Virus record (IMG/VR): IMGVR_UViG_3300023203_000736
Origin: a virus
Lineage: Duplodnaviria; Heunggongvirae; Uroviricota; Caudoviricetes
Length of the DNA stretch: 64,000 bases
Reading direction: 5' to 3' (one strand)
Shown here: one piece after another, positions 1-64,000 of the stretch
Layout: the number at the start of each line of letters is the position of its first letter
Numbering within the stretch: the first letter of the stretch is position 1
The notes under the pieces: model-generated
Database searches by the model: none
What the model saw: the letters and a program-made list of their open reading frames with translations, nothing else
What the model was told of the DNA's origin: nothing
Program-made: the position numbers and the translations under genes

Positions 1-1516
1 CATACTTCGCCAGCGTCAGGGCAAAGTCATTCACCGTGTCGGGATTGTTCCGCTTGCTGCCCCACTTCGGCAGATTGATCGTGCTGCTGATGGCCTGATC
101 CACGTAGTCCTGGATGTCGGCCTGCACTCTCATCCGCCGCTCGAAGTCCTCAGCGAGGTGCAGGGCGCTTTCCACCTTGTCAGGATTAAGGCCGTAGAGC
201 TTGATTAGCTCTTGGGCGGCTGAGTCCACAACGTACTGGTAATGCCACTTGGTCCCCTCACGCAGATACCGGCGCTTGTAGGCGACGGCGAAGATCGGCT
301 CGATGCCGGTGCTTGTGCCGGCGAGAATGCCGATCGTCCCTGTCGGGGCGATGGCTCGCCGGGCGATCGGACGCGAGACGCCCAGCTTATCGGCGAACTC
401 GTTCGAGACCTTATTCGTGACGCCCCGGTAGAACCTCAGCCAGTTGTGAAGCTCGGGTGTTACCTCGTAACGATAGCCGCGTTTGAGCAGCCATTCGTGA
501 ATGCCCATCAAGCCGACGCCCAATCGGCGGTTTTTCTCTCGGACCTTCTGAATCTTCTCGTAGGGCAGGTCCGCCCGGAGCGTTCCGCAGAGCAGGAACT
601 TGGTGGCCAGTTCGAGGACTGTCTTGAACTCCTCGATGCCCTCGATACGTCCAAGGTTCACGCTGCCAAGGTTGCAGACATCGGAGTCGTCTCCACTGAC
701 GACCTCAGTGCAGGCGTTTCTCAGCGTGTCTCGCTCTTGCTCGAACAGGTTGAACGAGAATCCAGGCTCAGCCGTCGAGACGGCCTGCAAGACATTCCGT
801 CTGAACAACTCGCCGGGATCGCCGGTTTGACACAACTGGAGGAGCCACGATGTATCGTAGTTCACCGAGACATTTGTCATGTCCAGCGGCGCGGGCCAGT
901 TCTGGTCGTGTTGCTTGACCTCGGCCAGCGTCAGCCGTGTGCCGGGGACGAGCAGGTCGTGCCAGTTCTTCACGGTCAGGAACTTTTCGATGTCGCCGTG
1001 TCGCCAGTTCAGCGAGGCATAGATAGCGGATCGCCGGCTGCCGCCCTGCATGACGTTGCGGCCAATCTCGTTTATCATCAGCATCTTGGGGATCGGGCCG
1101 CTGGCGAAGCCGCCGGTGCCGGAAAGGATCGAGTTGCTCTTGCGGTAGATCGAATAGTCGATCCCGATCCCGCCGCCGGTCATCAGGCAGCTTTCCGCCT
1201 TCCAAGAGAGATTGGCCCAGTCTTCACGTGAATCCTCCTCCGCGCACAGCAAGTAACAGTTGTTGTAGTATTTGCGCGGGCGGCCGGCGTAATAGAGGTA
1301 GCGGCCACCGGGAATGAATGTGAGATCGCGGATGAAGCCCTTGAGCGACTGCATCTCGTCATCGGAGAGCAGTTGCTTATGATGCGGATTCTTGGTCTCA
1401 GGCAGCTTTCCGCACACGTCCTCCACCAGTACGTCGGCCAGCTTCGCCCATGTCTCACATCCAGTATGTTGATATTTGGCGATGAAGATGTCCTCGCTGA
1501 ACTTTGAGCGGAACAT
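1..1516 (-). CDS. Ribonucleotide reductase large subunit, class-II-like. The N-terminal ~505 aa are in the window; the C-terminus runs off the window start.
   Basis: Manual minus-strand translation from ATG at 1516 reads MFRSKFSEDIF... It contains the RNR active-site block CNLGSVNL and the stretch APTGTIGILAGTSTGIEP. The ORF is absent from the supplied track because it exits the window. Confidence 0.8.
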   Translation of the reverse strand, partial: MFRSKFSEDIFIAKYQHTGCETWAKLADVLVEDVCGKLPETKNPHHKQLLSDDEMQSLKGFIRDLTFIPGGRYLYYAGRPRKYYNNCYLLCAEEDSREDWANLSWKAESCLMTGGGIGIDYSIYRKSNSILSGTGGFASGPIPKMLMINEIGRNVMQGGSRRSAIYASLNWRHGDIEKFLTVKNWHDLLVPGTRLTLAEVKQHDQNWPAPLDMTNVSVNYDTSWLLQLCQTGDPGELFRRNVLQAVSTAEPGFSFNLFEQERDTLRNACTEVVSGDDSDVCNLGSVNLGRIEGIEEFKTVLELATKFLLCGTLRADLPYEKIQKVREKNRRLGVGLMGIHEWLLKRGYRYEVTPELHNWLRFYRGVTNKVSNEFADKLGVSRPIARRAIAPTGTIGILAGTSTGIEPIFAVAYKRRYLREGTKWHYQYVVDSAAQELIKLYGLNPDKVESALHLAEDFERRMRVQADIQDYVDQAISSTINLPKWGSKRNNPDTVNDFALTLAKY

Positions 1517-1738
1517 CGGATTGATTTCAGAATGAAACGTCAAGGTTGCTTGCTCCCAGGGGACATAGTTGCGGGCCGTAATGAAAGGGTGATGACTGGA
1601 ATCAGCGCGGCCTCTTCCAGCACGTCATCGGGATGCTGAAAGTCGAGCGAGAAATGAGAGGTGGGGCAATTGAGTTGTTCCATGCCGATCGCCATGCCCT
1701 CGAAGATCGTGGCGACGGCTTCGCCGCGCATGAGCGAC

Positions 1739-2077
1739 TCACGCAAACGGGTTAGGGCCTTTGGGGCAATCGGCATCGGGATCAACCTTTACGAGTGTGG
1801 CGTGGGTGGGTAAACGGTCCTTCTTCCGAAGGCCGAGCTTCTCCTTGACGAGTCCGCGTGCCTCGCTACGGGTGTTCGCGCGAACCATGCCGTTCTGGCC
1901 GTTGCACTCCCAATGCCACTCGAACCGTGGCGGATTGAGGCGAGGGTCCAGGATTACGCCATCGGCGATGGCCTTTCGCTTGATCTCACGCTTGACTCTT
2001 GAGAGGGCTTCCTGGTAGCCGATTTTGTGCGGGCGTCGGGGCAGGGACTCCAAGTATTCGATGCGGGTTCGTCTCAT
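1739..2077 (-). CDS. Hypothetical basic protein (112 aa).
   Basis: Its start ATG (2077-2075) overlaps the TGA of the upstream GNAT gene in an ATGA arrangement. The longer track ORF (to 2194) would overlap the GNAT gene. Confidence 0.45.
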   Translation of the reverse strand: MRRTRIEYLESLPRRPHKIGYQEALSRVKREIKRKAIADGVILDPRLNPPRFEWHWECNGQNGMVRANTRSEARGLVKEKLGLRKKDRLPTHATLVKVDPDADCPKGPNPFA

Positions 2078-2550
2078 GTCTCTGTCTGGGAAAGGGGAAT
2101 GGAAAACAGAACGCCGTCCTCCCACTCGCCGTAGAACTTGAACCAGTTCTTGAGCAGCGGGACTTCGGCCCGGAAGCCGAGCTTGATGAGCCATTGGCTC
2201 AGATCATCAGGGTCGCCCGGCCGCAGTCGGCTCTCCGGGACGAGCATCAGCAGTTCGATTGCCCCGATTTCGCGGGCGAAAAGTACGCAGTTGCCCAGCA
2301 GCCGGCGGGCAATACCCTGGTTCCGGTACGGTGCTTTCACCGCAATCCTGACGATCTCCACACCGCGATTTCGGTTGCTGGTGAAAATCACCATTCCAAC
2401 CGGAGTGCCATTCCACGTAGCAACGCAGGCCAAGCAATCCTTGGCGACTTGCCGCCAGTCCTCGGGCAGCCATGCGTAGTCGAAGCACTTATTGTCGATG
2501 TCCAGCAGGTAATGAGCATCCCTCTCGGTAGTAGCGCGGATGTTCAGCAT
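2074..2550 (-). CDS. GNAT-family N-acetyltransferase.
   Basis: Contains the RNQGIARRLL acetyl-CoA-binding motif (Q/RxxGxG/A) in a GNAT-like ~158-aa fold. Confidence 0.7.
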   Translation of the reverse strand: MLNIRATTERDAHYLLDIDNKCFDYAWLPEDWRQVAKDCLACVATWNGTPVGMVIFTSNRNRGVEIVRIAVKAPYRNQGIARRLLGNCVLFAREIGAIELLMLVPESRLRPGDPDDLSQWLIKLGFRAEVPLLKNWFKFYGEWEDGVLFSIPLSQTET

Positions 2551-2554
2551 GTGC

Positions 2555-3631
2555 TCACTTTCTGAATTGGGGTCGGGCCATCTGAGCGTAGAGGTTCTCT
2601 TCCAGCGAACCGTCCGATTGCAGTGCGATCACCTTCTGCTCCAAATGGTGACACTTCTGATCGCTTTCCTCGCGGCTCAGGTCACGGAACACCCAGCCGC
2701 TCGTGATCGCATCCCAACATTCGACCATGCGGTTAAGCACGGTCATCTGATGGGCATTGCTCACGCGGGCGCGTTGCTGGGCGACTCGCAACAGCGGTCG
2801 GCCTTCCGGCATGTATTTGCTGACGATTTCGTCGATGCAGCACACTACCTCTTCGTCGCCTATCTGCTCGCCAAGGAGCCAACCGTACATGCAGAGTTGG
2901 TCGGCGTACTCCTCGTTGCCGCTTTCCATGTACAACTGATTGATCTCGAATCCGTGGTGGTCATACGGCACGTAGTCCTTGTGTGCCGTGTTGTGACTCT
3001 TGCTCGCCTTGAACGGGGGGCCATAGCCGTCACGGCAAAGGCGGTAGTTCTTACTCGGAGAGGCTCCGTACTTCGAGCAGAAACCCTTGACCTTCCAATC
3101 GAGGATCACGTGAACCCCGCATTCGTGAATGAAGCGGCAGTCCGGCTTGCCGACGATCGGCACGCCTTTGATCTCGCTACGGACCTCGAATTCAAACCGA
3201 GGCGGCTCCTTCGATTTCTGGAGCATGGCCAACAGTTCGTCGAACGCGCCGGTCAGCACGTAGCAATCGAAGACGTATTTGCCCGCGTCCAGCGCGAAGT
3301 CGCGGTTGTGCGGCTCGACTTGATTCTCGAAGATCGCGGTGAAGTTAAACTGTGGATCAGCCCCTTTGCCGAACAGCCGTTCGTGCAAGGCAGACTTCGC
3401 ATAGGCGTCGAAGCCGGCACCGACCGACATATAGATTTCCTGGGCGATGCGCGGAGCGCGGGTCTCGGCCAAGTGTTTTATGTAAAACTCTTCGCGGTCC
3501 TTACCCCAGAGCGTCAGCGAAGAGTGGCTAAGGTAGGTTGGCTTTCTCACGAGTCGAGCATCTCCTTGATCCTGTGCCGCAAGTAATCGGCAGCCAAGTG
3601 ACCGTTGAGGGCGTTCCACGGTCGAGGGCAT
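2555..3631 (-). CDS. Putative PD-(D/E)xK-family nuclease. The start is uncertain; an internal Met is at 3430.
   Basis: KPDCRFIHECGVHVILDWKVKG reads as PD ... DxK. The C-terminal part is Cys/His-rich. Its 5' end overlaps the next gene if the first Met is used. Confidence 0.4.
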   Translation of the reverse strand: MPSTVERPQRSLGCRLLAAQDQGDARLVRKPTYLSHSSLTLWGKDREEFYIKHLAETRAPRIAQEIYMSVGAGFDAYAKSALHERLFGKGADPQFNFTAIFENQVEPHNRDFALDAGKYVFDCYVLTGAFDELLAMLQKSKEPPRFEFEVRSEIKGVPIVGKPDCRFIHECGVHVILDWKVKGFCSKYGASPSKNYRLCRDGYGPPFKASKSHNTAHKDYVPYDHHGFEINQLYMESGNEEYADQLCMYGWLLGEQIGDEEVVCCIDEIVSKYMPEGRPLLRVAQQRARVSNAHQMTVLNRMVECWDAITSGWVFRDLSREESDQKCHHLEQKVIALQSDGSLEENLYAQMARPQFRK

Positions 3632-4065
3632 AACAGCGAAGCACCGCCCGCCTGGTGGAAATGAAACACGTTGTCCTCTCTATCGTCGATCAGTAGCGTG
3701 CGACCATTCGCGCACCACGACTTGTTCGGCGTTAAAATGAAGCGTTGGACATAAGAGGGCATGTTCCGATGAATCCAGAACAGCTTTCCTTCCGCCGAGC
3801 CGACCCAATTGGCCGGCGTCGAACAGATGACGACGTTCTCGGGACCAACAGCCTTTTCGCAGATGGCAACGATCTCCCTCCCGTCTGCCATCCAGGGCAG
3901 ATTGAGCCACCAGTGCGCATCTGTCCCGGACCACAATTGCTCATCGCTGTGTGGCAAGCAGCCACGATTGAAGGCGGAAAGATCAGTCAATCCGAGCCGT
4001 ACCATCACGGCCGAGTGGAGATCGACGATCACGCCGTCCATATCGAGAAAGATTTGTCGGTTCAT
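3547..4065 (-). CDS. HAD-superfamily 5'(3')-deoxyribonucleotidase-like phosphatase.
   Basis: Has the N-terminal FLDMDGVIVD motif (HAD motif I, DxDG) and a C-terminal LLIDDREDNV block. It is a paralog of the 10306-10866 gene. Its start overlaps the upstream stop as ATGA. Confidence 0.65.
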   Translation of the reverse strand: MNRQIFLDMDGVIVDLHSAVMVRLGLTDLSAFNRGCLPHSDEQLWSGTDAHWWLNLPWMADGREIVAICEKAVGPENVVICSTPANWVGSAEGKLFWIHRNMPSYVQRFILTPNKSWCANGRTLLIDDREDNVFHFHQAGGASLLCPRPWNALNGHLAADYLRHRIKEMLDS

Positions 4066-4370
4066 GCCGGTTGACCGTCCCTCCCGTTGATGCACGGCTT
4101 ATTGAGGTCACGCATCGGAACGCCGTGCTGCTCGAAGCAGGCGACTCCGAGGGTCACGACTTTTCGCAGACTCTCCAAGGTCTTCTCGTCGCCGTCCTCG
4201 CAGGTCGCCGTGCGGAACGCCTGGTCAAGGTAGTGCCTCATGTAGACCAGGAACTCGCCGACAGTGCGATTGTGCTCCTGGAAAGTGCCGTTCCATTGGC
4301 GTTGCCCCCAGCGGCGGGCCTGGTAGGCACGCTCGCTGGCGATTGCGTCGAAAATCATGTCGATGGTCAT
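4062..4370 (-). CDS. Small acidic protein, possibly a MazG-like all-alpha NTP pyrophosphohydrolase.
   Basis: ERAYQARRWG and TVGEFLVYM resemble the EExxE / EVGEL helices of MazG-type NTP-PPases. This is a weak call. ATGA overlaps on both sides. Confidence 0.3.
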   Translation of the reverse strand: MTIDMIFDAIASERAYQARRWGQRQWNGTFQEHNRTVGEFLVYMRHYLDQAFRTATCEDGDEKTLESLRKVVTLGVACFEQHGVPMRDLNKPCINGRDGQPA

Positions 4371-5440
4371 TCGTTGTCCTGTGCGCCTTTCCGATCGAGA
4401 TAGTCCGCGCTCACGCTTTTCAAGATCAGCCGGCCGCCGGTCGGAGCGTAGAAGTGCTCTACCTGCGGAGTGATGACGCAGCCTTCTCGATCCTTAAAGC
4501 TGCTCTTGATCTTGTCTGGAGTAGCCAACGTCGTGGGACCGTAGGTGAACTGATTCACGAGGTCTTTGCTGAACGGTCCCTCATAAAGCACGGGAACCAA
4601 TTCGACGCCGAACTGGGCGCAGGCGGCTTTCAGAGCCTCCCAGTCGAGATACCTGCCGTTGACGCTGATGTCGAAAACACGATAGCCATCCCTGTCCTTG
4701 ACTCCGTAGTCCAAGTCCTGGACGCCCGACCCGTAGATTTCCCCGAAAACGATCACTGAGTTCTTCTCATCACAGAGATGCGTGAGGAGATTCAAGACGC
4801 ATTCGTCTTCGAGCGGCTTCCAGTAGATGCACGCCTTGCCTTCTTCCGGCTTCTTCCGTCTGGTCCGATGGCTCCCGGCCATGAACTCGAATTCGCCGTT
4901 CTTGAGGATCAGGCCGACCCGGCTATTCGTGCCGTGAATCTTTTCCGTGATCCGAACGAGCGTTCCTTCCGCGAAGGCGTCAGGAAACCGCCAGATGTTC
5001 TCGATCTCCGTATACTTGTGAAACTGGCTATCCTCTGGCGCGAGATCGCCGGGAAAATACTTGGCCGGCGGTTCGTACTTCTTGGCGGCCCACATCACCG
5101 ACACGTCGCTTCCCAGGGGATGGGCGCGCAAGAGGTCGGGAGCAGGGATGACGAAACCGAAGCTCGGTTCGCCTCGCAGCCGGCAGGCCGCCACCCGACA
5201 CTGGCACTTGATGCCGTCGAGTTCGGCGTGTTTGAGGTACTTCTGGATGCCGAGCGTCTGGCTGACATCCTGTGGGATCAGAATTCCGGGAGGGAAGAAG
5301 ACTACCCGCTGACCTTGTTGGAACTCGCCCTTGCCGACGATCGTCGTGAGGCCCTTGATGACCGCGATTTCCAACTTGCTCGCGTTCGGATGGGGCCTCA
5401 CTTCATCAATGGTGGTGAGTTCAACGAAGAGGTTGGACAT
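4367..5440 (-). CDS. ATP-dependent RNA ligase, Rnl5-like (DraRnl/NgrRnl type), with an N-terminal OB-like domain.
   Basis: Nucleotidyltransferase motif I is TEKIHGTN (KxHGxN). The N-terminal region runs MSNLFVELTTIDEV...KLEIAVIKG. No C-terminal Rnl2 domain is present. Start is taken at MSNLF (5440). Confidence 0.6.
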   Translation of the reverse strand: MSNLFVELTTIDEVRPHPNASKLEIAVIKGLTTIVGKGEFQQGQRVVFFPPGILIPQDVSQTLGIQKYLKHAELDGIKCQCRVAACRLRGEPSFGFVIPAPDLLRAHPLGSDVSVMWAAKKYEPPAKYFPGDLAPEDSQFHKYTEIENIWRFPDAFAEGTLVRITEKIHGTNSRVGLILKNGEFEFMAGSHRTRRKKPEEGKACIYWKPLEDECVLNLLTHLCDEKNSVIVFGEIYGSGVQDLDYGVKDRDGYRVFDISVNGRYLDWEALKAACAQFGVELVPVLYEGPFSKDLVNQFTYGPTTLATPDKIKSSFKDREGCVITPQVEHFYAPTGGRLILKSVSADYLDRKGAQDNE

Positions 5441-5711
5441 AGGCGCGTACCTTGAGCGCTGGAGGATGGTTGGAGGAAAAGCTAGCGCAACGCCAGGCGC
5501 GGTTGGCGAGTCCTCTTCGACAGAGACCGCTTGCGCCAGCAAATTGGACTGACTGTGGCGGGATCGCCGAGTAGTCTAAGTCAACCTGGGAGTCTCCCAA
5601 GTATCAGGGCGCACACTGCCTTTTCGAGCAACGTCTTTTCCGGCAGCTAGGGACTGCTCTCCAGCGTTGCCGCTGGCATATTGCTCAGCCCATCAACTCC
5701 CAGGTCGGAAG

Positions 5712-6131
5712 CTATTGAAGGTCTTTGAGGATCGACCGGAGGTACTTGCGGGCGGCCTTGAATCGCAGAATCAGGGCACTGCCGAGGCAGCCGCCGATCG
5801 CCATGCCGACGCCCGAAAGCGTCGATGACGCTAGGTTGGTCAGCGTCTCGGTGCTATGGGTGGCCGCGTAGACCAGGGCAGCAACGCCTGACACGGCGAC
5901 CAGAACCAGGGCAAAGGCCCCGGTGGCGTAGGCAGCCGTGCGCCGCGACCAATGGCCCAGCTTCCGGCTGGCAGGTTTCTCCAGCACGTTCCGGCGGAAG
6001 AAGTCGTGGATGTTCTGGCCCGGCGAGCGATCCAGAGAGATCGTTTGCCTGCCTTCACCGTTGTCCACGTTCAGCCAGGTGCCCTCATCGTCCTGGGTGA
6101 CTTCCACGGTTGTTTCGATAGTTCTGTTCAT
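5712..6131 (-). CDS. Membrane protein (2 predicted TM helices).
   Basis: Start MNRTIETTVEV. The C-terminal half is hydrophobic (AAYATGAFALVLVAVSGVAALVYA, GVGMAIGGCLGSALIL). ATGA overlap with the upstream gene. Confidence 0.45.
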   Translation of the reverse strand: MNRTIETTVEVTQDDEGTWLNVDNGEGRQTISLDRSPGQNIHDFFRRNVLEKPASRKLGHWSRRTAAYATGAFALVLVAVSGVAALVYAATHSTETLTNLASSTLSGVGMAIGGCLGSALILRFKAARKYLRSILKDLQ

Positions 6132-6355
6132 GGATACCTCTTCTCCCGGACCTTGGGCAGTTCGCGCGGGAACTGGCCCACGTCGTTCAGCACGTTCTCC
6201 TCGGCATACCGCTTGCCACCCTCGATGATGCCTCCAGCAACGAGCTTCTCCAGGAGCTTGGTTGCCGAGACCCACTGGGACTCGATCACCAATCGGCCGT
6301 CGATGTAAAGGGCCTCCTTCTGGTCTGGAATGGCCACGAGAAATACTTGACTCAT
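6128..6355 (-). CDS. Hypothetical 75-aa protein.
   Basis: MSQVFLVAIPDQKEALYIDGRLVIES... ATGA overlap with the upstream MTase stop. Confidence 0.4.
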   Translation of the reverse strand: MSQVFLVAIPDQKEALYIDGRLVIESQWVSATKLLEKLVAGGIIEGGKRYAEENVLNDVGQFPRELPKVREKRYP

Positions 6356-6990
6356 CGCAATGCCTCCTCGGGCAGGAAGTAATGGGGTTCGATGCCGTGA
6401 ACGTTGAAGATCACGACTTCGCAGTGGAACTCGACGCCTGGAAAAACATCCAGGGGAAGGCTGACGACCGACGTGATCCTGGCACCGCAGTCTCGCAGCC
6501 ACTGCCAACGTGTGCTCCGTATCCGCTGATTCAGACGGAAGCCCATCGGCGTGAATATCGCAACGGGCATGGTCGGACGGAACAGCGTGAACACATGCGA
6601 CAGGAAGACCTCTGGATAGAGTCGCTTCCCCGCAGCACCATTGAAGGGCGGGTTGCAGATCGCTAGGTCCGCCCCGGCGAACATCGTCTTGTCGGTGATG
6701 TCCTCGAACCGTCCCGTGTGGCAGAAATCACACTGCGACTCGTCCACGTGCGGGTCGATGTCACAACCGAGAACGCGACATCCAGCCTTCTTCCAAGGGT
6801 CGGTCAATCGGCCGGTGCCAATCGCCGGATCGAACACCGTCTTGAACTGAGGATGCCGCAGGACGTTGTAAGCCATCGAGTTGTAAAGGATGTCGAACAG
6901 GAAGCTCGCAACGCCAGGCGGCGTGTAGATCGTGCTGGGCTTCGGGTTCCTCCGGTAATCGTTTCGTGAAACTGTCAAAGGACTCGGCAT
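6352..6990 (-). CDS. DNA N6-adenine methyltransferase (motif I before motif IV).
   Basis: VFDPAIGTGRL (FxGxG SAM-binding) is followed by ICNPPFNG (NPPF catalytic motif). Confidence 0.7.
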   Translation of the reverse strand: MPSPLTVSRNDYRRNPKPSTIYTPPGVASFLFDILYNSMAYNVLRHPQFKTVFDPAIGTGRLTDPWKKAGCRVLGCDIDPHVDESQCDFCHTGRFEDITDKTMFAGADLAICNPPFNGAAGKRLYPEVFLSHVFTLFRPTMPVAIFTPMGFRLNQRIRSTRWQWLRDCGARITSVVSLPLDVFPGVEFHCEVVIFNVHGIEPHYFLPEEALR

Positions 6991-7706
6991 CGGTCTTCCA
7001 TTGGTCGCTCGTGGTCAATCTTCTCCGCAAGCACTTTCTCGACTCGTTGGACGGCCTCAGCAAAATACTTGGCGTCCTTCTCGATTCCCACGAACCGCTT
7101 CCCGCTTCGGATCGCAGCCTCGGCCGTGGCACCCGATCCCATGAACCAGTCGCCGATTGCTTCGCCCGGCATCAAGGTAGCGAGCCGTTGCAGGAGTTCG
7201 ATTGGCTTCTCGGCTGGGTGAATGCGGTCGCTTGTTGGCACCACGCGGCACGCCAGGACGGTCCCTTGCGTGTCCGTGAGCGTTGCGCCGGTGCCGGAGC
7301 ACGCCAGGATCAACTCGTGCTGATGCCGCCACGGGCGGCCCATTCCGATCCGCTCCTTGTTCCAGACCAGACAGACCGATCGCGGGAACAGGCTGTAGGT
7401 AGCTTCGTAGAACACCGGGTAGCTCTGGGCATCACAGAAGAACAGGTGGTGAGCATCCTTGCCCGCGACCTTCTGTGACAGGCCCACGATTTGCTCAAAC
7501 CAGCCCCGCAGGATGCTCAGGTCTGCGTAGCAACGAGTCCAATCGCACTGCTCGGCCCGGCTCGCATAATGCTGAGCCGGAAGGAAGAACGGCGGGTCGG
7601 TGATGACCGCATCGACCATGCCGGCAGGCAAACGTTTTAGGACGTGTTCGGCATCACCGCAGAACAGCGAAATATCGTCCTGCTGCCAATCAGGCTTCAA
7701 GGTCAT
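6975..7706 (-). CDS. DNA methyltransferase, beta-class N6A/N4C (motif IV before motif I).
   Basis: DAVITDPPFF (DPPF) is N-terminal and FMGSGATAEAA (FxGxG) is C-terminal. Start is taken at MTLKPDW, which overlaps the DNA ligase stop as ATGA. Confidence 0.7.
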   Translation of the reverse strand: MTLKPDWQQDDISLFCGDAEHVLKRLPAGMVDAVITDPPFFLPAQHYASRAEQCDWTRCYADLSILRGWFEQIVGLSQKVAGKDAHHLFFCDAQSYPVFYEATYSLFPRSVCLVWNKERIGMGRPWRHQHELILACSGTGATLTDTQGTVLACRVVPTSDRIHPAEKPIELLQRLATLMPGEAIGDWFMGSGATAEAAIRSGKRFVGIEKDAKYFAEAVQRVEKVLAEKIDHERPMEDRCRVL

Positions 7707-8794
7707 TCCACGTCCCTCCGTCGCCAATAGCGGGCTTCCTTTGGGATTCCGTCATCGGTGAGTTCCCGGTACTTGAACGTGACCGTCTGGCCTGTCTTGA
7801 AGCACCGCCCCTGGAAGAACTTGGGCATATCCTCGCCCGGATGCTCGGCCGCCGTGCGGCTCATGTCGGGGTTGAGAAACTCGCGCTCGGCGTCCGTCAG
7901 GCCGGCAAGCTCCAGTCGCTTGCCTTGGTAGTCCACGATTAGGGCACCGATCTTGCCCAAGAGTCGGCTACCCTTGTCTGTCTCACGGCCGCTGGTGAAG
8001 CCGACGATCGCGGCTTCCGCATCCTCGAAGGGCTTGAACTTGAGTAAGCCCTTATGCCGCTTCGGCGTCCAAGTCGCCATCGGATCACGGATCACGCAAC
8101 CCTCGCCTCCCTGGTCGAGCACCTTTCGCAGGAACTCGTTGACCATCTCACGAGCGGCCTCCTCATCCTCGGGGAGCCGAATCTGCTGGTGGATGAACAC
8201 GCAATCGTTCTGGGCTTCCAGGAACTCGCGCAGGAACATCAACTCATCGTTAAAGGTCGCGGGCGTCTTCACCCAGCCATAGCCCGGCATCTTGTCGATG
8301 CGAGACTTGAGCCATTGGTCGATCTTCTCGAACTCCAGATTGCACACCATGTTCGGATTCTTGATCTCTCCCGACATGAACACGTATGGTAAAGCTGGCG
8401 CACTGTAGACCGCATAACTGATCCGATGGAAACGAGGGTCGGGATCATCACCGGCGCAGATCGACCGGCAGAGTTGAAACCCGCCCCGACCGGCCCAGAG
8501 TTCGCCGTCTAGCGGACACGCTGGCAGAGCGTTGAGAAAATCATCCGGGGCCATGATCGGATTCCCATACCGCGACCACAGACCCGTGGCAGATGGTTTG
8601 AGCTTGGACTTTCTCTTGCCGGTTTTCGGGTCTGTCACGCTGGCCCACGGTATTTGTTCGGTAGGGACGCCACGGCTTACACCGCCGTCCCAGAAGCAGC
8701 GAGTTCCGTCGAGCTTCTCGCTGACCAGGTAGCCGGCGATCTTGTGTTTGTCTGGGTTGTAGGTGTCGGCCAATTGCAGAAACTCACGACGCAC
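7703..8794 (-). CDS. ATP-dependent DNA ligase.
   Basis: Motif I is SEKLDGTR (KxDGxR). The ligase/OB architecture is about 360 aa. Confidence 0.8.
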   Translation of the reverse strand: MRREFLQLADTYNPDKHKIAGYLVSEKLDGTRCFWDGGVSRGVPTEQIPWASVTDPKTGKRKSKLKPSATGLWSRYGNPIMAPDDFLNALPACPLDGELWAGRGGFQLCRSICAGDDPDPRFHRISYAVYSAPALPYVFMSGEIKNPNMVCNLEFEKIDQWLKSRIDKMPGYGWVKTPATFNDELMFLREFLEAQNDCVFIHQQIRLPEDEEAAREMVNEFLRKVLDQGGEGCVIRDPMATWTPKRHKGLLKFKPFEDAEAAIVGFTSGRETDKGSRLLGKIGALIVDYQGKRLELAGLTDAEREFLNPDMSRTAAEHPGEDMPKFFQGRCFKTGQTVTFKYRELTDDGIPKEARYWRRRDVE

Positions 8795-9068
8795 TGTTGC
8801 TCTCCAGGTACTTGAACGCGGACTCGCTAAAATCAGCGAGGAAACTGCCTGCGCAACCGCAGGCGAACACGATGAACGGATTGAGGCTAATCAGTGGGCC
8901 AAGCAGAACGCCGCACCAGAACCCCGAGCACTGATAGCACTCGAACAGGCCGTGGTACAACTTGGCGGGGAGATGTGCCTTCGCCCATTCGTCCACCGGC
9001 TCCATAATCTCGCTGTCCACAACGATGTGCGTCATGCCAATGACGGCAATGCAGAACAGCAAGATCAT
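8784..9068 (-). CDS. Small Cys-rich hydrophobic protein.
   Basis: YHGLFECYQCSGFWCGVLLGPLI... ATGA overlap with the upstream phosphoesterase stop. Confidence 0.35.
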   Translation of the reverse strand: MILLFCIAVIGMTHIVVDSEIMEPVDEWAKAHLPAKLYHGLFECYQCSGFWCGVLLGPLISLNPFIVFACGCAGSFLADFSESAFKYLESNSAS

Positions 9069-9856
9069 ATTGGCAACTCCGTTTGATTGGGGACCGGCTG
9101 CCGGTCCACCCAGTCGAACACGCCGACCGTGCCGCTATCGTCGATGCACACGTAACCATTGGTGTGCTCAGCCCAGGTGCCGCAGTTGTAGTTCCAAGTG
9201 CAGAGGCGGCCGGGCTGGTGCGTATGGCCCGTTATAAACACGTCGCAATCCGCCTTGAGGTAAAGGTCGTGCAGGTTGCGGTTGATTTCGACGAACCGAT
9301 CCGGCTTGCCTCGCAGCCAGTTCCATTTGCTCACAAGCCACTCCATGCGGCTCAATGAGCGAGCTTCCACCGTGCGGTACTTGTCGAGCATGGGGCCGCC
9401 GTTGCGGTCCTCTCGCAATCCGGTGTAGATTGCGGTGATCCGGCCGAGACCTGGCGTGTCGCCTACGCAGTATGGGTCCGCCTCGTGGCCGTGGAGGAAG
9501 CGGAACAATCTGCCGCCCTTATTGAGGCAGCAGCCGAGACACATCCGCTCGAAGAAGGGATGCGCCAGCCATCCGCCCTGTCCGACGAAGTAACGCAGAT
9601 CGGCGTCATGGTTCCCCAGAATGTAGGTGGCCTGCATCTTCGCCAGCCGATCAAGGAGCGACATCCGTTTCGTGAGTACCTTGCTCATGTTGCTCTGCCA
9701 CAACTCGAACAGGTCGCCGCAGATCACCAGCCGGCCGGCGTTGTCCTCGACCATATCGAGGAACGAGGCCAATTGCTTTTCACGATCGCCATACGCGAAA
9801 TTGTCGCGCGGCCCGCCGTCGCCCATGTGAAGATCACTGATTGCATAAACCGGCAT
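9065..9856 (-). CDS. Calcineurin-like metallophosphoesterase.
   Basis: The motif series is SDLHMGDG, GDLFE, GNHD, GHTHQ. Confidence 0.7.
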   Translation of the reverse strand: MPVYAISDLHMGDGGPRDNFAYGDREKQLASFLDMVEDNAGRLVICGDLFELWQSNMSKVLTKRMSLLDRLAKMQATYILGNHDADLRYFVGQGGWLAHPFFERMCLGCCLNKGGRLFRFLHGHEADPYCVGDTPGLGRITAIYTGLREDRNGGPMLDKYRTVEARSLSRMEWLVSKWNWLRGKPDRFVEINRNLHDLYLKADCDVFITGHTHQPGRLCTWNYNCGTWAEHTNGYVCIDDSGTVGVFDWVDRQPVPNQTELPI

Positions 9857-9877
9857 AAAGCCTCCTTTGTCTCAAAA

Positions 9878-9949
9878 AGCCAGCGGCAGGGGTCGAACCT
9901 GCAACCTGCTGATTACAAGTCAGCCGCTCTTCCGTTGAGCTACACTGGC
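9878..9949 (-). tRNA. tRNA-Thr (anticodon TGT).
   Basis: Hand-folded as GCCAGTG-TA-GCTC-AACGGAA-GAGC-G-GCTGA-CTTGTAA-TCAGC-AGGTT-GCAGG-TTCGACC-CCTGC-CGCTGGC-T. The acceptor stem has 7 bp with one G-U pair. The D, anticodon and T arms are canonical. Confidence 0.8.
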
Positions 9950-10132
9950 TCCCAGTCCGATCACGACTGCGCGTCGGCGCTGGTCGTCTCGGCTTGGACC
10001 TCCTCGCACGGGGCGGTGTCGCACGGAGCCGCATCGGCGGCTTCGGTGCGTGGAGCCTCGGGAAGAGTCTGCTCTTCCGACTGAGGGCGGGTCTGGGTTT
10101 CGTCGTGCGTCATTGCGAGCACTCCTGTGGGG

Positions 10133-10306
10133 TTAGAAATGGGCAGGGCGTCCGGTGCGATTCGCAATCGCAAGTCCCTGCTTGATAGCCTTCTTCTTTG
10201 CAGCCTTGCGGCTGGCCGAATTGCCCGGCGTGTAGGTGTAAACCGTGCCGGTCTCGCCGTAACGGTAGCCAGGCTTTCCGTCCTTCGTTGTCCGTTGAAT
10301 GGGCAT
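10133..10306 (-). CDS. Small basic protein (57 aa).
   Basis: MPIQRTTKDGKPGYRYGETGTVYTYTPGNSASRKAAKKKAIKQ... It lies downstream of the HAD gene, and the stop and start overlap by 1 nt. Confidence 0.35.
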   Translation of the reverse strand: MPIQRTTKDGKPGYRYGETGTVYTYTPGNSASRKAAKKKAIKQGLAIANRTGRPAHF

Positions 10307-10866
10307 CAGGGTCTCCAAAACTGCTCGCCGAGATAGGCCACTGGATCGCGGCCGTGCAGCGAGTTCCACGGTCGGGGCACGAGGATCGCATTGCCGCCGC
10401 ATCGCTGAAATGCGGCGACGTTCTTGTCGCTGTCGTCGATCAGTAGGACGCCGGGCTTCGCACACAGATGCTTGGAAGGCCCGATGAGGAACTGCCGTTG
10501 CATCCACTTCGGGGCATGTTGCTGAATCCATTCCAGCTTTCCAGCCAGACAGTCGGCACTCAGCGTTGGACTGGTAAGGAAGTGAACATGCTCCTGGCCG
10601 ACCCTGGCCTCGGCCCATCCCAAGATGAAGCCGAACTCCGGTGAAAGCGGGACACCGGCCCAGATTTCACGGGTGATTGAGTTCCAAAACGCGGCCGGCG
10701 TGAATCGCTCATAGCCAGCCAGCCGATTCGCGGCACTCACGATGTCCCAGCCGCATTCGACCGGGTAGTGCGAGTCATCGGGATACGGCAGTCGGAGGTA
10801 ATCAAACACATGCTTGTGGAACGTATTGGAAACGCCGTCGATGTCCAGCAGGATGTTCTCAATCAT
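10306..10866 (-). CDS. HAD-superfamily nucleotidase-like phosphatase (paralog of 3547-4065).
   Basis: ILLDIDGVSN (DxDG) and LLIDDSDKNV...ILVPRPWN run colinear with LLIDDREDNV...LLCPRPWN in the paralog. Confidence 0.6.
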   Translation of the reverse strand: MIENILLDIDGVSNTFHKHVFDYLRLPYPDDSHYPVECGWDIVSAANRLAGYERFTPAAFWNSITREIWAGVPLSPEFGFILGWAEARVGQEHVHFLTSPTLSADCLAGKLEWIQQHAPKWMQRQFLIGPSKHLCAKPGVLLIDDSDKNVAAFQRCGGNAILVPRPWNSLHGRDPVAYLGEQFWRP

Positions 10867-11533
10867 CGGCGTATTCCGGGCAGCGTTCCTTGAGGCGCTT
10901 GTACAGCTTGCCGCGCCTTACAGTTACCGTGTTTTCAGCCATTCCAAGAGCCTCTCCGATCTCCCGGTCGTTGTAGCCTTCAATCCGCATTTCCACGATT
11001 CGCATGTCCTTTTGATCGAGACAACACGCCCTGATTTCTTCCTCAAGCTCCGGCCCCGCGAACAGATCAACGGCAAACCGTTTCGCGCAGAGGGTCTCAG
11101 CCGCGCTACCCCCAATCGTGCGCGGAGGCGTGATTGGCTGGTCCTTCTTTCGCGCAGCCTCTTGGGAGGCGTGAGGAATCACAATTGTGGATTCCTCGTC
11201 CAGCAACTTGTCGATGCGCTGGTCAATCGCCGTGTAGATGTAGCCGGTGGGATTGATCTTCTTTGCCCGAGTTCCCTTCTGCATTCGATCGACCGCCGCA
11301 CACAACCCCGACACGCCTGCCGAAATCATGTCTTCGCGCATGTGGGCCATCTTGGGGTTCCGTCGCAGGTAGTGGTCCACGCGCAATACCACCAACGCCG
11401 CATTGCCCAGGATCATCTCGTCACGCGCCTTGTCGTCGCCGGCAATCAGGCGTTGGTATACCTCCTCGTTCTTCTTTCGAGAAAACGCCTTGGTATGACC
11501 GGCGGCGCGGCAATGCTCCATCAGATTCATCAT
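10859..11533 (-). CDS. Sigma-70 family RNA polymerase sigma factor.
   Basis: The region-2-like block is QRLIAGDDKARDEMILGNAALVV. The region-4 HTH is REIGEALGMAENTVTVRRGKLYKRLKE. Start is taken at MMNLMEH, which overlaps the upstream stop as ATGA. Confidence 0.65.
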   Translation of the reverse strand: MMNLMEHCRAAGHTKAFSRKKNEEVYQRLIAGDDKARDEMILGNAALVVLRVDHYLRRNPKMAHMREDMISAGVSGLCAAVDRMQKGTRAKKINPTGYIYTAIDQRIDKLLDEESTIVIPHASQEAARKKDQPITPPRTIGGSAAETLCAKRFAVDLFAGPELEEEIRACCLDQKDMRIVEMRIEGYNDREIGEALGMAENTVTVRRGKLYKRLKERCPEYADD

Positions 11534-12099
11534 GGTGCTGTCCGATCCACTCGCCAAAGACAGTAGGTGTAGAGGCCACGGTTTTCGCAGGCTTTGCGCG
11601 AGTAAGAAAACTCGAATCCATCGGGATCGAAGATGCGTCCCTTCTCGTAGGCGAGAAGGTGATAACATCGAGGCCCCTGGCATTCGATGACGCCGCGAGA
11701 GGTCAAGAGTTGACGAGTGAATCGACTCCAGTTCTCTTCGTCAGTGCCAACGAGTGTTTTCCGCGCCGGGTCGTTGGCCGGTTCGATCGCCGCCCGCAAG
11801 GGAATCGGCGTCACGGCGTACCCCAGGTCCACGGCGACCTGGATCAACTCGTAGATGTTGTGACTGCGACGATTGGCCGGCTCCGGCAGATCGGGGAAGA
11901 TCACTTCTCCACCGTCATGCCCCAGCCGCTTCATCAAATCGGCGGCGGGGATGCCCAGCGCCATTGCAAACGCCGTTACGGCGCATTGCCATCGTTCATG
12001 CTTGATCTGCAACTTCACGTTCCGCCTCCAGGCGAGCGAGTTCATCGAGCAGTTCGTCGATGTCTGGAACGTCTCCCCAAGAGTCCTTCCAGAACTCAC
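11530..12099 (-). CDS. Hypothetical protein, possibly with a papain-like Cys/His fold.
   Basis: CAVTAFAMALG ... CYHLLAYEKGRIFDPDGF. The start is uncertain; an internal Met is at 12045. Confidence 0.4.
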   Translation of the reverse strand: MSSGRTLGETFQTSTNCSMNSLAWRRNVKLQIKHERWQCAVTAFAMALGIPAADLMKRLGHDGGEVIFPDLPEPANRRSHNIYELIQVAVDLGYAVTPIPLRAAIEPANDPARKTLVGTDEENWSRFTRQLLTSRGVIECQGPRCYHLLAYEKGRIFDPDGFEFSYSRKACENRGLYTYCLWRVDRTAP

Positions 12100-12415
12100 G
12101 CCAATTGGGCGGCGCGAACAGCTTGTCGTATTCCTCTTGGGTCGCGGCCGTAAGAATCCAGATGCCGCAACCGTACCGCTCCCACACGGGCCACTTGATC
12201 TTCTGCTCGCGCGTGAAGCTGTACTTGCCGGGGGTCTTTACGTCGATCCACCGGCCGCCCCATTTCGGATGATGGCAATAGAGATCAGGAATCCCGTACT
12301 GATAGGCGTTCCCGATCATCCGCTCGACAAGCCAGTTCCTCGCTTTGAGGAACGTGATTAGGTCGCGCTGAATGTACCATTCCGGCCCATGCTTAGGCCG
12401 TATGATACGCTTCAT
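11996..12415 (-). CDS. Putative VRR-NUC-like nuclease.
   Basis: Start MKRIIRPKHGPEWY. YGIPDLYCHH ... RWIDVKTPGK resembles the PD...(D/E)xK core of VRR-NUC. ATGA overlap with the upstream gene. Confidence 0.35.
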   Translation of the reverse strand: MKRIIRPKHGPEWYIQRDLITFLKARNWLVERMIGNAYQYGIPDLYCHHPKWGGRWIDVKTPGKYSFTREQKIKWPVWERYGCGIWILTAATQEEYDKLFAPPNWREFWKDSWGDVPDIDELLDELARLEAEREVADQA

Positions 12416-12606
12416 TCGTCGAGGATGGTGAACTGCTCGGGATGGGTCTTCACGGCATCCAAGTCGATCGTGAATCGGCCGGTGTGATCCTTGCCGAAGC
12501 CAATCAGGGCTTCGCAGAAGGGACCGTAGCGCCTCGTCATGCGGGGCGCGTCGTCCATCACCATGCCTGCCGGAATCACGATGTCCTGCTCGATTCGGAC
12601 TTTCAT
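12412..12606 (-). CDS. Hypothetical 64-aa protein.
   Basis: The ORF is coupled to its neighbours by 4-nt overlaps. Confidence 0.3.
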   Translation of the reverse strand: MKVRIEQDIVIPAGMVMDDAPRMTRRYGPFCEALIGFGKDHTGRFTIDLDAVKTHPEQFTILDE

Positions 12607-13013
12607 TTCTTCTCCGGTTTCTTCTCGGCCGGCTTAGCCGGCTTCTCTGTTCTCTTCTTTCTCGCAAAGCACCAGCGAAGCAACCGCCAGTACCACGGCA
12701 AGATGGTCGTGTCGATGTACTTGCCGTTGTCCCACACGACGGTCTTTGTCTCGACGCCATTCAGTTGAGTCACCCGCATGACGCGAACCTTCTCCTTGCG
12801 GTAGCGCACACGGGCATTCAGGATCGCCATGCGCGCAGCCTTCAATTCGGCCGGTCGCAGGTTCTTGACGACTCCCACTTCGACGCGCGGCCAGGGGAAC
12901 CACAACCGTCGCCAGACCTTCGCCACCGACCAAACGTAATCAGGGGCAAACGTCTGGATGTTGTCGTACCCGGACACCGCAGCAAGGTAGGTCTGTATCT
13001 TGAAAACGGTCAT
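12603..13013 (-). CDS. Hypothetical protein.
   Basis: Start is taken at MTVFKIQTYLAAV. The longer ORF's N-terminal extension overlaps the polymerase gene. Confidence 0.35.
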   Translation of the reverse strand: MTVFKIQTYLAAVSGYDNIQTFAPDYVWSVAKVWRRLWFPWPRVEVGVVKNLRPAELKAARMAILNARVRYRKEKVRVMRVTQLNGVETKTVVWDNGKYIDTTILPWYWRLLRWCFARKKRTEKPAKPAEKKPEKK

Positions 13014-13186
13014 GGGACCACCCAGATCGGAACCCACCTTGCCAAGATGGTAGAATGCTCGTGTGGTGGTGGGGTGCAAAGGGGAATGTGGGTCAAGCCT
13101 GGTGAACTTGGCCCAGCGGAGAAAGCGTTGAAGCGCTAAAAACGCCGAGCGAGTACCCCGTCCCGTCCCCACCACCACACTGTTTC

Positions 13187-15757
13187 TCACATCATTTCCG
13201 GCGCGCGGATTTTGACCTTTTCCGCTCCGTCCTTCTTCTCAGCCCAGTTGGCCATCTCCTCGAACCAGGACATGCCGATCAGCGGCACCTTGTCACGGTA
13301 GGACTCGACGACACGGCGAACCGTTGCCGTCACCTGCTTCACGACGCTCGGGTGCGTGCTGCACATGAGTTCGTCGTGGACGTTCATCGGGCCGACGAGA
13401 AGCTCATGGATTCCCGCCGGTTGGATGTCCCAGATTGCCCGCTGCACGGCCTTCGTGATCTGGCCGCCAGGCGATTGAATCTCATGGTTGGCCGCCGCTC
13501 GCATGTTGGCGGCTTGAATCTGGAAGGCGGCTCCATACAAGGCGCTGGCGACGGCACCGCCGGCGGTCTGAATCCTGTCACTGCGATGAACCTTGACTGG
13601 GTGGTTCCGCCAGCCTTTGGGCGGCTTCCGAGCAAGCTCAAACAGCGCCCGGCAAATCTTGTTCTCCAAAGTGAAGTAGCGGCGGAATCCCAGGAAGCTC
13701 TCGACAAACTCGGCCGGTTCGTCCCACACAACCTGCGAGCCGATGCCTCCGGGTTGCTTCATCGAGCAGAACTTCTTTATCGTCCGCTCGCGGGCCTTGC
13801 CGATGCCCTTGTACCGATTGGCCCATTCCTCGTGAGCCTTCCTGGCTTGCGCCTCGCTGATGCTCAGGTTGCGTTGCAGCGTCTTTTCGTTGCCACCGTA
13901 AATCTCAGCGAAGACGCCGCTCTTGCCCTTCTTGTACTTCTCCTTGTCCGCGACCACTTCCTCATAGCTGCAATCGAAGAGAACCATGCCGAAGAGGGCG
14001 TGTATCTTTTTGGTTCCAATGCCGGTCCCATCGCACTCCTCGCACTCATGTGTGCCAGTGCCGTGGCACTTTCGGCACTTCTTCGAGTGGCACTTGCCTG
14101 TGCCGTTACACTCGATGCAAGGTGCCTTCGTTATGAGGGTCTTACGAATCTCAGGGTCGTTGTAGACCGCATCCGCAATCGTGACCTCGAAGCTATCAAA
14201 GTCGCCGCCGCAGAGGTTGTAACCCGGCCATGCCAGGGGAAACATGCAGCGGACTTCATCCGAACCCTTGATGCCTTGGGCATTCAGACCATCGCCGCCG
14301 CTCATGCGGTTGCTGAGCGTGCCCACGATGTTGAAGCTCGCGTGGAACTTGCCAGCGAAGATCAGCTTGGTGAAAAGCTCGACCTCCTTGACCGCGTGCT
14401 TGACCGTCAATAGTTCCTTGGCTCGCACGGCGGCAGGATGTTCCTGACCGGCGGTAAGGTGGCCGAGTCCGTTACATCGCTTGCAGATGCCGTCTTTCAG
14501 TCGGCCAGTTCCGCCGCACTTCAGGCAGTGCTCATGGACATGGATTCCATCCCAAGCCTCCACGCCCGCCGTACCGATCTCGTCTTCGTCATCGTCATCT
14601 TCATCCTCGATGACCTTGTATTTGGTTGTGGCTTCCAGGTTCTGCTTCTTCGTCGATTCCTGAATTTTGAGGCTCTCAATGTCGTCCATGACCTCCATCA
14701 GGTAGGCCCGGACGGCGGCCGGCTTGTTGATGTTCACGGGCGAGGCGGCGACCACCGCCTTCGCCTTCTCCAGCAAGCCCTCCATGCCCTCCACGTTGAT
14801 TGTGAAGCCACGCCAGCGAATCACCGGGACCATGCAGGCGAGAATCGAATCGTCGTCGCCCGGCGTCGGATAGCCAAAGTGCTTATCGAGCGCCCGCGTG
14901 TAAACGATGTCGTCCGTCGCGTAGTCCCGAGCGTCCGGGCGGTTAGCCCAGTGCTCGATGAAATGATGAATGACTGCGGGCCAGGCTCGGCCGGCGAGCT
15001 TCTGCTTGCCGTCCTTTTCCGACCATACTTCCCAGTTCTTTTCAGGGCTGCTCACCGCCAGGGCGGTTGGAGCATAGCCGACTTCGTAGGGCCGCCACGC
15101 TGGATCAGGTTCGACATCCTTGTAGTGGTACTTCGGGGTCAATCCCATCGCGTGTTCAGCAAGGAACTTCAAGCCGCCCGCCGGATTGAATCTCAGGCAT
15201 ACGTCCTTGAAGTCCTCATCCACCAATCCGTCGCGGTTGCGACGATCGAACACCTGCCACTTCGGGGCGTCCTTGTCCGCACTCTTGGCGAAGTAGATGT
15301 CGTCAAGCTCGATGCGTTGCTCCAACCCCTGCGCCAACGCATACGCCAGCGCGGTGGGCACCTTCCGTATCCTGATGTCCTCACGAGCCATCAGGCTTTG
15401 GTACGGTCCCTTACGGGAGTGCAACAGCAGGTCAAGGGCGCTGGCCGGCTTCACGCAGGGGCCGTCCTGCCCTTTTGGCTCCAGCAGGGCAATCTCCTCG
15501 ATATGCTCGCAAGGAATCCAACTGGGATCAGCCAGGCGAAACGTCGTGTAGGTCTTGACGATATGGAACCAGTCGAAAGCCAGGTTGAAGCCGACAACCG
15601 TGTGTTCACACAGCCACTCGATCAGCGCAAGGGTCTCGCGGATCGGCCGTCGCCAGACTTCGTACAATGCAATAGGGCCTTCTCCCTCCGCATACTGGAG
15701 GAGCACCATCTGCGAGTGTAGTCCGCAGGTTTCTGTATCAAGGTAGACTTTGCTCAT
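13187..15757 (-). CDS. Family A DNA polymerase with 3'-5' exonuclease and two inserted DnaJ-type zinc-finger arrays.
   Basis: Exo I is YLDTETCG. Pol motif A is CGGDFDSFEV, motif B is KSGVFAEIYGGN and motif C is NVHDELM. The inserts are CLKCGGTG/CKRCNGLG (near 14461-14527) and CIECNGTG/CRKCHGTG/CEECDGTG (near 14023-14119). Confidence 0.85.
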   Translation of the reverse strand: MSKVYLDTETCGLHSQMVLLQYAEGEGPIALYEVWRRPIRETLALIEWLCEHTVVGFNLAFDWFHIVKTYTTFRLADPSWIPCEHIEEIALLEPKGQDGPCVKPASALDLLLHSRKGPYQSLMAREDIRIRKVPTALAYALAQGLEQRIELDDIYFAKSADKDAPKWQVFDRRNRDGLVDEDFKDVCLRFNPAGGLKFLAEHAMGLTPKYHYKDVEPDPAWRPYEVGYAPTALAVSSPEKNWEVWSEKDGKQKLAGRAWPAVIHHFIEHWANRPDARDYATDDIVYTRALDKHFGYPTPGDDDSILACMVPVIRWRGFTINVEGMEGLLEKAKAVVAASPVNINKPAAVRAYLMEVMDDIESLKIQESTKKQNLEATTKYKVIEDEDDDDEDEIGTAGVEAWDGIHVHEHCLKCGGTGRLKDGICKRCNGLGHLTAGQEHPAAVRAKELLTVKHAVKEVELFTKLIFAGKFHASFNIVGTLSNRMSGGDGLNAQGIKGSDEVRCMFPLAWPGYNLCGGDFDSFEVTIADAVYNDPEIRKTLITKAPCIECNGTGKCHSKKCRKCHGTGTHECEECDGTGIGTKKIHALFGMVLFDCSYEEVVADKEKYKKGKSGVFAEIYGGNEKTLQRNLSISEAQARKAHEEWANRYKGIGKARERTIKKFCSMKQPGGIGSQVVWDEPAEFVESFLGFRRYFTLENKICRALFELARKPPKGWRNHPVKVHRSDRIQTAGGAVASALYGAAFQIQAANMRAAANHEIQSPGGQITKAVQRAIWDIQPAGIHELLVGPMNVHDELMCSTHPSVVKQVTATVRRVVESYRDKVPLIGMSWFEEMANWAEKKDGAEKVKIRAPEMM

Positions 15758-16149
15758 GGCACAGATGGTTGCGGCTTGAAGACCTTGTAGCCGTCCTCGT
15801 CGTAAGACAGGTCTGCGTAGTAGCGTTTGTCGAGCGACTTCCGTTCGGCGTCCCTCTCCAGAGAGAAACGTTCATACCGCTCTTCCGCATCCCATGCCTT
15901 GAGCGCTTTCTTTAGCGTCGGAAAGACCCCAAGATGTGCGCCCTTGTAGGTGGCCGTGATACGGTCTCCCACCACCTCGACGCCTTGGCCGAAGGGCAGA
16001 AGCCTTCGGGCCTTGGGCGGCGGGATGGGGCGCTTCTGTGCGATCGCTTCTTTGACGGTTTCCGCTTCGTCCTCTTCCAGACGGTAGATCACTTTGCCGT
16101 TTGGGAGTCTGACAGCGAATTGAAAGTCGTTCTCGTATTGGTCGTACAT
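15754..16149 (-). CDS. Hypothetical protein.
   Basis: 131-aa ORF whose stop overlaps the polymerase start. Confidence 0.45.
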   Translation of the reverse strand: MYDQYENDFQFAVRLPNGKVIYRLEEDEAETVKEAIAQKRPIPPPKARRLLPFGQGVEVVGDRITATYKGAHLGVFPTLKKALKAWDAEERYERFSLERDAERKSLDKRYYADLSYDEDGYKVFKPQPSVP

Positions 16150-16300
16150 GGTGTAAACTCAGAGGGCCTCGGCATTCCACACGGCTTCCCATCCGGCTAT
16201 GACGGGAATACCGTTACTGCCAGCCAGCAGTCCTAGTCGCCAGCCGTGTGGTCTATAGGTTCAGCGCTGCTGCGCGCCGAGGCCCTCTGATGATTCAGGG

Positions 16301-17935
16301 CTAGTTGCGAATGAAGTCCGCCATCAAGGCAGGGCAGGATGCGTCGAATCCGACGACATCCAACATGCCGGCGTCGTTCGGGTCGGCGATCGTAAACCCG
16401 GTGGCCGTCATGCCAACGACAATCAGCTTGGCATTGATGCCCGTGGCCTGACGGTACTGCATGAGGGCCTGGCTGGGATGGATGTGCCCAGCCCAGGTCT
16501 CATTGTCCGTGTAGACCACGAAAGCATCGACTTCGAGCCGATTCTTGAGGGCATAGATCATCGGGAGAGCGCAGTCGGTGCCGCCCATCGGAATCTGCTC
16601 GATCGCCTGGATCACGCCGTTGAGACCCTTCCGTTTCGAGATGTCCACGGGCACCAGTTCGTGCGAGAAGCCGACCACGTGAGTCTGCGGCTCGACCTTC
16701 TGAGTCACCATCGACATGCAGGCTGAAGCCTTTCGGGCGTCCAGGTGCGTGCCGGCTAGGTGCTCCCAACCCATCGACCCGGACACGTCCAGGGCCAGCA
16801 AGTGCCGCTTGCCGGTCGGCTCGACGGTATCGAAGGCCGCGTAGAAGGCGTCCTCCAAGGCGTCGGTGATCTGGGGCACCGGCTGCCACGTCAGGCTGCC
16901 TTTGACGCCGTGGCCGCTACCATAGGTGTCGGCCGCGATCAGGATAGACAGCGGATGCACGCGAGCGCCTTTGAGCCGCTCCTTGTTCGTGAGCGTGTCG
17001 CACACCAGCTTCGTCGCCAACGACAGCGGTTTGAGCAGGCCAACGCTGGTCATCTTGCCGAGGTTCCGAATCATGGCCGTGGGCGGCAGATTCGGTAGCA
17101 AGGCGTCCCAAACCTTCGGGTTGCCCAGCAGCGTGTTGGGCACGTGTTCCAGGGTCACGCCATAATTCTGAATCAACTGGATGGCTGCCTTCTCGTCGGC
17201 AGTACCGAGCTTGTTGATCTCGTTAAAGCCAGCAATGAGGGCCAGCGCCTGACCGCCGTAGGCCACAGCGAACCCGGCGCTCCGACCGTTGGTGTATGCC
17301 TCTGGCAGGGTTCCGTGCGTGAGCCAACGATAGATCGCGTTCCGTTGCGAATCAGTTGTCTTCGGATGGCTCAGCCGCAGCACATCGCGGTGCGTGTAGC
17401 CGGCGCGGTTACGGTACTTCGTAACCTGATAGGCCAGCTTATCCGCAGGCTTGGCGTTGTACCAAGCCGCAACCGCCTCACGCAGGCCACGGCCCCAGCC
17501 GCGCAGTTCCTTGCAGTTGGCGACGAACTGGAACAGGTGGGTCGCCGTGCGGCAGACGCGAGGCATCGCGGCCAAGGCTCGATGCCGGAGGTAGCCCTGG
17601 TCCTGCTGGCTCGCCAGCAAAGCCAGGGCGAAGATTGCAGGATCGTTCTTTGGAGCACGTCCCAACTCGCTGATCGCGGCGATCGTCTCGACGGCGCGAA
17701 TGGCGTCGGTCTTCCCGCATTCAATCACCACGTTGGCATTGTCGGCCGTCAACTGCTGCTCGCCCACATAGTAGGTGCCGCCCTCGCTGCCAAGGATCAG
17801 GAACCGCTCCAGACGGCTCCAGCAATCGAGAGTGTGGCTGTAGCCGCCGGCGCTGTTCTCCGCCTGGCGCTTGCCGGGAATCGGCCGGCTCTGCGGAGTA
17901 ACTCGGGACGACACATGCTTGGCAAGGGTCTGCAT
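16301..17935 (-). CDS. rsr: Ro60 ortholog Rsr (TROVE domain plus C-terminal vWA/MIDAS).
   Basis: [22 protein letters not shown] and PAIFALALL are colinear with human Ro60 [22 protein letters not shown] and PMLFALAIC. C-terminal [11 protein letters not shown] is a DxSxS MIDAS motif. Confidence 0.9.
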   Translation of the reverse strand: [544 protein letters not shown]

Positions 17936-17959
17936 CGAACGATCTCCAGGGTAGAAGGA

Positions 17960-18019
17960 TTGGGCAAACAGTTGCCGTGGGCGTCATCATTGCCAGATAA
18001 CCCACGCGCTTCGGCCCAA
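17960..18019 (-). ncRNA. Y-RNA-like stem-loop 4 (Ro-binding-type helix with bulged C), 25 nt upstream of the rsr ATG.
   Basis: Minus strand reads UUGGGC-C-GAAG...CGUGGG-loop(UUAUCUGGCAAUGAUGACG)-CCCACG...GUUU-GCCCAA. The lower helix TTGGGC/GCCCAA has a bulged C followed by GAA/UUU. Confidence 0.45.
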
Positions 18020-18026
18020 TGTTTTG

Positions 18027-18093
18027 CCGGGCAAAGAGCGCCGATCGGTGTTTGTCAACTAAAGGTGAGATAACCGATTCAGCTTCGGCCCGG
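18027..18093 (-). ncRNA. Y-RNA-like stem-loop 3.
   Basis: CCGGGC-C-GAAG-CUGA-AUCGG-loop(UUAUCUCACCUUUAGUUGACAAACA)-CCGAU-CGGCGCU-CUUU-GCCCGG. The helix has 11 bp with a single bulged C. GGGCCGAAG..GUUAUCUCA matches vertebrate Y RNA GGUCCGAAGG..GUUAUCUCA. Confidence 0.5.
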
Positions 18094-18095
18094 AG

Positions 18096-18226
18096 GCACG
18101 CCGGTAGGACTTGAACCTACGACCACAGGTTCCCATTGTGATAACGCTCCCAATTCGGCCCATCAGGCAAGGGACTTGGAAGCGGTTTTCTGATACCTGT
18201 GCTCTGACCAACTGAGCTACGGCGTA
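18096..18226 (-). ncRNA. tRNA-like / Y-RNA chimera A (YrlA-like).
   Basis: Acceptor TACGCCG/CGGCGTG, D-arm GCTC-AGTTGGTCA-GAGC and T-arm GTAGG-TTCAAGT-CCTAC are present. The anticodon position is occupied by a ~65-nt insert that contains UGGGCCGAAUUGGGAGCGUUAUC. Confidence 0.55.
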
Positions 18227-18235
18227 CATATAAGC

Positions 18236-18357
18236 GGACACCGGCGGGAGTCGAACCCGCAACACCCCGTTATCAGCGGATAACGCTTTGCCTTCGGCCC
18301 AAGGGGCAAGGGATGGAAAGCGCGTCTTAGGTGCTTTGCCGATTAAGCTACGGCGTC
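18236..18357 (-). ncRNA. tRNA-like / Y-RNA chimera B (YrlA-like).
   Basis: Acceptor GACGCCG/CGGTGTC, D-arm GCTT-AATCGGCA-AAGC and T-arm GCGGG-TTCGACT-CCCGC are present. The insert CUUUCCAUCCCUUGCCCCUUGGGCCGAAGGCAAAGCGUUAUC has 17 of 23 nt identical to the hY1 motif UGGUCCGAAGGUAGUGAGUUAUC. Confidence 0.55.
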
Positions 18358-18370
18358 CACAATCGTCCCT

Positions 18371-18408
18371 CCTTTGGATGACGTAGCTCAATTCGCTTTC
18401 CGTTCAAC
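18371..18408 (-). promoter_or_regulatory. Conserved 38-nt element R1. It starts at the ParB-like stop codon and lies immediately 5' of Y-RNA chimera B.
   Basis: Minus strand: TGAACGGAAAGCGAATTGAGCTACGTCATCCAAAGGAGG. It is nearly identical to R2 at 24421-24458. Confidence 0.4.
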
Positions 18409-19204
18409 TTTTGTCCCGTTTTGCCGATTCGATGTCGTGATCGAGTTCTTCGTCGTTGATATATCCCGCACACCACGCTCCAAACCGCGTAACCAGTCCG
18501 CCCAGACCGGCTTCGAGCAATTGCCCGATGCGGGCATTGATCTCTTCCTTGCCGCGCCGATAGCGAAATGTCCTCCGATACCTGGGATTGACGTTGATCT
18601 TACGCTTGTTCTTGCCGCGAGCCGCGATGATCTCGTTCGCGGCTTGAATCTGCTCATCAGGCGGCAGCTTCACCAAGGCGTCAACGTCGAGCAGCGTCAG
18701 CATACGAGCGGCGACCTTCTCGCGGAGTTCCTCGGGAAGCTCCATGATCCGAAGCCGCTGATGTACCCAACGTGTATCCCGATTCATTTCCTGGGCAATC
18801 GCCCGAAGACTTGCACCCTTCGGAAACCGCCTGGCGATTGCCTGTGCCTGTTCAAGAGGATTGAGGTCTTCGCGTTCCAGGTTCTCCGTGAGGTTCAGAA
18901 TCTCGGCCGCCCGATCGGTGAGGCCCCGCCGGATGTTCGCCGGAATGCCGGTCCATCTCAGAAACGTCTTGACCGCCGCCAGACGACGGAAACCCGCAAC
19001 CAAGCGATACGGCTCCACAAAGCCGGCTTGGCTGTCCTCGCGCTGTTGAAGAATCACCGGAATTTCAAGTCCCGCCTGCGCGATATTGTCCGCTAGCCCC
19101 TTGACGGACTGAAATGTAAACGCAGTGCGGCAGTTGAAGTCGGGATCAACCCAGATGTCGGTGAGCGGAACGTCGTACACGTCATAGCGACTAAGGCGTT
19201 CCAT
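18404..19204 (-). CDS. ParB-like nuclease-domain protein.
   Basis: LVAGFRRLAAV is the GxRR ParB-box. Start is taken at MERLSRYDVY (19204), because the longer ORF runs over tRNA-Asn. Confidence 0.65.
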   Translation of the reverse strand: MERLSRYDVYDVPLTDIWVDPDFNCRTAFTFQSVKGLADNIAQAGLEIPVILQQREDSQAGFVEPYRLVAGFRRLAAVKTFLRWTGIPANIRRGLTDRAAEILNLTENLEREDLNPLEQAQAIARRFPKGASLRAIAQEMNRDTRWVHQRLRIMELPEELREKVAARMLTLLDVDALVKLPPDEQIQAANEIIAARGKNKRKINVNPRYRRTFRYRRGKEEINARIGQLLEAGLGGLVTRFGAWCAGYINDEELDHDIESAKRDKS

Positions 19205-19252
19205 AGATGCCTCGGTAGACGAAAAACGGCCCGACCGAAGCCGGGCCAAAAG

Positions 19253-19325
19253 CTGCATCGCCTGGAGTCGAACCAGGAACCACAGCATTAACAGTGCCGC
19301 GCTCTACCATTTGAGCTACGATGCA
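19253..19325 (-). tRNA. tRNA-Asn (anticodon GTT).
   Basis: TGCATCG-TA-GCTC-AAATGGTA-GAGC-G-CGGCA-CTGTTAA-TGCTG-TGGTT-CCTGG-TTCGACT-CCAGG-CGATGCA-G. All arms are canonical. Confidence 0.85.
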
Positions 19326-19331
19326 ATGGGG

Positions 19332-19673
19332 CTAACTCAGGGTGTCGGTAACGAGCGAATCAAGCGGCACTCCCGTCGAGACCACGCATTCCCTGCGCGG
19401 AAAGGGGATGATGTATTCGCGGTCCTCCGGTTCCTCACCAGGACCAGGGGCCGTCAGGGCTTTGACGCCCTCTTTGCCGACCGGCTCATACGTCTCGCGG
19501 AAGACGTCGTCCCTGCAAGGGTAGAGTTCGTCCTTGACGCCCTGGACAATCCAATCGCCAGGCTCAGCGATCAAGTCATGGCCGTGGAGCGTCTGGCTTC
19601 CTGGGATCACGACCCGTTGCATGACGCGCTCGGCATTGACAACCACTGGTTTCTTGCGGAAGGCAGCAGGCAT
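19332..19673 (-). CDS. Hypothetical protein.
   Basis: Start MPAAFRKKPVVVNAERV. It ends 7 nt from tRNA-Asn. Confidence 0.4.
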   Translation of the reverse strand: MPAAFRKKPVVVNAERVMQRVVIPGSQTLHGHDLIAEPGDWIVQGVKDELYPCRDDVFRETYEPVGKEGVKALTAPGPGEEPEDREYIIPFPRRECVVSTGVPLDSLVTDTLS

Positions 19674-19814
19674 CACGATCCTCCAGAGAACCCGGCCGGG
19701 GCCGGACGATCCGACAGGTCCGGCCGGGAGCAAATGGCAGCGGGTCCGGGCGAAATCTGAGGCCAATCAACCTCTAGCTTGCTGGCTACGTTCGCCTCTT
19801 CGCCGCTGCCTCGA

Positions 19815-21125
19815 TCATTTGAGTGGTCCAATATCCCGGCCGCCGTCAATGATGTAGCGCTGCGGCCCATTTTTTTCATTCTCGTGCCGCAGCTTCACGT
19901 TCAGCCGCCAGGTCAACCCATGCTTGGGGTTGACCCCGTGGAACCATTGGGCCGGCTCGCGGTAGCCTGACAGGCTGTTGTAGGCAAAGGCGTCTGTTCC
20001 CAGCCAACTGCCGTTCACGAGCAACTCACCGTCCACATCCGATAGCGTGCTCGCCGCGTGATGGTGCCCACAGCAGAAGTAACGGCACCGCTTGGCACCG
20101 GCCGCCGCGCCCAAGGCGATCAAGCCCTTCTGACGCCGGACCATGCCGTACCACGGGATTCCAAGGCTGCTGCGGCAGTCATCGCCGTGGCTGACGTTAA
20201 AGCCGACCCCATTGATATTGACGTTCGCCGACCAAGCGTCCGGGATCGTGAAGTACACGTTCTCCAGGCCACGGCAATGCAGCCGGGCGATCTCCCCGAC
20301 CAGGTAATCCCAGTTGTCATGGGCACCGAGGTAGTCCTTCTTTGGCGTCCGCCGGCCGTGGTTGCCCGCAAGATACAGGACGTTGACTTGCTCGAAGTGG
20401 GCCGCCAAGTCGCGGTACATCAGGGCGTGAAGCTGCCCGATCGCCAGGCAGTTCTTGAACTGGTTGCGGTAGTAGGACCGCTCGCAGGCCCGGTGGATTT
20501 CGCCGCTGGTGAAGTCGCCGTAGGCGAGCACCCAAAGTACGGGGAAATGAAACTTGGGCGTGAGGGTGTTCTGGGTCCATTCAACGACCGTGTTGACGTA
20601 TCGTTCGGCGCGAGCGCAGGAGATCGGGAAGTTGTATTCCTCCAAACCGCCGACTTCCTCGGGCCGAACCACGGCGTCGTGATGGCCGTCGCTCACGTGC
20701 ATGACGCAGTGCTCGACGATCTGCGCCTTGGGCCGTAATACGATCTGCGAAGGCAGGGCCTTGAAGGGCTTAATGCGCTGTTCCATCTCGGCGGTGATTG
20801 CCCGAAACAAGCCCTGCGTCTTGGCGCTGGCCTTGCTCTTGGCCCGCTCGCGGTTGCGTTCCTCGGTTAGATGGATGATCTCGGCTTCAAGCTCCAAGAT
20901 TCTCTTGTTGGTCGGGTCGTGCTCCTCCAGCTTCTTCCGCTGGCCGCCGGCCCTCCTCGGTACTGGCTCTCCGTTTGGCCACAGGACTTCCTTGTGAGCG
21001 CGTCCTGTGGCAATGTCACTGACCAGCGAACGGCTGACCTTATACTTCTTGGCAATCGCCGCCTGGGTCGTTTTGCCGGCGATGTCGGCCTTGATGCGCG
21101 TGGCCTTTTCACTGCTGATCTTCAT
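19815..21125 (-). CDS. HTH domain plus calcineurin-like metallophosphoesterase-domain protein.
   Basis: N-terminal TQAAIAKKYKVSRSLVSDIATGR is an HTH. Phosphoesterase signatures are HVSDGHHD, LAGNHG and CGHHH. Confidence 0.55.
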   Translation of the reverse strand: MKISSEKATRIKADIAGKTTQAAIAKKYKVSRSLVSDIATGRAHKEVLWPNGEPVPRRAGGQRKKLEEHDPTNKRILELEAEIIHLTEERNRERAKSKASAKTQGLFRAITAEMEQRIKPFKALPSQIVLRPKAQIVEHCVMHVSDGHHDAVVRPEEVGGLEEYNFPISCARAERYVNTVVEWTQNTLTPKFHFPVLWVLAYGDFTSGEIHRACERSYYRNQFKNCLAIGQLHALMYRDLAAHFEQVNVLYLAGNHGRRTPKKDYLGAHDNWDYLVGEIARLHCRGLENVYFTIPDAWSANVNINGVGFNVSHGDDCRSSLGIPWYGMVRRQKGLIALGAAAGAKRCRYFCCGHHHAASTLSDVDGELLVNGSWLGTDAFAYNSLSGYREPAQWFHGVNPKHGLTWRLNVKLRHENEKNGPQRYIIDGGRDIGPLK

Positions 21126-21139
21126 AGATACCTCTCCAG

Positions 21140-23146
21140 TCAGGCCACGAGTTCCTCGACGATCACTTCATCGTCACTGCCCTCCTCATCGAGAGCGTCC
21201 CGGAACTCACCGAGCGTCATCAATTCCAATTTGCGATTGGCCTGGATGACTTCCAGCACGCGGGCATCCGTCGGCAGATGAATAAGGTCCACGATGTCAC
21301 AGCCGAGGTTTTCATCCATTCCTTTGCGGTGGATGCGGTCTTCGGACTGTGCTCGATATTCCGGCTTGAAGCTGTTGCTCCAATACACGGCCATCCGCGC
21401 CTCGACCAGCGTGAGGCTCATTCCGCCTGATTCCGGGTGTGACGCGAAGGCAACGCGCTGATTGTCCCGATCGGACCAGAACTCCAGCGATTCTTCGCCG
21501 TTCTGAGTAATGACATTGCCCTCACGATCAGTGACCTCAAAGCCGCGTCCGTCGCAACGAAAGACCGACCATCCATCCTTCCGACAGATTGTGGCAACCC
21601 TGTCCACGCTGCCTGTGAACCCGGCGAACACCACGATGCGACCGTTCTCCTCGCATTCTTCGAGGAGCATTTTCAGCGCCTTTTCCTTCGGACAAGGAAC
21701 CTCGCGTGTGTAGCGTATGACTCTCGGAACCGTCTTCGTGCCCCCACAACGAGTGCAGGGCACCTTGCGTTTCTGGAGCTTTGCAGCGAACTCCTTGCTG
21801 AGCATGTCGATAGCGCTATAACTGGCTTCCTCATCCGCCGGATCAAACCACTCTTCGATCTCACCGCAACTGTTGGGGCAATGCGGGCAAGGGACTTCGC
21901 CATCCTCCCGGTCCTGGTACTGAAATCCATCGCTCAACTCTCGAAGCAGAGTCAAACCAGTAATCGTGTTCGGAGCGCCGTCCATGATCGCTTGCGCCAC
22001 CCGAAGCACGCTGGGATTCGGCTTACAGATGATCTTTCGATACCGTTTGTCCGGCAGGGTCAGGCAGTCCTTCTTGTGCTTGATGACTACCAAGCCTTTG
22101 AGCCGCTCGTGCATGTAGGCGACTTCGTTGACGCTTGCCTCGAAGGCATGGACCTCGCCAGGATCAAGGATGCCATCAAACTCATGCGGCCCTTCCTTCT
22201 CGAATAGGCCGCAATGCCTGCATTTCCGCTGGTCGTCCTTCCAGCCAATGCGCTTGGGGAACATGCCGGCATCGTATTGGTGCATCACGACAAAGGCGCA
22301 TCGTTGCTCCAGCGCCTTCCTGCTGCCTTCGCGCAGAAAGCCCGGCCAGGCGATTTCGCACTGACTCCACCAATCAAGAGGCGATTTCGGCGAAGGGGTG
22401 CCGCTCATCTCGATCGCGTAGCCGTCAAAGCTGAACTTCTCCCGGATGAAGTCAGCCAACCGCTGGGCGGCCTGCGTTCGCTGACTCGTATCGCCCTTGA
22501 GCCGGCTGGACTCGTCGAAGATCACGCCCTGGGGAAGCTCGTTCTCGGCATTCCACTGGTCCATCCGCCGAGTGAGTTCTTCGTAGGTGATGAACTCGAT
22601 GCGGATAGGTCCAGAGAAGTCGAAGCCCCACTTGGCGAACTCGCGCCTGATGTTGGGAATCGAACTCTTGGGTCCAACCCACCACCAGTAGAGCACGCCG
22701 CTCTTCTCGATCACCTTCTGGGCCGCCAGGGTCTTGCCCGTTCCCATCTCGGCCGCCCAGAGTTGGTAGTGATAAGTGAGGCCGCTGTCCGCCAGATCGC
22801 ATTGATGTGGCATCAGGGCCGCGGGAACGCCGTTAAGCCGCGCACCGGAATAGTCATGCCGGATCGGATCGCGGTCGAACCAAGCATAGACATCCTCGCC
22901 CATGAGGAACGCAAGCTGAAAGCGATTGCGAGGACAGTCTTCAACGGACCAGATTTTGCGTCCGTCCTCGTCCTCGTCGCGCCCGTGCCAGCGCGAGCCG
23001 CGCATGGCCTTGATCTCTTCCTTTAGCGAAAACGGCGACTTGAGGAACCAGATTCGGCCGTCCTTGTATTCCAAGGTGGCCGCCGAGCGGATGAGCTTGC
23101 CGCTCGAAGTCCGAGTTGTCAGCTTGCATTGAATGATGTCAGGCAT
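21140..23146 (-). CDS. SNF2-family (SF2) helicase with zinc-ribbon inserts.
   Basis: Motif I is AAEMGTGKTL. Motif II is VIFDESSRLK (DExx). A C-terminal helicase domain follows. Cys clusters are CPHCPNSCGE and CTRCGGTKT. Confidence 0.8.
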   Translation of the reverse strand: MPDIIQCKLTTRTSSGKLIRSAATLEYKDGRIWFLKSPFSLKEEIKAMRGSRWHGRDEDEDGRKIWSVEDCPRNRFQLAFLMGEDVYAWFDRDPIRHDYSGARLNGVPAALMPHQCDLADSGLTYHYQLWAAEMGTGKTLAAQKVIEKSGVLYWWWVGPKSSIPNIRREFAKWGFDFSGPIRIEFITYEELTRRMDQWNAENELPQGVIFDESSRLKGDTSQRTQAAQRLADFIREKFSFDGYAIEMSGTPSPKSPLDWWSQCEIAWPGFLREGSRKALEQRCAFVVMHQYDAGMFPKRIGWKDDQRKCRHCGLFEKEGPHEFDGILDPGEVHAFEASVNEVAYMHERLKGLVVIKHKKDCLTLPDKRYRKIICKPNPSVLRVAQAIMDGAPNTITGLTLLRELSDGFQYQDREDGEVPCPHCPNSCGEIEEWFDPADEEASYSAIDMLSKEFAAKLQKRKVPCTRCGGTKTVPRVIRYTREVPCPKEKALKMLLEECEENGRIVVFAGFTGSVDRVATICRKDGWSVFRCDGRGFEVTDREGNVITQNGEESLEFWSDRDNQRVAFASHPESGGMSLTLVEARMAVYWSNSFKPEYRAQSEDRIHRKGMDENLGCDIVDLIHLPTDARVLEVIQANRKLELMTLGEFRDALDEEGSDDEVIVEELVA

Positions 23147-23657
23147 GATATTCCAGCAAGAAACCGCTGCGGTCGGGAGCGGTCCTCCGCTCGAAGTTGT
23201 TCCATACGGAGGTCAACCCCGCCCGATCAAACAGCAGGAGGATTTTCGAGTAACAGGTTCGTACAGTGGGCGGCGTGACTTCGCTGGTTCCGGCGGCCAC
23301 GGCGTCTCGCCATTGGGCCAGGGTTCCGGTGAGAACGGCCAGATTGACATTGGGGGCCGTTGTCTCGGCTCGGACGAAAGACATGCCGGAGGTTCGCTCC
23401 AGGATGTCCAGCAGATCACGCTCGTCGGCGATCACAAGAACGCTGAACGAGACGTGGGACAACAGATTGGGAGTGATTGCGCCGTCTTCTTCCTTGAGTG
23501 CCGCCAGGCACGACAGGAATTTCTCGGCGTCCGCCAATTGGCGATGGCTGGCGTCGGCAGCACCGGCGATGTTGTAGCCCAAGGCATGATGCGTCAGGCT
23601 CAAAAGCGTGGTGAAGTCGATCACCGGCTGGGTGATGAGCACGGCTTCGACGGGCAT
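23139..23657 (-). CDS. Hypothetical protein.
   Basis: Start MPVEAVLITQPV. It overlaps the helicase start by 8 nt. Confidence 0.4.
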   Translation of the reverse strand: MPVEAVLITQPVIDFTTLLSLTHHALGYNIAGAADASHRQLADAEKFLSCLAALKEEDGAITPNLLSHVSFSVLVIADERDLLDILERTSGMSFVRAETTAPNVNLAVLTGTLAQWRDAVAAGTSEVTPPTVRTCYSKILLLFDRAGLTSVWNNFERRTAPDRSGFLLEYHA

Positions 23658-23658
23658 G

Positions 23659-24033
23659 TCAACACGCCTCCCAATCGTACTGCCAATCCCAGTCGTCGTC
23701 TGACGAATCGTCCATGTCGTCTGGGTCGGAGAGGCATGTGACCTCAACCTCTATCTGACTTTCGTATTCCGGTTGAAGGCGAGCCGACAGAGCCTCGTGG
23801 ATTGCGTCCCGACAATCGCCAGGATCAATTCCCCACCAATCCGCATCAACCTGAATCGCAAGCCGGCGGCCGTCGCTGCTTTCCTCAATGCCCTGAAACG
23901 CGACATCTACAACGCGCCCCTTATAGTCGAAGGCGTTATCCAAGGCTTCATGGATGACTTCCTTCCAAGAGGGGCGATTGCGCGGCCTCCATCGGCCCAG
24001 GTAAAGATAGATGTCACAAGCTACCCGACTCAC
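23659..24033 (-). CDS. Hypothetical acidic protein.
   Basis: 124-aa ORF with a D/E/W-rich C-terminus. Confidence 0.4.
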   Translation of the reverse strand: MSRVACDIYLYLGRWRPRNRPSWKEVIHEALDNAFDYKGRVVDVAFQGIEESSDGRRLAIQVDADWWGIDPGDCRDAIHEALSARLQPEYESQIEVEVTCLSDPDDMDDSSDDDWDWQYDWEAC

Positions 24034-24420
24034 GATATGATCTCCGTCTCAATTGCCATGCCGTTGGGCAGGCAAGAGAATGGCCGGTTACTGCGTGTTT
24101 CGCTGGCGTCGGTATAATCTCCGCTAGTCCACACGCCCTTGTTGAGATTCCCACCCTGGGCCGCCCACCACCGAAACATGAGGCAGCCACCCTCACCGAC
24201 CCTGCAAACCCGTCCATGATGTGCGTCCAACAGGAGAGGCGCGACGGGTATGTTCTGCAATCGCCGCCGCAAGGACGGCGAAAGAACCCTGTCCACGCAT
24301 GGTGGACGGATCAAGAGATGCTCCACCCGCCGGGATTCTTTACGGAGCGGTCACACCTAGCCCGGCGGCACACCGCTTCTCAGGTGGAGCGTGCAATCGC
24401 TGATTCGCCAGGCCGTCTCC

Positions 24421-24458
24421 CCTTTGGATGACGTAGCTCGACGCGATTTCCGTTCAAC
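24421..24458 (-). promoter_or_regulatory. Conserved 38-nt element R2, starting at the stop codon of gene 24454-25197.
   Basis: Minus strand: TGAACGGAAATCGCGTCGAGCTACGTCATCCAAAGGGGAG. It matches R1 at 33 of 38 positions. Confidence 0.4.
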
Positions 24459-25197
24459 GAGCGCGCGATTTCGTGCTCGCATCCTCCTTGACCGTCTCGA
24501 CTTCGGAAGCGCCCGGATGGGTGAACTTCTCGATCTCCTCGGCGATCACGGCGACAGCCGGCAGGTTCGTGAACGGCACGGAGCAGGACTGCACGTCCGG
24601 CACATGCCACGAGTGGCCGCGCTTGTTCTTGGCCAGTCGGACCTTGAGGGTGCAGGGCATGGGACCGTGGGGCTGCATCTTGCTCACGTCCGAGCCGGCG
24701 GCCTTCTTGGCGTCGATCTGGGCCTGGCTCAAGGGCAGAAAGACCGCGATGTCGCCCGCGATCGGACGGGTGCTCTTGGAGCCGCAGAAGAACTCCAGGA
24801 AGCGGCCCGAGGATCGCTCGAACACAAGGAAGCTCGTCCCGTACATGCAGCCGGAGTCGCTCTCCTGGCTGCGGGCCGCGATGTCCTTGAAGTCGTCTCT
24901 GGTCGGGTCATAGTTGGCGATGATGGCTTCCTTGTCGCTCATGTCGAGTGCCTTGAGCCGGCGGGCCAAGGGAAGCACGTCGATCGAGGGACCGAGCTTG
25001 ACGATCTTCTTGTCCGACTCGGGAATCCCATAGGTGCCGGGAGGAATCAGACCTTCATTGATCGCGTTGCCCTTGGAGAACAACTGGAGGCGACCGAGGA
25101 AGCCGGAGCTTCTCGACATTTCCTCGAACTGCTCGTCGGAGCCAAGCTGGGTGGAGGGAAGCTGGTTGAGATCGACAGGGACTAGAGTGGTACTCAT
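24454..25197 (-). CDS. Hypothetical protein.
   Basis: 247-aa ORF with no recognisable motif. Confidence 0.45.
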   Translation of the reverse strand: MSTTLVPVDLNQLPSTQLGSDEQFEEMSRSSGFLGRLQLFSKGNAINEGLIPPGTYGIPESDKKIVKLGPSIDVLPLARRLKALDMSDKEAIIANYDPTRDDFKDIAARSQESDSGCMYGTSFLVFERSSGRFLEFFCGSKSTRPIAGDIAVFLPLSQAQIDAKKAAGSDVSKMQPHGPMPCTLKVRLAKNKRGHSWHVPDVQSCSVPFTNLPAVAVIAEEIEKFTHPGASEVETVKEDASTKSRAR

Positions 25198-25242
25198 TGA
25201 AAACTCAGGGATTGGGTTGGTGAAAGTTGGAACGGAAAAGAA

Positions 25243-26121
25243 CTAACTCGAATCTATGGGCGCATCCAGAACCTCTCTTTCTCTGCGGGCACGCACCCCA
25301 GCTTCCTGTTGCCGCACGCTGGCTTTGTCGAGATGGCAGGCCCACCGCAGGCCGGCGTAGAAGCCATCGAGCACGTTCAGGCAATCCTCGGCCGCGCAGA
25401 TCAGTGCTCCGACTTCCTTCTTTTCAATCTCGTGTACGATCTCTTTGACGTGATGAAGATGGGCCTCGGGTCGGAACTCGTCCGAATAGAAGGCGTCCAT
25501 CTTGCCCTGCTTGACCGCCTCCCGGAACTGCTTGACGCACGCCGCCGCCAACGGCTTGAATTCCCTGGCGGGCATGACCTTGGCCCGATCCACGTAGTCC
25601 TTTTGCATGGACCGTGGAATCGTGGCCAACTTGTAAGCGTTCTCAATGGGAATCTCGCCCCGATCGACCATCACCTGAATCTCTTTCAGCAGGTTGGTCA
25701 GATCGAGGCACTTCCCGACCCAGCGAGGCTGCTTGCGGATGAGACAAGCCAACTCGCCTTGGGTCATGCCGGGATTGCGCACCAGCAGCCTCTTGAGTTG
25801 CTGGGCATACTCGGCCTGCTTCGTTTCCGGCGAGATCGCGTTCGCCTGAAGCATCAGGACAAGAGCTTCGTCATCGCTACACTCCCTGATGATGCAGGGC
25901 AGCGCGTCCCGGCCGACTTCGCGGGCGGCTGTGTAGCGCTGGAGGCCGTTGATGATCTCGTAGCCGCCTTCGACAGGCCGCACGAGAAGCGATTGCAGGA
26001 TGCCCTTTTCCCGGATGCTGTCTCGCAGTTCCAGGTACTCGACGCTATCCCGATTCACGCCTCGCAGTTTGATCTTGGGTTCTCGCAGGACGTGGATCGG
26101 GAGGAACTCGATCTGGTCCAT
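25243..26121 (-). CDS. ParB/Srx-like domain protein.
   Basis: EIINGLQRYTAAREVG is a ParB-box. Start is taken at MDQIEFLPIHVL (26121). The upstream extension is an artefact of the inverted repeat. Confidence 0.6.
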   Translation of the reverse strand: MDQIEFLPIHVLREPKIKLRGVNRDSVEYLELRDSIREKGILQSLLVRPVEGGYEIINGLQRYTAAREVGRDALPCIIRECSDDEALVLMLQANAISPETKQAEYAQQLKRLLVRNPGMTQGELACLIRKQPRWVGKCLDLTNLLKEIQVMVDRGEIPIENAYKLATIPRSMQKDYVDRAKVMPAREFKPLAAACVKQFREAVKQGKMDAFYSDEFRPEAHLHHVKEIVHEIEKKEVGALICAAEDCLNVLDGFYAGLRWACHLDKASVRQQEAGVRARREREVLDAPIDSS

Positions 26122-26142
26122 GCGACGACTCCCTTTTCCACA

Positions 26143-26178
26143 AATACAGTAGCCTAGATCGCCACGATTCCTCAATGA
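26143..26178 (-). promoter_or_regulatory. Promoter-like motif P1 (TTGAGG-N18-TACTGT), 22 nt upstream of the 26121 start.
   Basis: Minus strand: TCATTGAGGAATCGTGGCGATCTAGGCTACTGTATT. It forms an inverted-repeat partner with P2 and is repeated at 61363-61398. Confidence 0.4.
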
Positions 26179-26261
26179 AAAGCGGACGAGGCGATGAATT
26201 GATTAGATGGAGCCGTTACAACCAGACCATGAGCGCCGCCGATGGCTGAAAAGTTTGGAAG

Positions 26262-26297
26262 TCATTGAGGAATCCGAGGAATCTAGGCTACTGTATT
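26262..26297 (+). promoter_or_regulatory. Promoter-like motif P2, divergent from P1 and upstream of the primase gene.
   Basis: TCATTGAGGAATCCGAGGAATCTAGGCTACTGTATT. Confidence 0.4.
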
Positions 26298-26387
26298 CTC
26301 GGAGAAGTTAATCTCTCGCCATTCTGGCGACACTCTCCCCTCTGCGTGCGATTTCGCCCGCAGATTCCATGCGCTATAGGAGTCCCC

Positions 26388-29123
26388 ATGCCCAAACTCT
26401 CGGAAGCGATTTTTAACTTCCTTCAAGCTCGCAGAATGCCGAACAACGCCGATCTGATCGACCGTTGGGACATCGGCATGGAATGCCAGGTCAACGTTGC
26501 GGCCGACAGCGGCGAGCCGGTGGACGGGAGGCGGAACACCTACACGGACGGCCAGTATGAGTGGTTTAACATCAGGGTGCCGAAGAACGCCGCTGGCGAT
26601 CCAGAGTTCACGGACTACGAACTCCGCTGGCCCCTGGACCTGCATGTCGAAGGCATCGGCATGACCGGCTGGCGCTGGTCCACGCGCCGATCCATGTGGT
26701 GCGCCTTCGACTTCGACAGCATCACCGGCCATGCCAAGGGCATTGGCATCTCTGATGAGGAGCTTGAGCGCGTCAAACAGGCCGCCATGCTGCTGCCTTA
26801 TGTCGAGGTCCGCAGGAGCACGGGCGGGGCCGGCATCCACCTGTATGTCTACTTCGACGACGAAGGCATCCCGACTGAGAACCACACCGTCCATGCCGCC
26901 CTGGGACGCTGCGCCCTCGGCATGGCGTCATCCGAAACGGGCTTCGATTTCGCTTCGCAGATCGACGCCTGCGGCGGGAATATGTGGTTCCATCATCGCA
27001 AGATGACGGCCGAGAACGATGGTCTCAAAATCATCAAGCCGGCCGAGAAGAAGCTGAAGGTCGCCGATCTGCCGAGCAACTGGCGCGACCATATCGAGGT
27101 CGTGACCCGGCGTCGGGCCAAGGTGCGGGTTCATGCGGAGTTGAAGGACGAGAACCTCGATCCCTTCGAGGAACTCACGTCGGCCAGACGCATCGTTCCG
27201 CTCGACGACACCCACAAGGCGATCATCGACGAGCTTTCGCACTCCGGCTTTAGCACCATCTGGGTCTCGGACCACCATCTTCTCCAGACGCACACCTGCG
27301 GCTTGGCGAAGCTGATGGAGAACAAGGAGTTGAAGCTGCAAGGCATCTTCAAGACCATCTCCCAGGGCACCCACCCAGAGACGCCCAACTGCTTCATGTT
27401 CCCGCTCGACAAGGGCGGCTGGCGGGTCTACCGCTTCTCGCCCGGCGTCAATGAGGCCGAGACATGGAACCAGGACCGGGAGGGATGGACGAACTGCTAT
27501 TTCAACACGAAGCCGAATCTGCGGACAGCCGCCAGGGCGATGGGGGCGCAAGAAGACCCGGATCAAGGCGGCTTTGCGTTCGGCAAGGCGGCTGATGCGA
27601 TCAATGCTGCCAAAGCCCTCGGTCAGAAAATCGAGTTGCCTGCGGCTGACAAGGACCGGCTAGAGAGGCTCATGGGCCGCAAGGCCCGCCTCAAGACCCA
27701 CAAGGACGGCCGGCTGGTAATGCAGATCAGCAAGAAGACCGGCGAAAAGAAGCCCTTGCAGGGTTGGATCGACAAGGGCACGAAATGGGTTAAGGTCTTC
27801 GACGCGATCGCGGACACGAAGAAGGAAGACGTATCGCACGCCGAGTACGACAACCTGATCCGCCAAGTGGTCACTCCTTCGCGCGAGGATGCCGGTTGGT
27901 ATCTGCGAGCCAGTGACATGGGCTGGGAGCGTTACGGCACCGAAAAGGTCAAGATGCGCCTGATTGCGATGGGAAACACCAAGCCCCAGGTGGAACTCAT
28001 CCTCGGCAGCACGATCGGCAAGGCGTGGAAGCTGGTCAACGTGCCGTTCCAACCGGAGTATCCCGGCGACCGCCAGTGGAACATGGATGCGGCCCAGTAC
28101 GCCTACCCGCCAGCGATTCTGGAGCGGGACGAGATTCCGCATCATCCGAATTGGGACCGGGTACTCAAGCACTGCGGCCAAGACCTGGATGGGGCCGTGC
28201 GAGGAAACGATTGGTGCAAGCTGCACAATATCAAAACAGGCGCGGACTACCTGCTGCATTGGATCGCCTTCTTGCTGCGTGATCCGTTCCAACCATTGCC
28301 CTATTTGTTTCTCTACGGAAACCAGAACAACGGCAAGTCGATCCTGCACCAGGCAATCAAGCTGCTGATGACCAAGGGAGTGGCCTCGGCCGACCGGGCG
28401 CTGAACAGCAACAACGATTTCAACGGCGAGCTTGCCAACTGCGTGCTGGCCTACATCGAGGAAACGGACCTCAGCTCGAATGACGGCAAGGCGTACAACC
28501 GCATCAAGGATTGGACCACCAACGACGAACTCTGGATTCGACGGATGCGCACGGACGCCTACAAGCAGCGGAACACGCTCCACTTTGTCCAGACAGGCAA
28601 CAAGCTGCGAAACCTTTACCTGGAGTCGAATGACACGCGGATCGTCGTGATCTTCGTGCCGGACCTCGCGCCGGGCGAGGAGATTCCAAAGAACGAGTTG
28701 ATCGCCAAGCTCAAGGACGAAGCCCCGCATTTCATGCGGACAGTCATGGACCTGACCCTGCCGTCACCTCACAGCCGCATGGGATTGCCTCCGCTTCGGA
28801 CCCGCAACAAGGAGCGGGCAGAGGAGATCAACAGCAATCCGCTTGAAACCTTCATCGCTGAGCAGTGCTACCAGGTGCCAGGCGAGATGGTCGAGTTCGC
28901 GGAGTTCTACAAGCGGTTCCTGGCATGGCTGCCCGAGGAGAGACGCTATGCCTGGAAGAAGAGCATCGTGCTAGACGAAATCAAGCAGCGTTTTCCCTAC
29001 GGCGGCTACACGGGGAACAAACGCATGGTCGGCAACCTGTCGTTTGAGGCCAGGACGCCTGAGCCGGGTGTCAAGCCTTGGACCAGCGTAGACAACTGGC
29101 TCGTGAGGAAGGAGGAAGCATGA
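26388..29123 (+). CDS. Primase-polymerase (AEP prim-pol N-terminus) fused to an SF3/D5-type helicase.
   Basis: CAFDFDSITGH is the DxD motif. GGAGIHLYVYF is the catalytic His. Walker A is LYGNQNNGKS. Start is taken at MPKLSEAIF. Confidence 0.8.
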   Translation: MPKLSEAIFNFLQARRMPNNADLIDRWDIGMECQVNVAADSGEPVDGRRNTYTDGQYEWFNIRVPKNAAGDPEFTDYELRWPLDLHVEGIGMTGWRWSTRRSMWCAFDFDSITGHAKGIGISDEELERVKQAAMLLPYVEVRRSTGGAGIHLYVYFDDEGIPTENHTVHAALGRCALGMASSETGFDFASQIDACGGNMWFHHRKMTAENDGLKIIKPAEKKLKVADLPSNWRDHIEVVTRRRAKVRVHAELKDENLDPFEELTSARRIVPLDDTHKAIIDELSHSGFSTIWVSDHHLLQTHTCGLAKLMENKELKLQGIFKTISQGTHPETPNCFMFPLDKGGWRVYRFSPGVNEAETWNQDREGWTNCYFNTKPNLRTAARAMGAQEDPDQGGFAFGKAADAINAAKALGQKIELPAADKDRLERLMGRKARLKTHKDGRLVMQISKKTGEKKPLQGWIDKGTKWVKVFDAIADTKKEDVSHAEYDNLIRQVVTPSREDAGWYLRASDMGWERYGTEKVKMRLIAMGNTKPQVELILGSTIGKAWKLVNVPFQPEYPGDRQWNMDAAQYAYPPAILERDEIPHHPNWDRVLKHCGQDLDGAVRGNDWCKLHNIKTGADYLLHWIAFLLRDPFQPLPYLFLYGNQNNGKSILHQAIKLLMTKGVASADRALNSNNDFNGELANCVLAYIEETDLSSNDGKAYNRIKDWTTNDELWIRRMRTDAYKQRNTLHFVQTGNKLRNLYLESNDTRIVVIFVPDLAPGEEIPKNELIAKLKDEAPHFMRTVMDLTLPSPHSRMGLPPLRTRNKERAEEINSNPLETFIAEQCYQVPGEMVEFAEFYKRFLAWLPEERRYAWKKSIVLDEIKQRFPYGGYTGNKRMVGNLSFEARTPEPGVKPWTSVDNWLVRKEEA

Positions 29124-29794
29124 AGATCATTGCAATCGGCCATTACCGCCGTGTCGGAAAAGACACGTTCGCCAACTACCTGATCGAGAAAGTCCGGCAC
29201 CTGGACCCCCGCTTGCGGATCGGCAAGCGATCGTGGGCCTGGAAGCTCAAGAAAATCTGCCATGAGCTTTACGGCTGGGCGGGTCTCAAGGGGCCGGAAT
29301 ACTACGAGACGGAGCCGGGAGCCAGCGAGCGGGAAGTCATTCTGCCGGCGATCGGGAAAAGCCCGCGCCAAATCTGGATCGACTTCGGCACGCCGGCCGT
29401 CCGGGAGCGGGTCTACGATCGCACCTGGCTCGACTATCTGCTCAAGGGCGAACACGACATAGACGTGATGCTCATTCCAGACACGCGGTTCCTCAACGAA
29501 GCTGAGGCAGTCCTGGAACTTGGCGGCGAACTTATCAAGGTTGTTCGGCCCGGCTTCGGGCCTGGTCCGAACAAGCCCGACCGGGAGCTTCTGGGCTTCA
29601 AGCGGTGGAGCAACGTGATCGGCGAGACAGGCGAGCTTCGTCAACTGGAGCTTTGGGCGGCCCGGTACGCGGCTTGGCTCTGCGGGGCAGAGAAACCGGA
29701 GCGGACAGTCGAGGAGATGCAGGAGGCGCTCAAGGCTGTTGAGCCGTGGGAGGCTGAGGAGAAGGCCAAAGACAAGGAGGAGATGCTGGTATGA
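29120..29794 (+). CDS. P-loop NTPase, putative nucleotide or deoxynucleotide kinase.
   Basis: MKIIAIGHYRRVGKDT is a GxxxxGK[ST]-like P-loop. ATGA overlap with the primase stop. Confidence 0.5.
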   Translation: MKIIAIGHYRRVGKDTFANYLIEKVRHLDPRLRIGKRSWAWKLKKICHELYGWAGLKGPEYYETEPGASEREVILPAIGKSPRQIWIDFGTPAVRERVYDRTWLDYLLKGEHDIDVMLIPDTRFLNEAEAVLELGGELIKVVRPGFGPGPNKPDRELLGFKRWSNVIGETGELRQLELWAARYAAWLCGAEKPERTVEEMQEALKAVEPWEAEEKAKDKEEMLV

Positions 29795-30411
29795 CCAAGA
29801 CCTACTCTGGCCTCGTCCACCTGAACGGCAATCTCCTGGCTTCGATCGACCTGGAAACCACCGGCCTCCAGGCCGGCTACCATGAGCCGATCCAGATCGC
29901 CGTGGTGCCGCTCGATAGCGACATACGGCCGCTGGAAGGGGTGCGGCCGTTCTACACGACGATCCGGCCCGAACACCCGGAGCGCCAGGAAAAGCGGGTG
30001 GGGTTCGTTCACGGTCTCAAACTGGAGGACTTGGTTCTCCATGCTCCAGAGGCCGGTAGAGTGCAAGACCTGCTCGTGGAATGGGGGGAGAAACTCGATC
30101 TGCCGGTGGGCAAGCAGCTTGTGCCGCTAGCCCATAACTGGGCCTTCGAGTCGCGGTTCCTGCAATCGTGGCTGGGCGTCGATCTCGCCAATACTCTTTT
30201 CTCCGGTCATGCCCGCGATGCCATGTTGTTTGCCCTGGCTTTGAACGACAAGGCGGCATTTTTGGGACTGCCAGCCCCGTTTGCTCGGGTCGGTCTAGGG
30301 TCGATATGCAGGCGGTTCGGCATCACGAATCCGAATCCGCATGACGCGCTTTGCGATGCACTCGCCGAGGCAGAATGCTACCGGGCAATGCTGACGATGG
30401 AACTGTTGTAG
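29791..30411 (+). CDS. DnaQ-like 3'-5' exonuclease (DEDDh).
   Basis: LASIDLETTGL is Exo I. HDALCDALAEAECY is Exo III with the catalytic His. ATGA overlap with the kinase stop. Confidence 0.7.
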   Translation: MTKTYSGLVHLNGNLLASIDLETTGLQAGYHEPIQIAVVPLDSDIRPLEGVRPFYTTIRPEHPERQEKRVGFVHGLKLEDLVLHAPEAGRVQDLLVEWGEKLDLPVGKQLVPLAHNWAFESRFLQSWLGVDLANTLFSGHARDAMLFALALNDKAAFLGLPAPFARVGLGSICRRFGITNPNPHDALCDALAEAECYRAMLTMELL

Positions 30412-30424
30412 ACTGTTAGGGCAC

Positions 30425-30464
30425 AAGAAAGGGCGCTCAGGTTTCGACCTGAGCGCCCTTTCTT
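30425..30464. terminator. Bidirectional rho-independent terminator between convergent genes.
   Basis: Perfect 18-bp stem AAGAAAGGGCGCTCAGGT / ACCTGAGCGCCCTTTCTT with a TTCG loop. It is flanked by A and T runs. Confidence 0.55.
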
Positions 30465-30472
30465 CATGCGCA

Positions 30473-30655
30473 CTACTTGCCTTTGCGGTGAAAGCCCTTC
30501 AAGGTTTTCGCTAAAGCGATCTGACGCTTCGTTGTCGTCGAGACGTTCTTCGGCGGATGGGCCATGTAATCGGCCAGGCTCATGTGAGCCGTCTTGGCCT
30601 TCCTGGTCAGCGCGCCGGGATGCTTGATCGCACCCTGAATCCATTTCTTTGCCAT
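30473..30655 (-). CDS. Small basic protein.
   Basis: MAKKWIQGAIKHPGALTRKAKTAHMSLADYMAHPPKN... Confidence 0.35.
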   Translation of the reverse strand: MAKKWIQGAIKHPGALTRKAKTAHMSLADYMAHPPKNVSTTTKRQIALAKTLKGFHRKGK

Positions 30656-30674
30656 GTGACTTGGCTCCTATTTG

Positions 30675-31673
30675 TTATCTCACCTTCAAGGTGAAGTACC
30701 TGCTGGCCCCGTAAGTCAGTCCTGGACCAGTTACAGTCAAATCGAATTGGACATCCTCGGGCCAGTTGAAAGCCCGCTTTGTTCGCACATCGTTCCCGAC
30801 CTGTTCCAAGTCCCAGTTGGGATACAGACTGGCGGTAAACAGGGGGTTGCTACAGGTGATTTGCCCTACCACAGTACCAGCGGGACTGCCTACTGGGAGC
30901 GTGAAGGTCGTTAGGCCAACCTGCGTGCAGTATCCGCGCACTTCATAACCACCTGGCCAAGGAATCAGAGGCCCGTGATCGTGCGTCTGAGCCTGCAATA
31001 TCAGTTGGCCATTACCGATCTCGGGATCACCATAGAGCGATATTGTGCCGTTGGGTTGAACTTGACCACTAGCAAGCCCAATATCGGGCAGATCACCATC
31101 ACACACGTAAATCGGAGTCGAATCGTAGCATGGAATGGAAGTACGTGTACGATAGGCTACAAACGATCTGACGTTCGTAGGATATGACACCCACATTGGA
31201 GCGGCGTAGTAGTCCGGGAAAACCTGGAAGCCAGTCAAGGCTGAATATGCACCAAATATCGACCCCTTACGAATGTACTTGATGCAAGACCAGCCGCCTT
31301 CCACACACATCACCATCCATGTTTCTGTCTCTGGATATGTGACTTCGCTGGGGCCAGAAAATGGAAGAACGACATCCCCTTCGCAAGGAACTGTACATCC
31401 ACACCAGCCGTTGTCGATTGCTTCGTCAAGCTCCTCGATGAGTGGCCAAAGCCATCGGCCCGTTGCATCAGCACTGAAACTGTTCTCTGGGCAGATCACC
31501 ATCAACTTGCCCCGAGCAGCGGTGATGTCGGCGGTTGTCCAAATGTGCGGTGCCTCAGCAAGCGGCAATGTGCCCGGCGACGTGCAACCACTCGGCGGAT
31601 TGGCGGCTAGACTGTTGATGTCCGTCAATATCCCGTTCCACCGATCCAGGGTTAGGGGAAAGAGAGCACCCAT
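30675..31673 (-). CDS. Hypothetical Cys-rich structural protein.
   Basis: 332-aa ORF at the distal end of the tail module. Confidence 0.45.
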   Translation of the reverse strand: MGALFPLTLDRWNGILTDINSLAANPPSGCTSPGTLPLAEAPHIWTTADITAARGKLMVICPENSFSADATGRWLWPLIEELDEAIDNGWCGCTVPCEGDVVLPFSGPSEVTYPETETWMVMCVEGGWSCIKYIRKGSIFGAYSALTGFQVFPDYYAAPMWVSYPTNVRSFVAYRTRTSIPCYDSTPIYVCDGDLPDIGLASGQVQPNGTISLYGDPEIGNGQLILQAQTHDHGPLIPWPGGYEVRGYCTQVGLTTFTLPVGSPAGTVVGQITCSNPLFTASLYPNWDLEQVGNDVRTKRAFNWPEDVQFDLTVTGPGLTYGASRYFTLKVR

Positions 31674-31682
31674 AGCCGAGCC

Positions 31683-32258
31683 TTATTGGTACAATTGGTG
31701 TGTTGCCAATCCCTGACGATCCGCCTGAGACGTGAGTAGCTTGAAGACCCTGCAATCGGCGAAGTCCACCAGCTTACAGCGAGACACATGAACGCCGAAT
31801 TGCCGCAATTCCTTGCGGACCTCTCTGCTCAGCGTCCTGGTCAGCGATTCATCCGCAAGGCCCTGCATGATCTCGTCATACGTGTGCGTGACGATCACGC
31901 GGGCAACGGCGGATTGCGTCAAGTCGTTGATCGTCGTGTCAACGTCCCAGTTGACCCTGCCGATCGCCCGTACTACGTCGGGAATGCGGTACACCACGAG
32001 CGTCTTGAGGACAACCTTCTTTCCATCCTTCGTGACCATCACCTGGTCGGGAATAGCGAGCGTTTGCCTTGCTGTGACAAGCACTTCCACTTCCGTCGTG
32101 AGCGGCCAGTACACATGCAGGCCGGGTCCAAGAGACACAATCTTCTTTCCACCCACCCACTTAACGGCCCCATGCGTGGCGCGCACGATGAGGATGCGTG
32201 GAAAGAATTGAAAGATGGCTTGGAACAATTGGTTGAGCCAGGCGAACGCGCTTTCCAT
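31683..32258 (-). CDS. Hypothetical protein.
   Basis: 191-aa ORF in the structural operon. Confidence 0.45.
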   Translation of the reverse strand: MESAFAWLNQLFQAIFQFFPRILIVRATHGAVKWVGGKKIVSLGPGLHVYWPLTTEVEVLVTARQTLAIPDQVMVTKDGKKVVLKTLVVYRIPDVVRAIGRVNWDVDTTINDLTQSAVARVIVTHTYDEIMQGLADESLTRTLSREVRKELRQFGVHVSRCKLVDFADCRVFKLLTSQADRQGLATHQLYQ

Positions 32259-32263
32259 AGACC

Positions 32264-34825
32264 CTACTCCGATTGAAGGAATGCGGTTCCTGCTCCGAAC
32301 TTCTCGCCGAAGTAGTCATACTCGAAGTCAAAGGCGGCATCGTGCTCGCCGTCGCTGACAACAGCCTCAGAGGACATCTGGAGCTTTTTGTCCTTGATCT
32401 GCTTGAAGAAACTGTCAAGTCGCGCCGATTCCTTCGTCGTGGAATCCACGATGATCGTCTTGCGGATGTCGATGATCGCTTCGGTCGGAGTGGGCTTGTA
32501 CTCGTTCTTCTGGTACTCAGGCGTCTGGCGATTGGGACTGGTCGTATCGAAGTTGTTCCTGTCCGGCAAGGGTGGCGGCGGAAGGACTTGATCGCCCTGA
32601 TCCGAGGGATGCTTATCGCCCTTGCTCTGATGGGTGCGGTAGCCCGAGATCGTGACGACCGTACCGCTGGTCAGGTCGCCATCGGCGTCATTGAAGGGAT
32701 TGTCGCTGCCGGCGTTCCCGGCCGCCTCCTCCTCAACGGTCGGAAAAACCAGCGTTTGCGATACATCCGCCGGCCAGGCGAAATCGTAGGGCGTCATCGT
32801 GCCCGCCTTTATCGGTGTCCACACCTCGAAGCTGATCTCGTTGCTCGCCGAATCGAAGTTCCCCTGTTCGACAATCCCGGTCACGGGACCAGTCGAAACA
32901 TAAGGCTTCGAGAAGTCGAGCGTCACCGGATCGAGGGCCTCAAGCTGGAGCTTGTGGATGAAGGTGCGGAACCGCAACTTCTTCCAGGTATTGGCCTCGC
33001 GGATCAACCAGAAGGTGGCGCTCTTGATGACGTAATCCTGCTGGTTGTAGATGTAGTATTCCTCGGTCTTCTCGTGAGTGCCGTACTTCCTGACGTTGTG
33101 CTGGAGGATGACCTTATTGGGTTCATCGACCGCGTAGTGAGGTTGCCACTCGGCAGTGAGCTTCGTTACCAAGTCCTCCGTGTCCGTGTGGAAGACCTCC
33201 ATCGACTTGGGCACGATGTCGCTTTGCGAGACCGTAATGGTCGCTGTCGGTTGCTCGGGAAGATAGCGGAGATAAAACGTGTTGCCGTTGAGCCAGATGG
33301 CGCAGCGGGCCTGCCGTGCGATCTCCTCCAACACCTGGACGATGTTCTTCTGCTCCAAGAGTGCGAAGTTCGACGGATACTGCGCGAGTCGCGTGCGGAC
33401 GTGGTTGAAGCTGGTAGCATCCGTGGTAAGCTCTGGCGTATACGTCTGGATCAAATACTCCAGGATGTTGACCGTATTCGGCCCGACGTTGGATTGGAAC
33501 GTGACGTAAAGCTGGTCCTCCCACCCTTCGTCCGTGTAGCTGGACAGCGGCTTGTTGAGCCGCACCATAACAGCCGAGACGCTGCCGAAGCTCTGTGTGC
33601 GCACAGAGTAGTATGAGGGCGGCACAGTCACCAACCGCATCACGCCCTCGAAGGCCCGCTTCGCGGACACGTTGAGCACCGTGCCCGGAACGATCGAAAC
33701 GATGTGGTCGATCGGCTCATCGCCGGCCAGCTTCACACGGCTGCCGCACTCGGCCCAGAACCAGCTTGCGCTGGAACCAGTCACCTTCTCGGTGTAGCCG
33801 ATCAACTCTCGCGGCCCGGTAGCCGGAATGCGGGTCGCTATAGTCACGTCGATGTGCGGGTTGTCGTTCTTCGTGGCGAACTCCGGGTGCTGGCGGGCAG
33901 TGATATGGAACGTCTGACCAGAGAAGTATCCGGTGAAGATGCCGCCATTGATGTCCACCTGAATCGACGTGTTCTGGGGAAAATGTTCGCCGCCGACTAC
34001 GGTGACGGTGGGCTTTTCCTCCGCCAGTTGCGCGTTCAACTCTGCCTGGAGTTCCGACGCCTGATAGGCAAGCTCGGACATCCGCTGCCAGGCTTCGGAT
34101 TCGCGGTGTGCGTAGTCGCTGGCCGCAGCATCGTCTCCATGTTCCTGGGCATTGGCTCGCTGCTCGTAGAAGATCAGGGCGATGATGTTGGTATAGTTCC
34201 GCTGCGTGGCCAGAACATCCAACTGCATCGGCAGCGTGAAGTCATGGATGCCCACGCCATGCGTGATCGTCCCGATGATTGGTTCGGTGATTGCCAGGGC
34301 CGGCACGTGAAGCGCCGTGCCGAAGATCATCGGCCAGGGCTGACCGACCAGGTTCTCCGGGATTTCGGCGAACGCGCCTTCCTCGGCCGAGAAGCCGACC
34401 TGGCGATCCTCCAGCTTGGAAATGATGGAGAAGGATACCGTCCGATCGCCCTCGTTCCAGGTGATCGGGCTGGAGACCTGGCCCTGGAAGACCAGGAACT
34501 TCTCGCCTACGGCCAGCCCCTCGAACCATTGATACAAGCGACAGGGCCGCTTGTGGATGTCGTGGGAGTCCAAGATCGCCTTGATCGAGCTGTCCGTGTC
34601 GTCCAGGGTGACTTCGATTTGCTGGCGCTGGCCGTTGCCCGAGACGTTGATTACGGCATCGAGTTCTCCGATGCTGAGAATCTTGCCCTTGATCCCGCCA
34701 GCAATTTCCCGATCGGCGTACTGTTGCGTGTTGCCAGCCACCCAATCCACTTCCAGGATGTTGATCGGCTCGGTGCCGAAGTGGGTGGCGAGCTTCGTTA
34801 GCGATTGGGCGGAAATGGTCCTCAC
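32264..34825 (-). CDS. Large tail or baseplate protein (853 aa).
   Basis: Assigned by position between the fibre genes and the distal tail genes. No catalytic motif was recognised. Confidence 0.5.
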   Translation of the reverse strand: MRTISAQSLTKLATHFGTEPINILEVDWVAGNTQQYADREIAGGIKGKILSIGELDAVINVSGNGQRQQIEVTLDDTDSSIKAILDSHDIHKRPCRLYQWFEGLAVGEKFLVFQGQVSSPITWNEGDRTVSFSIISKLEDRQVGFSAEEGAFAEIPENLVGQPWPMIFGTALHVPALAITEPIIGTITHGVGIHDFTLPMQLDVLATQRNYTNIIALIFYEQRANAQEHGDDAAASDYAHRESEAWQRMSELAYQASELQAELNAQLAEEKPTVTVVGGEHFPQNTSIQVDINGGIFTGYFSGQTFHITARQHPEFATKNDNPHIDVTIATRIPATGPRELIGYTEKVTGSSASWFWAECGSRVKLAGDEPIDHIVSIVPGTVLNVSAKRAFEGVMRLVTVPPSYYSVRTQSFGSVSAVMVRLNKPLSSYTDEGWEDQLYVTFQSNVGPNTVNILEYLIQTYTPELTTDATSFNHVRTRLAQYPSNFALLEQKNIVQVLEEIARQARCAIWLNGNTFYLRYLPEQPTATITVSQSDIVPKSMEVFHTDTEDLVTKLTAEWQPHYAVDEPNKVILQHNVRKYGTHEKTEEYYIYNQQDYVIKSATFWLIREANTWKKLRFRTFIHKLQLEALDPVTLDFSKPYVSTGPVTGIVEQGNFDSASNEISFEVWTPIKAGTMTPYDFAWPADVSQTLVFPTVEEEAAGNAGSDNPFNDADGDLTSGTVVTISGYRTHQSKGDKHPSDQGDQVLPPPPLPDRNNFDTTSPNRQTPEYQKNEYKPTPTEAIIDIRKTIIVDSTTKESARLDSFFKQIKDKKLQMSSEAVVSDGEHDAAFDFEYDYFGEKFGAGTAFLQSE

Positions 34826-35220
34826 TGCTCGACTCCCTCAAACTCGATGGTGATTTCCTGAGTCTCTCCGCGAGGCATCGGCGCGATCGCGGGCGCTGCA
34901 CGCGATGGCGTGTCGAACTCGAAGGGATTGTTGACGAAATGGCCTACCCAGACCCGCTCGTTGTGGTCCGTCACTTTGATTGCCGTGGCATAATAGGCTT
35001 GGATGAAGGCCCTGAGTTCCAGGGCCTTGTTCCGCGTGAGTAGGAAGGTCCATTGCAGCCCTCGGCGTCCGTGTTTCGTCTTGACGTAGGTGTAAAGCGT
35101 GCCGTCCATTGCGCGCTTCACCATGACCTCATCCGTGAGGTTTTCGCTGTCGCCGAATTGCGGGCTGGGCAGAAGGGTTGTCGCTTCCAGTGCGGGATGG
35201 GGTGCCTGCAAGATGAACAT
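34822..35220 (-). CDS. Hypothetical tail-associated protein.
   Basis: 132-aa ORF that overlaps its neighbours by 4 nt. Confidence 0.45.
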   Translation of the reverse strand: MFILQAPHPALEATTLLPSPQFGDSENLTDEVMVKRAMDGTLYTYVKTKHGRRGLQWTFLLTRNKALELRAFIQAYYATAIKVTDHNERVWVGHFVNNPFEFDTPSRAAPAIAPMPRGETQEITIEFEGVEQ

Positions 35221-35228
35221 GGAGACTC

Positions 35229-37577
35229 CTATGCCGAGAGCAGTTCACCCTCGAACTCGAAGCTGGCCGAGAAACTGTCCTTGCCGTCCTGGATCACAGG
35301 TTCATTCGGCGTCGTGATGACGCCTCTCCAGACCCTTTGTTCCCAATCGCTGAGCTTGACTTCCAGCCCCAAATGCTCCCGGACAAAGCGGATCAACTCA
35401 TGCGCCTCCTCACGGTAAAGCGCCGAGAAGCTGAGCACGAGCGTCTGGACCTTCGGCCAATCGGGATCGGCGAAGATCGTCAGGGTGCCGCCCCGAGTCT
35501 CGCGGTTGATCCGATCGAAACTCAGGCGGTCCTTGTTGCCAAGATCGGGCGGGCGAAGCTCGATTGTGTCGGTCGGCGTTCCCTCCGCCGGGTAGATCAG
35601 CGAGAAACGGGATGTGACGCCGGGGAACGGTCCCTGGAGAGCGCCAGGAATAGGACCGCCGCCCGTGGCCGGGGCATAGTCGAACAATGCAACCGCACCG
35701 TGCTTGATGAGCACGTAGGTGACGGTCTGACCAAGCTCAAGGTCCGACTCAGCCATCCGGTTGCGGACAACCGTGACGCCGGCCGACTGTTCCAGGTCGA
35801 TCTCGCTGCCCAGCGGCTTACTGCCGTGCGCGACGGCCGACTGGGACATCTCCAAGTAGCTCGATGCGGTCCCAAGCCGCGTGATCCACGCATCCTGATC
35901 CAACTCCAGAACGTTCTCGGCCGATACCAGGATGCCACCCGGTTCGATGAATCCGAAATTGGCGTTCTGACCAAGCGCGATAGGCGATTGCGCCCCGAGA
36001 TTCAGCACCGTGTTGACCGATGCCGAGGTATTCAGCCCGGTCGTGACCTCGATGATGTCGAGCGTGCCAGGAACGAACTCCTGGTGGGTTTCCTGCAAGA
36101 CGTTTGTGGCCGAGACATACCACGGCCGCGCGACCAGCAGGCTATGGTCCAAGGCAAGCGTGCTGCCTGCTGACAGATTAAGGACGTTGACGGTGCTGAC
36201 GCTCTGATCGAGGTCTTCGAGCCAGCTTTCGGCATCAACGTAATACTCGTGCGTGACGAGTCCGGTAGCTTCCTGGCTGAACGCCAAGGCGTTGTCTGCC
36301 GTCAGGGTCCGAATGAACCCGGCAGTCGCCTCCTGGTCGAGAGTCAGTTGGCTCTCCGCAGATGCGTCTATGATAAACGCTCCGAGAGCTTCCTGACTCA
36401 GGGCAAGGACATTCTCGGCACCGAGTTCGTGAATCCACTGATCCGTTGTGACAGCCGCCGCTTGAGTCAAGGCAAGCGTGCTGTCGGCACTGAGATCAAG
36501 AATCCACTGGTCCTCGCTGACCGTTGACTCTTGGCTCAAACTAAGCGCGCTCGCGGCACTGAGGTCGTAAACCGTGCCAAGCGCCCCGTTCGCTTCCTGA
36601 GTCAACGCCAGAACGCTCGTGGCGGACACTTCATGGAGCCAGACGCCCGTGGTTACGGCAGCCTCGCTCGCAAGCGACAGCGAGCTTTCGGCGGACACAT
36701 CATAGACCCATGCACCTGTCGTCACGACAGCTTCATCGGTCAGGCTGATCGTGCTGTCCGCGCCGACATTGACCGTCTTGGTCAATGACGCTAGGTGGTC
36801 AAGCGTCAGTTCACTGGACGCACTGCGGTCGAAGACCGCATGGAAACCCGCCGACTGGCTGAGTTCCAGGGCGCTTCCAGCGGAGACATTGATGATCCCG
36901 CCGGTGCCTTCGCCTTCCTCCTCGCCGAGGGCAGGTCGCATATTGCCCAGCAAGGAAGCAAGAGTTCCCAGCTTGCCGGTCATTTCACCCGTGACCGGAG
37001 ATGGCTCAACTTCCACGTAAGCCAACTGCGCGGTGCCGACCAGGCAGTCGATGCCCCCAATCGCCCATCGCGGTGAAGAATGACCGACGATCTCCGCATC
37101 GCAACTCGCGGAACTGACAAGCTCCAGCGTGCTTGCGGCGCTCAGATTGATGACCTGGCCGCCGACTGCTCCTCCCAGGGCCAAGGCCAGGCTTCCCAGC
37201 CCGACGCCTAGCCGACCGCTCCGCGTTCCAATCGCCGGCAACGGTGCGTCCGGCCCGGTGAATCCAAGCTGGGCATCTCCCAATTGCCAGTCGGGGCTGC
37301 CCATCGCCCAAGCGGGCGGGCCGTGACCGATGATCTCGGCCCCATCATCCGTGGACTGCGCGACAACCAGCGTGCTCGCGGCCGAAAGATTGAAGACCTT
37401 CGGGCCATCCGGTCCACTCAGGGCGATAAGGAGGTTTCCCAGCATCGCGGCAGGCACGCCGAGCTTGCCGCCCATCGTGCCCGTCGATGGCAACGGGGCC
37501 TCCGCACCGGCGTAAGCCAGTAGCATGTTCCCCAATTGGGAGTCAGCAGTGCCTAGCTTGCCGGTCTGTGCCATCAC
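35229..37577 (-). CDS. Repeat-rich tail fibre or spike protein.
   Basis: An N-terminal ~80-aa unit repeats three times (GKLGxxAxxLGNLL...SAASTL). The central region has at least eight ~21-aa repeats (LSAxSTLALSQEAxxxxxxWIxE). Confidence 0.55.
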   Translation of the reverse strand: MMAQTGKLGTADSQLGNMLLAYAGAEAPLPSTGTMGGKLGVPAAMLGNLLIALSGPDGPKVFNLSAASTLVVAQSTDDGAEIIGHGPPAWAMGSPDWQLGDAQLGFTGPDAPLPAIGTRSGRLGVGLGSLALALGGAVGGQVINLSAASTLELVSSASCDAEIVGHSSPRWAIGGIDCLVGTAQLAYVEVEPSPVTGEMTGKLGTLASLLGNMRPALGEEEGEGTGGIINVSAGSALELSQSAGFHAVFDRSASSELTLDHLASLTKTVNVGADSTISLTDEAVVTTGAWVYDVSAESSLSLASEAAVTTGVWLHEVSATSVLALTQEANGALGTVYDLSAASALSLSQESTVSEDQWILDLSADSTLALTQAAAVTTDQWIHELGAENVLALSQEALGAFIIDASAESQLTLDQEATAGFIRTLTADNALAFSQEATGLVTHEYYVDAESWLEDLDQSVSTVNVLNLSAGSTLALDHSLLVARPWYVSATNVLQETHQEFVPGTLDIIEVTTGLNTSASVNTVLNLGAQSPIALGQNANFGFIEPGGILVSAENVLELDQDAWITRLGTASSYLEMSQSAVAHGSKPLGSEIDLEQSAGVTVVRNRMAESDLELGQTVTYVLIKHGAVALFDYAPATGGGPIPGALQGPFPGVTSRFSLIYPAEGTPTDTIELRPPDLGNKDRLSFDRINRETRGGTLTIFADPDWPKVQTLVLSFSALYREEAHELIRFVREHLGLEVKLSDWEQRVWRGVITTPNEPVIQDGKDSFSASFEFEGELLSA
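36230..36900 (-). repeat. Degenerate ~63-66-nt tandem DNA repeats inside the fibre gene.
   Basis: Units such as ctgtcggcactgagatcaagaatccactggtcctcgctgaccgttgactcttggctcaaactaag recur. The repeats are coding and no spacer structure is present. Confidence 0.5.
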
Positions 37578-38552
37578 TTAACTCTCTTCCCAGTGGACCA
37601 GGGAAAGCGCTATCTTCCCGGTGTTTTCGCGTGGATCAATGTAGACGCCAACCTGCAAGGGATAATTGTAGGAGTACATTGACAACGATTGCCACTTGAT
37701 CCAATTCAGACCGTCCATTGAGAAGTAGTACAGCTTGTCATCGCCGGACAACTCGAACTTGAACCAGAAGAGTTGCATTGGTGGCACTATGCGGCCGTTG
37801 AACGACGGGTCGTTTTCGACAACGGAAGGCGAACTGTAGTGAATGAACTGCAAGTACGAGGCGTAAGTTGTTCCATGATAAAGACCCCAAAGCGTGAAAT
37901 CCTCGTCCGTGGGATTTCGCATACAGAACCCGAGTCTGGGGCTGTCCGATGAGATGCCGTTGAAACTGAGCGCTGCCACCAGCTTCGTTGTCCCAGAACT
38001 CAGTGGCCGCATAAGAAGCCGATACTCCGGGCTGTTGGCGTCAAGATCAGGGTCTTCAACAAGGATCGCACTGCCCGTGTATGTCGCCGTGGCGTTGCCC
38101 TGATTCACCCACGTCCAGCCGGTATGAGGAGGCGCTTTCAATCGCCGACACGGCCCGTACTTGTGCCAGGCAGAGCCATCGTCGTATTCCAGAAACAAGC
38201 CGTCCGTAGGCAGAAACAGTCGTCCCTTGACCCCGGCAGCAGGCTTATTGGCGTACACATCGGAAACAAACCGATTCGCAACGCGGGCCTCCAGGCCGCC
38301 CTTCGTCAAGAGGTGAATGACACTGGCACCACTGGCGTGCGTGGCCGGCGTCGTGCCTTCCATGCCGCGCGTAACGGTGAACGTCGCGCCAGCCACGCCG
38401 GTGACAAGAAGAATCTCGCTGTCGATCTTGATGCGGAAATTCCCGCTGGTCGGAAAGGCCGTGGCGTCGATGACGCTGCAACTGGTGGCCGTCGTCGTGG
38501 TGATGGCCGCCGACAACGTAGTAACGGCTTGGTTGGAGAATCTCTCGGTCAT
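37578..38552 (-). CDS. Tail-fibre-like protein, paralog 1 of 3.
   Basis: The N-terminal ~110 aa are shared with the next two genes (TTLSAxIxxxxTSxxVxxAxxFPTxGNFRIxIDSEIxxVTGV...YANKPAAG...PTDG). The C-terminus ends ...LVHWEES. Confidence 0.55.
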   Translation of the reverse strand: MTERFSNQAVTTLSAAITTTTATSCSVIDATAFPTSGNFRIKIDSEILLVTGVAGATFTVTRGMEGTTPATHASGASVIHLLTKGGLEARVANRFVSDVYANKPAAGVKGRLFLPTDGLFLEYDDGSAWHKYGPCRRLKAPPHTGWTWVNQGNATATYTGSAILVEDPDLDANSPEYRLLMRPLSSGTTKLVAALSFNGISSDSPRLGFCMRNPTDEDFTLWGLYHGTTYASYLQFIHYSSPSVVENDPSFNGRIVPPMQLFWFKFELSGDDKLYYFSMDGLNWIKWQSLSMYSYNYPLQVGVYIDPRENTGKIALSLVHWEES

Positions 38553-39523
38553 TAGTATTGCCTCCAGTGCAGGACGTTCATGCCCATGTCAATGTAGAGG
38601 TACGGAGACGACGACGTGTAGCTCTGGTAACGGTTGACGATCAGCCCGATCTGGTCCGGCGTCAGATAGTCGGTCGAAGAAAGGCTGACTAATTGCGACC
38701 AGGTATAACCATTGACGGAAACGGAAATCACGCGGTTCGTGGCGTTGTCGGAATACTTGAGCCACACCAAGGGCGTCTCGGCGTAATGCTTTCCACTTGG
38801 CCAGCCGGTGATCGAACCATAGTTGCTGGTCGGACTCGCGTAGTTGTAGCCCTGAATGTAGATGTCCGTGCTGCTCCCGCCGATCCCGTAGGCTTGCAGC
38901 TTGCCGCTCACCGAATCACGGATGCAAAGACCACACGCCACCTGGCTTGACGAGTTATAGGCCAGCCAATTCGGCAAGAACGCCATCTCCACGGTGAAAG
39001 GCGTGGAAGGATATGCCTTCACGCAGCCGGACATGGACAGACTGGTGGAATATGGCCCCAAGAGGTACACCGCTCCGCCTTTGTCGGTACAACTCGATGT
39101 TCCTTGATTTACCCATGTCGGAAAATCCGAGGCTTGCGGTGGTGTCATCGGCCAGATCGGGCCGAACTTCTCCCATGCCGTTCCATTGTCGCGCTCGATG
39201 AAGATGCCATCGGTCGGCACGAAGATGCGCCCCGGTGTACCGGCGGCCGGTTTATTGGCGTAAGTATCGTAAACCGACAGATCATCCTGGTCATGGGCAT
39301 CCAACGCCCCCGCCGTAAGAATGTGATACACGGGCGTGGCGCTGGTATGTGAAGCAGCTTGGGTTCCTTCTTGCGCGCGAACGACCGTTAAGGTCGTGCC
39401 GCTCACTCCCGTCACCTTCATAATCTCACTGTCGATGAGAATGCGGAAGTTCCCGCCCGTGAACCCCATTGCACTGGCCACGTCGAACGATGTGTCATCA
39501 TCGTCGATGCCCGCGCTCAATGT
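38552..39523 (-). CDS. Tail-fibre-like protein, paralog 2.
   Basis: Start MAEQFKNLASTTLSAGIDDDDTSF. It has the shared N-terminus and a divergent C-terminus ending ...NVLHWRQY. Confidence 0.55.
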   Translation of the reverse strand, partial: TLSAGIDDDDTSFDVASAMGFTGGNFRILIDSEIMKVTGVSGTTLTVVRAQEGTQAASHTSATPVYHILTAGALDAHDQDDLSVYDTYANKPAAGTPGRIFVPTDGIFIERDNGTAWEKFGPIWPMTPPQASDFPTWVNQGTSSCTDKGGAVYLLGPYSTSLSMSGCVKAYPSTPFTVEMAFLPNWLAYNSSSQVACGLCIRDSVSGKLQAYGIGGSSTDIYIQGYNYASPTSNYGSITGWPSGKHYAETPLVWLKYSDNATNRVISVSVNGYTWSQLVSLSSTDYLTPDQIGLIVNRYQSYTSSSPYLYIDMGMNVLHWRQY

Positions 39524-39555
39524 CGTGCTTGCTAGATTCTTGAATTGCTCGGCCA

Positions 39556-40536
39556 TTAGTTTTCCTCCCAATGCAAGAAGGAGATCACTCGCGGAATGCC
39601 ATTGGAGGTTTTCCAACTATTGGCAAAGACGCCTACCTGGTCGGCTGTGAGAAACACGGTTCGATCTTGGGCAGGGGCCACGGGGACAAAATTGAATCCA
39701 TCGAATGACACCTTTACCAGCCGATTGGTCCCGTCATCCGAGAAGCGAATCCAGTGCATCGCAAATTCGGGCGAACCGTAGTAGAACTGACACGCCGAAA
39801 CCGTGGTGTAATTCGTCCACTGGGTATAGAAGAAGCTGTAAGGATAGGTGCTTTGTCCCCAGCCGTAAGTGATGATCTTGCCGGAAGCGCTATCCCGCCA
39901 CAGGATGCCAAACTGAGGGACAGTGTTGCCAGCGCTCGTATAGGTTGGCGACTGCGGCAATATGCAGACAGTGATCTCGTAAGGCGTCGAGGGGGCATTT
40001 TTGACAAGACATCGCAGATTCTCGCCCGACGATACACCTGGGGTGGTCAACACCATCATGCCCTTGACATCTTCGACCGTCGCGCTTCCCTGATTGACCC
40101 AGGAGAAATCGCCGCTGTTGGGAGGCACCATGCGATTCAAGGGCAGCATGTCCCAAAGCGAGCCGTTGTCATGGCTGACGTAGCCATAATCTGGCAAGTA
40201 GAGCCGTCCTGCCTGCCCGGCAGCATCCCGGTTGGTGATCGTGCCGGTGGCGAACTGCTCGATGTCCCGCTGGGCCAGAGAGCCGGCCGTCAACACATGG
40301 AAGACGGCTACGTCGGCGTCGTGGCTGGCCGCGCTGGTGTCTTCCTGCGCCCGCGTGACCGTGAAGGTCTTGCCCTGCACGTCCGTGACCAGCATGATCT
40401 CGTTCTCGACGATGATGCGGAAATTGCCGATGGTGGGAAACCCAACGGCCGACTTCACAGTCAAGCTGGTATCATCGTTGTCGATGGCGGACTCCAGCGA
40501 GGAGAGGCCGCCATTGGCGAATTGTTCATAGGCCAT
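39556..40536 (-). CDS. Tail-fibre-like protein, paralog 3.
   Basis: Start MAYEQFANGGLSSLESAIDNDDTSL. The C-terminus ends ...SFLHWEEN. Confidence 0.55.
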   Translation of the reverse strand: MAYEQFANGGLSSLESAIDNDDTSLTVKSAVGFPTIGNFRIIVENEIMLVTDVQGKTFTVTRAQEDTSAASHDADVAVFHVLTAGSLAQRDIEQFATGTITNRDAAGQAGRLYLPDYGYVSHDNGSLWDMLPLNRMVPPNSGDFSWVNQGSATVEDVKGMMVLTTPGVSSGENLRCLVKNAPSTPYEITVCILPQSPTYTSAGNTVPQFGILWRDSASGKIITYGWGQSTYPYSFFYTQWTNYTTVSACQFYYGSPEFAMHWIRFSDDGTNRLVKVSFDGFNFVPVAPAQDRTVFLTADQVGVFANSWKTSNGIPRVISFLHWEEN

Positions 40537-40560
40537 TGTGTTTCCTTCAAGCAAAAGAAA

Positions 40561-40599
40561 AGGCCGAGCGAAGCCGAAACCCCGCCCGGCCTATGGCGA
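40561..40599 (-). terminator. Putative intra-operon rho-independent terminator or attenuator.
   Basis: Minus strand reads GGCCGGGCG-GGGTTTCGGCTT-CGCTCGGCC followed by TTTTCTTTT, then the RBS GAAGGAAACACA and the ATG of paralog 3. Confidence 0.45.
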
Positions 40600-40608
40600 G
40601 GGAGTAGG

Positions 40609-41217
40609 TTACGCACTCACCGAGTAGGTCACTTTGAGTTGATCGCCGTTGTTCACGGGCACGTCGCCGGAATTGAACAGAGCGGTCGCCCAGAGGGTGT
40701 TGCCCGCCGTATGGTCGCTCTTGGTCTGGGCGTTGGTTCCGCCACAGGCGAAGACGCCCTTCACCGTCCCGCTGGCCGTGATGTTGAAGATCGACACCGT
40801 GGTATTGCTGATCGCCTGGCCGCTGGCAGCGTTCTCCTGCCACTCAGGTCGGGTCGAAGCGCTGTTGCCGTTGTTGGCGTCGGTGTAATCCGCGAACTCA
40901 TCCCAGCCGTTGCCGACCTGGTTGATGTTCTCGTAGGTGTCGCCAGCCGCCAGTGCCGAGTAACCCGCGTTGTCGATCAGACCGAGATACCACGTGGCAA
41001 TCGCCGACACATTATGGAACATCACGTCGAGGAGCTTGTTCTTACCCTCGTTGGTGATGCCGTTGTCGAAGTCGTAGGTGGCCAGAAGTTGCCCGTCGCG
41101 CCAGTGCTCGACATTGAAGTGGCCACGCAGAGGAAGCTCGCTCTTCGCAATCCCGCCACGGATAACTTCGGCTCCGGCAGCGTGCTTGAGCGAGAGCTTG
41201 GAAACGCAAGTGCTCAT
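40609..41217 (-). CDS. Hypothetical distal tail protein.
   Basis: Lies immediately downstream of the tape measure gene. Confidence 0.45.
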   Translation of the reverse strand: MSTCVSKLSLKHAAGAEVIRGGIAKSELPLRGHFNVEHWRDGQLLATYDFDNGITNEGKNKLLDVMFHNVSAIATWYLGLIDNAGYSALAAGDTYENINQVGNGWDEFADYTDANNGNSASTRPEWQENAASGQAISNTTVSIFNITASGTVKGVFACGGTNAQTKSDHTAGNTLWATALFNSGDVPVNNGDQLKVTYSVSA

Positions 41218-41300
41218 ACGTTCTCCCAAAGGATGTAAAAGGTTGCACGACCGCCCGATGGCGGTGTAGGAAGATCGCCACTCACCGCGAGCAGCAGAGA

Positions 41301-44300
41301 TTACAGACGGCCCGATCCGCGACGATTCTCTCGTCGGATTTGACGCATAACCTCGCGGGCAACCATCGTGGGTTGCTGAGCGCCGTTGACGTTGATGTCC
41401 CCGACCGTCGTGTTGTAGACCACGCTGGAAGGCTCGGGGGCCGGCGGGATGCCGGCGTTGATGGCCTGGAGTTCCGGCAGGAACCGGCGGGTATTCTTGG
41501 CGCTGGTGACAAACTCGCCCGCGCTGAGCATGGCGGGAATGGTGTCCGTACCTCGGGCCGCGCCCCCGCTCTCGAAGAACTTCATCTTGCTCATCAGGCC
41601 GCCGAGCGACTTGCCCTGCACGCCGCCGCCAACCGCCGGCATCGGCATGTTCCGAATGGAGTCATTGAGATCGTTTTGGGCGGTCTCGGCTCCATTGATC
41701 GCATCCTTGATCGTCCGATAGGCCGTCGATGCCCGCTCGCTGGCAGCCTCCGCAGTCGGGGCCAGAAGGTCCGTCTTCGTGATGAGAAGCTCCTGCCCCT
41801 TGATGGCGCTCTGCTGCATCAACTCCAGCCGGACGAAGAACTGGGCGTTCTGCGCGCTTATGCCGGCCCTGACGTTCTCCTGGATCGCCGCCTCTACCTT
41901 GGGTTCGGACGCCTTGAGCGCTGCCACCTTCTGCTGCCCCGCAAGCGCGTCTTCGACGGCTGTGCCCAATTGACTGATCTGGGTCGAAGTCTCCCGCAGC
42001 TTCTTCCTCATCGCGGAGTCGGCGGTCAACGCGGCTTGGTCGCTCAATCTCTGAGCTTCCTGCGCCAGTTCATCGCGCACTCGCAACAACTGTCCGGTGT
42101 GCTTCTCGATGCCGTCCTGGGCGAAGGCCGCCGCCTGGGCTAGCACTCGGCCGAGTTCCGGCCCAAGTCTCGTACCGGAAATGGCAACTTCGGCGCTGAG
42201 CTTCTTGATGAGATCGACGTTCTTGTCGAGGTTCGCCTGCTCTTGAGGCAGGCCGGACAGATCGTTGATGGCCTTGTACAGTTCCGCCCGCTTCTTGACC
42301 AGCCCGACCGCAATGTCGTCGGTGCCGGTTTGCAGGCTGAACTTCGCGCCGCTGGCCTGTTCAAGCTCGGTGATGATCGCCTTGAGCTTGATCGTGCGGC
42401 CTTCGAGCTTCGAGAAGATCGCCTCGATGCCTTCATCGAAGGCGAAAGTCAAGCTGACAGGCCGGTCGGTCAAGGCGCTCTCGAACGGAGCGCGAATCTT
42501 GCGGGTCAAATCCTGGATGCCCAGGAACTCCTCAAGATTCACGTCGCCTCGGCTGAGAACGCTTTCCAACTCCTGGGTAAGCGGCAGGATCGCCTTGCGG
42601 GCGGCCTCCCGGTCCTCGAACTTGACCGTGCTGTCCTTGGAAATGATCTCGAACTTGCCGATCTGCTCGATGAGCCGCTTGGCGTCCTTGAGTTGCTCAC
42701 GCCGGGCCGCGATTTCCTGTTCGGCGGCCTGGGCCTGCGCCAAGGCCACCCTATTCTCCTGCTCGCGCAGAGCAAGACGTTGCTGGAGAATGCTGTTGAC
42801 TTCGCGTTCGGCCTCGCCGATCGCCGTAAGGGCATCTTGCTGCTCGCCGACCGTCTTGGCTTCCTTGAGCCGGGCTTCACCCAACTCCAGGGCAGCATTG
42901 GCGCGCTCGTCGGCGGTTCTCAAAAGCTCTTCGGCCGCCTCGAAATCGTTTTCCTGAACGAGCTTGGCGGCGCGGCCCTCCAACTCTCGGGCGCGCTGGA
43001 TTTGCTTGACCGCCTTGGCCTGGTCATTGAGCCGGCCAAGTTGGCGATCCAGATACCGCTCCTCGCTCTTGAGCTTGAGGTCGGAGGTTTCCTTGCGGTT
43101 CTTCTCGATGATCCGCGCGGACTCTTCCTGTCTTCGCTCTAGCTCGTGGATGACCTTCGAGATGAGCGAAAGCCGCTCTTTCAGTTGGTCCTTGAGCCGA
43201 TCCAGGATGTCTTCCTGGGCCTGGACGGCGTTGGCCTTGTCCTCCTCATAGAGCCGTTTCAGTTCGGCCACCAGCCTGAATTGCTGCTGGAAGGCTTCTT
43301 GCACCGTTTGAGTGCGCGCGGCTTGGACCTTTTTCGCTTCGGCCGTGGCAACGCGGGCCTTCTGGTCCGCGTGTTCCACGAATACGTCGTGCTCCTGCCT
43401 TAACTGCTCCACCAATTCGGCGGAGGTCTTGATCGCCGCCTCATTCCTGCTTCTCCACCAGGCGATTGCTCCGGCCAAAAGCAGGGTAGCCGAGACCAGC
43501 GCGATGACGGGATGCGCGTTCAAGGCCGCGCGCAGCGCGATCAGTCCGGCCTTCATCCCGATGAGTGTTCGCAGACCGAGAATGACGAGATTGGATGACC
43601 GCAGGATCAAGCCCATCCCAAGGTTGATCGCCCCCGCGAGAGGCAGGATGATCGCCATCGAGAGAAAGGCGTCCTTGAGGGCCTTGACCATGTTGACCAG
43701 GCCGCCCATCGTCTCGATAGTCTGCTTGATGACCCTGAGCGCGTTGACGCCGAAGTCGTTGACGAAGTAGTTGCGCAGTTCGGTGAGTTCCCTCTGCACC
43801 TGCTGGGCGTTGGTCTCCATGATGATCTGGAACTTGCCCTGGAGGCTCTCGGCCCCAGCACCGCGAATCTCTTCCAGCACTTTCCGGTATTTCTCTGCCG
43901 CATCCCCGGTGAGGCCGAACACGCCGCGCCCCACGCGGATGTTCTCGGTCAACTGGGCGATTTCCGACGCCGTTCCATTGGTCGTATTGCGGAGCCGCTC
44001 CAGGAAGCCTTGGAAGCCGTAGGTCGCCACGCCGACCTCGGCATTGGCGACACCAAGTTCCGCGAACGCCGCCCGCATCGCCTTGGTAGGCTTCAACAGG
44101 CCGCGCATGGCATTGGTCAAAAGCGTCTGGGCTTCGTCCGCCTTGAGACCGCTAATCGTCAACGTGGCCAGCGCCGCAAGGACTTCATCAAGACTCACGC
44201 CCAGTTCGTGAGCCATCGTTGTGCTGCGGCCGATGGTGTTGGCGATCTCGCTGAGGACGAACCGCCCTTTGTCCACCGCCGCGAAGAGCTTACCGCTGAT

Positions 44301-45122
44301 GTCGGCGGCGTCACTGGCGTTCATCCCATAGCTGTTGATGATACTGGAGAGGGCGTTGGTGGCGTCGTCCAAAGTGGAAACGGCGACTGTCGCCAACCGG
44401 GCCGACTCCACCAGCACCAGATGGGCGTCTGCTGCCTTGTCGATCTGGTTGGAGAGGATGTTGTAGTAGCCTTGGGCCACGTCCTCGATGGGGCGGTTGA
44501 ATTCCTCGCTCACGGCCCGGACCTGCCGGGCAACGTCGCCGAGGGTGCCCACGGCAGGGCCGCCGCTCGTCTGGATTTGGGCCAGTTGCGTCTCGAAGCC
44601 CATTGCCGAACTGAGGGCTTCCTCCAAACCATTGCGCAAGGCCGACATGGCGCGAACCACAAGCTGCGTGGCCACGACACGCGAGAGCGTGCCGAACGTG
44701 ACCGTCAGCTTGTCGCCATGTTTCGTCGCTTCCTTGAGATTTCGGGCGCTCTCTCGCCCGAGCTTCGTCATCGCGGCCTGAGCCTGGTTGGCGGCACCGA
44801 CCAATCCTTTCAGACTGGTTTGCGCCTGACCAAGCATGGCCACCAAGGCGGCCATGTTTCCTGGCGCTTGCGGGGTGGCGACTTGCGCCGCCTTGCCCGC
44901 AGCCTGGGCGTAACTCTGGACCTGGACCGCCGCCCTGCCGGCGAGCCGACCGATGCCCTTGAACGCATCCAGAATCGGCTTGGCGTTGCCGTTGAAGTTC
45001 CCCGCCGCCGTGGCCGCCGACTGCAATCTCTGCTCAAGGCCAAGCAATTGCTGATCGAGCCGCTGCAAAGCGGCTAGCGCTTCCGTGACCTCAAATCCGA
45101 GTGTCTGTGTGATCTCAGCCAT
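41301..45122 (-). CDS. Tail tape measure protein (1273 aa).
   Basis: Very long alpha-helical, coiled-coil protein rich in A/Q/E/L. Hydrophobic segments occur mid-protein. It is positioned after the chaperone genes. Confidence 0.8.
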   Translation of the reverse strand: MAEITQTLGFEVTEALAALQRLDQQLLGLEQRLQSAATAAGNFNGNAKPILDAFKGIGRLAGRAAVQVQSYAQAAGKAAQVATPQAPGNMAALVAMLGQAQTSLKGLVGAANQAQAAMTKLGRESARNLKEATKHGDKLTVTFGTLSRVVATQLVVRAMSALRNGLEEALSSAMGFETQLAQIQTSGGPAVGTLGDVARQVRAVSEEFNRPIEDVAQGYYNILSNQIDKAADAHLVLVESARLATVAVSTLDDATNALSSIINSYGMNASDAADISGKLFAAVDKGRFVLSEIANTIGRSTTMAHELGVSLDEVLAALATLTISGLKADEAQTLLTNAMRGLLKPTKAMRAAFAELGVANAEVGVATYGFQGFLERLRNTTNGTASEIAQLTENIRVGRGVFGLTGDAAEKYRKVLEEIRGAGAESLQGKFQIIMETNAQQVQRELTELRNYFVNDFGVNALRVIKQTIETMGGLVNMVKALKDAFLSMAIILPLAGAINLGMGLILRSSNLVILGLRTLIGMKAGLIALRAALNAHPVIALVSATLLLAGAIAWWRSRNEAAIKTSAELVEQLRQEHDVFVEHADQKARVATAEAKKVQAARTQTVQEAFQQQFRLVAELKRLYEEDKANAVQAQEDILDRLKDQLKERLSLISKVIHELERRQEESARIIEKNRKETSDLKLKSEERYLDRQLGRLNDQAKAVKQIQRARELEGRAAKLVQENDFEAAEELLRTADERANAALELGEARLKEAKTVGEQQDALTAIGEAEREVNSILQQRLALREQENRVALAQAQAAEQEIAARREQLKDAKRLIEQIGKFEIISKDSTVKFEDREAARKAILPLTQELESVLSRGDVNLEEFLGIQDLTRKIRAPFESALTDRPVSLTFAFDEGIEAIFSKLEGRTIKLKAIITELEQASGAKFSLQTGTDDIAVGLVKKRAELYKAINDLSGLPQEQANLDKNVDLIKKLSAEVAISGTRLGPELGRVLAQAAAFAQDGIEKHTGQLLRVRDELAQEAQRLSDQAALTADSAMRKKLRETSTQISQLGTAVEDALAGQQKVAALKASEPKVEAAIQENVRAGISAQNAQFFVRLELMQQSAIKGQELLITKTDLLAPTAEAASERASTAYRTIKDAINGAETAQNDLNDSIRNMPMPAVGGGVQGKSLGGLMSKMKFFESGGAARGTDTIPAMLSAGEFVTSAKNTRRFLPELQAINAGIPPAPEPSSVVYNTTVGDINVNGAQQPTMVAREVMRQIRRENRRGSGRL

Positions 45123-45123
45123 G

Positions 45124-45639
45124 TTATCCCACCCGGATTTGTCTGGTACGAAGGGCTACGAAGGGATCGGGCAGGGAGACGCCTGCCGCGAACTTCTCGA
45201 AGGCTTCCTGCCCGAGCTTCTGAAACTCGTAAGGGCCAGGCTTCTTGAGGACCGCCGGAGGCGGCCACTTTGTCGGATCAGGGTCGATGTTCGCGTTGTG
45301 GAACTCGTTCCAGATCAGATGGGCCAGCGTGGTCGAATAGGTGAAGACGTACCTGTTCGGATCAGACCTGCCGGGATCGAAATCGCCCTCGGCATGTCGA
45401 AGGCCGTAGTTGTTGGATGTCGGCAGATTCTCATAGGCGACCTTGCGAGCCAATGGCAGGAAGGTTGCGGCGGATGCACCGCTCCACACGGGAATGTTGG
45501 GAAGGACCGTGCCAAGCCATTGAACGGTAGCGTCCGTCAGAACATCCGTAAGATGCTCGTGCAGAATCTTCCGATACTTGGCCTCATTCAGACGAGGAGC
45601 GCGGAACGTGCCGGTGAATCTCATGGTCCACAGCCTCAC
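45124..45639 (-). CDS. Hypothetical protein between the chaperone and the tape measure gene.
   Basis: GTG start at 45639 or ATG at 45624. Its stop abuts the tape measure start. Confidence 0.45.
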   Translation of the reverse strand: MRLWTMRFTGTFRAPRLNEAKYRKILHEHLTDVLTDATVQWLGTVLPNIPVWSGASAATFLPLARKVAYENLPTSNNYGLRHAEGDFDPGRSDPNRYVFTYSTTLAHLIWNEFHNANIDPDPTKWPPPAVLKKPGPYEFQKLGQEAFEKFAAGVSLPDPFVALRTRQIRVG

Positions 45640-45799
45640 CTACGACGTGATTTCTGGCCCAGGGGCATCCCTGCCCCCAACAACTGAGCCTCATGCTCGC
45701 TCTCGTCGTGACTCAAAAGCTGATCGAACGCGACGATGAGGGCCTGCGTGTAGGGGCCGTTGTCATCCCAGCGTGACTTCACGCCGGGCGGCAGAATGC

Positions 45800-46327
45800 C
45801 TAGCCTTGTGCAGGCGCGCCAGACGGCGTATTCGCCGGTACGGTGGTCGGGCCACTTGTGCCTTCCGACCCCGGCTGAGGACCACGTAGAAAAACCTCTC
45901 GGGCCTGCTTGAGCTTGGCTTCATCCAGGCAGTTGGCTTCAAGAACCAGGCCCGTGATCCGGCCGATCTCGATCTGCGTGAAGCCGGCGCTCTTGAAGTC
46001 CTCCTCCCAGTTGGTCCAGGAGCCGGGATCATCGGGATTCACCGTCTCCCACTCGATGCCCGTGGGTTCGAGCGACTTGACGACCATGTACCCCAAACGA
46101 CGCTTGGCGTAGATTTCCATGTCGTTGCGGTAGTTGGGGTTGTTGGTGTCGGCGATCAACCCGTCGCGGGTCATCTTCTTGGGCGGCACCGGCTCGGGCA
46201 CGACCTTGTTGAAGTCCTCGAAGTCCGGCAGGCCACGGGCCTTGAACACGATGACCTCTTCGCCGCGCGGCAGCACCAGCGTATACTCGGGTGACAGGGT
46301 TTTGGGATCAACTCCAGCGATCTTCAT
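45800..46327 (-). CDS. Putative tail assembly chaperone (G-like).
   Basis: Assigned by position upstream of the tape measure gene. An overlapping -1 frame is open for 85 codons from ~45893 to 45636 (see findings). Confidence 0.45.
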   Translation of the reverse strand: MKIAGVDPKTLSPEYTLVLPRGEEVIVFKARGLPDFEDFNKVVPEPVPPKKMTRDGLIADTNNPNYRNDMEIYAKRRLGYMVVKSLEPTGIEWETVNPDDPGSWTNWEEDFKSAGFTQIEIGRITGLVLEANCLDEAKLKQAREVFLRGPQPGSEGTSGPTTVPANTPSGAPAQG

Positions 46328-46360
46328 GTGCGATTACTCCCTCGCAAAGGTAAGAGAAGG

Positions 46361-47107
46361 TTAGGTTTGACGCTCGACGATCGGCTCGACGGCGTTGCAG
46401 CGCCCCTTGATGGAAATCTTGGAGTCCGCGAAGCTGACCTCGCGGCTCTCGCTGCGGAAATCAGGGAACGTCGTGATCTCCTTTTGATTCGTGCCGCACG
46501 GTGGGATATGCGTGACTTCGATGTCCACCGCGTATGGCTCGCACTTGTCGGTCGCCGCTGACACCCATTCGGACGCCGAACCCTTGCGCTTCAAGGCGTC
46601 CATCGGTGAGATGGATTCGCCGGTTCCCGTGGTGATGTGTTCGTAGATGATGTCGAAACTGACATCCATCGGCACCTGGTCTCCTTCCCGCACGGTGTCG
46701 AGATCACCACGATCCAGATCGTACGGGTACTCGTTGTTTTCCGTGTAGGTCACGTCGCCATCGCCCACCTTGATCTCCACTTCCTGTGGAGCGAAGGTCA
46801 CGGTGCCGCCGTCCACGTAGGTTCCCGCGCCGAGGGCGGGCGTGAAGACGATATTGGTCGTCGGCCCGGAGTCGGTCGGCGTGCGTGCCGTCACGGTATG
46901 CACCGTAGTTCCAGCCGTTTCGCCGGCCACGGTAAAGCGAGCGCCTACCGGCACCATCGTGGTGACGGTCGTGTTGAGCGCCACCGTGTCAATGTCGAAG
47001 GTGGTGTCGTCTTCGGCCGGAGGCGTGACCGGCTCGTTGATGAGCGCCGTCCCCGCAAGACCGTCTCTGATCTTGATTACGGCGTCTCGAAGTTCAATTC
47101 TGGCCAT
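46361..47107 (-). CDS. Putative major tail protein.
   Basis: 248-aa Thr/Val-rich protein immediately upstream of the chaperone. Confidence 0.45.
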   Translation of the reverse strand: MARIELRDAVIKIRDGLAGTALINEPVTPPAEDDTTFDIDTVALNTTVTTMVPVGARFTVAGETAGTTVHTVTARTPTDSGPTTNIVFTPALGAGTYVDGGTVTFAPQEVEIKVGDGDVTYTENNEYPYDLDRGDLDTVREGDQVPMDVSFDIIYEHITTGTGESISPMDALKRKGSASEWVSAATDKCEPYAVDIEVTHIPPCGTNQKEITTFPDFRSESREVSFADSKISIKGRCNAVEPIVERQT

Positions 47108-47119
47108 CGAAAACTCCTG

Positions 47120-47632
47120 TTATTCGTTGAGGTAAAGGACGTACCGTGCATCCACGGCGGTCTGTTTGATCTTGTCCACCTTGTCCAACTGGCCAAAGTG
47201 CAACACCCGGATGCTGTTGTTGTTCCCCGGTCGCGGCACCAGACATCCAAGATGCACCTGAGTGTCAGGGTCGCTGGCGACGTAATCGCCGGGTTCGCCG
47301 CCGAAGTTCCAGACTGGAATCGGCAAGGACATCGCCTCGTGAAACAGACCCGCATACTTGAGGATGGTCGCGGCGTTCTTCTTTGCCCCGTCGTAGCGAC
47401 TGGTCAGAAGTACGTTGACATCGACATAAATGCGGTGGTAGCCCTTCGAGAGTTCCTGGTCGAAAGGGCCGGTGATGCGGATTTCCGCGCGGTCGCTGGC
47501 GTGCTCGAACTGTGCGGTGCGATCGTCGAAGTGTTCGATGAGCACGGGCAGCGAGACCTCGGTGGCGACCTGTTTCAGATAGTCGGCCACCGAATGAAAT
47601 ATCCAGCGCGACCAATTAGGGTTTGCGGCCAT
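47120..47632 (-). CDS. Putative tail terminator or head-tail joining protein.
   Basis: Assigned by position only. Confidence 0.4.
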   Translation of the reverse strand: MAANPNWSRWIFHSVADYLKQVATEVSLPVLIEHFDDRTAQFEHASDRAEIRITGPFDQELSKGYHRIYVDVNVLLTSRYDGAKKNAATILKYAGLFHEAMSLPIPVWNFGGEPGDYVASDPDTQVHLGCLVPRPGNNNSIRVLHFGQLDKVDKIKQTAVDARYVLYLNE

Positions 47633-47640
47633 AGTCGCTC

Positions 47641-48144
47641 CTATGCCCGGAGGGCGCTGGACTGGAGTTCCAAGAAGGATTCCGCCCTCAGATCGAAGAC
47701 TTGCTCGGGCGTCTCGCCTACAAGCTCGCGGGCCGCAATGACCCAGCCGGCGTCAACCTCGAAGGATTCGATGTTCTTGATCTGGTATTTGCGACGGTTG
47801 TAGACAATCCAATCGTCGGCAGTGAGTTCAGGTAGCGCGCGGACATCGCGGCGGTCGATGATGAACTCCCGCTGGCTGGCGTCGTAGTGGCCGCCCGTGA
47901 CGAACTGCTTGTTCGCCGAGATGACGGAGATCGTTTGCTGGGCAACCCGGTCAATCCGCGAGGGCACCACGATCGCTCGTCGCACGTGCGTGACGCTCTT
48001 CGTCACGATTTTCTCGCCCGTCCTTGCGTCCGTCTCGCTGGAAACCAGTTTGTAGATGTCAATCGGCGCGCCGTAATCCTTCTTCATCTGGTAGAGGGCT
48101 TGCCGAATCCGCTGGTTCAGATTGCGATTGATGGGCGGTCGCAT
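47641..48144 (-). CDS. Putative head-tail adaptor or head closure protein.
   Basis: Assigned by position only. Confidence 0.4.
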   Translation of the reverse strand: MRPPINRNLNQRIRQALYQMKKDYGAPIDIYKLVSSETDARTGEKIVTKSVTHVRRAIVVPSRIDRVAQQTISVISANKQFVTGGHYDASQREFIIDRRDVRALPELTADDWIVYNRRKYQIKNIESFEVDAGWVIAARELVGETPEQVFDLRAESFLELQSSALRA

Positions 48145-48153
48145 GGCGGGTTC

Positions 48154-48405
48154 CTAGCGGTCGAGAGTCCTTTCGATTCGTTCCATCACCGCCGTGTTCC
48201 TGGCGATGACGGCCGAACAGTCCTGGACCAGCGGCAAGATCACTTCCCGCTGTTCGTTCTCCAATTCGTCCAGCCGGTTGGAGAGCCGGTCTTCGCGCTT
48301 CCAGTCGCGCCACAGGAAGAAAACGACGGCGAGAAAGAAAGGGCCGAACTGTTTGATGAGTTCGATCGCGTCTGCGAACTCGCCTGAAGCAAAGAGGGTG
48401 GGCAT
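48154..48405 (-). CDS. Small membrane protein.
   Basis: Start MPTLFASGEFADAIELIKQFGPFFLAVVFFLW. It has one TM helix. Confidence 0.3.
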   Translation of the reverse strand: MPTLFASGEFADAIELIKQFGPFFLAVVFFLWRDWKREDRLSNRLDELENEQREVILPLVQDCSAVIARNTAVMERIERTLDR

Positions 48406-48506
48406 CAGAGAAGCCTTTCGCAGATGGCGCGGGACAATAGAAGGGCCGCTCGCCCCGGACGATTCCAGGGCGAGCGACCGTGATAGACAGAAACCACCAG
48501 CAGGGT

Positions 48507-49922
48507 TTAGCCGAGCAGCGGCACGCACAGCCGGGTGTCAAGCACCGCGACACCGCAGAGGGTATCGAGGTTGACCTTGGTTCCGCCGGCGTCGATGTCG
48601 TACTGCATCGCAACACGCATGGCGATGCCGTTTCGGTTGACCACCTTGGCCATCACGCCACCCGCCGGCAAAGCCAGAGGACGGCTCACCAGGGCGACGG
48701 CCTCGCGGTGGAACGCCCAGTTCAGCGATCCACACGGGCCGGGAAAAGCGTCATCGCCGCTGCCCACCGCGATTTCCAGCGGCCGATCCAGCACAACCTT
48801 TGTGGAGGTCGAACTGACCGGAACGGTCTGGATCACGGTGTAAACCCGACGATTCGCGCCAGGCGCGCCGAAGGCGAGCAACTGGCCGATCTGCGGCCCC
48901 TTGTTGGCCGTGTGGTTGTCAAGCTGAATGAGCTTGCTGTAACCAACGGCGTAAGCCTCGTGGGCATCGCACTTCTTGTAGTGCGTAGCCACGCAGTCAT
49001 CCAGCACCGCGTACTTGAGGGCCTCGCCGAGGACCACGGCACCCGTGGTGGCATCGGTCATATACGTGGGCTGATCGTTACCGGCCAGCACCAGGTACTC
49101 ACCGGCAACGCCCGTAATCGTGACGTTCAGAGCACCCTCGTAACCAGCCGGGTGCGGACCACTGGTACAGGTCAGGTCTTCCGAGTCAGCGCCGATCGAA
49201 ACCGAGTTGACATTCTGATCGAGATAGGTGTTGAAGCCCAGAATACGGCCGAGGGTCGCATTCTCCAGGGCCGACCCGCCGTCGCCGCGCTCGTTGGCCT
49301 TGATGAACATCGTGTTCTTCAAGAGGGCCGTTTCGCTCGCGGGCGAGAGCACAAGGTTCCGACCCTGCATCGGGGCCAGGTTCTCGTTGAGCCGCTGACG
49401 GGCTTCCAGCACGTAGTCGTGGCTGTTCGCGGCGCTCAGGCCACCGAGCTTGCCGGCGCGGTTGTTCACGCCGGTGAGGAACTCGTGAATGCGGCCCATG
49501 ATGGCGCGGTCAACCGAACGGCCGATCGTCTGCATCGCGGGCAGCAAGTAAACCTCCACCAAGTCCTGGAAGGACAGGCTGGCTTCGCCGTCCTTGATGA
49601 CGAAGGACTTGTAGAACCACTGATCCAACGGCACGCGCACGTTAGTGGCGGCGGCCGTCTCATGGACCAGCGTATCACCGTCCGCCTTGCGGCTGATGGT
49701 GAAGGTTCCGGGCCGGCGGGTGTTCACCACGTCGCCGTAGCTCTTGACCTCATCCTCGAAATCGCGGTAGACGAGGTTGGCCATGACCATGTTTTCTTCG
49801 AGGATGGCCAGACCCTCGTTGGCCCACATCTCGGGGATGAAGGCGTCGTTGTTTGCATCGGTCACGCCGTAACAGGCGACGGCCGACACACAGAGATACC
49901 AAAGATTCATTGTTGTCTCCAA
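48507..49922 (-). CDS. Putative major capsid protein.
   Basis: 471-aa ORF directly downstream of the scaffold-like gene. No family-specific motif was recognised. Confidence 0.5.
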   Translation of the reverse strand: METTMNLWYLCVSAVACYGVTDANNDAFIPEMWANEGLAILEENMVMANLVYRDFEDEVKSYGDVVNTRRPGTFTISRKADGDTLVHETAAATNVRVPLDQWFYKSFVIKDGEASLSFQDLVEVYLLPAMQTIGRSVDRAIMGRIHEFLTGVNNRAGKLGGLSAANSHDYVLEARQRLNENLAPMQGRNLVLSPASETALLKNTMFIKANERGDGGSALENATLGRILGFNTYLDQNVNSVSIGADSEDLTCTSGPHPAGYEGALNVTITGVAGEYLVLAGNDQPTYMTDATTGAVVLGEALKYAVLDDCVATHYKKCDAHEAYAVGYSKLIQLDNHTANKGPQIGQLLAFGAPGANRRVYTVIQTVPVSSTSTKVVLDRPLEIAVGSGDDAFPGPCGSLNWAFHREAVALVSRPLALPAGGVMAKVVNRNGIAMRVAMQYDIDAGGTKVNLDTLCGVAVLDTRLCVPLLG

Positions 49923-49967
49923 TCGGGACAGATCGTTGTTGTAAGAAGCAGGTCCGACCCCTGAGTC

Positions 49968-50852
49968 TTAACGGCGGCGATTTCGCCGGAGACCGAGCAG
50001 TTCAGGGTTCTCTGCTCGAACTTTCTGGTACTGATCGGGCGTGAGATTACGCACGTCAATCTTCCCGTTAGAACCCGGTGTGAGGCCACCGATAGCCGAA
50101 TTGCCGCCAACGCCCGAAACGACATTGCGCTTAAAGAGATTCTGGAACTCGGGAAGCTCCGTCATGCGCTTGACTGCCTCGCTGGGCGTCCGAGCGGTCT
50201 TGATCTCCTGGCCAGTGGTGGCGTCCTTGTCCGGGAAGTCCACCATGACATCGAACTGGCCGGTGCCCTTGCCGTTGGCATCCACCTTCTCGACCAGCTT
50301 GGTCCAGTCCTTCAACAGCGTCACGACTTGGCGGGTGTTGTAAGACTCATGTTCGACTGCGGCGTCTTGAAGCGCCCGCATGATCGTCGAATCGCGCCAC
50401 CGCGCTTCGGCGATCTCAGCGCGTCGCATGGTTGCCGCGAGTTTGCCTTGATAGGCCGCCTCCAGTTCCTTCTTTTCCTGGGCGGCCTGCTGTTCCTTGC
50501 TGCGAAGCTGCCCCTGGATCGTCTCCAAGTTCTCTTGCAGCGTTTGGCGCTCCTTTTCCGTCAGGCTCTTGTTGTTGGCCAGAAGCTCCTTGTAGGTCGC
50601 TTCGGTCTTCTCAAGCTCCTTGCGGTACTTCGTCTCCTGCTTTCGCCGTTCTGCGGCGATCGCGTCGTTGAACTTCTTCTGTTGCTCAGGGGTGAATCCC
50701 TCGGGCGGCTTCACGTCATCGAGCTTGTCGTCCGACTTCTTGTCCTTGTTGAGGTCGTCTTTGTTGAGGTCGTCCTTGTTCGGATCGTCTTCGCCTTCGT
50801 AGCAAGCAACGAGCGCGCAGGGTTTGTACCAGTCATTCATAAACATGACCAT
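49968..50852 (-). CDS. Putative scaffolding protein.
   Basis: Has an acidic N-terminus with DDLNKDDLNKD repeats, a long coiled-coil (QETKYRKELEKTEATYKELLANNKSL...) and a basic C-terminus. Confidence 0.5.
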   Translation of the reverse strand: MVMFMNDWYKPCALVACYEGEDDPNKDDLNKDDLNKDKKSDDKLDDVKPPEGFTPEQQKKFNDAIAAERRKQETKYRKELEKTEATYKELLANNKSLTEKERQTLQENLETIQGQLRSKEQQAAQEKKELEAAYQGKLAATMRRAEIAEARWRDSTIMRALQDAAVEHESYNTRQVVTLLKDWTKLVEKVDANGKGTGQFDVMVDFPDKDATTGQEIKTARTPSEAVKRMTELPEFQNLFKRNVVSGVGGNSAIGGLTPGSNGKIDVRNLTPDQYQKVRAENPELLGLRRNRRR

Positions 50853-50953
50853 CGTTTCCTTTGTTCCCCGAATTTGTCCCCGGTGGCTCTGGCACGGGTA
50901 GTTGCCAGCCGGTAATGGATGCCGCTCTCGCGGCTAGTAAGAGATGCCGGGAA

Positions 50954-52213
50954 TTACGACACCCGGCTTACACGGATCGCGTCATCGTCGCGCAAGAATG
51001 GCACGAGAAGCCGCCAGGCGAGCGCGGAAGGCACGCCGTTGACGATGTGCTCAACCGGCACATGATTGCGGCTGAACGTGGTGCGGACGGACGCATAACC
51101 CTGGCTTTCGATGCCAAGGTTCTCAAGCTCCAACTCCGGGTCTTTGCCGTCCAGGAGCGAATGGGCGATCTCGTAACACGCGCGACGGATCGCCAAAGGA
51201 ACCTCGGTATCTCCCCCTCGCGGAAACTCCAGAGCCTGCGAGGCTTCGGCGGTCATCACTTCCTCCACCGTGGGAGAACTGCAACTGCCGACAGCCGACG
51301 GAATGTCTTGCAGTCCATACTGCTGCAACAACACGTACACCGGACGCTTGTATCCCTTGTAGTTCAACGTGTCGATGATCTGCGTGGCTGCCCATAGGGC
51401 CTTCGGCCGATCGGCTGGATCGGCGTCGGACCACGCGCTCTCGTGGAGGCGCGAGGCGAAATAGGAGTCAGCTTCGACAAGCGTGCCGTAGTAGATCATG
51501 TCCAGCCCGTAGTATGGTGAATTCGCCAGGAGTTCAAGTATGAGCCTCGTAACCCGGAGTTCCGGGGAACCGAACCCTCCGAGCACCTCGCACTGAATCT
51601 GGGTTGCCTGGAGGCGATCGGTGTCGCCCCGGCCCACGACCTCCGATCCAAGGGCCGTGACATGGAGCGTAGGAACGAACCACTCGCCCAGAATCTCACA
51701 CTGGACCTGAGTCGCTCGAACGGCGGCAGCCTCAACGGACCCAAGTATTTCCGCAGCAACCGCAGTAACCCGAAGTCCTGGAACAGTTGGCTCGCCAAGG
51801 ACTTCGCATTGAACCTGGCTTACTCGAAGTCCCGGAATAGTCGGTTCCCCAAGGACTTCACATTGAACTTGAGTCGCTCGAAGACCATCGAGGTCGCCGC
51901 GTCCCAGAATCTCCGAACCGAGCGCAGTGACCCGAATCGTCGGAACAGTCACCTCACCGAGGACTTCGCACTGATTTTGAGTCGCTTGGAGTCCGTCGAG
52001 ATCACCGTTGCCTAAGATTTCCGCGCGAACTGCCGTAACCAGATTCGCCGGGAGGGCATAGGTGCCCAGTCTCTCACATACAACGCGAGTTGCCTGAACG
52101 CGGTCGGTTGCCCCGCGTCCCAGCACTTCAACGACTTCACGAGTCGTGTGAAGTCGTTGCGTGTCACCACGCCCAAGAACCTCCTGTACGATACGAGTTG
52201 TGCGAAGGCTCAT
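50954..52213 (-). CDS. Head-module protein with ~22/37-aa repeats carrying RGD motifs.
   Basis: The unit ATQVQCEVLGEPTIPGLRVTALGSEILGRGDLDGLR recurs ~7 times. Five are (L/V)GRGD and a sixth is the degenerate LGNGD. Confidence 0.5.
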   Translation of the reverse strand: MSLRTTRIVQEVLGRGDTQRLHTTREVVEVLGRGATDRVQATRVVCERLGTYALPANLVTAVRAEILGNGDLDGLQATQNQCEVLGEVTVPTIRVTALGSEILGRGDLDGLRATQVQCEVLGEPTIPGLRVSQVQCEVLGEPTVPGLRVTAVAAEILGSVEAAAVRATQVQCEILGEWFVPTLHVTALGSEVVGRGDTDRLQATQIQCEVLGGFGSPELRVTRLILELLANSPYYGLDMIYYGTLVEADSYFASRLHESAWSDADPADRPKALWAATQIIDTLNYKGYKRPVYVLLQQYGLQDIPSAVGSCSSPTVEEVMTAEASQALEFPRGGDTEVPLAIRRACYEIAHSLLDGKDPELELENLGIESQGYASVRTTFSRNHVPVEHIVNGVPSALAWRLLVPFLRDDDAIRVSRVS

Positions 52214-53262
52214 ACATGCTCAATGCCGATCTGCATGGCGGCAACCTCTGCCGGCGTCCACATAGCGCCAGTGGCCGGATTATGCTCTGCCAAGACTGAG
52301 AACACGTCGTACCCTGTGCTCGTCACTGTCTGATTGCCACCAGTGGTTTCCGTAGCGCCTGATTTGGCGAATGGCCGCAGACCTTGTGATGCAGTGTCGG
52401 TCACTCGTGCATCGGCATTCAGTTGTATGCCTTTGATGTTGGCATTGATCCGTGTGCAACTGGTCACCCCGTAGATGTCCTTGTTGCCAACGCTCGTCGA
52501 ATACACGTAGTCCACGTCATCATTCGACGGAACCTCGTCCACGCACGCGGCATTGCTCGTTCCCGTACTCCGCGTCCAGTTATTTAGGACATTGGAGTTG
52601 GGGAGTACGGCCTCAACGCTCTGGCTGCCGAGAAAGTCGTTATTATCCGTCCCCGTCGTGTCCAGGATGTACATATCGTCGAAGTAGACAAAGATGGAGG
52701 CCGAGGCCCCTTGCCCACCACGGAACTGGATTCGATCAATCAAGCCGCTTCCACTGTTTCGAGTGTCGATACCAGACGCGGAGGCAACCGTCGTCCCATT
52801 GATGCGGACCTCATAGGCACCATCCGTGTCGCCGATGGTCAGCTTGACTTCCATGTAGTACCACTGGCCGGCGGCGAGAGTGTAGGGGTCGCTTTCACCA
52901 GGCAATACCGTGCCCGCACGGTTCAATTGGATGATCCCAGGATTGAGAATCTTCAGTCCAACATGATAATTCTCTTCGCCATCGTAGAACCGCAAGATGT
53001 CATAGTTGACAGCAATGGTGTCGAGCTTGATGGCGGCACCGAAAACGATTGTCGCGGCTGGGGTGAACGGCGGAGTCGAGAATTGTACGGGAGGATTGGT
53101 TTGACGCAGACCGATCGAATAGCCGAAAAAACGCCCGCCGCCCGTGTAGACCACGCCAGTGACATCCCAGGGCGGGCCGTACTTCCGTACTATGAGCGCA
53201 GTCACATTCTGACTGGCGGCGGTGGCAAACGTCTCGAAACCCTCAATCCAACGTAGAGCCAT
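52210..53262 (-). CDS. Hypothetical head-module protein.
   Basis: 350-aa ORF that overlaps its neighbour by 4 nt. Confidence 0.45.
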   Translation of the reverse strand: MALRWIEGFETFATAASQNVTALIVRKYGPPWDVTGVVYTGGGRFFGYSIGLRQTNPPVQFSTPPFTPAATIVFGAAIKLDTIAVNYDILRFYDGEENYHVGLKILNPGIIQLNRAGTVLPGESDPYTLAAGQWYYMEVKLTIGDTDGAYEVRINGTTVASASGIDTRNSGSGLIDRIQFRGGQGASASIFVYFDDMYILDTTGTDNNDFLGSQSVEAVLPNSNVLNNWTRSTGTSNAACVDEVPSNDDVDYVYSTSVGNKDIYGVTSCTRINANIKGIQLNADARVTDTASQGLRPFAKSGATETTGGNQTVTSTGYDVFSVLAEHNPATGAMWTPAEVAAMQIGIEHV

Positions 53263-53264
53263 GA

Positions 53265-53852
53265 TTACCTCGAAATCCAGCTATATTGGCTACCGGCGCT
53301 GGCGTCCGTCTTGGTGATCGTAACCGTGCCGTTTGTCGCCGCGCCGGTCATGGGCGGAACATCTTGCTTGGCAAAAGTGCCTTGGAACGTGACCGTATAA
53401 GGCCCGCCGGCGGCACCGGACACATCGACGTTGCCCGCCCCGATGCTTGCCAAGCCTTCCAGTTCAGCCTTGAGCGTTGCCGCCGTGGCGTCACAGGCAA
53501 TGGCGTCCGTAGTCTCGCCCTCGAACGTGAGTGTGAAGGTGTCGCCGACTCCCAGGCCGTCAAGCGTGACAAGCTGCTGCGAATTGCCGGCCGGAGTGGC
53601 GACCACGTAGACCTTACAAGGATTGTCAACCGAGATGTTGATCTCTTCGCCAGCAGGGAGGCAGAAGCCTGTTTCCTCGCTGACACCTTGCGGGCCGACG
53701 TAGATGTCGATCGTATTGGCCGTGGCTGCCCGGACGTTGACGCCCTTGTATGCCTTGTGGGAGTATGGTGCTGTGACGATTGGTTTGCTCACCGCATCGG
53801 CACCGCCGTGTCCCACGATGAATTCGCTTACTGATTCTTGAAAAACGTCCAT
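53265..53852 (-). CDS. Hypothetical head-module protein.
   Basis: 195-aa Gly/Ala/Thr-rich ORF. Confidence 0.45.
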   Translation of the reverse strand: MDVFQESVSEFIVGHGGADAVSKPIVTAPYSHKAYKGVNVRAATANTIDIYVGPQGVSEETGFCLPAGEEINISVDNPCKVYVVATPAGNSQQLVTLDGLGVGDTFTLTFEGETTDAIACDATAATLKAELEGLASIGAGNVDVSGAAGGPYTVTFQGTFAKQDVPPMTGAATNGTVTITKTDASAGSQYSWISR

Positions 53853-55663
53853 TAGGTCTGTTTCCCTTGATTGTTAGCGCCTCGGCCTCGCACGCGCCGG
53901 TGCTTGCTGTCGTGCAACGTGCGATCCCGCCCCAGTTTCTTTTCCTGCCGCGAGGCTTGGAGGTTCACCGATAGGTCCGGCACCCCGCGAGCGGCAGGAT
54001 CGCCGCCCGTTGAATTGTTTGACCCCTTGACGCTTGCCTGGGCCTGGGCCACGCGGGCAGCACGCTCGGCATGGTCCTTCTTGGCCTGGATATGCTCCGT
54101 CTCGCTGAACCCAAGGGCCATCGAGCCGGTCTTCTCGCCGCAAAGGCCCGCTTCAACCGCCTGGAGGATCGTTTGCGGATCGCTCGTCGTATAGGCCGAC
54201 TCGTCGATCTCACTGTTGATCTTGGCGATCGTTTCCACGCCGACCTTGCCGCCAAGAAGGGCTTGCATGATCGACTTGCTGATTTCGCGTTTGACTGTCT
54301 GACCGGGCACACTGCTCATCAGCTTCGAGAGCGACGTGGCCTCGTCGATACGATCTTTGTCCGTCTTGAGCGAGTAGCGGTCGGGGTATTTGATCGTGGC
54401 GATCCTGCGGCGAGCGATGATGCGCTCCTCGTAGGTCGCCCAGAACTCCGCAATCTTCCGCTCCGCGCTTTCCAGCACAAGGCCGATGTAGCTCAGCCCG
54501 GCCTCCAGGCCGCCGCTGTCAAGCGCCTGCACACCGGCAGGCATCTTGGAGCCGAGCGCCTCGACGCCCAAATTCACCAGTCGGGTGATTTCCTGAGCGA
54601 TCTCCTCGCGCAGGTCCATCGACGCCTTGAGCGGGTCGGGCGATGGATTGATGAACGCCGGGGCCTGGGCCTTGATGTCGTAGGCGCGGCCGCGCGTCGC
54701 CCCGATCGTGATCTCATTGTCGTGCGAGGTCTGGCCGCCGGCCGTGGCGGTTCCGTCCGGGTTGGCCGCTTGTTTCAAGTGGCTGCCCACGGCCCGAAGA
54801 TCGCGCTGTTCGATGTAGAAAGGGAAGTTTGCCTTCAAGGCGAAGTTCACGTCGCTCGACACTAGGTTCAGCAAAGCGATCTGGTGATTGCAGATGTCCT
54901 TGATGAGCGAGTCGCCCAAATCCAAGAGGACGAACGGAATGCGAGTCAACTCAAGCTCGATCGGGCCGCCAGGGTTCCCATCGCGGTCGATTGGGTCGCC
55001 TTCGGCCGAGTAGAATTGCAGGTTCACCAATCCGGTCTCCGGGCTGATCCAGAGCAACCGGAATCGCTGAGCCTGTTGGAGCGGCAACATCGTCGTCGGG
55101 TCGCAGTTCAAGCATGTGTCCCGCAGGAGCAACGATTGAAACTCGCTCGGCTCATCAGGTTTGGTGCAGGCCCAACTCAGAATGTCCTCGACCTGGTAAG
55201 GATAGAGGTACGGACGAGCGCTGCCCACATCGGCCAGCGTTTCGCCGGGAATCACTGAGTTGTCCACGAACACGCCCGCACGACCCATCACGAGCAGTTC
55301 CGTCAGGCACTTGATGCCGAGGAATGCGTTCATCGTGCTGCCGCGCCGATCGACGCCCTGATCGAGTCCGGCGATCGCCCGCTGATAGCTCGGGGTGCCG
55401 TCTCGCCTGGTGATGTCGTGCATCCGCTGAAAGATCGAATTGCGGATGCGATTGATGGCTGCCTTGGCGAAACTGGGAATCGGCGTGAGTCGTTTGCGGG
55501 CCTCGAAGTCCTGCATGTCCTCACGGCTCGTGAATCGCTCAAGGTACTTCTGCCGAAACTCTTCTCCACCTTGGTACGTCAGTCGCCATTTCTCCCAGTC
55601 GGTCCAATTGCTCAACCAGTTAGGATGGCGTGAATCTATGATCCTTGTCTGAGTAAGACTCAT
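53852..55663 (-). CDS. Putative portal protein.
   Basis: 603-aa ORF immediately downstream of the large terminase. Its size and position are typical for a portal. Confidence 0.55.
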   Translation of the reverse strand: MSLTQTRIIDSRHPNWLSNWTDWEKWRLTYQGGEEFRQKYLERFTSREDMQDFEARKRLTPIPSFAKAAINRIRNSIFQRMHDITRRDGTPSYQRAIAGLDQGVDRRGSTMNAFLGIKCLTELLVMGRAGVFVDNSVIPGETLADVGSARPYLYPYQVEDILSWACTKPDEPSEFQSLLLRDTCLNCDPTTMLPLQQAQRFRLLWISPETGLVNLQFYSAEGDPIDRDGNPGGPIELELTRIPFVLLDLGDSLIKDICNHQIALLNLVSSDVNFALKANFPFYIEQRDLRAVGSHLKQAANPDGTATAGGQTSHDNEITIGATRGRAYDIKAQAPAFINPSPDPLKASMDLREEIAQEITRLVNLGVEALGSKMPAGVQALDSGGLEAGLSYIGLVLESAERKIAEFWATYEERIIARRRIATIKYPDRYSLKTDKDRIDEATSLSKLMSSVPGQTVKREISKSIMQALLGGKVGVETIAKINSEIDESAYTTSDPQTILQAVEAGLCGEKTGSMALGFSETEHIQAKKDHAERAARVAQAQASVKGSNNSTGGDPAARGVPDLSVNLQASRQEKKLGRDRTLHDSKHRRVRGRGANNQGKQT

Positions 55664-55675
55664 GCAACACCCTTA

Positions 55676-57370
55676 CTAGAGAAATGCCTTTACGTCCTTG
55701 TTTGTGACCTGCATCGCCACCAGCGGCAGGGCCATTTCCGCGTAGCACCTGGCGTGAGCGAAGTGATCCGGCCCGGTTTCCTTGTACACGTAGATGGGAT
55801 TGCCGAACTCGTCGCGCTCGTAGGTGCCCACCAGGCTCTTCATGTGCTCGCGGTACTCCAGCGACACATCGGCCGGCAGAAGAATGCGGGGCGGATCGGT
55901 CTTGAATCGTCCCAGCGCAGCACTCAGCCAGTTCGAGCGATCGACCGTGATTACCGGGGCGTCATCGTCATCGTCGGAGATGGCGATCTCCTTAGCCGTG
56001 ACGCCGCGACGGTAACGACACAAGTAGACGTGACCTGGAAAGCGGCGGGCAAAGCGGCGGGCTTCCAGAATCCAAGGATCGGCGTCAATGACGCATGTGA
56101 GAACTTGCCACTCCCGCATCAGCCGGTTGAGTTCCGAATCAAACTGATCCCGCCAAAACTTCCCTTCACAGAGGACTTTCGCCTGGGCGCTGGCATTAAG
56201 ATCGAGGCTGTATTCGTCGAAGAACCACTCGCAGACTTCGTAGTGGCTCCAATCGCCCACGTCCACGCCCATCGTGATGATTCGCTCGCCGCCCACGACG
56301 GGCCGTGGATCGTTCTTCGTGTGCGACCGAACGGAACGGTCGATCATGTCGTCGGTAACTTGCGCCCCGTCGCTGACAAACGGCAAGCCAAGTTGCGAGT
56401 TATGGAACTCCTTGTTGGCCAATTCGTCGCCGAAGCCACGGAAGTAACAGACGACCAACTCGCCCGGCGTCTTGGTGAACGAATAGAGTTGCGAGATATG
56501 GAAGCCCCGGTGATCGGGATTGCCATTGAGGTTCGTCGAGACCCATGTGGCATTCCTGAGAAACTCGGGTTTCGCCTTGTGCTCCAGCCGCGCGCCGCAG
56601 AGATGGCACTTGAGGAATGATTCTGCACAGCGAGAGTCAGTGACGCTCTCGCCGATGATCTCAATGTTGTCCGGCCACGACAAGAAGATATGCCGCGAAC
56701 AGCTTGGGCACGGGAACACGAAATGCTCCTGCGTGCTCGTCTTGTAGAGTTTGTGAATGCCGTGGTTGTGGACGGTCGGCGTGGAAATGCCCCAGACGTG
56801 CTTCTCGATGTGACCGTCGAGACGGGTCAGGGCGAGCCAGATGGCCTTCTGGTCCATCTCATCCACTTCGTCGAGGATGAGTTCGGAGACGGGGACCGAC
56901 TTGAGGTTGCTGTCGCCGCGCGATCCGCTGATGTAGAGACAGTTCGTTCCGGCCTGCTTGAGATCGACGGAATTGATGTCCGTGAAGATCGACTTGAGAT
57001 AAGGACTCAAGGCGAGCGCCGGCCCGAAGCGCCCCTTGCTGAACTTGCTGGCGTTCTTCGTTGTCGGCAGGACGTACATTACGTCCCGCTTGAGTTTGTC
57101 GATCGTGTACAAAGCGCGGTTGATGGCAACTTCCGTCACGCCCAACTGTGCGCCTTTCATGGCCCAGTTGAACGGTGCCCACGAATTGTGCATCTCCTTG
57201 ACCCACGGATGGTACACGTCCGAATAAGGTCCAGGGAAGTCACCGCCCATGATGCGACGATGGGCAGCCCATCTGTAGCACGTCGTTAGATTGCGGTCCT
57301 TGAGAAAGTCGTATACCCACGCCGGCAGTTCATTCTGAAGCTCGCTCATTGCTGACCATGTACTCGGCAC
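55676..57370 (-). CDS. Terminase large subunit (GpA-like).
   Basis: Walker B is SELILDEVDE. ATPase and nuclease domains are spread across 564 aa. It sits at the head of the structural operon. Confidence 0.8.
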   Translation of the reverse strand: MPSTWSAMSELQNELPAWVYDFLKDRNLTTCYRWAAHRRIMGGDFPGPYSDVYHPWVKEMHNSWAPFNWAMKGAQLGVTEVAINRALYTIDKLKRDVMYVLPTTKNASKFSKGRFGPALALSPYLKSIFTDINSVDLKQAGTNCLYISGSRGDSNLKSVPVSELILDEVDEMDQKAIWLALTRLDGHIEKHVWGISTPTVHNHGIHKLYKTSTQEHFVFPCPSCSRHIFLSWPDNIEIIGESVTDSRCAESFLKCHLCGARLEHKAKPEFLRNATWVSTNLNGNPDHRGFHISQLYSFTKTPGELVVCYFRGFGDELANKEFHNSQLGLPFVSDGAQVTDDMIDRSVRSHTKNDPRPVVGGERIITMGVDVGDWSHYEVCEWFFDEYSLDLNASAQAKVLCEGKFWRDQFDSELNRLMREWQVLTCVIDADPWILEARRFARRFPGHVYLCRYRRGVTAKEIAISDDDDDAPVITVDRSNWLSAALGRFKTDPPRILLPADVSLEYREHMKSLVGTYERDEFGNPIYVYKETGPDHFAHARCYAEMALPLVAMQVTNKDVKAFL

Positions 57371-57755
57371 TCAGCGGTTGGTCGCCTGGCCGCTCCTCCT
57401 GTACCGCTTCTTGCTCGACCGCTCTCACGCTCGTGCGGTCATTTTCATCGGGGAACAATCGCTGCGGTTCAGATTGAACTTCATTCGTGGCCTCGATCTT
57501 CTTGAGAACTTCTTGAAGTCTCGCCACGAGACCACTGATGGATTCGATAGGCGCGCCAGGCATCCCGAAGTCGCAGTAGCCCTCGATCATGCCCACGAAC
57601 GAGTGTGCGCCGATGAGCACTTGGCCCCAGAGGCGAGGCCCCTCAGTTTCCGACGAAAGCTGGAAAACCTTCTGCGGTGGCTGGGGAGCAACAGATGTCA
57701 TGGGAGCAGCCTCCTCGGGACAGTTCCGGCACTTTCGCTTGTTGCGTACTGCCAT
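57330..57755 (-). CDS. Hypothetical protein, possibly the small terminase subunit.
   Basis: Overlaps the large terminase start by 41 nt. Assigned by position only. Confidence 0.35.
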   Translation of the reverse strand: MAVRNKRKCRNCPEEAAPMTSVAPQPPQKVFQLSSETEGPRLWGQVLIGAHSFVGMIEGYCDFGMPGAPIESISGLVARLQEVLKKIEATNEVQSEPQRLFPDENDRTSVRAVEQEAVQEERPGDQPLSAEYMVSNERASE

Positions 57756-57835
57756 GTGGGTCTCCTTTTCGCTTCATGGACCCACGGCATCATGCAGTGA
57801 GTCGATGAAGCGGCCCTCTTGTGAGGGCCGCCTGG

Positions 57836-58162
57836 TCATTGGCGCGTCTGATTGAGTGAGCGTAGCGTGCTGAGCGCGAAACTGAGATTACTCGTTCGCA
57901 CCACCACGTTGCCGTCATCCATGACGATGTAAGTAGGCAAAACACTCATTCCGTACCAAGATGCGAGTTCACGCTGCGTGTCCACGTCGATTTCCGTGAC
58001 CGGAAACTCTTTGGCGACTTCGGCCAACAGCGGCTTATCGCGTTGACAGGGCTGGCACCAAGTCGCGTGAACAGCGACGAGAGAGGGGCCAGGCAGAGGC
58101 GATGCGTGGTCGCTGCACCCTGTCAGCATGAGAAGAGCAATCAGTGCGGCAACGTATCGCAT
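57836..58162 (-). CDS. Thioredoxin-like lipoprotein.
   Basis: Signal peptide with lipobox LMLTGC. The CxxC active site is ATWCQPCQ. Confidence 0.65.
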   Translation of the reverse strand: MRYVAALIALLMLTGCSDHASPLPGPSLVAVHATWCQPCQRDKPLLAEVAKEFPVTEIDVDTQRELASWYGMSVLPTYIVMDDGNVVVRTSNLSFALSTLRSLNQTRQ

Positions 58163-58566
58163 CAGACGGCCTGGGCGACCTTCGCGGCGTCCTCGACGGC
58201 CTTAGTCACTTCGGCCAGCTTCGCGGCGATATAGGCGCGGCCTTCCTCGCTCTTGAGCTTCGCTTCGAGCACATTGCGGAACACGGTCTCGACTTCGGCC
58301 AGCACGGGTTCCTCGCCCCCGAGGAACAGTTCCGCGATGGTCTGAATCTTGCGGGCCATCCCGGAGTAGTCACCGACCGAATAGTCGATCAGAAACTCGG
58401 GGGTCTTACGCAGGCCGACCGCCTGGAGCTTCGCGGCCAGCTTGGCTGCCGCGCGCCGGCGGTTCTCGATCTCGGTGTCCTTGGTGAACAGCCACTTCCC
58501 GATGAAGTAGCCCAGCAAGGGCACGCAAACGCAAAGGGCAATGGTAGCAGGGGTCAAAACGAACAT
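58162..58566 (-). CDS. Membrane protein (N-terminal TM helix).
   Basis: MFVLTPATIALCVCVPLLGYFIGKWLF... Confidence 0.4.
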   Translation of the reverse strand: MFVLTPATIALCVCVPLLGYFIGKWLFTKDTEIENRRRAAAKLAAKLQAVGLRKTPEFLIDYSVGDYSGMARKIQTIAELFLGGEEPVLAEVETVFRNVLEAKLKSEEGRAYIAAKLAEVTKAVEDAAKVAQAV

Positions 58567-58605
58567 CTTTCTTTCCTTCTTTCGTGGTTTGTGGTGAAAC
58601 GGACT

Positions 58606-59256
58606 CTACACCTTGCGGCCGTGATACACGTCCGAGAAGTGCTTGGCGGCACCGACGCCCAGACCGACAGCGGCCAGCACGCCCAGCAGAACCCACGTCA
58701 CGTCGCGTTTCGGGACCGGCGGGGGCGTCACAGGCGGCAGGGGTTGCGGGGGCGGATCGACGTGAGGTGGCTGAGGCTGGGGCTGCGGGCAACAATTCCG
58801 CCGCCTAAAGCACTCGGCAGATGTCGCCTTGCCGTTCAATCCCCTGGCCAAGGCATCGGCGGTCATCGGCACGCCCGCGCCGGAGTATTCCGCCACAGGG
58901 TCATTCTCGCCGACCGCCTGCAAACGAACGCACGGAAGCGCCGACATCGTGCTCGCGTAGCGATCGCGGTACATCGCGGTGTCACTGTAGATCACGTTGA
59001 AATGAGTCTGATTCTTGATGCCGACAAGCGTTTCGTTGGTGTCGAACCAATTCACCATCGCGCGGAACTTTGGATCGTTCCTATCGCCGAACAACGTCAG
59101 GTATGGCGTCTCTTGATCCTGCGGGAGCGATACGACCTTCTCTTCGGCGTAGCGCACTCCGTAGGCGGCATCGGCTTTCATCACAGGGTCGCCGGCCCAC
59201 GCCGGCGCACAACACGCGGCCACCAGCAGGGCGACCGCCAACAGGTAGCGGATCAT
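58606..59256 (-). CDS. Secreted protein with a Pro-rich linker and C-terminal TM anchor.
   Basis: Signal MIRYLLAVALLVAACCAPAWA. Linker is PQPQPQPPHVDPPPQPLPPVTPPPVP. TM segment is WVLLGVLAAVGLGVGAA. Confidence 0.45.
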   Translation of the reverse strand: MIRYLLAVALLVAACCAPAWAGDPVMKADAAYGVRYAEEKVVSLPQDQETPYLTLFGDRNDPKFRAMVNWFDTNETLVGIKNQTHFNVIYSDTAMYRDRYASTMSALPCVRLQAVGENDPVAEYSGAGVPMTADALARGLNGKATSAECFRRRNCCPQPQPQPPHVDPPPQPLPPVTPPPVPKRDVTWVLLGVLAAVGLGVGAAKHFSDVYHGRKV

Positions 59257-59268
59257 CTTTCTCTCCTT

Positions 59269-59841
59269 CTAGGGCAGGGGCGGGGCCGGGTTGTACACGG
59301 GCGTAACCGCCCAGCCGTTGGAGTTCTGCCATTCGCTCACGAAGGTGTCACGGGGAACCCACGTGATTGTGTCAGTGTCGTTGTTGTCCAGGATGCCCGC
59401 CCATTCGTTGTCGAAATGGACCAAGGCAACCATGTGCCTGCCGCCCATGACGGTCACGCCGCACCCGCGGCGCGTCGAGCAGGCCCAGTCCAGAAAACCG
59501 ACATCACCGTTGGTGACGTAGGCATACCGCAGTCCCTCGCGGTTGAACTTCGCGGCAAGGTCTTCTGGCCATTCGCCATTGCCGTAGTTTCGCCGCCAGT
59601 AGTCCGCTGTGTTGTAGCGGCCCTGCCAGCGGAGAAGGCTAATCATGGTCGCGTGGACGCAAGAGCCTTCGTTCCGATTCCCAATCCAATTCGGTTGTCG
59701 AAGCGAGACAGGCAGGTTGACGGTCGGATACTCAGTCTCGGCGGCCGGGGTTCTCCCCATATCTGGCTCGCCCAAGTCGATCACGACCTCGCAACCTGTC
59801 AGCACCAGCGAAAGAAAGGCAACTGCCAGGAGTCTTTTCAT
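59269..59841 (-). CDS. Lipoprotein with a papain-like Cys/His peptidase signature (candidate cell-wall hydrolase).
   Basis: Start MKRLLAVAFLSLVLTGC (lipobox). EGSCVHATMI is the nucleophile Cys. GGRHMVALVHFD is the His. Confidence 0.45.
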   Translation of the reverse strand: MKRLLAVAFLSLVLTGCEVVIDLGEPDMGRTPAAETEYPTVNLPVSLRQPNWIGNRNEGSCVHATMISLLRWQGRYNTADYWRRNYGNGEWPEDLAAKFNREGLRYAYVTNGDVGFLDWACSTRRGCGVTVMGGRHMVALVHFDNEWAGILDNNDTDTITWVPRDTFVSEWQNSNGWAVTPVYNPAPPLP

Positions 59842-60443
59842 TTCATTCTCCAAGGTTTGAGCAGAATGCCTCGCCTGCGTTCCGTTCGCACGAAGCGATT
59901 GGGATTCCACCGACTCACGTTGTCCGTCCGAAAGATGCCGATGGCCGTGTGAGCCGCGCAGCACCATTCCGAACAGAAGATTTTGGTCAAGTCCTGCTCT
60001 CGAAACAGCGACTCGATCCAAGAGAGGCCCACACCGGCCGACCGGAATGCACCCATCTCGTCGTAAGGCGTATGGATCGTCCCGGCCAGAAACTCGGTGA
60101 GGCGTTGCCGCTCGTTGTCATAGAGCGACCGATACAAGGGGTAATGCCACGCCTTGCCTCGATAGACCTTGACAACGGCGTCGAGACTATGAGCCTGCGT
60201 CCCGAAGAATGGCTTGCCAGTGATCTCACAAGGAAGACCATCGAGGGTCGTAGACTCGAACAGAAGAAGTCGGCCGTCCGTGGCCTCGCCCATGATTCCC
60301 ACGTGGCTGATGCCCCAACGTGGAACTCCGTAGGTGGCGATGTTGATGAGGTCGCTGGTGAGACAATCACCGCTGAATCCGATGATGTCGCCCGGCTGAA
60401 TCTCACGCGCGTCCCTTGGTTGAAGTCTGGACATGGCTTTCAC
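59838..60443 (-). CDS. Permuted papain-fold peptidase of the YiiX/YaeF type (candidate endolysin).
   Basis: GDIIGFSGD ... ISHVGIM ... CSEWC follows the YiiX-family His-then-Cys order. Confidence 0.55.
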   Translation of the reverse strand: MKAMSRLQPRDAREIQPGDIIGFSGDCLTSDLINIATYGVPRWGISHVGIMGEATDGRLLLFESTTLDGLPCEITGKPFFGTQAHSLDAVVKVYRGKAWHYPLYRSLYDNERQRLTEFLAGTIHTPYDEMGAFRSAGVGLSWIESLFREQDLTKIFCSEWCCAAHTAIGIFRTDNVSRWNPNRFVRTERRRGILLKPWRMK

Positions 60444-60606
60444 TCCGAGTCAAGGGGCTGGATTGGCGCTGCGGCCAGCTTGTGGACTTCACGCGCTGCG
60501 ATTTGCCGTCGTAGCGCTGCTGGTCCAGCGAATAGCAGACCTCGCAGCGGGTTTCGTCGAGCAACTCGATTCGATTACCGCAGGCGCACCATCGAGGCAG
60601 CAACAC
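60403..60606 (-). CDS. Small CxxC...CxxC protein.
   Basis: CACGNRIELLDETRCEVC. It overlaps the upstream gene end, so this is a low-confidence call. Confidence 0.25.
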   Translation of the reverse strand: MLLPRWCACGNRIELLDETRCEVCYSLDQQRYDGKSQRVKSTSWPQRQSSPLTRSESHVQTSTKGRA

Positions 60607-60794
60607 GGAACCTCATCTCTGTGTGGGAAGGCTGCCGCAGAGTGCGCCGGCGCTTGCGCGCCTCGCGTGCGGCAGCAGTGAGACCCTGGCGGCGATCGTC
60701 CGGCCAGGGAACCGCACGGCGTTTGCAACCGAACGTGCGGGGAGGAAACGCTTCAAGAAGCGTCGGGCCGTGGATGCGATCCACGGCGGGGTGA

Positions 60795-61340
60795 TTACGA
60801 AGCGGGCAGTCTCAGAAGTTCGCTGCCCCGCGCGGCCTTGACCGTGGGAAACAACCGATCGGCGATTCGGTCAATGATCTCCTCGGAGCCTTCAATGCCT
60901 CGAAGCTCCTCGACCACGATCTCGCATATCGACTGCACGAGACGATAGACGGCTTCCTTTGGAAGCAGTTCGCCCGTGCTCTGCTCCAAGGCAAGGCACT
61001 CCTTCGTGAGCTTGGCCAGCGTCATCAGCAGATTGTTGACGGACGCACAGCAGCTAAGCAACGACGGGTCATTGTTGACCTGCCTCTCGATCATCATGTA
61101 CGCCAGGTCGCGCGCTTCGCGCAACTGCTTGACGCCATCGTGGCCCAAGAGTTCCGCCAGCCGACGCCGGTTATTGACATCGGCCAGTTGCATCAGTCGC
61201 TTGCTCTCGGCCTCCTCTGTGCTCTTGCCGCCGTGGGCAAGGCAGAACTCGGAGCCGTACTCAGCCTCCCGCCAGCACTGTTCGTGGGGGTAGCTGAACT
61301 TGCACCGACGCGGATCGGCCGGGTCCGAGACGAGTTTCAT
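60795..61340 (-). CDS. Hypothetical protein.
   Basis: Start MKLVSDPADPRR at 61340, which lies 22 nt downstream of motif P3. Confidence 0.4.
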   Translation of the reverse strand: MKLVSDPADPRRCKFSYPHEQCWREAEYGSEFCLAHGGKSTEEAESKRLMQLADVNNRRRLAELLGHDGVKQLREARDLAYMMIERQVNNDPSLLSCCASVNNLLMTLAKLTKECLALEQSTGELLPKEAVYRLVQSICEIVVEELRGIEGSEEIIDRIADRLFPTVKAARGSELLRLPAS

Positions 61341-61362
61341 TGGGAGACCGTTCCTTTCTACC

Positions 61363-61398
61363 AATACAGTAGCCTAAAAACGTCGATTTCCTCAACGA
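61363..61398 (-). promoter_or_regulatory. Promoter-like motif P3 (third copy of P1/P2).
   Basis: Minus strand: TCGTTGAGGAAATCGACGTTTTTAGGCTACTGTATT. It has the same 22-nt spacing to the start codon as P1. Confidence 0.4.
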
Positions 61399-61590
61399 CT
61401 TCGCCGAATTTCCCGGCTTTTCACCGTTTTCGATGGGATTTTCAATTCATCGCGTCAATTCGCACCGCAAGTCGTTGTTTTCGTCGCGTCAGACAGAAAA
61501 TCAACCCGAGAAGTGAACGGTTCTTGTCGCGGCATTCGTCATCCAAAGGAGGCACTTCATCTCAGAGGCACTCAATCCCGGAGATCGGCA

Positions 61591-61830
61591 ATGCGGCAGT
61601 ACGTCATCCTCTACAAGCGGGGAGCCGGCAAGGAATTCACCCGGCTCAATCCCAAAGATCACGCCAACCTCATCGACCATGAAGAGGTCCGCGAGGCCGT
61701 CGAACTGATGCGGCAGCAGCCATTCCTTGAAGCAGCCTGCGTCCGCCTCAATGACGAGTTGTTCAACATCGTGTCCTTCACGCAGGAAGCGATTGCCCCG
61801 AACGCCTTCCAGTTCGTGGAGCAGGCGTGA
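61591..61830 (+). CDS. Hypothetical small protein.
   Basis: Start MRQYVILYKRGAGKEF. Confidence 0.35.
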   Translation: MRQYVILYKRGAGKEFTRLNPKDHANLIDHEEVREAVELMRQQPFLEAACVRLNDELFNIVSFTQEAIAPNAFQFVEQA

Positions 61831-62147
61831 CTGCGGACCTGGAACCCTTGACCAGCCTGATTCGAGTCTTCCCTGACGGCGGCCGGTACGGCGATCCGTA
61901 CACATTCTGTGCTACCTTGCGGCACTTGGATCGGAAGACTGTCGAAATCGTCGGCGCTTTACGGGCACCGACGCCCGGCGAATGGCGAGCGATTCGCACA
62001 GCGCTGGCCGGTGCCGGAATCACCGAGGCCACGTTCGTGCGGATCAAAGATGGCGTCAAGTCCCACCACCATATCGCATTGGCAGGAAACAAGAGTCGAT
62101 CAAGCCAAGAAGGCAATCGACGAAGTCTTCGCGGAACCAGACATTGA
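61827..62147 (+). CDS. Hypothetical protein (GTG start). A second frame to 62220 has the more protein-like C-terminus.
   Basis: The GTG overlaps the upstream TGA. The alternative frame ends ...EEMLDRLQALRAYIEELMSAIE. Confidence 0.3.
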   Translation: MTADLEPLTSLIRVFPDGGRYGDPYTFCATLRHLDRKTVEIVGALRAPTPGEWRAIRTALAGAGITEATFVRIKDGVKSHHHIALAGNKSRSSQEGNRRSLRGTRH

Positions 62148-62256
62148 CGAAGAGGAAATGCTTGACCGCCTGCAAGCCCTACGAGCGTACATCGAAGAAC
62201 TGATGAGCGCAATAGAATAGCCGCTGGCCTCCCTGCCGACGGCTATTCTCACGGAA

Positions 62257-62610
62257 CTACTTGCCCGCCAACTGGCGCTGCTTGAGATCGCTCCGCACCT
62301 GACGAACGTCGGTGCGATGAAGTCTCTTGGCAATCTTTTTCGCAACATCCCATGTAATCCCACCTTCCACGTATGGCACTTCCTTCCCCGAGTTCCGTCG
62401 CGTATCCGTTTCCGAATCCGCTTCCGTGGCTGCCACCTTGGCACGGCGGGAGACCTTGGAGGCCCGGCCCTTTCTGGCCTTGGCCCTGGTGGTGGCCGTG
62501 GATTTGGTTGTGGCTGCTGGCTGCCCGACAACGGCTCTGAGTTCCTCGACCGTTTCACAACGGCATTCCATGCCTCCAATCGTAAAGTAGTACATGCGTT
62601 CTCCTTTCAA
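62257..62610 (-). CDS. Hypothetical basic protein.
   Basis: 117-aa ORF starting MKGERMYYFTIGGMECRCETVEELR. Confidence 0.4.
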   Translation of the reverse strand: MKGERMYYFTIGGMECRCETVEELRAVVGQPAATTKSTATTRAKARKGRASKVSRRAKVAATEADSETDTRRNSGKEVPYVEGGITWDVAKKIAKRLHRTDVRQVRSDLKQRQLAGK

Positions 62611-62667
62611 GGGTGTTAAGTAGGATTGAAACTGCTCACTCTAACGATGACCTTTCCAGGAGTCAAC

Positions 62668-63138
62668 ATGCCCGAGAAGCCAAAGCTCAAAGCACGAATC
62701 ATCCCGGTATTTCGAGTCCACTATCAGGATTTGGAGCAATACATTCAACGGGTATTCGGCTTCGAGTTCGATTTCCTGTTTGCCACCGGGTTTGTCAACG
62801 GCATGTGCCCGGAATACCAGATCACAGGCATGATCCCGTCAGCAATGGCTCAGCAAGCGAAAGACTTGCGGGCAGGCCGGCGGACCAAGAACCTAGCTCT
62901 GATCGTCAACGTACTGGCGGCGGACAACTACATTCCGGCCGGAAAGTACATCATCGACACACATCAGCGGCCGAATCCGACCGAAGCGTACCGCAGTCTC
63001 CTGCTGAGCACACGTGATCCGCTGGCACCGGAATGCCTGCGATTCAAGGACAAGCACAAGGATGATCTTCAACTGATGGACCGCGTGAAGGTGCTCGACC
63101 AGGCAGCCACAGAACAACTCAAGCGTGCGCGGCATTAA
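62668..63138 (+). CDS. Hypothetical protein.
   Basis: Start MPEKPKLKARIIPVFRVHYQDLEQYIQRVFGFEF. Confidence 0.4.
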   Translation: MPEKPKLKARIIPVFRVHYQDLEQYIQRVFGFEFDFLFATGFVNGMCPEYQITGMIPSAMAQQAKDLRAGRRTKNLALIVNVLAADNYIPAGKYIIDTHQRPNPTEAYRSLLLSTRDPLAPECLRFKDKHKDDLQLMDRVKVLDQAATEQLKRARH

Positions 63139-63220
63139 CTCACGGGGCGGTAGTCCAACACCTGAGACGGCCCGACAAGGGATGCAATGTGCCGGTGGAA
63201 GCCCGGCCCGCCCCACTTCT

Positions 63221-64000
63221 CTACTTCATTGCGGCTTCACCATGACATAGGTTCACGATCTTCCTGACAAGCTCCTTATGGCCGAAGTAGTGATCGAAGA
63301 CCTTCCGTGGCTCAACAACCGAACGAACCATTGTGCGATGCTTGTGAGAAACGCATTTTGCGCAGAGGATGATCTTATCGGCGTTCCTTGGTACGTTCTC
63401 CGCCCGCAACCTGTCAACCTCAATGAACTCAAGATCGCAAAGGTGGCCAACCTTGTCGCGGATATGACGCCATTCGTCGCCCGTCCAACCTATCACCGCA
63501 ATCCTCTTCCGCCTGCCATTCGGCGGGAGCGGCTTGGCGCGATTCACGGTCGGCACGGGTTTCGAGTCCGGCATCTGGACAGAAATGCAGGTCGGCTCTG
63601 CCATCTGCTCAACAACCCGCCTCGCAACCACGGCCGCGAGATCGCCAGTTGTCATCGCACAGAGGATTTGATCCGCAGAGAATACGTTGGTCACATCCTC
63701 CGGCGTCATCAATTGACAGAGACGAGGGAGAAAACGCTGGCGCAATTCTTCATCCGTGAGACCCGTCAGTATTTCCTCCCTGGTTGCCGGTGCATTTTGG
63801 TGGCGGCTTAGTTTCTCGGCAAGCTCATCGCACTTCTCCGCCTTGGCTTGAATGTCACGATCCATCCCCTGGATTCGCTCGACCAACGGCTGCAAAGCAG
63901 CCGTTGGCAATATGCCAGGGCGTTGCCTGTCCTTGGGGAATTGCTTCTGTGCTCGGTTCGCCAGCGTGGCGATCGAATCAGGTGAGTTCCGACGCATTGA
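63221..64000 (-). CDS. Hypothetical protein that may continue beyond the window end.
   Basis: There is an ATG at 63997, but the reading frame stays open to the window edge. Confidence 0.4.
   Translation of the reverse strand, partial: SMRRNSPDSIATLANRAQKQFPKDRQRPGILPTAALQPLVERIQGMDRDIQAKAEKCDELAEKLSRHQNAPATREEILTGLTDEELRQRFLPRLCQLMTPEDVTNVFSADQILCAMTTGDLAAVVARRVVEQMAEPTCISVQMPDSKPVPTVNRAKPLPPNGRRKRIAVIGWTGDEWRHIRDKVGHLCDLEFIEVDRLRAENVPRNADKIILCAKCVSHKHRTMVRSVVEPRKVFDHYFGHKELVRKIVNLCHGEAAMK

What the first reader, a model, noticed from the sequence alone, without database searches (positions are those of the whole stretch)
13187..15757. Family A DNA polymerase carrying two DnaJ-type CxxCxGxG zinc-finger arrays
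The polymerase has Exo I (DTETCG), motif A (DFDSFEV), motif B (KSGVFAEIYGG) and motif C (VHDE). It also contains the array CLKCGGTG...CKRCNGLG between the exonuclease and polymerase domains. A second array, CIECNGTG...CRKCHGTG...CEECDGTG, lies between motifs A and B in the fingers region. The CxxCxGxG spacing is that of the DnaJ or CR-type zinc finger. I do not know of this insertion in family A polymerases. It may act as a processivity or protein-docking module, by analogy with the thioredoxin-binding loop of T7 DNA polymerase.
Basis: seen in the sequence. Interest (0 to 1): 0.6.

Follow-up and report, generated by a model that had tools for sequence, protein, structure and literature searches.

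The report
Phage DNA polymerase with zinc-finger inserts
A DNA-copying enzyme of an uncultured virus of Planctomycetota bacteria carries two small zinc-binding add-ons next to its DNA cleft: one type was already reported in marine phages, while the other, in the fingers, appears undescribed, and what either does is unknown.

Summary
ORF 13187-15757 (-) is one 856-aa family A polymerase with all exonuclease and polymerase catalytic residues. It has five CxxCxGxG motifs in two arrays; 0 of 20,000 shuffles gave three or more.

Array 1 is not between the exo and pol domains. It sits in the thumb tip, between Klenow helices H2 and I. It has a published precedent: HMO-2011-type marine phage polymerases carry a "partial DnaJ central domain" with two CxxCxGxG motifs. 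That module sits one helix earlier, and the T7 thioredoxin-binding domain one helix earlier again.

Both loops are insertion hot spots. Among 140 representatives, 69 have neither insert, 32 only the first, 10 only the second and 29 both. One relative has a J domain nested in the thumb knuckle.

The family belongs to uncultured tailed phages and prophages, mainly of Planctomycetota. Function is inferred only: accessory docking or processivity modules. This is a new variant of a known kind, of moderate interest.

The parts
13187..15757 (-). Single ORF of 856 aa: family A DNA polymerase with a 3'-5' exonuclease domain
   Evidence: PF00476, 62.9 bits; phrog_17, 4e-33; Foldseek to Klenow 1kfs, 7e-15; AF2 model, pLDDT 83.9, pTM 0.83.
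14858..15757 (-). Enlarged 3'-5' exonuclease domain, residues about 1-300, with Exo I (D7, E9), Exo II (N58, D62) and Exo III (Y279, D283)
   Evidence: All six residues are invariant in the family alignment. Alignment to E. coli Pol I begins at query residue 274 = PolA 492.
14441..14626 (-). Insert 1 as a whole (residues 378-439), in the thumb tip between the helix H2 and helix I equivalents
   Evidence: hhalign to E. coli Pol I places it between D620 and Y621. The AF2 secondary structure shows short helices at 363-377, then the insert, then a long helix at 441-468. Insert-free relatives read 'EIATWEGH' here.
14579..14608 (-). Poly-acidic run E384-E393 (EDEDDDDEDE) inside a linker predicted to be disordered
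   Evidence: pLDDT is below 50 for residues 385-407. Net charge of residues 378-408 is -10. A linker this acidic (net charge -5 or lower) occurs in 28 of 98 relatives, including the closest ones.
14462..14527 (-). Thumb zinc knuckle C411LKCGGTG...C425KRCNGLG; predicted to form one Cys4 zinc site
   Evidence: C411, C414, C425 and C428 are invariant in 98 relatives. pLDDT is about 85. The motif is confirmed. Zinc binding is inferred, not measured.
14183..14203 (-). Polymerase motif A, D519FDSFEV
   Evidence: D519 and E524 are invariant. It aligns to Klenow D705YSQIEL.
14012..14131 (-). Insert 2 (residues 543-582), in the fingers loop that precedes the helix carrying H586
   Evidence: It is a clean indel against relatives that read 'LLSGKKIH'. 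It aligns into Klenow 'FAEG|KDIH734'.
14021..14119 (-). CR-type zinc hairpin C547-G579. The outer site is predicted as C547/C550 + C572/C575. The inner site is predicted as C556/C561/C564 plus probably H570
14000..14002 (-). H586, the equivalent of Klenow H734 and T7 H506, four residues after insert 2
   Evidence: Invariant in the family. Aligned. Its role in triphosphate contact is recalled from the literature, not tested here.
13892..13924 (-). Motif B (O helix), K612SGVFAEIYGG, with Phe at the Klenow-762 position
   Evidence: K612, F616 and Y620 are invariant. Aligned to Klenow K758, F762 and Y766.
13370..13381 (-). Motif C, V793HDE796
   Evidence: H794, D795 and E796 are invariant. Aligned to Klenow VHDE.

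Best explanation
WHAT IT IS (shown). This is one active replicative family A DNA polymerase (exo+ and pol+) of an uncultured tailed phage or prophage lineage found mainly in Planctomycetota (Thermoguttaceae, Pirellulales). Two surface loops that flank the DNA cleft carry small cysteine-rich modules.
1. Thumb tip, between helices H2 and I: one predicted Cys4 knuckle built from two CxxCxGxG motifs, preceded by a disordered poly-Asp/Glu linker.
2. Fingers, in the loop four residues before the His that corresponds to Klenow H734: a nested hairpin with two predicted zinc sites and the DnaJ/BSD2 cysteine-rich (CR) fold.

Both loops are insertion hot spots in this polymerase clade. Modules of different size and sequence are present or absent in all four combinations, so they are accessory and not catalytic.

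HOW IT MOST LIKELY WORKS (inferred). The zinc ions make the short excursions rigid, so they project from the mobile thumb and fingers as docking platforms for a protein partner. The partner could be a replisome component such as the phage helicase or primase, or a host factor. The modules would tune replisome coupling and processivity in the way the T7 thumb insert serves as a hub for thioredoxin, gp4 and gp2.5. They would not act as DnaJ-type chaperone domains.
For: Anatomy:
- establish the ORF, the catalytic motifs and the insert positions.

Accessory nature and hot spots:
- Among 140 full-length representatives clustered at 50% identity, 69 have no insert, 32 have only insert 1, 10 have only insert 2 and 29 have both.
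- Parsimony on a neighbour-joining tree needs at least 31 state changes for insert 1 and at least 24 for insert 2.
- Two sequence flavours occur at the fingers site: the CxxCxGxG type and an 'LLTCxxC...CPxCG' type.
- Three prophage polymerases in one Thermoguttaceae chromosome differ in insert content.

Pointers towards a shared role and protein docking:
- The two inserts co-occur (odds ratio 6.25, Fisher p 7.7e-6).
- Neither module is consistently basic across the family. The thumb knuckle core has mean net charge 0.0 in close relatives and -1.7 in distant ones. Insert 2 has +0.9 and +0.1. This argues against generic DNA-backbone binding.
- The loop of the thumb knuckle tolerates a whole J domain with an HPD motif in homologue P0096 (PF00226, 32.6 bits against a cutoff of 27.8). 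The loop is therefore probably solvent-exposed and able to present a protein-interaction domain.
- The thumb tip is also where T7 carries its docking insert.
Against: - No partner has been identified. The small ORFs that overlap the polymerase gene are conserved only in the closest relative, and the conserved VRR-NUC-like neighbour is present whatever the insert state.
- Within the query's own subclade the distal part of insert 2 is basic (mean +3.0, positive in 85% of sequences) with a conserved 'KK'. That fits DNA contact at least as well as protein docking.
- The co-occurrence statistic is not corrected for phylogeny.
- Half of the family works without either module.
- Zinc binding itself is inferred from sequence.
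Confidence: 0.45

Rival explanations
1. Direct DNA contact. The thumb-tip knuckle and the basic tip of the fingers CR hairpin touch the primer-template duplex and the template or downstream DNA. This would give a clamp-free polymerase higher intrinsic processivity or strand-displacement ability, a cofactor-independent counterpart of T7 TBD-thioredoxin.
For: - Both inserts sit on the two mobile subdomains that line the DNA cleft.
- In the query, the thumb knuckle core has net charge +3.
- In the query's subclade the distal part of insert 2 averages +3.0 (positive in 85% of sequences), while the proximal knuckles are acidic (-2.1). The sequence 'SKKC' is conserved in the closest relatives.
- Thumb-tip inserts in other PolAs are linked to DNA handling: the T7 TBD raises processivity, and POPs carry a thumb-tip beta-hairpin (PMC10201439).
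- No clamp or thioredoxin gene turned up among the roughly 30 window ORFs that I annotated. The search was not exhaustive.
Against: - Across the wider family the modules are not basic. The thumb knuckle core is negative in 70% of distant representatives, and insert 2 is positive in 41% and negative in 44%.
- The stretch between the two CxxC pairs of insert 1 is mostly acidic or neutral.
- A linker of net charge -10 sits next to the thumb knuckle.
- Known CR-type domains bind proteins, not DNA (general knowledge).
Confidence: 0.3
2. Near-neutral decoration. These two loops simply tolerate insertions, and short Cys4 'zinc staples' are an easy way for an inserted peptide to fold. The modules would persist without a specific function, or would only add stability.
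For: - 69 of 140 representatives have neither module.
- At least 24 to 31 gains or losses are needed on the tree.
- Length, number of zinc sites and sequence vary widely, and two unrelated flavours occur at the fingers site.
- Co-resident prophages in one host chromosome differ in insert content.
Against: - Within clades the cysteine and glycine positions are strictly kept. Four cysteines of insert 1 are invariant in 98 sequences that are down to 57% identical to the query.
- The two inserts co-occur more often than expected (odds ratio 6.25).
- Both hot spots are functionally sensitive places, the thumb tip and the loop next to H586, not arbitrary loops.
- The tip of insert 2 shows a conserved charge polarity in the query's clade.
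Confidence: 0.2
3. True Hsp40-like function. The CR modules act as DnaJ zinc centres do, holding a client or cooperating with host DnaK (Hsp70), or acting as a thiol-redox element. They would assemble or remodel the replisome, as DnaJ and DnaK do in lambda replication.
For: - The fold match is exclusively to DnaJ-CR and BSD2.
- One homologue, P0096, has a bona fide J domain with HPD nested inside the thumb knuckle. It lies in a syntenic phage replication module.
- The HMO-2011 literature raises the DnaJ link (PMC9038755).
Against: - The J-domain variant is a singleton among 270 sequences examined. A targeted search found no second one, although that search was weak.
- There is no G/F region and no DnaJ C-terminal substrate-binding domain.
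- Similarity to E. coli DnaJ is at motif level only (hhalign probability 13.7%).
- The Pfam score is below the gathering threshold.
Confidence: 0.05

Closest known systems
DNA polymerase of HMO-2011-type marine phages (Puniceispirillum phage HMO-2011 gp12, RCA phages CRP-1/2/3): 'partial DnaJ central domain'
   Same: A phage family A polymerase with a 3'-5' exonuclease domain and two CxxCxGxG motifs inserted in the thumb-tip region. Pfam-based descriptions place them 'between the exonuclease and polymerase domains'. Function is unknown there too.
   Different: - The insertion point differs. In HMO-2011 the motifs (C294, C319) lie between the equivalents of Pol I Q594 and S606, in the H1-H2 loop. 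Here the knuckle follows H2, at D620|Y621.
- HMO-2011 has nothing at the fingers site; it reads 'EEVSTG|FDVH' there.
- It is a different PolA clade. tblastn of the query against 50,697 phage records gives no hit at E<=1e-5.
- The phage type differs: here there is a tape-measure protein and a superfamily helicase plus a DUF5906 protein, whereas HMO-2011 has DnaB-type replication genes.
Thioredoxin-binding domain (TBD) of T7 DNA polymerase gp5
   Same: An accessory insert at the tip of the thumb of a phage replicative family A polymerase. In T7 it is a docking hub and processivity determinant (PMC10201439).
   Different: - The T7 insert ends just before 'F334NPSS', which equals Pol I 'F578NLSS'. 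It therefore lies between helices H and H1, two helices upstream of the site used here.
- There is no sequence similarity.
- The TBD has no zinc motifs and works through host thioredoxin.
- T7 has no CR module in the fingers.
DnaJ/Hsp40 cysteine-rich (CR) zinc-finger domain and plant BSD2-type CR proteins (PF00684; PDB 1exk, 6ekb)
   Different: - The Pfam score is below the gathering cutoff (26.1 against 32.7 bits).
- Insert 2 has three canonical repeats plus a degenerate C556/H570 pair instead of four repeats.
- It is embedded in a polymerase loop rather than between a J domain with G/F region and the DnaJ C-terminal domains.
- Similarity to E. coli DnaJ is at motif level only.
Thumb and fingers inserts of other family A polymerases (Pol theta and Pol nu inserts, plant organellar POPs, the SPO1-like fingers beta-hairpin)
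   Same: Lineage-specific ordered insertions in the thumb tip and fingers that modify DNA handling. The 2023 reclassification of PolAs catalogues them (PMC10201439).
   Different: None of those is zinc-dependent. That survey does not contain the words zinc, DnaJ or cysteine at all. The site before the H734-equivalent His is not among the sites it describes. That last point rests on my reading of the passages retrieved, not on the full paper.

Membership tests
Family A DNA polymerase (PF00476), exo-proficient | Pfam DNA_pol_A score above the gathering cutoff | tested here: met
   62.9 bits against a cutoff of 34.3, E 3.3e-17. phrog_17 DNA polymerase, E 4e-33.
Family A DNA polymerase (PF00476), exo-proficient | Motifs A (DxxxxE), B (KxxxFxxxYG) and C (HDE), with catalytic residues conserved | tested here: met
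   D519, E524, K612, F616, Y620, H794, D795 and E796 are invariant in 98 relatives. They align to Klenow D705, K758, F762, Y766 and D882.
Family A DNA polymerase (PF00476), exo-proficient | Klenow-like fold | tested here: met
   AF2 model with pLDDT 83.9. Foldseek hits: 1kfs at 7e-15, 7r0k at 1.2e-14, then Bst, Pol nu and Pol theta.
Family A DNA polymerase (PF00476), exo-proficient | Exo I, II and III carboxylates of the DnaQ-like 3'-5' exonuclease | tested here: met
   D7, E9, D62, Y279 and D283 are conserved in every sequence that covers them.
DnaJ CR-type zinc finger (PF00684) | CxxCxGxG repeats | tested here: met
   Five repeats, at residues 411, 425, 547, 561 and 572. None of 20,000 shuffles gave three or more.
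DnaJ CR-type zinc finger (PF00684) | Pfam score above the gathering cutoff | tested here: not met
   26.1 bits against a cutoff of 32.7, E 1.1e-5. Homologues P0085 (30.4 bits) and P0015 (25.2 bits) are also below it.
DnaJ CR-type zinc finger (PF00684) | Four repeats forming two nested zinc centres (repeats 1+4 and 2+3) | tested here: inconclusive
   Insert 2 has three canonical repeats plus C556 and H570. Larger homologues have four CxxC pairs in nested order. Insert 1 has only two repeats, so it is half a CR domain. Metal ligation was not measured.
DnaJ CR-type zinc finger (PF00684) | CR fold (V-shaped zinc hairpin as in 1exk and 6ekb) | tested here: met
DnaJ CR-type zinc finger (PF00684) | Hsp40 context (J domain, G/F region, C-terminal client-binding domains) | tested here: not met
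   No J domain or DnaJ_C in the query. Only homologue P0096 has a J domain.
HMO-2011-type atypical DNA polymerase | Two CxxCxGxG motifs upstream of the Pfam polymerase domain | tested here: met
   Query motifs at residues 411 and 425. HMO-2011 motifs at residues 294 and 319.
HMO-2011-type atypical DNA polymerase | Same insertion point in the thumb | tested here: not met
   In HMO-2011 the module precedes 'STSKTNLELLE' (H2). Here it follows 'STKKQNLEA' (H2).
HMO-2011-type atypical DNA polymerase | Close sequence relationship: the literature criteria are at least 25% identity over at least 80% of the length to an HMO-2011-type DNAP HMM | tested here: not met
   No tblastn hit at E<=1e-5 in 50,697 phage records, a collection that includes HMO-2011. 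The hhalign match covers only 302 columns at 24% identity.
T7-like polymerase with thioredoxin-binding domain | Insert between thumb helices H and H1 | tested here: not met
   The T7 insert lies N-terminal to F334NPSS, which equals Pol I F578NLSS. The query insert lies at D620|Y621.
T7-like polymerase with thioredoxin-binding domain | Binds host thioredoxin | not testable with these tools
   This needs biochemistry or complex modelling.

The most novel reading that the evidence does not exclude
The thumb knuckle and the fingers CR hairpin are two halves of one built-in device. One possibility is a zinc-stabilised gate that closes over the DNA, making a clamp-free and cofactor-free processive family A polymerase. 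The other is an Hsp40-like adaptor through which the polymerase is handed to, or remodelled by, host DnaK. The natural variant that carries a complete J domain inside the thumb knuckle hints at the second possibility. Either would be a mode of polymerase accessory function not described for family A enzymes, evolved repeatedly at two hot spots.
Probability: 0.12. Interest if true: 0.75.

Novelty: new variant of a known kind. Interest (0 to 1): 0.5.

Why it matters
Thumb-tip inserts are how several family A polymerases gain processivity or partners, the T7 thioredoxin-binding domain being the textbook case. Engineered fusions at such sites are used to improve commercial polymerases.

This work places zinc modules at three different thumb-tip loops in three phage lineages. 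It also shows a CR-type two-zinc hairpin at a second site, next to the His that aligns with Klenow H734. That site is not mentioned in the HMO-2011 papers or in the 2023 survey of PolA structural features.

The family offers natural controls with neither, one or both inserts. The function of the modules can therefore be tested directly by domain swaps.

It also corrects the published description 'between the exonuclease and polymerase domains' by showing that such modules lie within the thumb.

If the modules turn out to be neutral decorations, the value is limited to annotation of a widespread, uncultured group of Planctomycetota phages.

Tried and rejected
1. Two genes, a frameshift or an intein. 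Rejected: it is one ORF, full-length homologues align throughout, and there are no intein-like termini.

2. A close relative among sequenced phages. tblastn gave no hit at E<=1e-5. At E<=10 there were only partial PolA matches of 20-29% identity, with Thermus phage TSP4 the best at 1e-7. The nearest BFVD models are at most 14% identical.

3. My remembered accession for HMO-2011 (KC465899) was wrong; it is Pelagibacter phage HTVC008M. NC_021864 was the right record.

4. An electrostatic latch between the acidic thumb linker and the basic tip of insert 2. There is no significant association between the two features (Fisher p 0.14).

5. General basic charge as a signature of DNA binding. It is not found family-wide. 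It holds only for the distal part of insert 2 in the query's subclade.

6. A partner gene that co-varies with the inserts. The small ORFs that overlap the polymerase gene are found only in the closest relative. The VRR-NUC-like neighbour is present whatever the insert state.

7. Sequence homology of insert 2 to E. coli DnaJ. Only motif-level similarity was found (probability 13.7%).

8. More polymerases carrying a J domain. A search with the P0096 insert region returned only short fragments and no second case. That search scored only 98 candidates, so it is weak.

10. Literature searches for a zinc module in PolA thumb or fingers found only the HMO-2011-type papers. The 2023 PolA reclassification never mentions zinc, DnaJ or cysteine.
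Full report
**Observation**

The ORF at 13187..15757 on the minus strand is a single 856-aa reading frame. Pfam scores it as DNA_pol_A at 62.9 bits (cutoff 34.3), and PHROGs as DNA polymerase phrog_17 at 4e-33. An AlphaFold2 model built on 98 homologues has mean pLDDT 83.9 and pTM 0.83. Foldseek matches it to Klenow fragment (1kfs, 7e-15), phage G20c Pol I, Bst Pol I, Pol nu and Pol theta.

The catalytic residues are invariant in the family: D7, E9, N58, D62, Y279 and D283 for the exonuclease, and D519, E524, K612, F616, Y620, H794, D795 and E796 for the polymerase.

The five CxxCxGxG motifs start at residues 411, 425, 547, 561 and 572. None of 20,000 shuffles of the protein gave three or more, and no other ORF in the window has the motif.

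**Where the arrays sit**

I aligned a profile of the family to E. coli Pol I (probability 99.3%, E 3.4e-20).
- Query 'ESTKKQNLEATTKY' aligns with Klenow 'PSTSEEVLEELALD620', which is thumb helix H2.
- Query 'HPAAVRAKELLTVKHAVKE' aligns with 'Y621PLPKVILEYRGLAKLKS', which is helix I.

Array 1, together with the linker before it (residues 378-439), is therefore an insert in the tip of the thumb. It is not a linker between the exonuclease and polymerase domains. It looks like a linker only because the Pfam polymerase match begins at profile position 93. The model agrees: short helices at 346-377, then the insert, then a 28-residue helix at 441-468.

Array 2 (residues 543-582) falls in Klenow 'FAEG730|K731DIH734'. 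This is the fingers loop that ends four residues before the invariant H586. From memory of the Pol I literature, the equivalent His (Klenow H734, T7 H506) contacts the incoming dNTP triphosphate, and the mobile part of the fingers begins about there. I did not test either point here.

**Anatomy of the modules**

In insert 1, C411, C414, C425 and C428 are invariant in 98 relatives that are down to 57% identical to the query. Two CxxC pairs imply one Cys4 zinc site, which is half of a DnaJ CR domain. Before it lies an acidic run, E384-E393. Residues 378-408 have net charge -10, and residues 385-407 have pLDDT below 50.

In insert 2, C547, C550, C561, C564, C572 and C575 are invariant and C556 nearly so among 33 insert-bearing fragments. 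Larger homologues have four CxxC pairs in nested order. In the query the second pair is reduced to C556, and the conserved H570 is a plausible fourth ligand. That assignment is inference.

**The family**

The word-indexed search found 1,701 relatives among the 8,000 candidates it scored. The exhaustive search of representatives clustered at 50% identity found 645 at E<=1e-3 and 383 at E<=1e-30. IMG/VR holds 195 relatives on contigs of up to 177 kb, the best of them 92% identical.

In genome assemblies the gene occurs mostly in Planctomycetota MAGs (Thermoguttaceae, Pirellulales, Planctomycetaceae). More distant copies occur in Chloroflexi, Cloacimonadota and other phyla. One 4.2-Mb Thermoguttaceae chromosome carries three copies, so these are integrated prophages.

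The window itself is a tailed-phage genome or prophage. It encodes:
- a large terminase, a portal, a major head protein, a tape-measure protein and tail fibres;
- a replication module with a helicase, an exonuclease, two ParB-like proteins, DNA and RNA ligases, a DUF5906 protein and a VRR-NUC-like nuclease.

No sequenced phage in the 50,697-record collection matches the polymerase at E<=1e-5. The nearest viral structure models are at most 14% identical.

**Both insert sites are hot spots**

Among 140 full-length representatives, 69 have neither insert. Their sites read 'EIATWEGH' (site 1) and 'LLSGKK' (site 2), colinear with Klenow. A further 32 have only the thumb module, 10 only the fingers module and 29 both.

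The modules vary in several ways:
- The thumb site can hold one or two knuckles.
- The fingers site can hold one-zinc or two-zinc forms.
- The fingers site comes in two sequence flavours, CxxCxGxG and 'LLTCxxC...EY...CPxCG'.

Fitch parsimony on a rough neighbour-joining tree of 666 core columns needs at least 31 state changes for insert 1 and at least 24 for insert 2. With shuffled tip states the means are 45.6 and 34.2. The two inserts co-occur with an odds ratio of 6.25 (Fisher p 7.7e-6), not corrected for phylogeny.

The three prophage polymerases in the single Thermoguttaceae chromosome differ. One has both inserts and two have only a thumb knuckle. The host therefore does not dictate the insert state.

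**Precedent**

[quoted passage not shown] This feature is used as a criterion for recognising HMO-2011-type phages (PMC6918029 and PMC9038755). The GenBank record annotates PF00684 on that protein.

I compared positions directly:
- In HMO-2011 the motifs (C294, C319) lie after 'INLNSPEQLSWVIYSRR' (Pol I helix H1, up to Q594) and before 'STSKTNLELLESVA' (helix H2). That places them in the H1-H2 loop.
- In the present family the knuckle follows H2.
- The T7 thioredoxin-binding domain ends immediately before 'F334NPSS', which equals Pol I 'F578NLSS'. It therefore lies between H and H1.

Three phage lineages thus decorate three different loops of the thumb tip. HMO-2011 has nothing at the fingers site.

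The 2023 reclassification of family A polymerases catalogues ordered insertions, including the TBD, the Pol gamma AID, the POP thumb hairpin and the SPO1-like fingers hairpin. It never uses the words zinc, DnaJ or cysteine (PMC10201439). Other literature searches found no description of a zinc module in PolA fingers. The library covers only open-access papers, so absence there is not proof.

**Mechanism**

Nothing here was measured, so what follows is inference. The modules are accessory, because half of the family lacks them. Within clades they are conserved, and both lie on the mobile subdomains that flank the DNA cleft.

I favour protein docking (about 0.45), for these reasons:
- CR-type domains of known function bind proteins.
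- The modules are not consistently basic. The thumb knuckle core has mean net charge 0.0 in close relatives and -1.7 in distant ones. Insert 2 has +0.9 and +0.1.
- The thumb tip is where T7 docks thioredoxin, helicase and SSB.
- In homologue P0096 the loop between the two CxxC pairs of the thumb knuckle accommodates a complete J domain with an HPD motif (PF00226, 32.6 bits against a cutoff of 27.8). That protein lies in a syntenic 98-kb phage contig. The loop is therefore probably exposed and usable for presenting an interaction domain.

Direct DNA contact is the main rival (about 0.3). In the query's own subclade the distal part of insert 2 is basic (mean +3.0, positive in 85% of sequences) while its base is acidic (-2.1). 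'SKKC' is conserved in the closest relatives, and the query's thumb knuckle core is +3.

Near-neutral 'zinc staple' decoration (about 0.2) fits the frequent gains and losses. It fits poorly with the strict within-clade conservation and the co-occurrence of the two inserts.

A true Hsp40-like role (about 0.05) rests mainly on the single J-domain variant. A targeted search found no second one, but that search scored only 98 candidates.

An electrostatic latch between the acidic thumb linker and the basic tip of the fingers module was tested and not supported (p 0.14). No gene neighbour co-varies with the inserts.

**Limits**

- Zinc binding is predicted from sequence only.
- The tree is crude, and the association test ignores phylogeny.
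- A newer Pfam family, PF27659, is precomputed on some homologues N-terminal to the polymerase domain. It is absent from the library available here, so I cannot say what it describes.

**Verdict**

The thumb-tip zinc knuckle is a positional variant of a published but functionally unexplored feature of HMO-2011-type polymerases. Three things appear to be new:
- the CR-type two-zinc hairpin in the fingers;
- the hot-spot pattern of presence and absence at both sites;
- the variant carrying a J domain.

I rate it as a new variant of a known kind, with moderate interest (0.5).

Noticed in passing
window 16301-17935 (-) and 18096-18226 (-): The gene next to the polymerase encodes a Ro60/TROVE protein with a vWA domain (vWA_Ro60 2.5e-68, TROVE 1e-46). 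About 160 nt upstream of it, the Rfam tRNA model matches a 131-nt stretch at 47.5 bits across the whole model. That implies a large insertion, and ARAGORN does not call it a tRNA. It could be a tRNA-like Y RNA of the YrlA kind paired with a phage Ro60.
   Followed up: partly
L005:10001-12661 (protein P0096, residues about 435-487): A homologous polymerase (the 886-aa protein gave a 1140-bit match to the query) has a complete J domain with an HPD motif (PF00226, 32.6 bits against a cutoff of 27.8). It is nested between the two CxxC pairs of the thumb zinc knuckle. The protein lies on a 98-kb JGI contig with the same replication-module synteny. No second example was found.
   Followed up: partly
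window 11996-12760 (-); loci L005, L007-L032: A VRR-NUC-like nuclease lies just downstream of the polymerase in the window. The listed ORF is 254 aa, but only its last 130 residues or so are conserved, so the true start is probably near M116 (about 12415). It was found in 25 of the 28 related loci searched, usually just downstream of the polymerase, whatever their insert state (phrog_93 endonuclease 7.6e-5; tblastn).
   Followed up: partly
L007, L021, L028 (OY762224.2, Thermoguttaceae chromosome, at 1.51, 2.17 and 2.72 Mb): One complete 4.2-Mb Thermoguttaceae chromosome carries three diverged copies of this polymerase (87%, 54% and 55% identical to the query). These are presumably three prophages, and they differ in insert content.
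   Followed up: partly
window 4367-5542 (-) and 7703-8794 (-): The phage encodes an RNA ligase (PF09414, 1.9e-20, with a PHA02142 OB domain) and an ATP-dependent DNA ligase. Together with Ro60 and two tRNA genes (Thr at 9877-9950, Asn at 19252-19325), this suggests an RNA-repair or RNA quality-control module.
   Followed up: no
window 37578-38552, 38552-39616 and 39556-40554 (all -): Three consecutive paralogous genes all match phrog_19068 and have tail-fibre-like N-termini. They look like a tandem array of receptor-binding or tail-fibre variants.
   Followed up: no
window 18404-19288 (-), 25243-26175 (-) and 10859-11683 (-): The replication region contains two ParB-like genes and a sigma-factor-like gene (phrog_351, 5.5e-14).
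   Followed up: no
homologues P0015, P0021, P0025-P0034 and others: The precomputed annotations list a Pfam family PF27659.1 N-terminal to the polymerase domain on some homologues. That accession is not in the Pfam copy available here, and rescanning P0021 and P0015 did not return it. What it describes is therefore unknown.
   Followed up: partly
window 15754-16149 (-) and 12603-13190 (-): Two small ORFs of unknown function overlap the polymerase start and stop by 4 nt each, which suggests translational coupling. Neither has a PHROG hit. The first is found only in the closest relative (L007). The second is found in L007 and, more weakly, in L012.
   Followed up: partly

What the first reader, a model, noticed from the sequence alone, without database searches (positions are those of the whole stretch)
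16301..18408. Phage-borne Ro60/Rsr gene preceded by an array of four Y-RNA-like elements
The 544-aa minus-strand ORF at 16301-17935 is a clear Ro60 ortholog. [22 protein letters not shown] is colinear with human Ro60 [31 protein letters not shown] matches PMLFALAIC, and the C-terminal DVSGSM is a vWA MIDAS motif. On the same strand, in the 470 nt directly 5' of its start codon, are four elements carrying the vertebrate Y-RNA Ro-binding signature GG(G/U)CCGAAG ... GUUAUC. Two are tRNA-like chimeras and two are bulged-C stem-loops. Rsr with Y RNAs is known from Deinococcus, Salmonella and some phages. A four-element array with two different architectures right at the Rsr start, in a tailed-phage early operon that also carries an Rnl5-type RNA ligase, is worth characterising.
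Basis: partly seen in the sequence, partly recalled or inferred. Interest (0 to 1): 0.85.

Follow-up and report, generated by a model that had tools for sequence, protein, structure and literature searches.

The report
Phage Ro60 gene with unpermuted tRNA-Y RNAs
A tailed phage carries a Ro60 (Rsr) gene preceded by four small RNA genes: two ordinary small Y RNAs and two tRNA-shaped Y RNAs that keep normal tRNA ends, a chain order I found in no paper on YrlA yet saw in dozens of other Ro60 loci.

Summary
ORF 16301-17935(-) is a full-length Ro60/Rsr (TROVE 1e-46, vWA_Ro60 2.5e-68, human Ro60 E=1e-130). The 468 nt between the upstream ParB-like gene and rsr hold four same-strand RNA elements. The motif GGGCCGAA-N3-14-GUUAUC occurs four times there and nowhere else in the window (0 in 100 shuffles).

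Elements 3 and 4 (18093-18027, 18020-17959) are small canonical Y RNAs. Their 5'/3' ends form the bulged-C Ro helix, and the structure covaries in 30 homologues.

Elements 1 and 2 (18357-18237, 18226-18097) have all the YrlA modules, but in native tRNA chain order. The acceptor ends are free, and the Ro-binding helix is a hairpin capped by 3 nt in the anticodon-arm position. Published YrlA is the circular permutation of this. The sub-threshold Rfam YrlA hit (42.7 of 69 bits) is the known tandem-tRNA artefact.

Fifty-four such units next to rsr, in viral contigs and mainly Myxococcota MAGs, support the native topology: all 7 acceptor pairs covary and 99.5% of cells are paired.

Phage Ro60 with Y RNAs is known; the unpermuted tRNA-Y form is a new variant of a known kind. 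Expression, processing and binding are untested.

The parts
16301..17935 (-). rsr: Ro60/Rsr orthologue, 544 aa (TROVE HEAT-repeat ring plus vWA domain with MIDAS DVSGS)
   Evidence: phrog_850 RNA-binding protein, 1.9e-83.
17944..17947 (-). GGAG ribosome-binding site, 8 nt upstream of the rsr ATG
   Evidence: Read from the sequence. The TGGAGATCGT block is conserved in L001 and L002.
17959..18020 (-). Small canonical Y RNA (element 4), 62 nt. 5' AUUGGGC-C-GA pairs with 3' UUGCCCAAU, leaving a bulged C. Second helix CGUGGG/CCCACG, then GUUAUC.
   Evidence: Fold z=-2.4. Member of a 30-sequence family with covariation. Weak hit to the nematode sbRNA family RF01656.
18027..18093 (-). Small canonical Y RNA (element 3), 67 nt. 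5' CCGGGC-C-GAAG pairs with 3' CUUUGCCCGG. Second helix AUCGGU/ACCGAU, then GUUAUC.
   Evidence: Fold z=-3.4, 0 of 200 shuffles as stable..
18097..18226 (-). Unit 2: unpermuted YrlA-like tRNA-Y chimera, type 2, 130 nt. Acceptor UACGCCG/CGGCGUG (G18227:C18096 can add an 8th pair), D arm, anticodon-like stem CAGGU/ACCUG, 9-bp Y helix 2 CGCUUCCAA/UUGGGAGCG, capped Ro helix, UUAUC, T arm.
   Evidence: Rfam tRNA 47.5 bits with a 61-nt insert. R1 120.3 bits. Fold z=-2.9. Covariation.
18155..18170 (-). Ro-binding helix of unit 2 as a hairpin: UUGCCU-GAU-GGGC[C]GA (3' strand first, 3-nt cap, bulged C18157)
   Evidence: Read from the sequence. RNAalifold pairs columns 59-62 with 68-71..
18237..18357 (-). 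Unit 1: unpermuted YrlA-like tRNA-Y chimera, type 1, 121 nt. Acceptor GACGCCG/CGGUGUC, D arm, CUAAGACG linker, Y helix 2 CGCUUU/AAAGCG, capped Ro helix, UUAUC, V hairpin, T arm GCGGG-UUCGACU-CCCGC.
   Evidence: R1 117.4 bits. MFE fold gives acceptor, D and T arms..
18294..18309 (-). Ro-binding helix of unit 1 as a hairpin: UUGCCC-CUU-GGGC[C]GA
18266..18280 (-). V-arm hairpin of unit 1: UCCG-CUGAUAA-CGGG, with a 7-nt anticodon-loop-like loop (C-U-NNN-A-A)
   Evidence: The stem covaries in relatives (UCAC/GUGA, UCGA/UCGA, UCCA/UGGA).
18358..18403 (-). 46-nt leader between the stop codon of the ParB-like gene (18404-18406) and unit 1. No sigma-70 promoter or terminator was detected anywhere in the array.
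   Evidence: Not conserved in L001.
4367..5542 (-). Context only: RNA ligase with an N-terminal OB domain (Rnl5-like), same strand, about 11 kb downstream. A functional link to rsr is inferred, not shown.
   Evidence: Pfam RNA_ligase 1.9e-20 plus PHA02142 OB domain. Best PDB match Naegleria NgrRnl, 7e-11. phrog_968.

Best explanation
This is a phage-encoded Ro60 ribonucleoprotein module: the rsr gene plus a compact, co-oriented array of four partner RNA genes.

Two of the RNAs are small canonical Y RNAs. Their 5' and 3' ends form the conserved bulged helix GGGC-[C]-GA / UU-GCCC that Ro60 recognises.

The other two carry every module of the bacterial tRNA-mimic Y RNA YrlA: the GNCGAAN0-1G motif, the YUAY motif, the V arm, the T arm, the acceptor stem and the D arm. 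The chain runs in native tRNA order. The 5' and 3' ends sit in a 7-bp acceptor stem. The Y stem (helix 2 plus the Ro-binding helix) is a hairpin closed by a 3-nt loop where the anticodon arm would be. They are therefore circular permutations of known YrlA, which is itself described as a circularly permuted tRNA.

Inferred mechanism:
- The array is transcribed together with rsr.
- tRNA-processing enzymes (RNase P at the 5' side; RNase Z or exonucleases plus the CCA-adding enzyme at the 3' side) excise the two tRNA-like units. This also trims element 3, whose 5' end starts 3 nt after unit 2.
- Rsr binds the bulged helix of each RNA.
- The tRNA-like domain tethers Rsr to a host effector, by analogy with the Rsr-Y RNA-PNPase machine. 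The small Y RNAs gate the Rsr cavity or supply other partners.
- During infection this would redirect host 3'-5' RNA decay or RNA quality control, perhaps acting with the phage RNA ligase.

Shown here: the identity of Rsr, the RNA architectures and their covariation, and the association with rsr. Inferred: expression, processing, binding and the effector.
For: Rsr identity.

Motif clustering: 4 hits against 0 in shuffles.

Native topology:
- Each unit alone folds with acceptor, D and T arms. The permuted construct 18300-18163 folds no better than shuffles (z=+0.67).
- On the MAFFT alignment A1 of 10 units from 6 sources (the window plus 5 loci), my structure pairs 94.1% of cells, against 35-47% when the partners are slid. 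Six of the 7 acceptor pairs show double changes.
- RNAalifold independently predicts the acceptor, D stem, Y helix 2, Ro hairpin and T arm on A1.
- Model R1 finds 54 units of 118-146 nt at >=61.9 bits. In their alignment all 7 acceptor pairs covary (99.5% paired), all 6 Y helix 2 pairs covary, and the Ro hairpin is 91.6% paired.
- In 52 of the 54 units the Ro-hairpin loop is 3-10 nt.
- In 7 tandems the intra-unit acceptor is always 7/7. The cross-unit (permuted) pairing is 5-6/7 in six of them, with only 2-3 Watson-Crick pairs in L002 and L091; the exception is L154 (7/7), whose two units have identical acceptor strands.
- Solo units (L081, L003 unit 1) cannot form the permuted register.

Homology to YrlA: in-silico permuted units 1 and 2 align full length to canonical YrlAs with scores 80-118, against 55-62 (sd 5-7.5) for shuffles. 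In native order the scores fall to background.

Small Y RNAs: 91.7% of cells are paired, against 35-50% when slid. The pair next to the bulge is C-G in 22 sequences, U-A in 8 and broken in none.

Association with rsr: a DNA-pattern scan blind to rsr gave true hits only just upstream of rsr genes.

No promoter or terminator lies inside the array.

Precedents from papers:
- M. smegmatis YrlA and YrlB are processed from one precursor upstream of rsr, and a YrlA with a 7-bp acceptor stem is cut by RNase P and receives CCA (PMC4201824).
- Thermus phage phiLo Ro60 with its Y-like RNAs binds host PNPase (PMC12135203).
Against: There are no expression, end-mapping or binding data.

The curated Rfam models do not confirm it: Y_RNA gives no hit, and YrlA gives 42.7 bits against a gathering score of 69.

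Alignment A2 is fitted to my own model, so its pair percentages lean towards that structure. Hits were also selected partly for acceptor pairing.

Unit 1 alone folds no better than shuffles overall (z=-0.92).

The anticodon-like stem is weak or absent in type-1 units (76% of cells paired).

A capped Ro helix has never been shown to bind Ro60.

CCA is encoded after only 5 of the 54 units, and no phage CCA-adding enzyme, polynucleotide kinase or PNPase was found among the 39 window ORFs scanned.
Confidence: 0.8

Rival explanations
1. Permuted register. The real RNA is one canonical YrlA spanning 18300-18163: Ro 5' strand of unit 1, T arm, an acceptor hairpin made from the 3' strand of unit 1 and the 5' strand of unit 2, D arm, Ro 3' strand of unit 2. 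The outer half-units would be decayed duplicates.
For: Rfam YrlA aligns to 18289-18176 at 42.7 bits, E=5e-8. The cross-unit acceptor can form 6 of 7 pairs with a 10-nt loop. Canonical YrlAs do occur in tandem in Gordonia phage Cashline.
Against: The score is below the gathering score of 69. Chen et al. (PMC4201824) describe this exact false-positive (T arm of one tRNA plus D arm of the next). The construct folds no better than shuffles (z=+0.67). The anticodon-like strands GGGGUG and CACAGG cannot pair across units, and Rfam marks them as non-pairs. Compensatory acceptor changes are intra-unit, for example L002 unit 2 GCACGUUG/CAACGUGC, while cross-unit Watson-Crick pairs drop to 2-3 of 7 in L002 and L091. 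The 'orphan' halves are as conserved as the middle, and solo units exist.
Confidence: 0.04
2. Units 1 and 2 are working or decaying tRNA genes that happen to carry an insertion or intron. They would not be dedicated Ro60 partners.
For: Unit 2 and many relatives pass the Rfam tRNA gathering score as a tRNA with a long insert. Unit 1 has a hairpin with an anticodon-like loop, CUGAUAA. The rsr loci in MAGs sit inside large tRNA gene arrays.
Against: The insert is not random. It carries the Ro-binding consensus, the YUAY motif and a covarying helix 2 in 54 units. Removing it from unit 2 does not regenerate a 7-nt anticodon loop. ARAGORN calls neither unit. Known bacterial tRNA introns are group I introns of about 200 nt or more (general knowledge). 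The permuted units align full length to YrlA. Pattern hits found without reference to rsr lie next to rsr.
Confidence: 0.06
3. The four elements act in cis. They would be Rsr-binding sites in the 5' leader of the rsr mRNA that give autoregulation, rather than released trans-acting RNAs.
For: No promoter or terminator separates the array from rsr. Element 4 ends 23 nt before the ATG and 11 nt before the GGAG.
Against: In related loci the same RNA types lie downstream of rsr (L020, L046, L104, L132) or are separated from it by an ORF (L003). Complete tRNA-like acceptor stems predict excision. Bacterial Y RNAs in M. smegmatis and D. radiodurans are cut from polycistronic precursors (PMC4201824). 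The two roles are not mutually exclusive.
Confidence: 0.08

Closest known systems
YrlA (Rfam RF02553; S. Typhimurium YrlA, structure 6CU1; Chen et al. 2014 PMC4201824; Wang et al. 2018 bioRxiv 10.1101/312249)
   Same: Same modules with the same sequence signatures: GNCGAAN0-1G (here GGGCCGAAG), YUAY (UUAUC), a V hairpin, a T arm with GGUUCGAnUCC, an acceptor stem, and a D arm with UAGCUCA..GG..AGAGC. Encoded next to rsr on the same strand. After in-silico permutation, units 1 and 2 align full length to canonical YrlAs.
   Different: The chain connectivity differs. In YrlA the ends lie in the Ro-binding stem and the acceptor stem is a closed loop with no free CCA end. Here the acceptor stem is open and 7 bp long, and the Ro-binding helix is closed by a 3-nt loop. 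The Rfam model therefore only matches across two units, below its threshold.
[quoted passage not shown]
   Same: A YrlA with a 7-bp acceptor stem that is treated as a tRNA, giving free tRNA-like 5' and CCA 3' ends. YrlA and YrlB are cut from one precursor upstream of rsr.
   Different: Cleavage there yields a two-piece RNA (82 + 65 nt) with four ends. The phage units would remain single chains, because the Ro helix is capped.
Metazoan Y RNAs and nematode sbRNAs (RF01656); D. radiodurans Yrn1 and Yrn2
   Same: Elements 3 and 4 retain both strands of the bulged-C helix (GGGC-C-GA/UUGCCC, compared with vertebrate GGUC-C-GA/UUGACC) followed by GUUAUC. Close relatives in L074, L022 and L025 pass the RF01656 gathering score.
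   Different: The window's own elements score below threshold (element 4: 19.9 bits against 38) and do not hit RF00019. They are phage-encoded, lie in an array, and measure 62-67 nt.
Phage Ro60 systems: mycobacteriophage Bxz1 and ET08 type, Gordonia phage Cashline, Microbacterium phage FuzzBuster, Thermus phage phiLo (PMC12135203)
   Same: A phage-borne Ro60 with Y-like RNAs immediately upstream. 380 phage records encode a homologue.
   Different: Rsr identity is at most 48%. Cashline has two tandem canonical YrlAs and FuzzBuster has one canonical YrlA, not the unpermuted form. The phiLo RNAs Yrl1 and Yrl2 are stem-bulge-stem Y RNAs without the tRNA chimera.

Membership tests
Ro60 / Rsr protein | TROVE (HEAT-repeat ring) domain | tested here: met
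   PF05731, 1e-46.
Ro60 / Rsr protein | C-terminal Ro60-type vWA domain with a MIDAS DxSxS motif | tested here: met
   PF25045, 2.5e-68, residues 377-542. DVSGS is present in the sequence.
Ro60 / Rsr protein | Full-length colinearity with solved Ro60 and Rsr structures | tested here: met
   9nen E=1.3e-130 (residues 15-538), 1yvp E=4e-125, 2nvo E=2e-120.
Canonical Y RNA (elements 3 and 4) | 5' and 3' ends pair into a conserved helix with a bulged C (GG(U/G)C-C-GA / UUG(A/G)CC) | tested here: met
   Folds. In the 30-sequence alignment helix 1 is 98.8% paired, and the pair next to the bulge is C-G in 22, U-A in 8 and broken in 0.
Canonical Y RNA (elements 3 and 4) | Match to the curated Rfam Y RNA models | tested here: not met
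   RF00019 gives no hit at E<=10. RF01656 gives 19.9 bits against a gathering score of 38 for element 4.
Canonical Y RNA (elements 3 and 4) | Bound and stabilised by Ro60 | not testable with these tools
   Needs RIP or EMSA.
YrlA (RF02553) | GNCGAAN0-1G motif and YUAY motif | tested here: met
   GGGCCGAAG or GGGCCGAAU followed by GUUAUC in both units.
YrlA (RF02553) | tRNA-like T arm, D arm and acceptor stem | tested here: met
   Rfam tRNA 47.5 bits for unit 2. In the 54-unit alignment the T and D stems are 100% paired.
YrlA (RF02553) | Circularly permuted topology: ends in the Ro-binding stem, acceptor stem closed by a loop | tested here: not met
   The acceptor is open and covaries within each unit, and the Ro helix is capped by 3 nt.
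YrlA (RF02553) | Rfam gathering score (69 bits) | tested here: not met
   42.7 bits, spanning two units. That threshold also misses visually canonical YrlAs in L008 and L010.
Bona fide tRNA | 5-bp anticodon stem with a 7-nt loop between the D arm and the variable loop | tested here: not met
   Unit 2 has a 61-nt insert there. Unit 1 has only a 4-bp hairpin with loop CUGAUAA after the Y arm. ARAGORN calls neither unit.
Rnl5-type RNA ligase (ORF 4367-5542) | N-terminal OB domain followed by a nucleotidyltransferase domain, related to NgrRnl | tested here: met
   PF21189 OB domain (residues 42-133) plus PF09414 (residues 196-376). NgrRnl 5cot, E=7e-11.

The most novel reading that the evidence does not exclude
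Unpermuted YrlA-like 'tRNA-Y chimeras' may be a widespread, overlooked class of Ro60 partner RNA. In my sample they were about as common as permuted YrlA. They dominate in Myxococcota, where Chen et al. 2014 found few YrlAs, and occur in a clade of uncultured phages.

Because they keep a free 7-8 bp acceptor end, they would be matured by RNase P and RNase Z and receive CCA as single chains. They could then engage tRNA-binding factors that closed-acceptor YrlA cannot: aminoacyl-tRNA synthetases, EF-Tu, or tRNA-targeting defence nucleases, for which they might act as decoys.

The tandem unit 1-unit 2 arrangement would be the duplication intermediate through which the permuted and unpermuted forms interconvert.
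Probability: 0.4. Interest if true: 0.72.

Novelty: new variant of a known kind. Interest (0 to 1): 0.6.

Why it matters
Ro60 with Y RNAs is a conserved RNA quality-control system and a human autoantigen. What its bacterial tRNA-like Y RNA domain is for remains open.

A natural version of YrlA with a free, processable acceptor end and a capped Ro helix gives a direct experimental handle. It allows three questions to be asked:
- Does Ro60 need free helix ends to bind?
- Is the tRNA-like domain CCA-tailed or charged?
- Which tRNA-binding factor is the effector?

It may also explain why searches with the permuted covariance model under-detected YrlA in delta-proteobacteria, and why such genes are mis-called as tRNAs with inserts. 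It offers a concrete route by which a circularly permuted RNA could arise, namely tandem duplication followed by truncation.

For phage biology, it adds a four-RNA Ro60 module sitting inside a replication gene cluster of an uncultured phage lineage.

Tried and rejected
- **Rfam Y_RNA.** It gave no hit, and the Rfam YrlA hit is a two-unit artefact.
- **Rfam YrlA at gathering threshold, to census canonical against native forms.** It found none in 40 loci, even where canonical YrlAs are visible by eye. I therefore rejected it as a discriminator and used a heuristic instead.
- **The exact GGGCCGAAG at 2163-2171(-).** It lies inside an ORF with no GUUAUC, so it is chance.
- **Promoter and terminator scan of 15600-19500.** Nothing lies inside the array, and counts are at shuffle level.
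- **The 110-aa ORF 18059-18391(-) and the plus-strand ORFs over the array.** I treat them as spurious, because substitutions between the window and L001/L002 are compensatory in helices rather than codon-like.
- **Complementarity between the leader (18358-18403) and the unit 5' ends.** It appears in the whole-region fold but is not conserved in L001, so I dropped it.
- **The IMG/VR DNA-pattern scan.** Of 14 stretches, 9 were chance hits in coding DNA.
- **R1 hits of 37-38 bits in cultured actinophages.** These proved to be the reverse artefact, spanning tandem or flanked canonical YrlAs. I therefore counted only hits of about 60 bits or more as native.
- **Search for a phage CCA-adding enzyme, polynucleotide kinase or PNPase.** None was found among the 39 distinct window ORFs scanned against Pfam or PHROGs.
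- **Literature.** Six searches found no description of an unpermuted YrlA. The two Wolin-lab reviews (PMC10870794, PMC6047535) and the Chen 2014 supplements are not held, so prior mention cannot be excluded.
- **Host.** It was not identified. The closest cellular Rsr proteins are only 47-54% identical.


Full report
**Observation**

The minus-strand ORF 16301-17935 encodes 544 aa. It matches Pfam TROVE (1e-46) and the Ro60-specific vWA domain (2.5e-68). It aligns over residues 15-538 with human Ro60 (9nen, E=1.3e-130), Xenopus Ro (1yvp) and D. radiodurans Rsr (2nvo, E=2.4e-120).

The window is a tailed phage. It has a gpA-type terminase large subunit, a P22-type coat protein, PolA, a DNA ligase, a DNA methylase, a helicase and an exonuclease.

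The rsr gene sits in the replication module on the minus strand. The gene order is helicase, exonuclease, tRNA-Asn, ParB-like gene, the 468-nt gap, rsr, a 131-aa ORF, PolA.

In that gap, GGGCCGAA-N3-14-GTTATC occurs four times. It occurs nowhere else in the 64 kb, and there were 0 hits in 100 shuffles. A fifth GGGCCGAAG at 2163 lies in coding sequence and is chance.

**Anatomy of the array (RNA sense, minus strand)**

Elements 3 (18093-18027) and 4 (18020-17959) are small hairpin-type RNAs.
- Their 5' and 3' ends pair as (CC)GGGC-[C]-GA(AG) with (CU)UU-GCCC(GG).
- A second helix and then GUUAUC follow.
- They fold better than shuffles (z=-3.4 and -2.4).

Units 1 (18357-18237) and 2 (18226-18097) each have these features:
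- a 7-bp acceptor stem
- a D arm (UAGCUnA..GG..AGC)
- a T arm (GGUUCgAnUCC)
- an insert of roughly 60-70 nt between the D and T arms

Rfam's tRNA model scores unit 2 at 47.5 bits with a 61-nt insert. In the insert the order is CGCU(U)...CUUGCC(C/U), then a 3-nt loop, then GGGCCGAA...AGCG-UUAUC. The Y RNA stem is therefore present, but its '3' strand' comes first and its terminus is capped.

**Which register is real**

Rfam YrlA aligns to 18289-18176, from the T arm of unit 1 to the D arm of unit 2, at 42.7 bits (gathering score 69). Published YrlA has exactly that order: Ro stem at the RNA ends, then T arm, acceptor hairpin and D arm. Wang et al. call it a circularly permuted tRNA without a free CCA end (bioRxiv 10.1101/312249). 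Chen et al. warn that dimeric tRNAs give false YrlA hits (PMC4201824).

Six lines of evidence favour the native (intra-unit) register.
1. Each unit alone folds into acceptor, D and T arms plus a long arm. The permuted construct folds no better than shuffles (z=+0.67).
2. The anticodon-like stems are CACCU/GGGUG in unit 1 and CAGGU/ACCUG in unit 2. They pair only within a unit.
3. On a MAFFT alignment of 10 units from the window and 5 IMG/VR loci (A1), my structure pairs 94.1% of cells, against 35-47% when the partners are slid. Fifteen pairs show double changes, and the acceptor is 100% paired with 6 of 7 pairs covarying. RNAalifold independently returns the acceptor, D stem, Y helix 2, Ro hairpin and T arm.
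4. In seven tandems the intra-unit acceptor is always 7/7. The cross-unit pairing is 5-6/7 in six of them and falls to 2-3 Watson-Crick pairs in the more distant L002 and L091. In L154 the two units have identical acceptor strands, so it is 7/7 in both registers and uninformative.
5. Solo units exist that cannot form the permuted register (L081, L003 unit 1).
6. The permuted reading leaves two conserved 'half units' unexplained. The native reading accounts for all four elements.

**Breadth**

A covariance model built from A1 (R1) finds many more units of 118-146 nt beside rsr.
- In IMG/VR contigs these include L033, L020, L046, L043, L074, L057, L071, L048, L049, L013, L031 and L015.
- In MAG contigs fetched with the Rsr protein, about 30 of 80 loci carry them. 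Most are Myxococcota (Kofleriaceae, Polyangiaceae, Haliangiales). Others are Abditibacteriaceae, Armatimonadetes and Chloroflexota.

In the 54 best hits (at least 61.9 bits; alignment A2):
- 93.7% of cells pair, against 33-49% when slid.
- All 7 acceptor pairs covary (99.5% paired).
- All 6 Y helix 2 pairs covary (92.6% paired).
- The conserved Ro hairpin is 91.6% paired.
- The capping loop is 3-10 nt in 52 of the 54.

A2 is fitted to the model, which inflates the percentages but not the compensatory changes.

A simple heuristic finds canonical permuted YrlAs in about 40 other loci. Most are Verrucomicrobiota MAGs, plus several viral contigs. Cultured actinophages also have canonical ones: Cashline has two in tandem and FuzzBuster has one. 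Neither is annotated in the records.

Both connectivities are therefore common and appear lineage-specific. Chen et al. reported few YrlAs in delta-proteobacteria and discarded hits overlapping tandem tRNAs, which fits the native form having been missed.

A DNA-pattern scan blind to rsr returned true hits only immediately upstream of rsr genes.

**Homology of the two forms**

I cut units 1 and 2 at the Ro cap and joined the acceptor ends in silico. The resulting sequences align full length to canonical YrlAs with scores of 80-118, against 55-62 (sd 5-7.5) for shuffles. In native order the scores are at background.

L091 unit 1 and the FuzzBuster YrlA share an identical 41-nt block, GUUAUCACCUGUUAAGUGAGAGGUCGCGGGUUCGAGUCCCG.

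**Small Y RNAs**

Thirty homologues of elements 3 and 4 give an RNAalifold structure with the terminal helix and the second helix.
- With the two pairs beyond the bulge added, 91.7% of cells pair, against 35-50% when slid.
- The pair next to the bulged C is C-G in 22 sequences, U-A in 8 and broken in none. My selection did not constrain that pair.
- The same C-G to U-A switch is seen in the chimeras (GGGU-C-GA / UU-ACCC in L003, L043, L074 and L071).
- Relatives in L074, L022 and L025 pass the gathering score of the nematode sbRNA family.

**Two chimera types**

Type 1 includes unit 1.
- It lacks an anticodon-like stem.
- After UUAUC it has a short hairpin, the 'V arm' of Chen et al. In unit 1 this is UCCG-CUGAUAA-CGGG.

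Type 2 includes unit 2.
- It has a 5-6 bp anticodon-like stem enclosing the Y arm.
- It has no V hairpin.

**Mechanism (inferred)**

No sigma-70 promoter or intrinsic terminator lies within the array. Element 3 starts 3 nt after unit 2, and element 4 ends 11 nt before the rsr GGAG.

By analogy with M. smegmatis and D. radiodurans (PMC4201824), I propose the following:
- The array and rsr are co-transcribed.
- RNase P and RNase Z excise the tRNA-like units.
- CCA is added afterwards. It is encoded after only 5 of the 54 units.
- Rsr binds each bulged helix.
- The tRNA-like domain tethers a host effector. PNPase is the precedent (PMC4201824, PMC12135203).

The Rnl5-like RNA ligase lies 11 kb away. 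Any link to it is speculative.

**Verdict**

Phage Ro60 with Y RNAs is known: 380 phage records encode a homologue. The new point is the unpermuted, single-chain tRNA-Y architecture and its breadth. I did not find it described, but two key reviews and the 2014 supplements could not be read.

Noticed in passing
L095-L174 (MAG contigs around rsr), e.g. L104 1986-7546, L164 303-2614, L132 4834-6605: In Myxococcota and Verrucomicrobiota MAG contigs, rsr sits inside dense same-strand arrays of tRNA genes interleaved with Y RNAs and tRNA-Y chimeras. R1 gave 442 hits in 80 loci. I did not resolve whether these are chromosomal tRNA islands or binned phage or prophage DNA.
   Followed up: partly
window 18266-18280(-); alignment A2 (e.g. 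L104 4846-4969, L033 2189-2311, L126 6803-6921): The V-arm hairpin after UUAUC often has a 7-nt loop with the anticodon-loop signature C-U-NNN-A-A (CUGUUAA, CUGAUAA, CUGCUAA, CUCGUAA, CUUCCAA). It sits exactly one 5-nt 'variable loop' (AGGUC) before the T arm. It could be a relic anticodon arm, in which case the Y arm would be an insertion at position 26/27.
   Followed up: partly
A2 units; window 18227 and 18096: The bases at -1 and +73 are complementary in 33 of 54 units (G:C in 19, U:A in 14). This gives an 8-bp acceptor stem like that of tRNA-His, and it includes unit 2 of the window.
   Followed up: partly
L005 2751-2836: An 86-nt tRNA-like gene upstream of a 68%-identical rsr keeps the anticodon-like stem and AGCGUUAUC in a 20-nt loop but has lost the Ro-binding hairpin. 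It looks like a deletion derivative of a type-2 chimera.
   Followed up: no
L003 2760-2856; L091 958-1053: A third, shorter (96-97 nt) chimera type. The Y helix 2 (CCGU/ACGG) directly replaces the anticodon stem, and the T stem has one mismatch.
   Followed up: no
window 19227-19325(-) and ORF 18404-19288(-): The listed ATG of the ParB-like ORF (19288) overlaps tRNA-Asn (19253-19325) and a terminator-like hairpin (19248-19227). The true start is probably an internal Met, for example residue 29.
   Followed up: no
window 13187-15757(-): The family A DNA polymerase carries CxxC-rich insertions that resemble the DnaJ CXXCXGXG zinc finger (Pfam 1.1e-05, below the curated cut-off).
   Followed up: no
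L008, L010, L175, L176: The Rfam YrlA gathering score (69 bits) misses YrlAs that are canonical by eye in viral contigs. In Gordonia phage Cashline and Microbacterium phage FuzzBuster, the YrlA genes upstream of the Ro-like gene are not annotated in the records.
   Followed up: partly
L021 3625-3842; L023 6586-6803; L018 1298-1413: A group I intron (89 bits) lies about 2 kb downstream of rsr in two related viral contigs. A wcaG RNA motif lies upstream of rsr in another.
   Followed up: no
window 16301-17935(-): The phage Rsr scores higher against human Ro60 (439.6 bits) than against D. radiodurans Rsr (405.7 bits). Its small Y RNAs likewise keep both strands of the metazoan-type helix.
   Followed up: no

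What the first reader, a model, noticed from the sequence alone, without database searches (positions are those of the whole stretch)
17960..18093. Two bulged-C Ro-binding-type stem-loops sit in the Rsr 5' leader (possible autoregulation)
Stem-loop 3 folds as CCGGGC-C-GAAG / CUUU-GCCCGG. That is 11 bp with a single bulged C, the hallmark of the Ro60-binding helix of Y RNAs. An AUCGG/CCGAU upper stem follows, with a 25-nt loop containing GUUAUCUCA. Stem-loop 4 (UUGGGC-C-GAA / UUU-GCCCAA, then CGUGGG/CCCACG) ends 25 nt before the rsr ATG. If these are part of the rsr mRNA rather than separately processed RNAs, Rsr could bind its own leader. That would be a feedback mechanism not, to my knowledge, described for Ro60 orthologs.
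Basis: inference. Interest (0 to 1): 0.7.

Follow-up and report, generated by a model that had tools for sequence, protein, structure and literature searches.

The report
Phage Y RNA genes upstream of rsr
The two stem-loops are real and strongly conserved, but they are best read as two small Y RNA genes (partner RNAs of the phage's Ro60-like protein) transcribed together with that protein's gene, a known arrangement, and not as a special self-regulating leader.

Summary
Both hairpins exist as described, on the minus strand: SL3 at 18094..18026 and SL4 at 18020..17959. SL4 ends 24 nt before the rsr ATG. A covariance model built only from other phage loci finds exactly these two sites in the 64-kb window (E about 3-5e-8).

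The same hairpin type gives 109 matches in 50 of 80 viral rsr loci. All lie on the rsr strand, in arrays of 1-5. 94.5% of cells are paired, and 14 of 16 pairs show compensatory changes.

The consensus is GGGC-C-GAAG / upper stem / GGUUAUC loop / CUUGCCC. This is the Ro60-binding helix of Y RNAs.

In 19 loci the last hairpin lies 16-39 nt from the start codon, too close for a promoter, so co-transcription with rsr is very likely. In 10 loci the hairpins lie downstream of rsr, and in others they are far upstream. Some start right at a consensus promoter. The apical loops are under purifying selection.

These are therefore Y RNA genes in an rsr operon. Comparable cases are Thermus phage phiLo Yrl1/Yrl2, Mycobacterium smegmatis YrlA/YrlB and the Salmonella rsr-yrlBA-rtcBA operon.

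Autoregulation is not excluded, but nothing here supports it. This is a new member of a known kind, of modest interest.

The parts
18026..18094 (-). SL3: a simple hairpin-type Y RNA gene. Lower Ro-binding helix 18093-18083 / 18036-18027 with bulged C18087. Upper stem. GUUAUC at 18074-18069. 25-nt conserved loop.
   Evidence: R1 58.7 bits. Leave-out R2 E 4.5e-8. Orthologs in L001, L002 and L204 are 87-93% identical and show a compensatory C-G to U-A change in the upper stem.
17959..18020 (-). SL4: a simple hairpin-type Y RNA gene. Lower helix 18020-18009 / 17968-17959 with bulged C18013. Upper stem CGUGGG/CCCACG. GUUAUC at 18001-17996.
   Evidence: R1 68.3 bits. R2 E 2.7e-8. Sub-threshold Rfam hit to the nematode stem-bulge (Y-like) family RF01656, 19.9 bits.
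18021..18025 (-). Single-stranded A-rich linker (C)AAAAC between SL3 and SL4; a candidate endonucleolytic processing site.
   Evidence: Unpaired probability 0.82-0.98. Spacing between successive hairpins is 5-17 nt in 24 pairs. That processing occurs here is inferred.
17936..17958 (-). Pyrimidine-rich spacer, SD GGAG (17947-17944) and an 8-nt spacer to the rsr ATG. Too short to hold a promoter.
   Evidence: Sequence. No promoter-like site in 17700-19500. The same 16-39 nt gap is seen in 19 loci.
16301..17935 (-). rsr, a Ro60 ortholog of 544 aa.
   Evidence: Pfam TROVE and vWA_Ro60. PDB matches: human RO60 1.3e-130, Xenopus Ro60 4e-125, Deinococcus Rsr 2e-120. Equivalents of Xenopus K170, R174 and H187 are conserved.
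18096..18226 (-). tRNA-like Y RNA unit 2. It has a full acceptor stem, D-arm and T-arm. A 61-nt insert in the anticodon loop forms a closed (circularly permuted) Ro-type helix, CUUGCC-UGAU-GGGCCGAA, followed by GUUAUC. Its 3' end lies 2 nt from SL3.
   Evidence: Rfam tRNA 47.5 bits with a 61-nt insert. Insert folds. Regex census.
18235..18358 (-). tRNA-like Y RNA unit 1. Acceptor stem GGACGCC/GGUGUCC, D-arm and T-arm, with a closed Ro-type helix CUUGCCC-CUU-GGGCCGAAGG followed by GUUAUC.
   Evidence: Sequence. Insert folds with covarying upper stems in L001 and L002. T-arm matched by the tmRNA and YrlA models.

Best explanation
SL3 and SL4 are two small (about 62-67 nt) Y RNA genes of the simple hairpin type. 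They are the last two members of a four-gene Y RNA array (two tRNA-like units, then SL3, then SL4) that sits directly upstream of rsr in a tailed phage genome.

Shown:
- The hairpins belong to a widespread, covarying RNA family.
- The family is always on the rsr strand and usually next to rsr.
- Its conserved lower helix (GGGC, bulged C, GAAG / CUUGCCC) is the Ro60-binding helix of Y RNAs.
- The encoded Rsr is a canonical Ro60 ortholog.

Inferred:
1. The array and rsr are made as one precursor transcript, because there is no room for a promoter between SL4 and the SD.
2. RNase P and RNase Z type processing of the tRNA-like units creates the 5' end of SL3, 2 nt away.
3. Endonucleolytic cuts in the A-rich and pyrimidine-rich linkers, followed by exonucleolytic trimming, release SL3 and SL4.
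4. Newly made Rsr binds the bulged helix on its outer surface and protects the RNAs.
5. The distinct conserved loops of SL3 and SL4 recruit or gate different partners, for example host PNPase as in the RYPER complex, during infection.

Any effect of Rsr binding on translation of its own still-unprocessed mRNA would be a side consequence of this layout, not the reason for the hairpins.
For: - Family and structure. There are 109 matches at E<=0.01 in 50 of 80 viral rsr loci plus the window, all on the rsr strand. 94.5% of cells are paired, 14 of 16 pairs have compensatory changes, and the covariation score is 0.749 against 0.238 for shuffles.
- Leave-out model. It finds only SL3 and SL4 in 64 kb.
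- Conserved nucleotides. The bulged C is present in 106/109, the G after it in 108/109, and the UU of UUAUC in 109/109.
- Motif association. GGGCCGA is followed by TTATC in 43/125 same-strand cases and 0/39 opposite-strand cases.
- Position is not fixed. 40 loci have hairpins upstream only, 9 downstream only and 1 both. Gaps to the start codon range from 16 to about 1969 nt. Six loci have a hairpin 6-50 nt after the stop codon.
- Arrays. There are 1-5 copies per locus. Spacing is 5-17 nt for 24 adjacent pairs. Only 16-21 of 109 are followed by a T-rich tract.
- Own promoters. In L004, TTGACA-16-TATAAT (12/12) ends 7 nt before hairpin 1. L049 has TTGACA...TATAAT 9 nt before its first hairpin, read by eye.
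- Selection on loops. SL3 and SL4 orthologs are 82-93% identical, against 52-64% at rsr third codon positions.
- A further ortholog, L204, has identical architecture.
- Cellular genomes and MAGs show the same arrangement upstream of rsr.
- The Rsr is canonical.
- Literature. M. smegmatis YrlA and YrlB lie upstream of rsr and are processed from one precursor. Deinococcus Yrn2, tRNA-Asp and Yrn1 are made as one polycistronic precursor. The motif is GNCGAAN0-1G, on the same strand and within 4 kb of rsr (PMC4201824). Thermus phage phiLo Yrl1 and Yrl2 lie upstream of phiRo60 and bind it, and the CGAA motif is needed for full affinity (PMC12135203). Salmonella has an rsr-yrlBA-rtcBA operon (PMC7790460).
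Against: - There is no experimental evidence for this phage: no transcript ends, no Rsr binding, no host known.
- No promoter was recognised upstream of the array in the window, so the transcription unit is undefined.
- SL3 and SL4 do not reach the gathering score of any Rfam family.
- A 216-nt thermodynamic fold that includes the coding start replaces SL4 with alternative pairings. Such long single-sequence folds are unreliable.
- The tight cluster of 16-26 nt gaps to the start codon could reflect a functional coupling and not only genome compaction.
Confidence: 0.75

Rival explanations
1. Autoregulatory leader. The hairpins stay on the rsr mRNA. Rsr binds SL4 and SL3 in cis and represses, or enhances, its own translation or changes its mRNA stability.
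For: - Co-transcription is very likely, since SL4 ends 11 nt from the SD and 24 nt from the ATG.
- The last hairpin lies 16-39 nt from the start codon in 19 loci whose Rsr proteins are 41-82% identical to the window's.
- The site is a perfect copy of the protein's ligand.
- By my own knowledge, a 30S subunit protects mRNA to roughly -35, so a 60-kDa ring bound at -25 to -86 could interfere.
Against: - The position is not conserved. Hairpins lie downstream of rsr in 10 loci and more than 50 nt upstream in 22 loci.
- There are multiple copies, and two paralogous types with conserved loops.
- The first hairpin in L004 starts at a consensus promoter, as expected for a discrete RNA gene.
- The helix does not overlap the SD or the start codon.
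- Gaps of 16-26 nt are about what an SD and its spacer require, and successive hairpins lie just as close to each other (5-17 nt).
- Two key papers contain no mention of autoregulation, and a library search found only incidental co-occurrences.
Confidence: 0.12
2. The hairpins are passive structural elements of the transcript. They could be 5' stabilising hairpins, processing signals that separate the tRNA-like RNAs from the rsr mRNA, or terminators or attenuators, with no specific Rsr binding.
For: - They are stable GC-rich stems at the 5' side of an mRNA.
- 16-21 of 109 family members are followed by T-rich tracts; L004's third hairpin is followed by CUUUUUAAUUU.
Against: - No T-tract follows SL3 or SL4, and no terminator was called there.
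- Near-invariance of the bulged C, GAAG, UUAUC and CUUGCCC is not expected of a generic stabiliser.
- The family is strictly associated with rsr.
Confidence: 0.05
3. The hairpins are chance inverted repeats or degenerate relics of tRNA-like units.
For: The single-sequence z-score for SL4 is only -1.57.
Against: - Leave-out model E values are about 3-5e-8, with no other match in 64 kb.
- There is covariation.
- There is purifying selection relative to synonymous sites.
Confidence: 0.01

Closest known systems
Thermus phage phiLo Yrl1/Yrl2 with phiRo60 (PMC12135203)
   Same: - It is a phage-encoded Ro60 homolog with two Y RNA-like hairpins in the non-coding region directly upstream of its gene.
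- Yrl2 is a single hairpin of about 60 nt with a CGAA motif near its 5' end.
- Binding to the protein has been shown, and CGAA point mutants bind 3-4 fold more weakly.
   Different: - phiRo60 is only distantly related to the window's Rsr (E 1e-5, against 1e-130 for human RO60).
- Nothing in the passages I read describes tRNA-like units in phiLo.
- The window hairpins keep both strands of the metazoan-type helix plus UUAUC.
- I did not scan the phiLo genome with my model.
Bacterial Y RNAs: M. smegmatis YrlA/YrlB, D. radiodurans Yrn1/Yrn2, Salmonella YrlA/YrlB (PMC4201824, PMC7790460)
   Same: - They are encoded next to rsr on the same strand, upstream in Mycobacterium and Deinococcus.
- They are made from polycistronic precursors.
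- They carry the GNCGAAN0-1G motif.
- Each species has one tRNA-like RNA plus at least one plain long hairpin (YrlB or Yrn2).
   Different: - SL3 and SL4 do not match Rfam YrlA, since they have no T-arm or D-arm.
- In Salmonella and Mycobacterium only the 5' strand of the helix is recognisable, whereas here both strands are.
- The tRNA-like neighbours here have the opposite topology to YrlA: open acceptor ends and a closed Ro helix.
Metazoan Y RNAs and nematode stem-bulge RNAs (Rfam RF00019, RF01656; PMC4726728)
   Same: - The lower stem has a single bulged C in GGNCCGA.
- An internal loop is followed by an upper stem. In SL4 this contains GUG/CAC.
- UUAUC lies at the 5' edge of the loop.
- The 3' strand is ...CACNNCUUGNCC.
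- Seven phage hairpins hit RF01656, the best at 37.0 bits against a gathering score of 38.
   Different: - All hits are below the gathering threshold.
- They are transcribed in a phage operon, not as Pol III genes with an oligo-U tail.
- They are shorter (62-67 nt).
- A role in DNA replication is not implied.
Translational operators in the regulator's own mRNA (for example MS2 coat-protein hairpin, T4 gene 32, ribosomal-protein leaders; from my own knowledge)
   Same: A copy or mimic of the protein's natural RNA ligand sits upstream of the protein's own coding sequence.
   Different: - Known operators overlap or abut the SD or start codon and are positionally conserved.
- Here the helix ends 11 nt before the SD.
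- It is multi-copy, and in relatives it can lie after the gene.

Membership tests
Rsr-associated Y RNA, simple hairpin type (YrlB / Yrn2 / Yrl-like) | Encoded close to rsr (within about 4 kb) on the same strand | tested here: met
   SL4 ends 24 nt and SL3 91 nt upstream of the rsr ATG, on the same strand. All 109 family matches are on the rsr strand.
Rsr-associated Y RNA, simple hairpin type (YrlB / Yrn2 / Yrl-like) | 5' and 3' ends pair into a long stem carrying the Ro-binding motif (GNCGAAN0-1G, bulged C) | tested here: met
   GCCGAAG is present in both hairpins, with bulged C18087 and C18013. The bulged C is conserved in 106/109.
Rsr-associated Y RNA, simple hairpin type (YrlB / Yrn2 / Yrl-like) | Structure conserved in evolution | tested here: met
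   14 of 16 pairs have compensatory changes and 94.5% of cells are paired. Controls are far lower. The alignment was fitted to the model, which favours the structure somewhat.
Rsr-associated Y RNA, simple hairpin type (YrlB / Yrn2 / Yrl-like) | Physically bound by Rsr/Ro60 | not testable with these tools
   This is inferred only. The Rsr is a canonical Ro60 with equivalents of Xenopus K170 and R174. That these residues are needed for Y RNA binding is from my memory of the literature.
Rsr-associated Y RNA, simple hairpin type (YrlB / Yrn2 / Yrl-like) | Accumulates as a discrete small RNA, usually dependent on Rsr | not testable with these tools
   No expression data are available.
YrlA (Rfam RF02553) | tRNA-like domain (T-arm, closed acceptor stem, D-arm) inserted above the Ro-binding stem, with a score at or above the gathering score of 69 bits | tested here: not met
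   There is no RF02553 match on 17959-18094 even at E<=10. The only hit, at 42.7 bits, spans 18289-18176 and bridges the two upstream tRNA-like units.
Metazoan Y RNA / nematode sbRNA (RF00019 / RF01656) | Score at or above the Rfam gathering threshold (38 bits for both) | tested here: not met
   SL4 scores 19.9 bits against RF01656. The best relative, L002 2848-2912, scores 37.0 bits. The one RF00019 match listed scores 23.8 bits.
Metazoan Y RNA / nematode sbRNA (RF00019 / RF01656) | Bulged-C lower stem, GUG-CAC upper stem and UUAUC loop motif | tested here: met
   SL4 has all three features. SL3 has the lower stem and UUAUC, but its upper stem is AUCGG/CCGAU. The motif definitions come from PMC4726728.
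Autoregulatory translational operator in own mRNA | The binding site is part of the mature mRNA of the regulator's gene | tested here: inconclusive
   A shared primary transcript is inferred from the 24-nt gap and the lack of promoter-like or terminator-like sites. The mature 5' end is unknown.
Autoregulatory translational operator in own mRNA | The site overlaps or abuts the SD or start codon, and its position is conserved among homologs | tested here: not met
   The helix ends 11 nt before the SD. In relatives the nearest hairpin lies 16 to about 1969 nt upstream, or downstream of rsr in 10 loci.

The most novel reading that the evidence does not exclude
A fraction of the precursor is not processed. 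On it, Rsr bound to SL4 (and SL3), 11 nt from the SD, feeds back on its own translation or mRNA stability. The same hairpins would then serve both as trans-acting Y RNAs and as a cis operator that matches the protein-to-RNA ratio of the phage RNP. This would be the first autoregulatory circuit reported for a Ro60 ortholog.
Probability: 0.15. Interest if true: 0.6.

Novelty: new member of a known kind. Interest (0 to 1): 0.35.

Why it matters
For the finding as stated, the value is mainly corrective. A bulged-C hairpin in front of rsr is first of all a Y RNA gene, and Y RNAs embedded in rsr transcripts are already documented.

The comparative work adds three things:
- It gives a usable covariance model for a large, unannotated family of simple hairpin Y RNAs in phages and bacteria: 109 copies in 50 viral loci, with further copies in MAGs of several phyla.
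- It shows that these prokaryotic RNAs keep the full metazoan-type signature: both strands of the helix, the bulged C, and UUAUC. Reviews have treated bacterial Y RNAs as non-homologous to eukaryotic ones.
- It shows that the layout forces co-transcription of the RNA partners with the protein. That makes cis-loading or feedback easy to test experimentally, although no host is known for this phage.

Tried and rejected
- A loose regex search for hairpins returned 650 mostly spurious candidates. I replaced it with covariance models.
- The Rfam gathering-threshold scan found only tRNAs. At the E-value threshold, SL3 and SL4 matched no bacterial Y RNA family.
- The sigma-70 promoter scan found nothing in 17700-19500 of the window, so the promoter of the array is unidentified and the host is unknown.
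- I rejected the permuted YrlA reading of the upstream units (Rfam hit 18289-18176). Each unit carries its own covarying closed hairpin and complete acceptor pairing, and single units occur alone in L003 and L005.
- The genome-wide pattern scan is dominated by chance matches. My estimate is roughly 1000 expected for 16 specified bases in 596 Gb. Only 20 of the 80 fetched loci had Rsr nearby.
- SL3-specific and SL4-specific patterns found only the contigs of L001 and L002 in IMG/VR. The SL3 pattern found two short metagenome contigs, one of them a new ortholog.
- The 216-nt MFE fold of leader plus ORF start disrupts SL4 and predicts a 4-bp CUUC/GGAG helix over the SD. I do not rely on it.
- The review PMC10870794 is not held.
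- I did not use the large protein-database searches or structure prediction, because Rsr identity was already unambiguous.

Full report
**Context.** The window is part of a tailed-phage genome. Terminase, portal, tape-measure, helicase, exonuclease, ParB-like and family A DNA polymerase genes all lie on the minus strand. The gene at 16301-17935 (-) is a canonical Ro60 ortholog. It matches Pfam TROVE and vWA_Ro60. It aligns end to end with human RO60 (E 1.3e-130), Xenopus Ro60 (4e-125) and Deinococcus Rsr (2e-120). It is far more distant from the Thermus phage phiRo60 (1e-5). The equivalents of Xenopus K170, R174 and H187 are conserved (TKYRNRAG...LRLSH). That these residues matter for RNA binding is from my own recollection of the literature.

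**The observation.**
- SL3 (18093-27): CCGGGC / bulged C18087 / GAAG pairs with CUUU / GCCCGG. This is 10 bp, not 11. A 9-bp upper stem with one bulged A follows, and then a 25-nt loop beginning UUAUCUCA.
- SL4 (18020-17959): AUUGGGC / bulged C18013 / GAA pairs with UUU / GCCCAAU. The upper stem is CGUGGG/CCCACG, and the loop begins UUAUC.
- SL4 ends 11 nt before the SD GGAG (17947-17944) and 24 nt before the ATG (17935).
- Folding energies alone are only moderately unusual: z = -2.86, -1.57 and -2.78.

**More than chance.** tblastn-confirmed Rsr homologs in IMG/VR gave 80 viral loci at 41-82% identity. By eye, the regions upstream of rsr in many of them hold tandem hairpins with the same ends and different, complementary middles.
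- I aligned 19 of these hairpins (A1). RNAalifold predicted 14 pairs, 9 of them with compensatory changes.
- Covariance model R1 finds exactly two sites in the 64-kb window, SL4 at 68.3 bits and SL3 at 58.7 bits.
- Because R1 contained the window sequences, I built R2 from 12 hairpins of L002-L009 only, excluding the window, L001 and the L002 orthologs. R2 again finds only these two sites, at E 2.7e-8 and 4.5e-8.
- Over 80 loci plus the window, R1 gives 109 matches at E<=0.01, every one on the rsr strand.
- On that alignment, 94.5% of cells are paired (shuffles 67.8%), 14 of 16 pairs have changes on both sides, and the covariation score is 0.749. Shuffles give 0.238 and slid partners at most 0.117. 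The alignment is fitted to the model, which inflates these numbers somewhat.
- Conserved nucleotides: bulged C 106/109, the following G 108/109, the UU of UUAUC 109/109, and the 3' strand C-U-U-G-C-C-C.
- Independently of any model, GGGCCGA is followed by TTATC 12-26 nt later in 43 of 125 same-strand occurrences and 0 of 39 opposite-strand occurrences.

**What the hairpins are.** The conserved lower helix is the Ro60-binding helix.
- GCCGAAG fits the GNCGAAN0-1G motif that Chen et al. found in bacterial Y RNAs and related to the GGUCCGA contacted by Xenopus Ro60 (PMC4201824).
- In Thermus phage phiLo, the CGAA motif of two hairpins upstream of the phage Ro60 gene is needed for full binding affinity (PMC12135203).
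- Among Rfam families, the phage hairpins come closest to nematode stem-bulge RNAs, which are Y RNA homologs, and not to bacterial YrlA. Seven hairpins from five loci hit RF01656, the best at 37.0 bits against a gathering score of 38. One hits Y_RNA at 23.8 bits. SL4 itself scores 19.9 bits. All are below threshold, so I do not file them in those families.
- The shared features are nevertheless clear: bulged-C lower stem, internal loop, an upper stem ending in GG (GUG/CAC in SL4), and UUAUC. PMC4726728 describes UUAUC and GUG-CAC as hallmarks of vertebrate Y RNAs and sbRNAs, and states that bacterial Y RNAs are not homologous.

**Leader or gene?** Evidence that SL3 and SL4 are transcribed with rsr:
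- 24 nt cannot hold a promoter plus an SD.
- No promoter-like or terminator-like site lies between them.
- All family members share the strand of rsr.
- In 19 loci the last hairpin ends 16-39 nt before the start codon (start codons were chosen heuristically).
- Only 16-21 of 109 hairpins are followed by a T-rich tract.

Evidence that they are not primarily a cis-regulatory leader:
- Position is free. There are 40 loci with hairpins upstream only, 9 downstream only and 1 with both. Six loci have a hairpin 6-50 nt after the rsr stop, and other loci have gaps of 50 to about 1969 nt.
- They form arrays of 1-5 copies, spaced 5-17 nt apart for 24 adjacent pairs. These arrays mix with YrlA-type and tRNA-like Y RNAs.
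- In L004 a perfect TTGACA-16-TATAAT promoter ends 7 nt before the first hairpin, so transcription would start at the base of the stem, as for a discrete RNA gene. L049 has the same kind of promoter, read by eye.
- SL3-type and SL4-type hairpins are separate orthologous lineages, and their apical loops are conserved. Identity to the L001 and L002 orthologs is 92.8%/87.0% for SL3 and 90.3%/82.3% for SL4. rsr third codon positions are only 63.8%/52.2% identical. SL3 also shows a compensatory C-G to U-A change. A further ortholog from a metagenome has the same architecture. Selection on loops that do not touch the Rsr-binding helix points to trans-acting RNP functions, like the effector-binding loops of other Y RNAs.
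- Precedent: M. smegmatis YrlA and YrlB lie upstream of rsr and are 'processed from a single precursor'. Deinococcus Yrn2, tRNA-Asp and Yrn1 form a polycistronic precursor (PMC4201824). Salmonella has an rsr-yrlBA-rtcBA operon (PMC7790460). phiLo has Yrl1 and Yrl2 upstream of phiRo60 (PMC12135203).

**Likely mechanism.** Shown: the family, its structure, its linkage to rsr, and a canonical Rsr. The following steps are inferred.
1. One precursor carries unit 1, unit 2, SL3, SL4 and rsr.
2. Unit 2 scores 47.5 bits as a tRNA with a 7-bp acceptor stem. Its 3' end is 2 nt from SL3, a juxtaposition conserved in L001, L002, L005 and L204. tRNA-type 3' processing would therefore generate the 5' end of SL3.
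3. The linker CAAAAC (unpaired probability 0.82-0.98) and the pyrimidine-rich spacer after SL4 are candidate endonuclease sites.
4. Rsr binding to the bulged helix protects the released RNAs.
5. The loops then tether or gate partners such as host PNPase.

**Autoregulation.** It remains possible as a by-product. Rsr will meet its ligand on nascent transcripts, and a ring bound at -25 to -86 could affect 30S loading or 5'-end-dependent decay, in either direction. Comparative data neither require nor specifically support it. The 16-26 nt gap is about what an SD and its spacer need, and successive hairpins lie just as close to each other. I found no report of Ro60 or Rsr autoregulation.

**Wider distribution.** A 16-base pattern scan of bacterial and archaeal genomes is dominated by chance matches by my estimate. 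Even so, 20 of 80 fetched loci encode Rsr nearby. R1 found 22 hairpins in 14 loci, and 12 of those loci have an Rsr homolog in the fetched stretch. The hairpins lie upstream of rsr on the same strand. They include Chloroflexota, Armatimonadota, Verrucomicrobia, Gemmatimonadota and Actinomycetota MAGs. Some of these may be prophages or mis-binned phage contigs.

**Verdict.** This is a new member of a known kind. Interest is modest (0.35). It is raised slightly by the eukaryote-like signature of the family and by the unusual tRNA-like neighbours.

Noticed in passing
window 18358..18235 and 18226..18096 (-); also L001 269-387 and 398-526, L002 2375-2495 and 2506-2634, L003 2299-2422 and 2760-2857, L049 2513-2640, L204 about 315-195 (-): The two tRNA-like units upstream of SL3 have open acceptor ends, a D-arm and a T-arm. 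The anticodon loop is replaced by a closed Ro-type helix (CUUGCC, a 3-4 nt loop, GGGCCGAA) plus an upper stem and GUUAUC. This is a circular permutation of the YrlA topology. Nine inserts fold alike, with covarying stems such as GCCC/GGGC changing to ACCC/GGGU in L003. A strict regex finds 7 modules, all on the rsr strand, all between a D-arm and a T-arm, and none on the other strand. I do not know of a description of this topology.
   Followed up: partly
window 18289..18176 (-): The Rfam YrlA model gives a sub-threshold hit (42.7 bits, gathering score 69). It joins the T-arm of unit 1, the inter-unit linker (read as an acceptor loop) and the D-arm of unit 2. L001 shows the same. This is probably an artefact of the tandem arrangement, but it hints at how YrlA could arise from a tRNA-like dimer.
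   Followed up: partly
window 18074-18069 and 18001-17996 (-); alignment A2: GUUAUC directly follows the upper stem in all four Ro-type modules of the window, and the UU is invariant in 109/109 family members. UUAUC and GUG-CAC are described as vertebrate Y RNA and nematode sbRNA motifs needed for DNA replication (PMC4726728). Their presence in phage and bacterial Y RNAs suggests an older, Ro-linked role, and homology between prokaryotic and eukaryotic Y RNAs.
   Followed up: partly
L004 2742-2769; L049 about 2330-2358: Consensus sigma-70 promoters (TTGACAAACTGA...TATAAT) end 7-9 nt before the first hairpin of the array. Transcription would therefore start at the base of the Y RNA stem (for L004; by eye for L049).
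   Followed up: partly
L006 1912-1969 (+): A sub-threshold match to the type-P1 twister ribozyme (45.6 bits, gathering score 67.2, E 6.4e-7) lies about 1 kb upstream of rsr in a related viral contig.
   Followed up: no
window 17956-17944 (-): In a 216-nt fold, the SD GGAG is predicted to pair with CUUC in the pyrimidine-rich spacer just after SL4 (unpaired probability 0.03-0.08). Orthologs also have pyrimidine-rich spacers, but the pairing is only 4 bp and not clearly conserved.
   Followed up: partly
window 19325..19253 (-), 19248..19227 (-), 9949..9878 (-): tRNA-Asn(GUU) is immediately followed by a terminator-like hairpin, upstream of the ParB-like gene and the Y RNA array. A second tRNA lies at 9949..9878. 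The annotated ParB-like ORF start at 19288 overlaps the tRNA, so its true start is probably further downstream.
   Followed up: no
window 16301-17935 (-): The phage Rsr is much closer to human and Xenopus Ro60 and to Deinococcus Rsr (E 1e-120 to 1e-130) than to the structurally characterised Thermus phage phiRo60 (E 1e-5).
   Followed up: no
window 13187-15757 (-): The family A DNA polymerase ORF has a weak, below-cutoff match to the DnaJ CXXCXGXG zinc-finger repeat at residues 542-568 (26.1 bits, cutoff 32.7).
   Followed up: no
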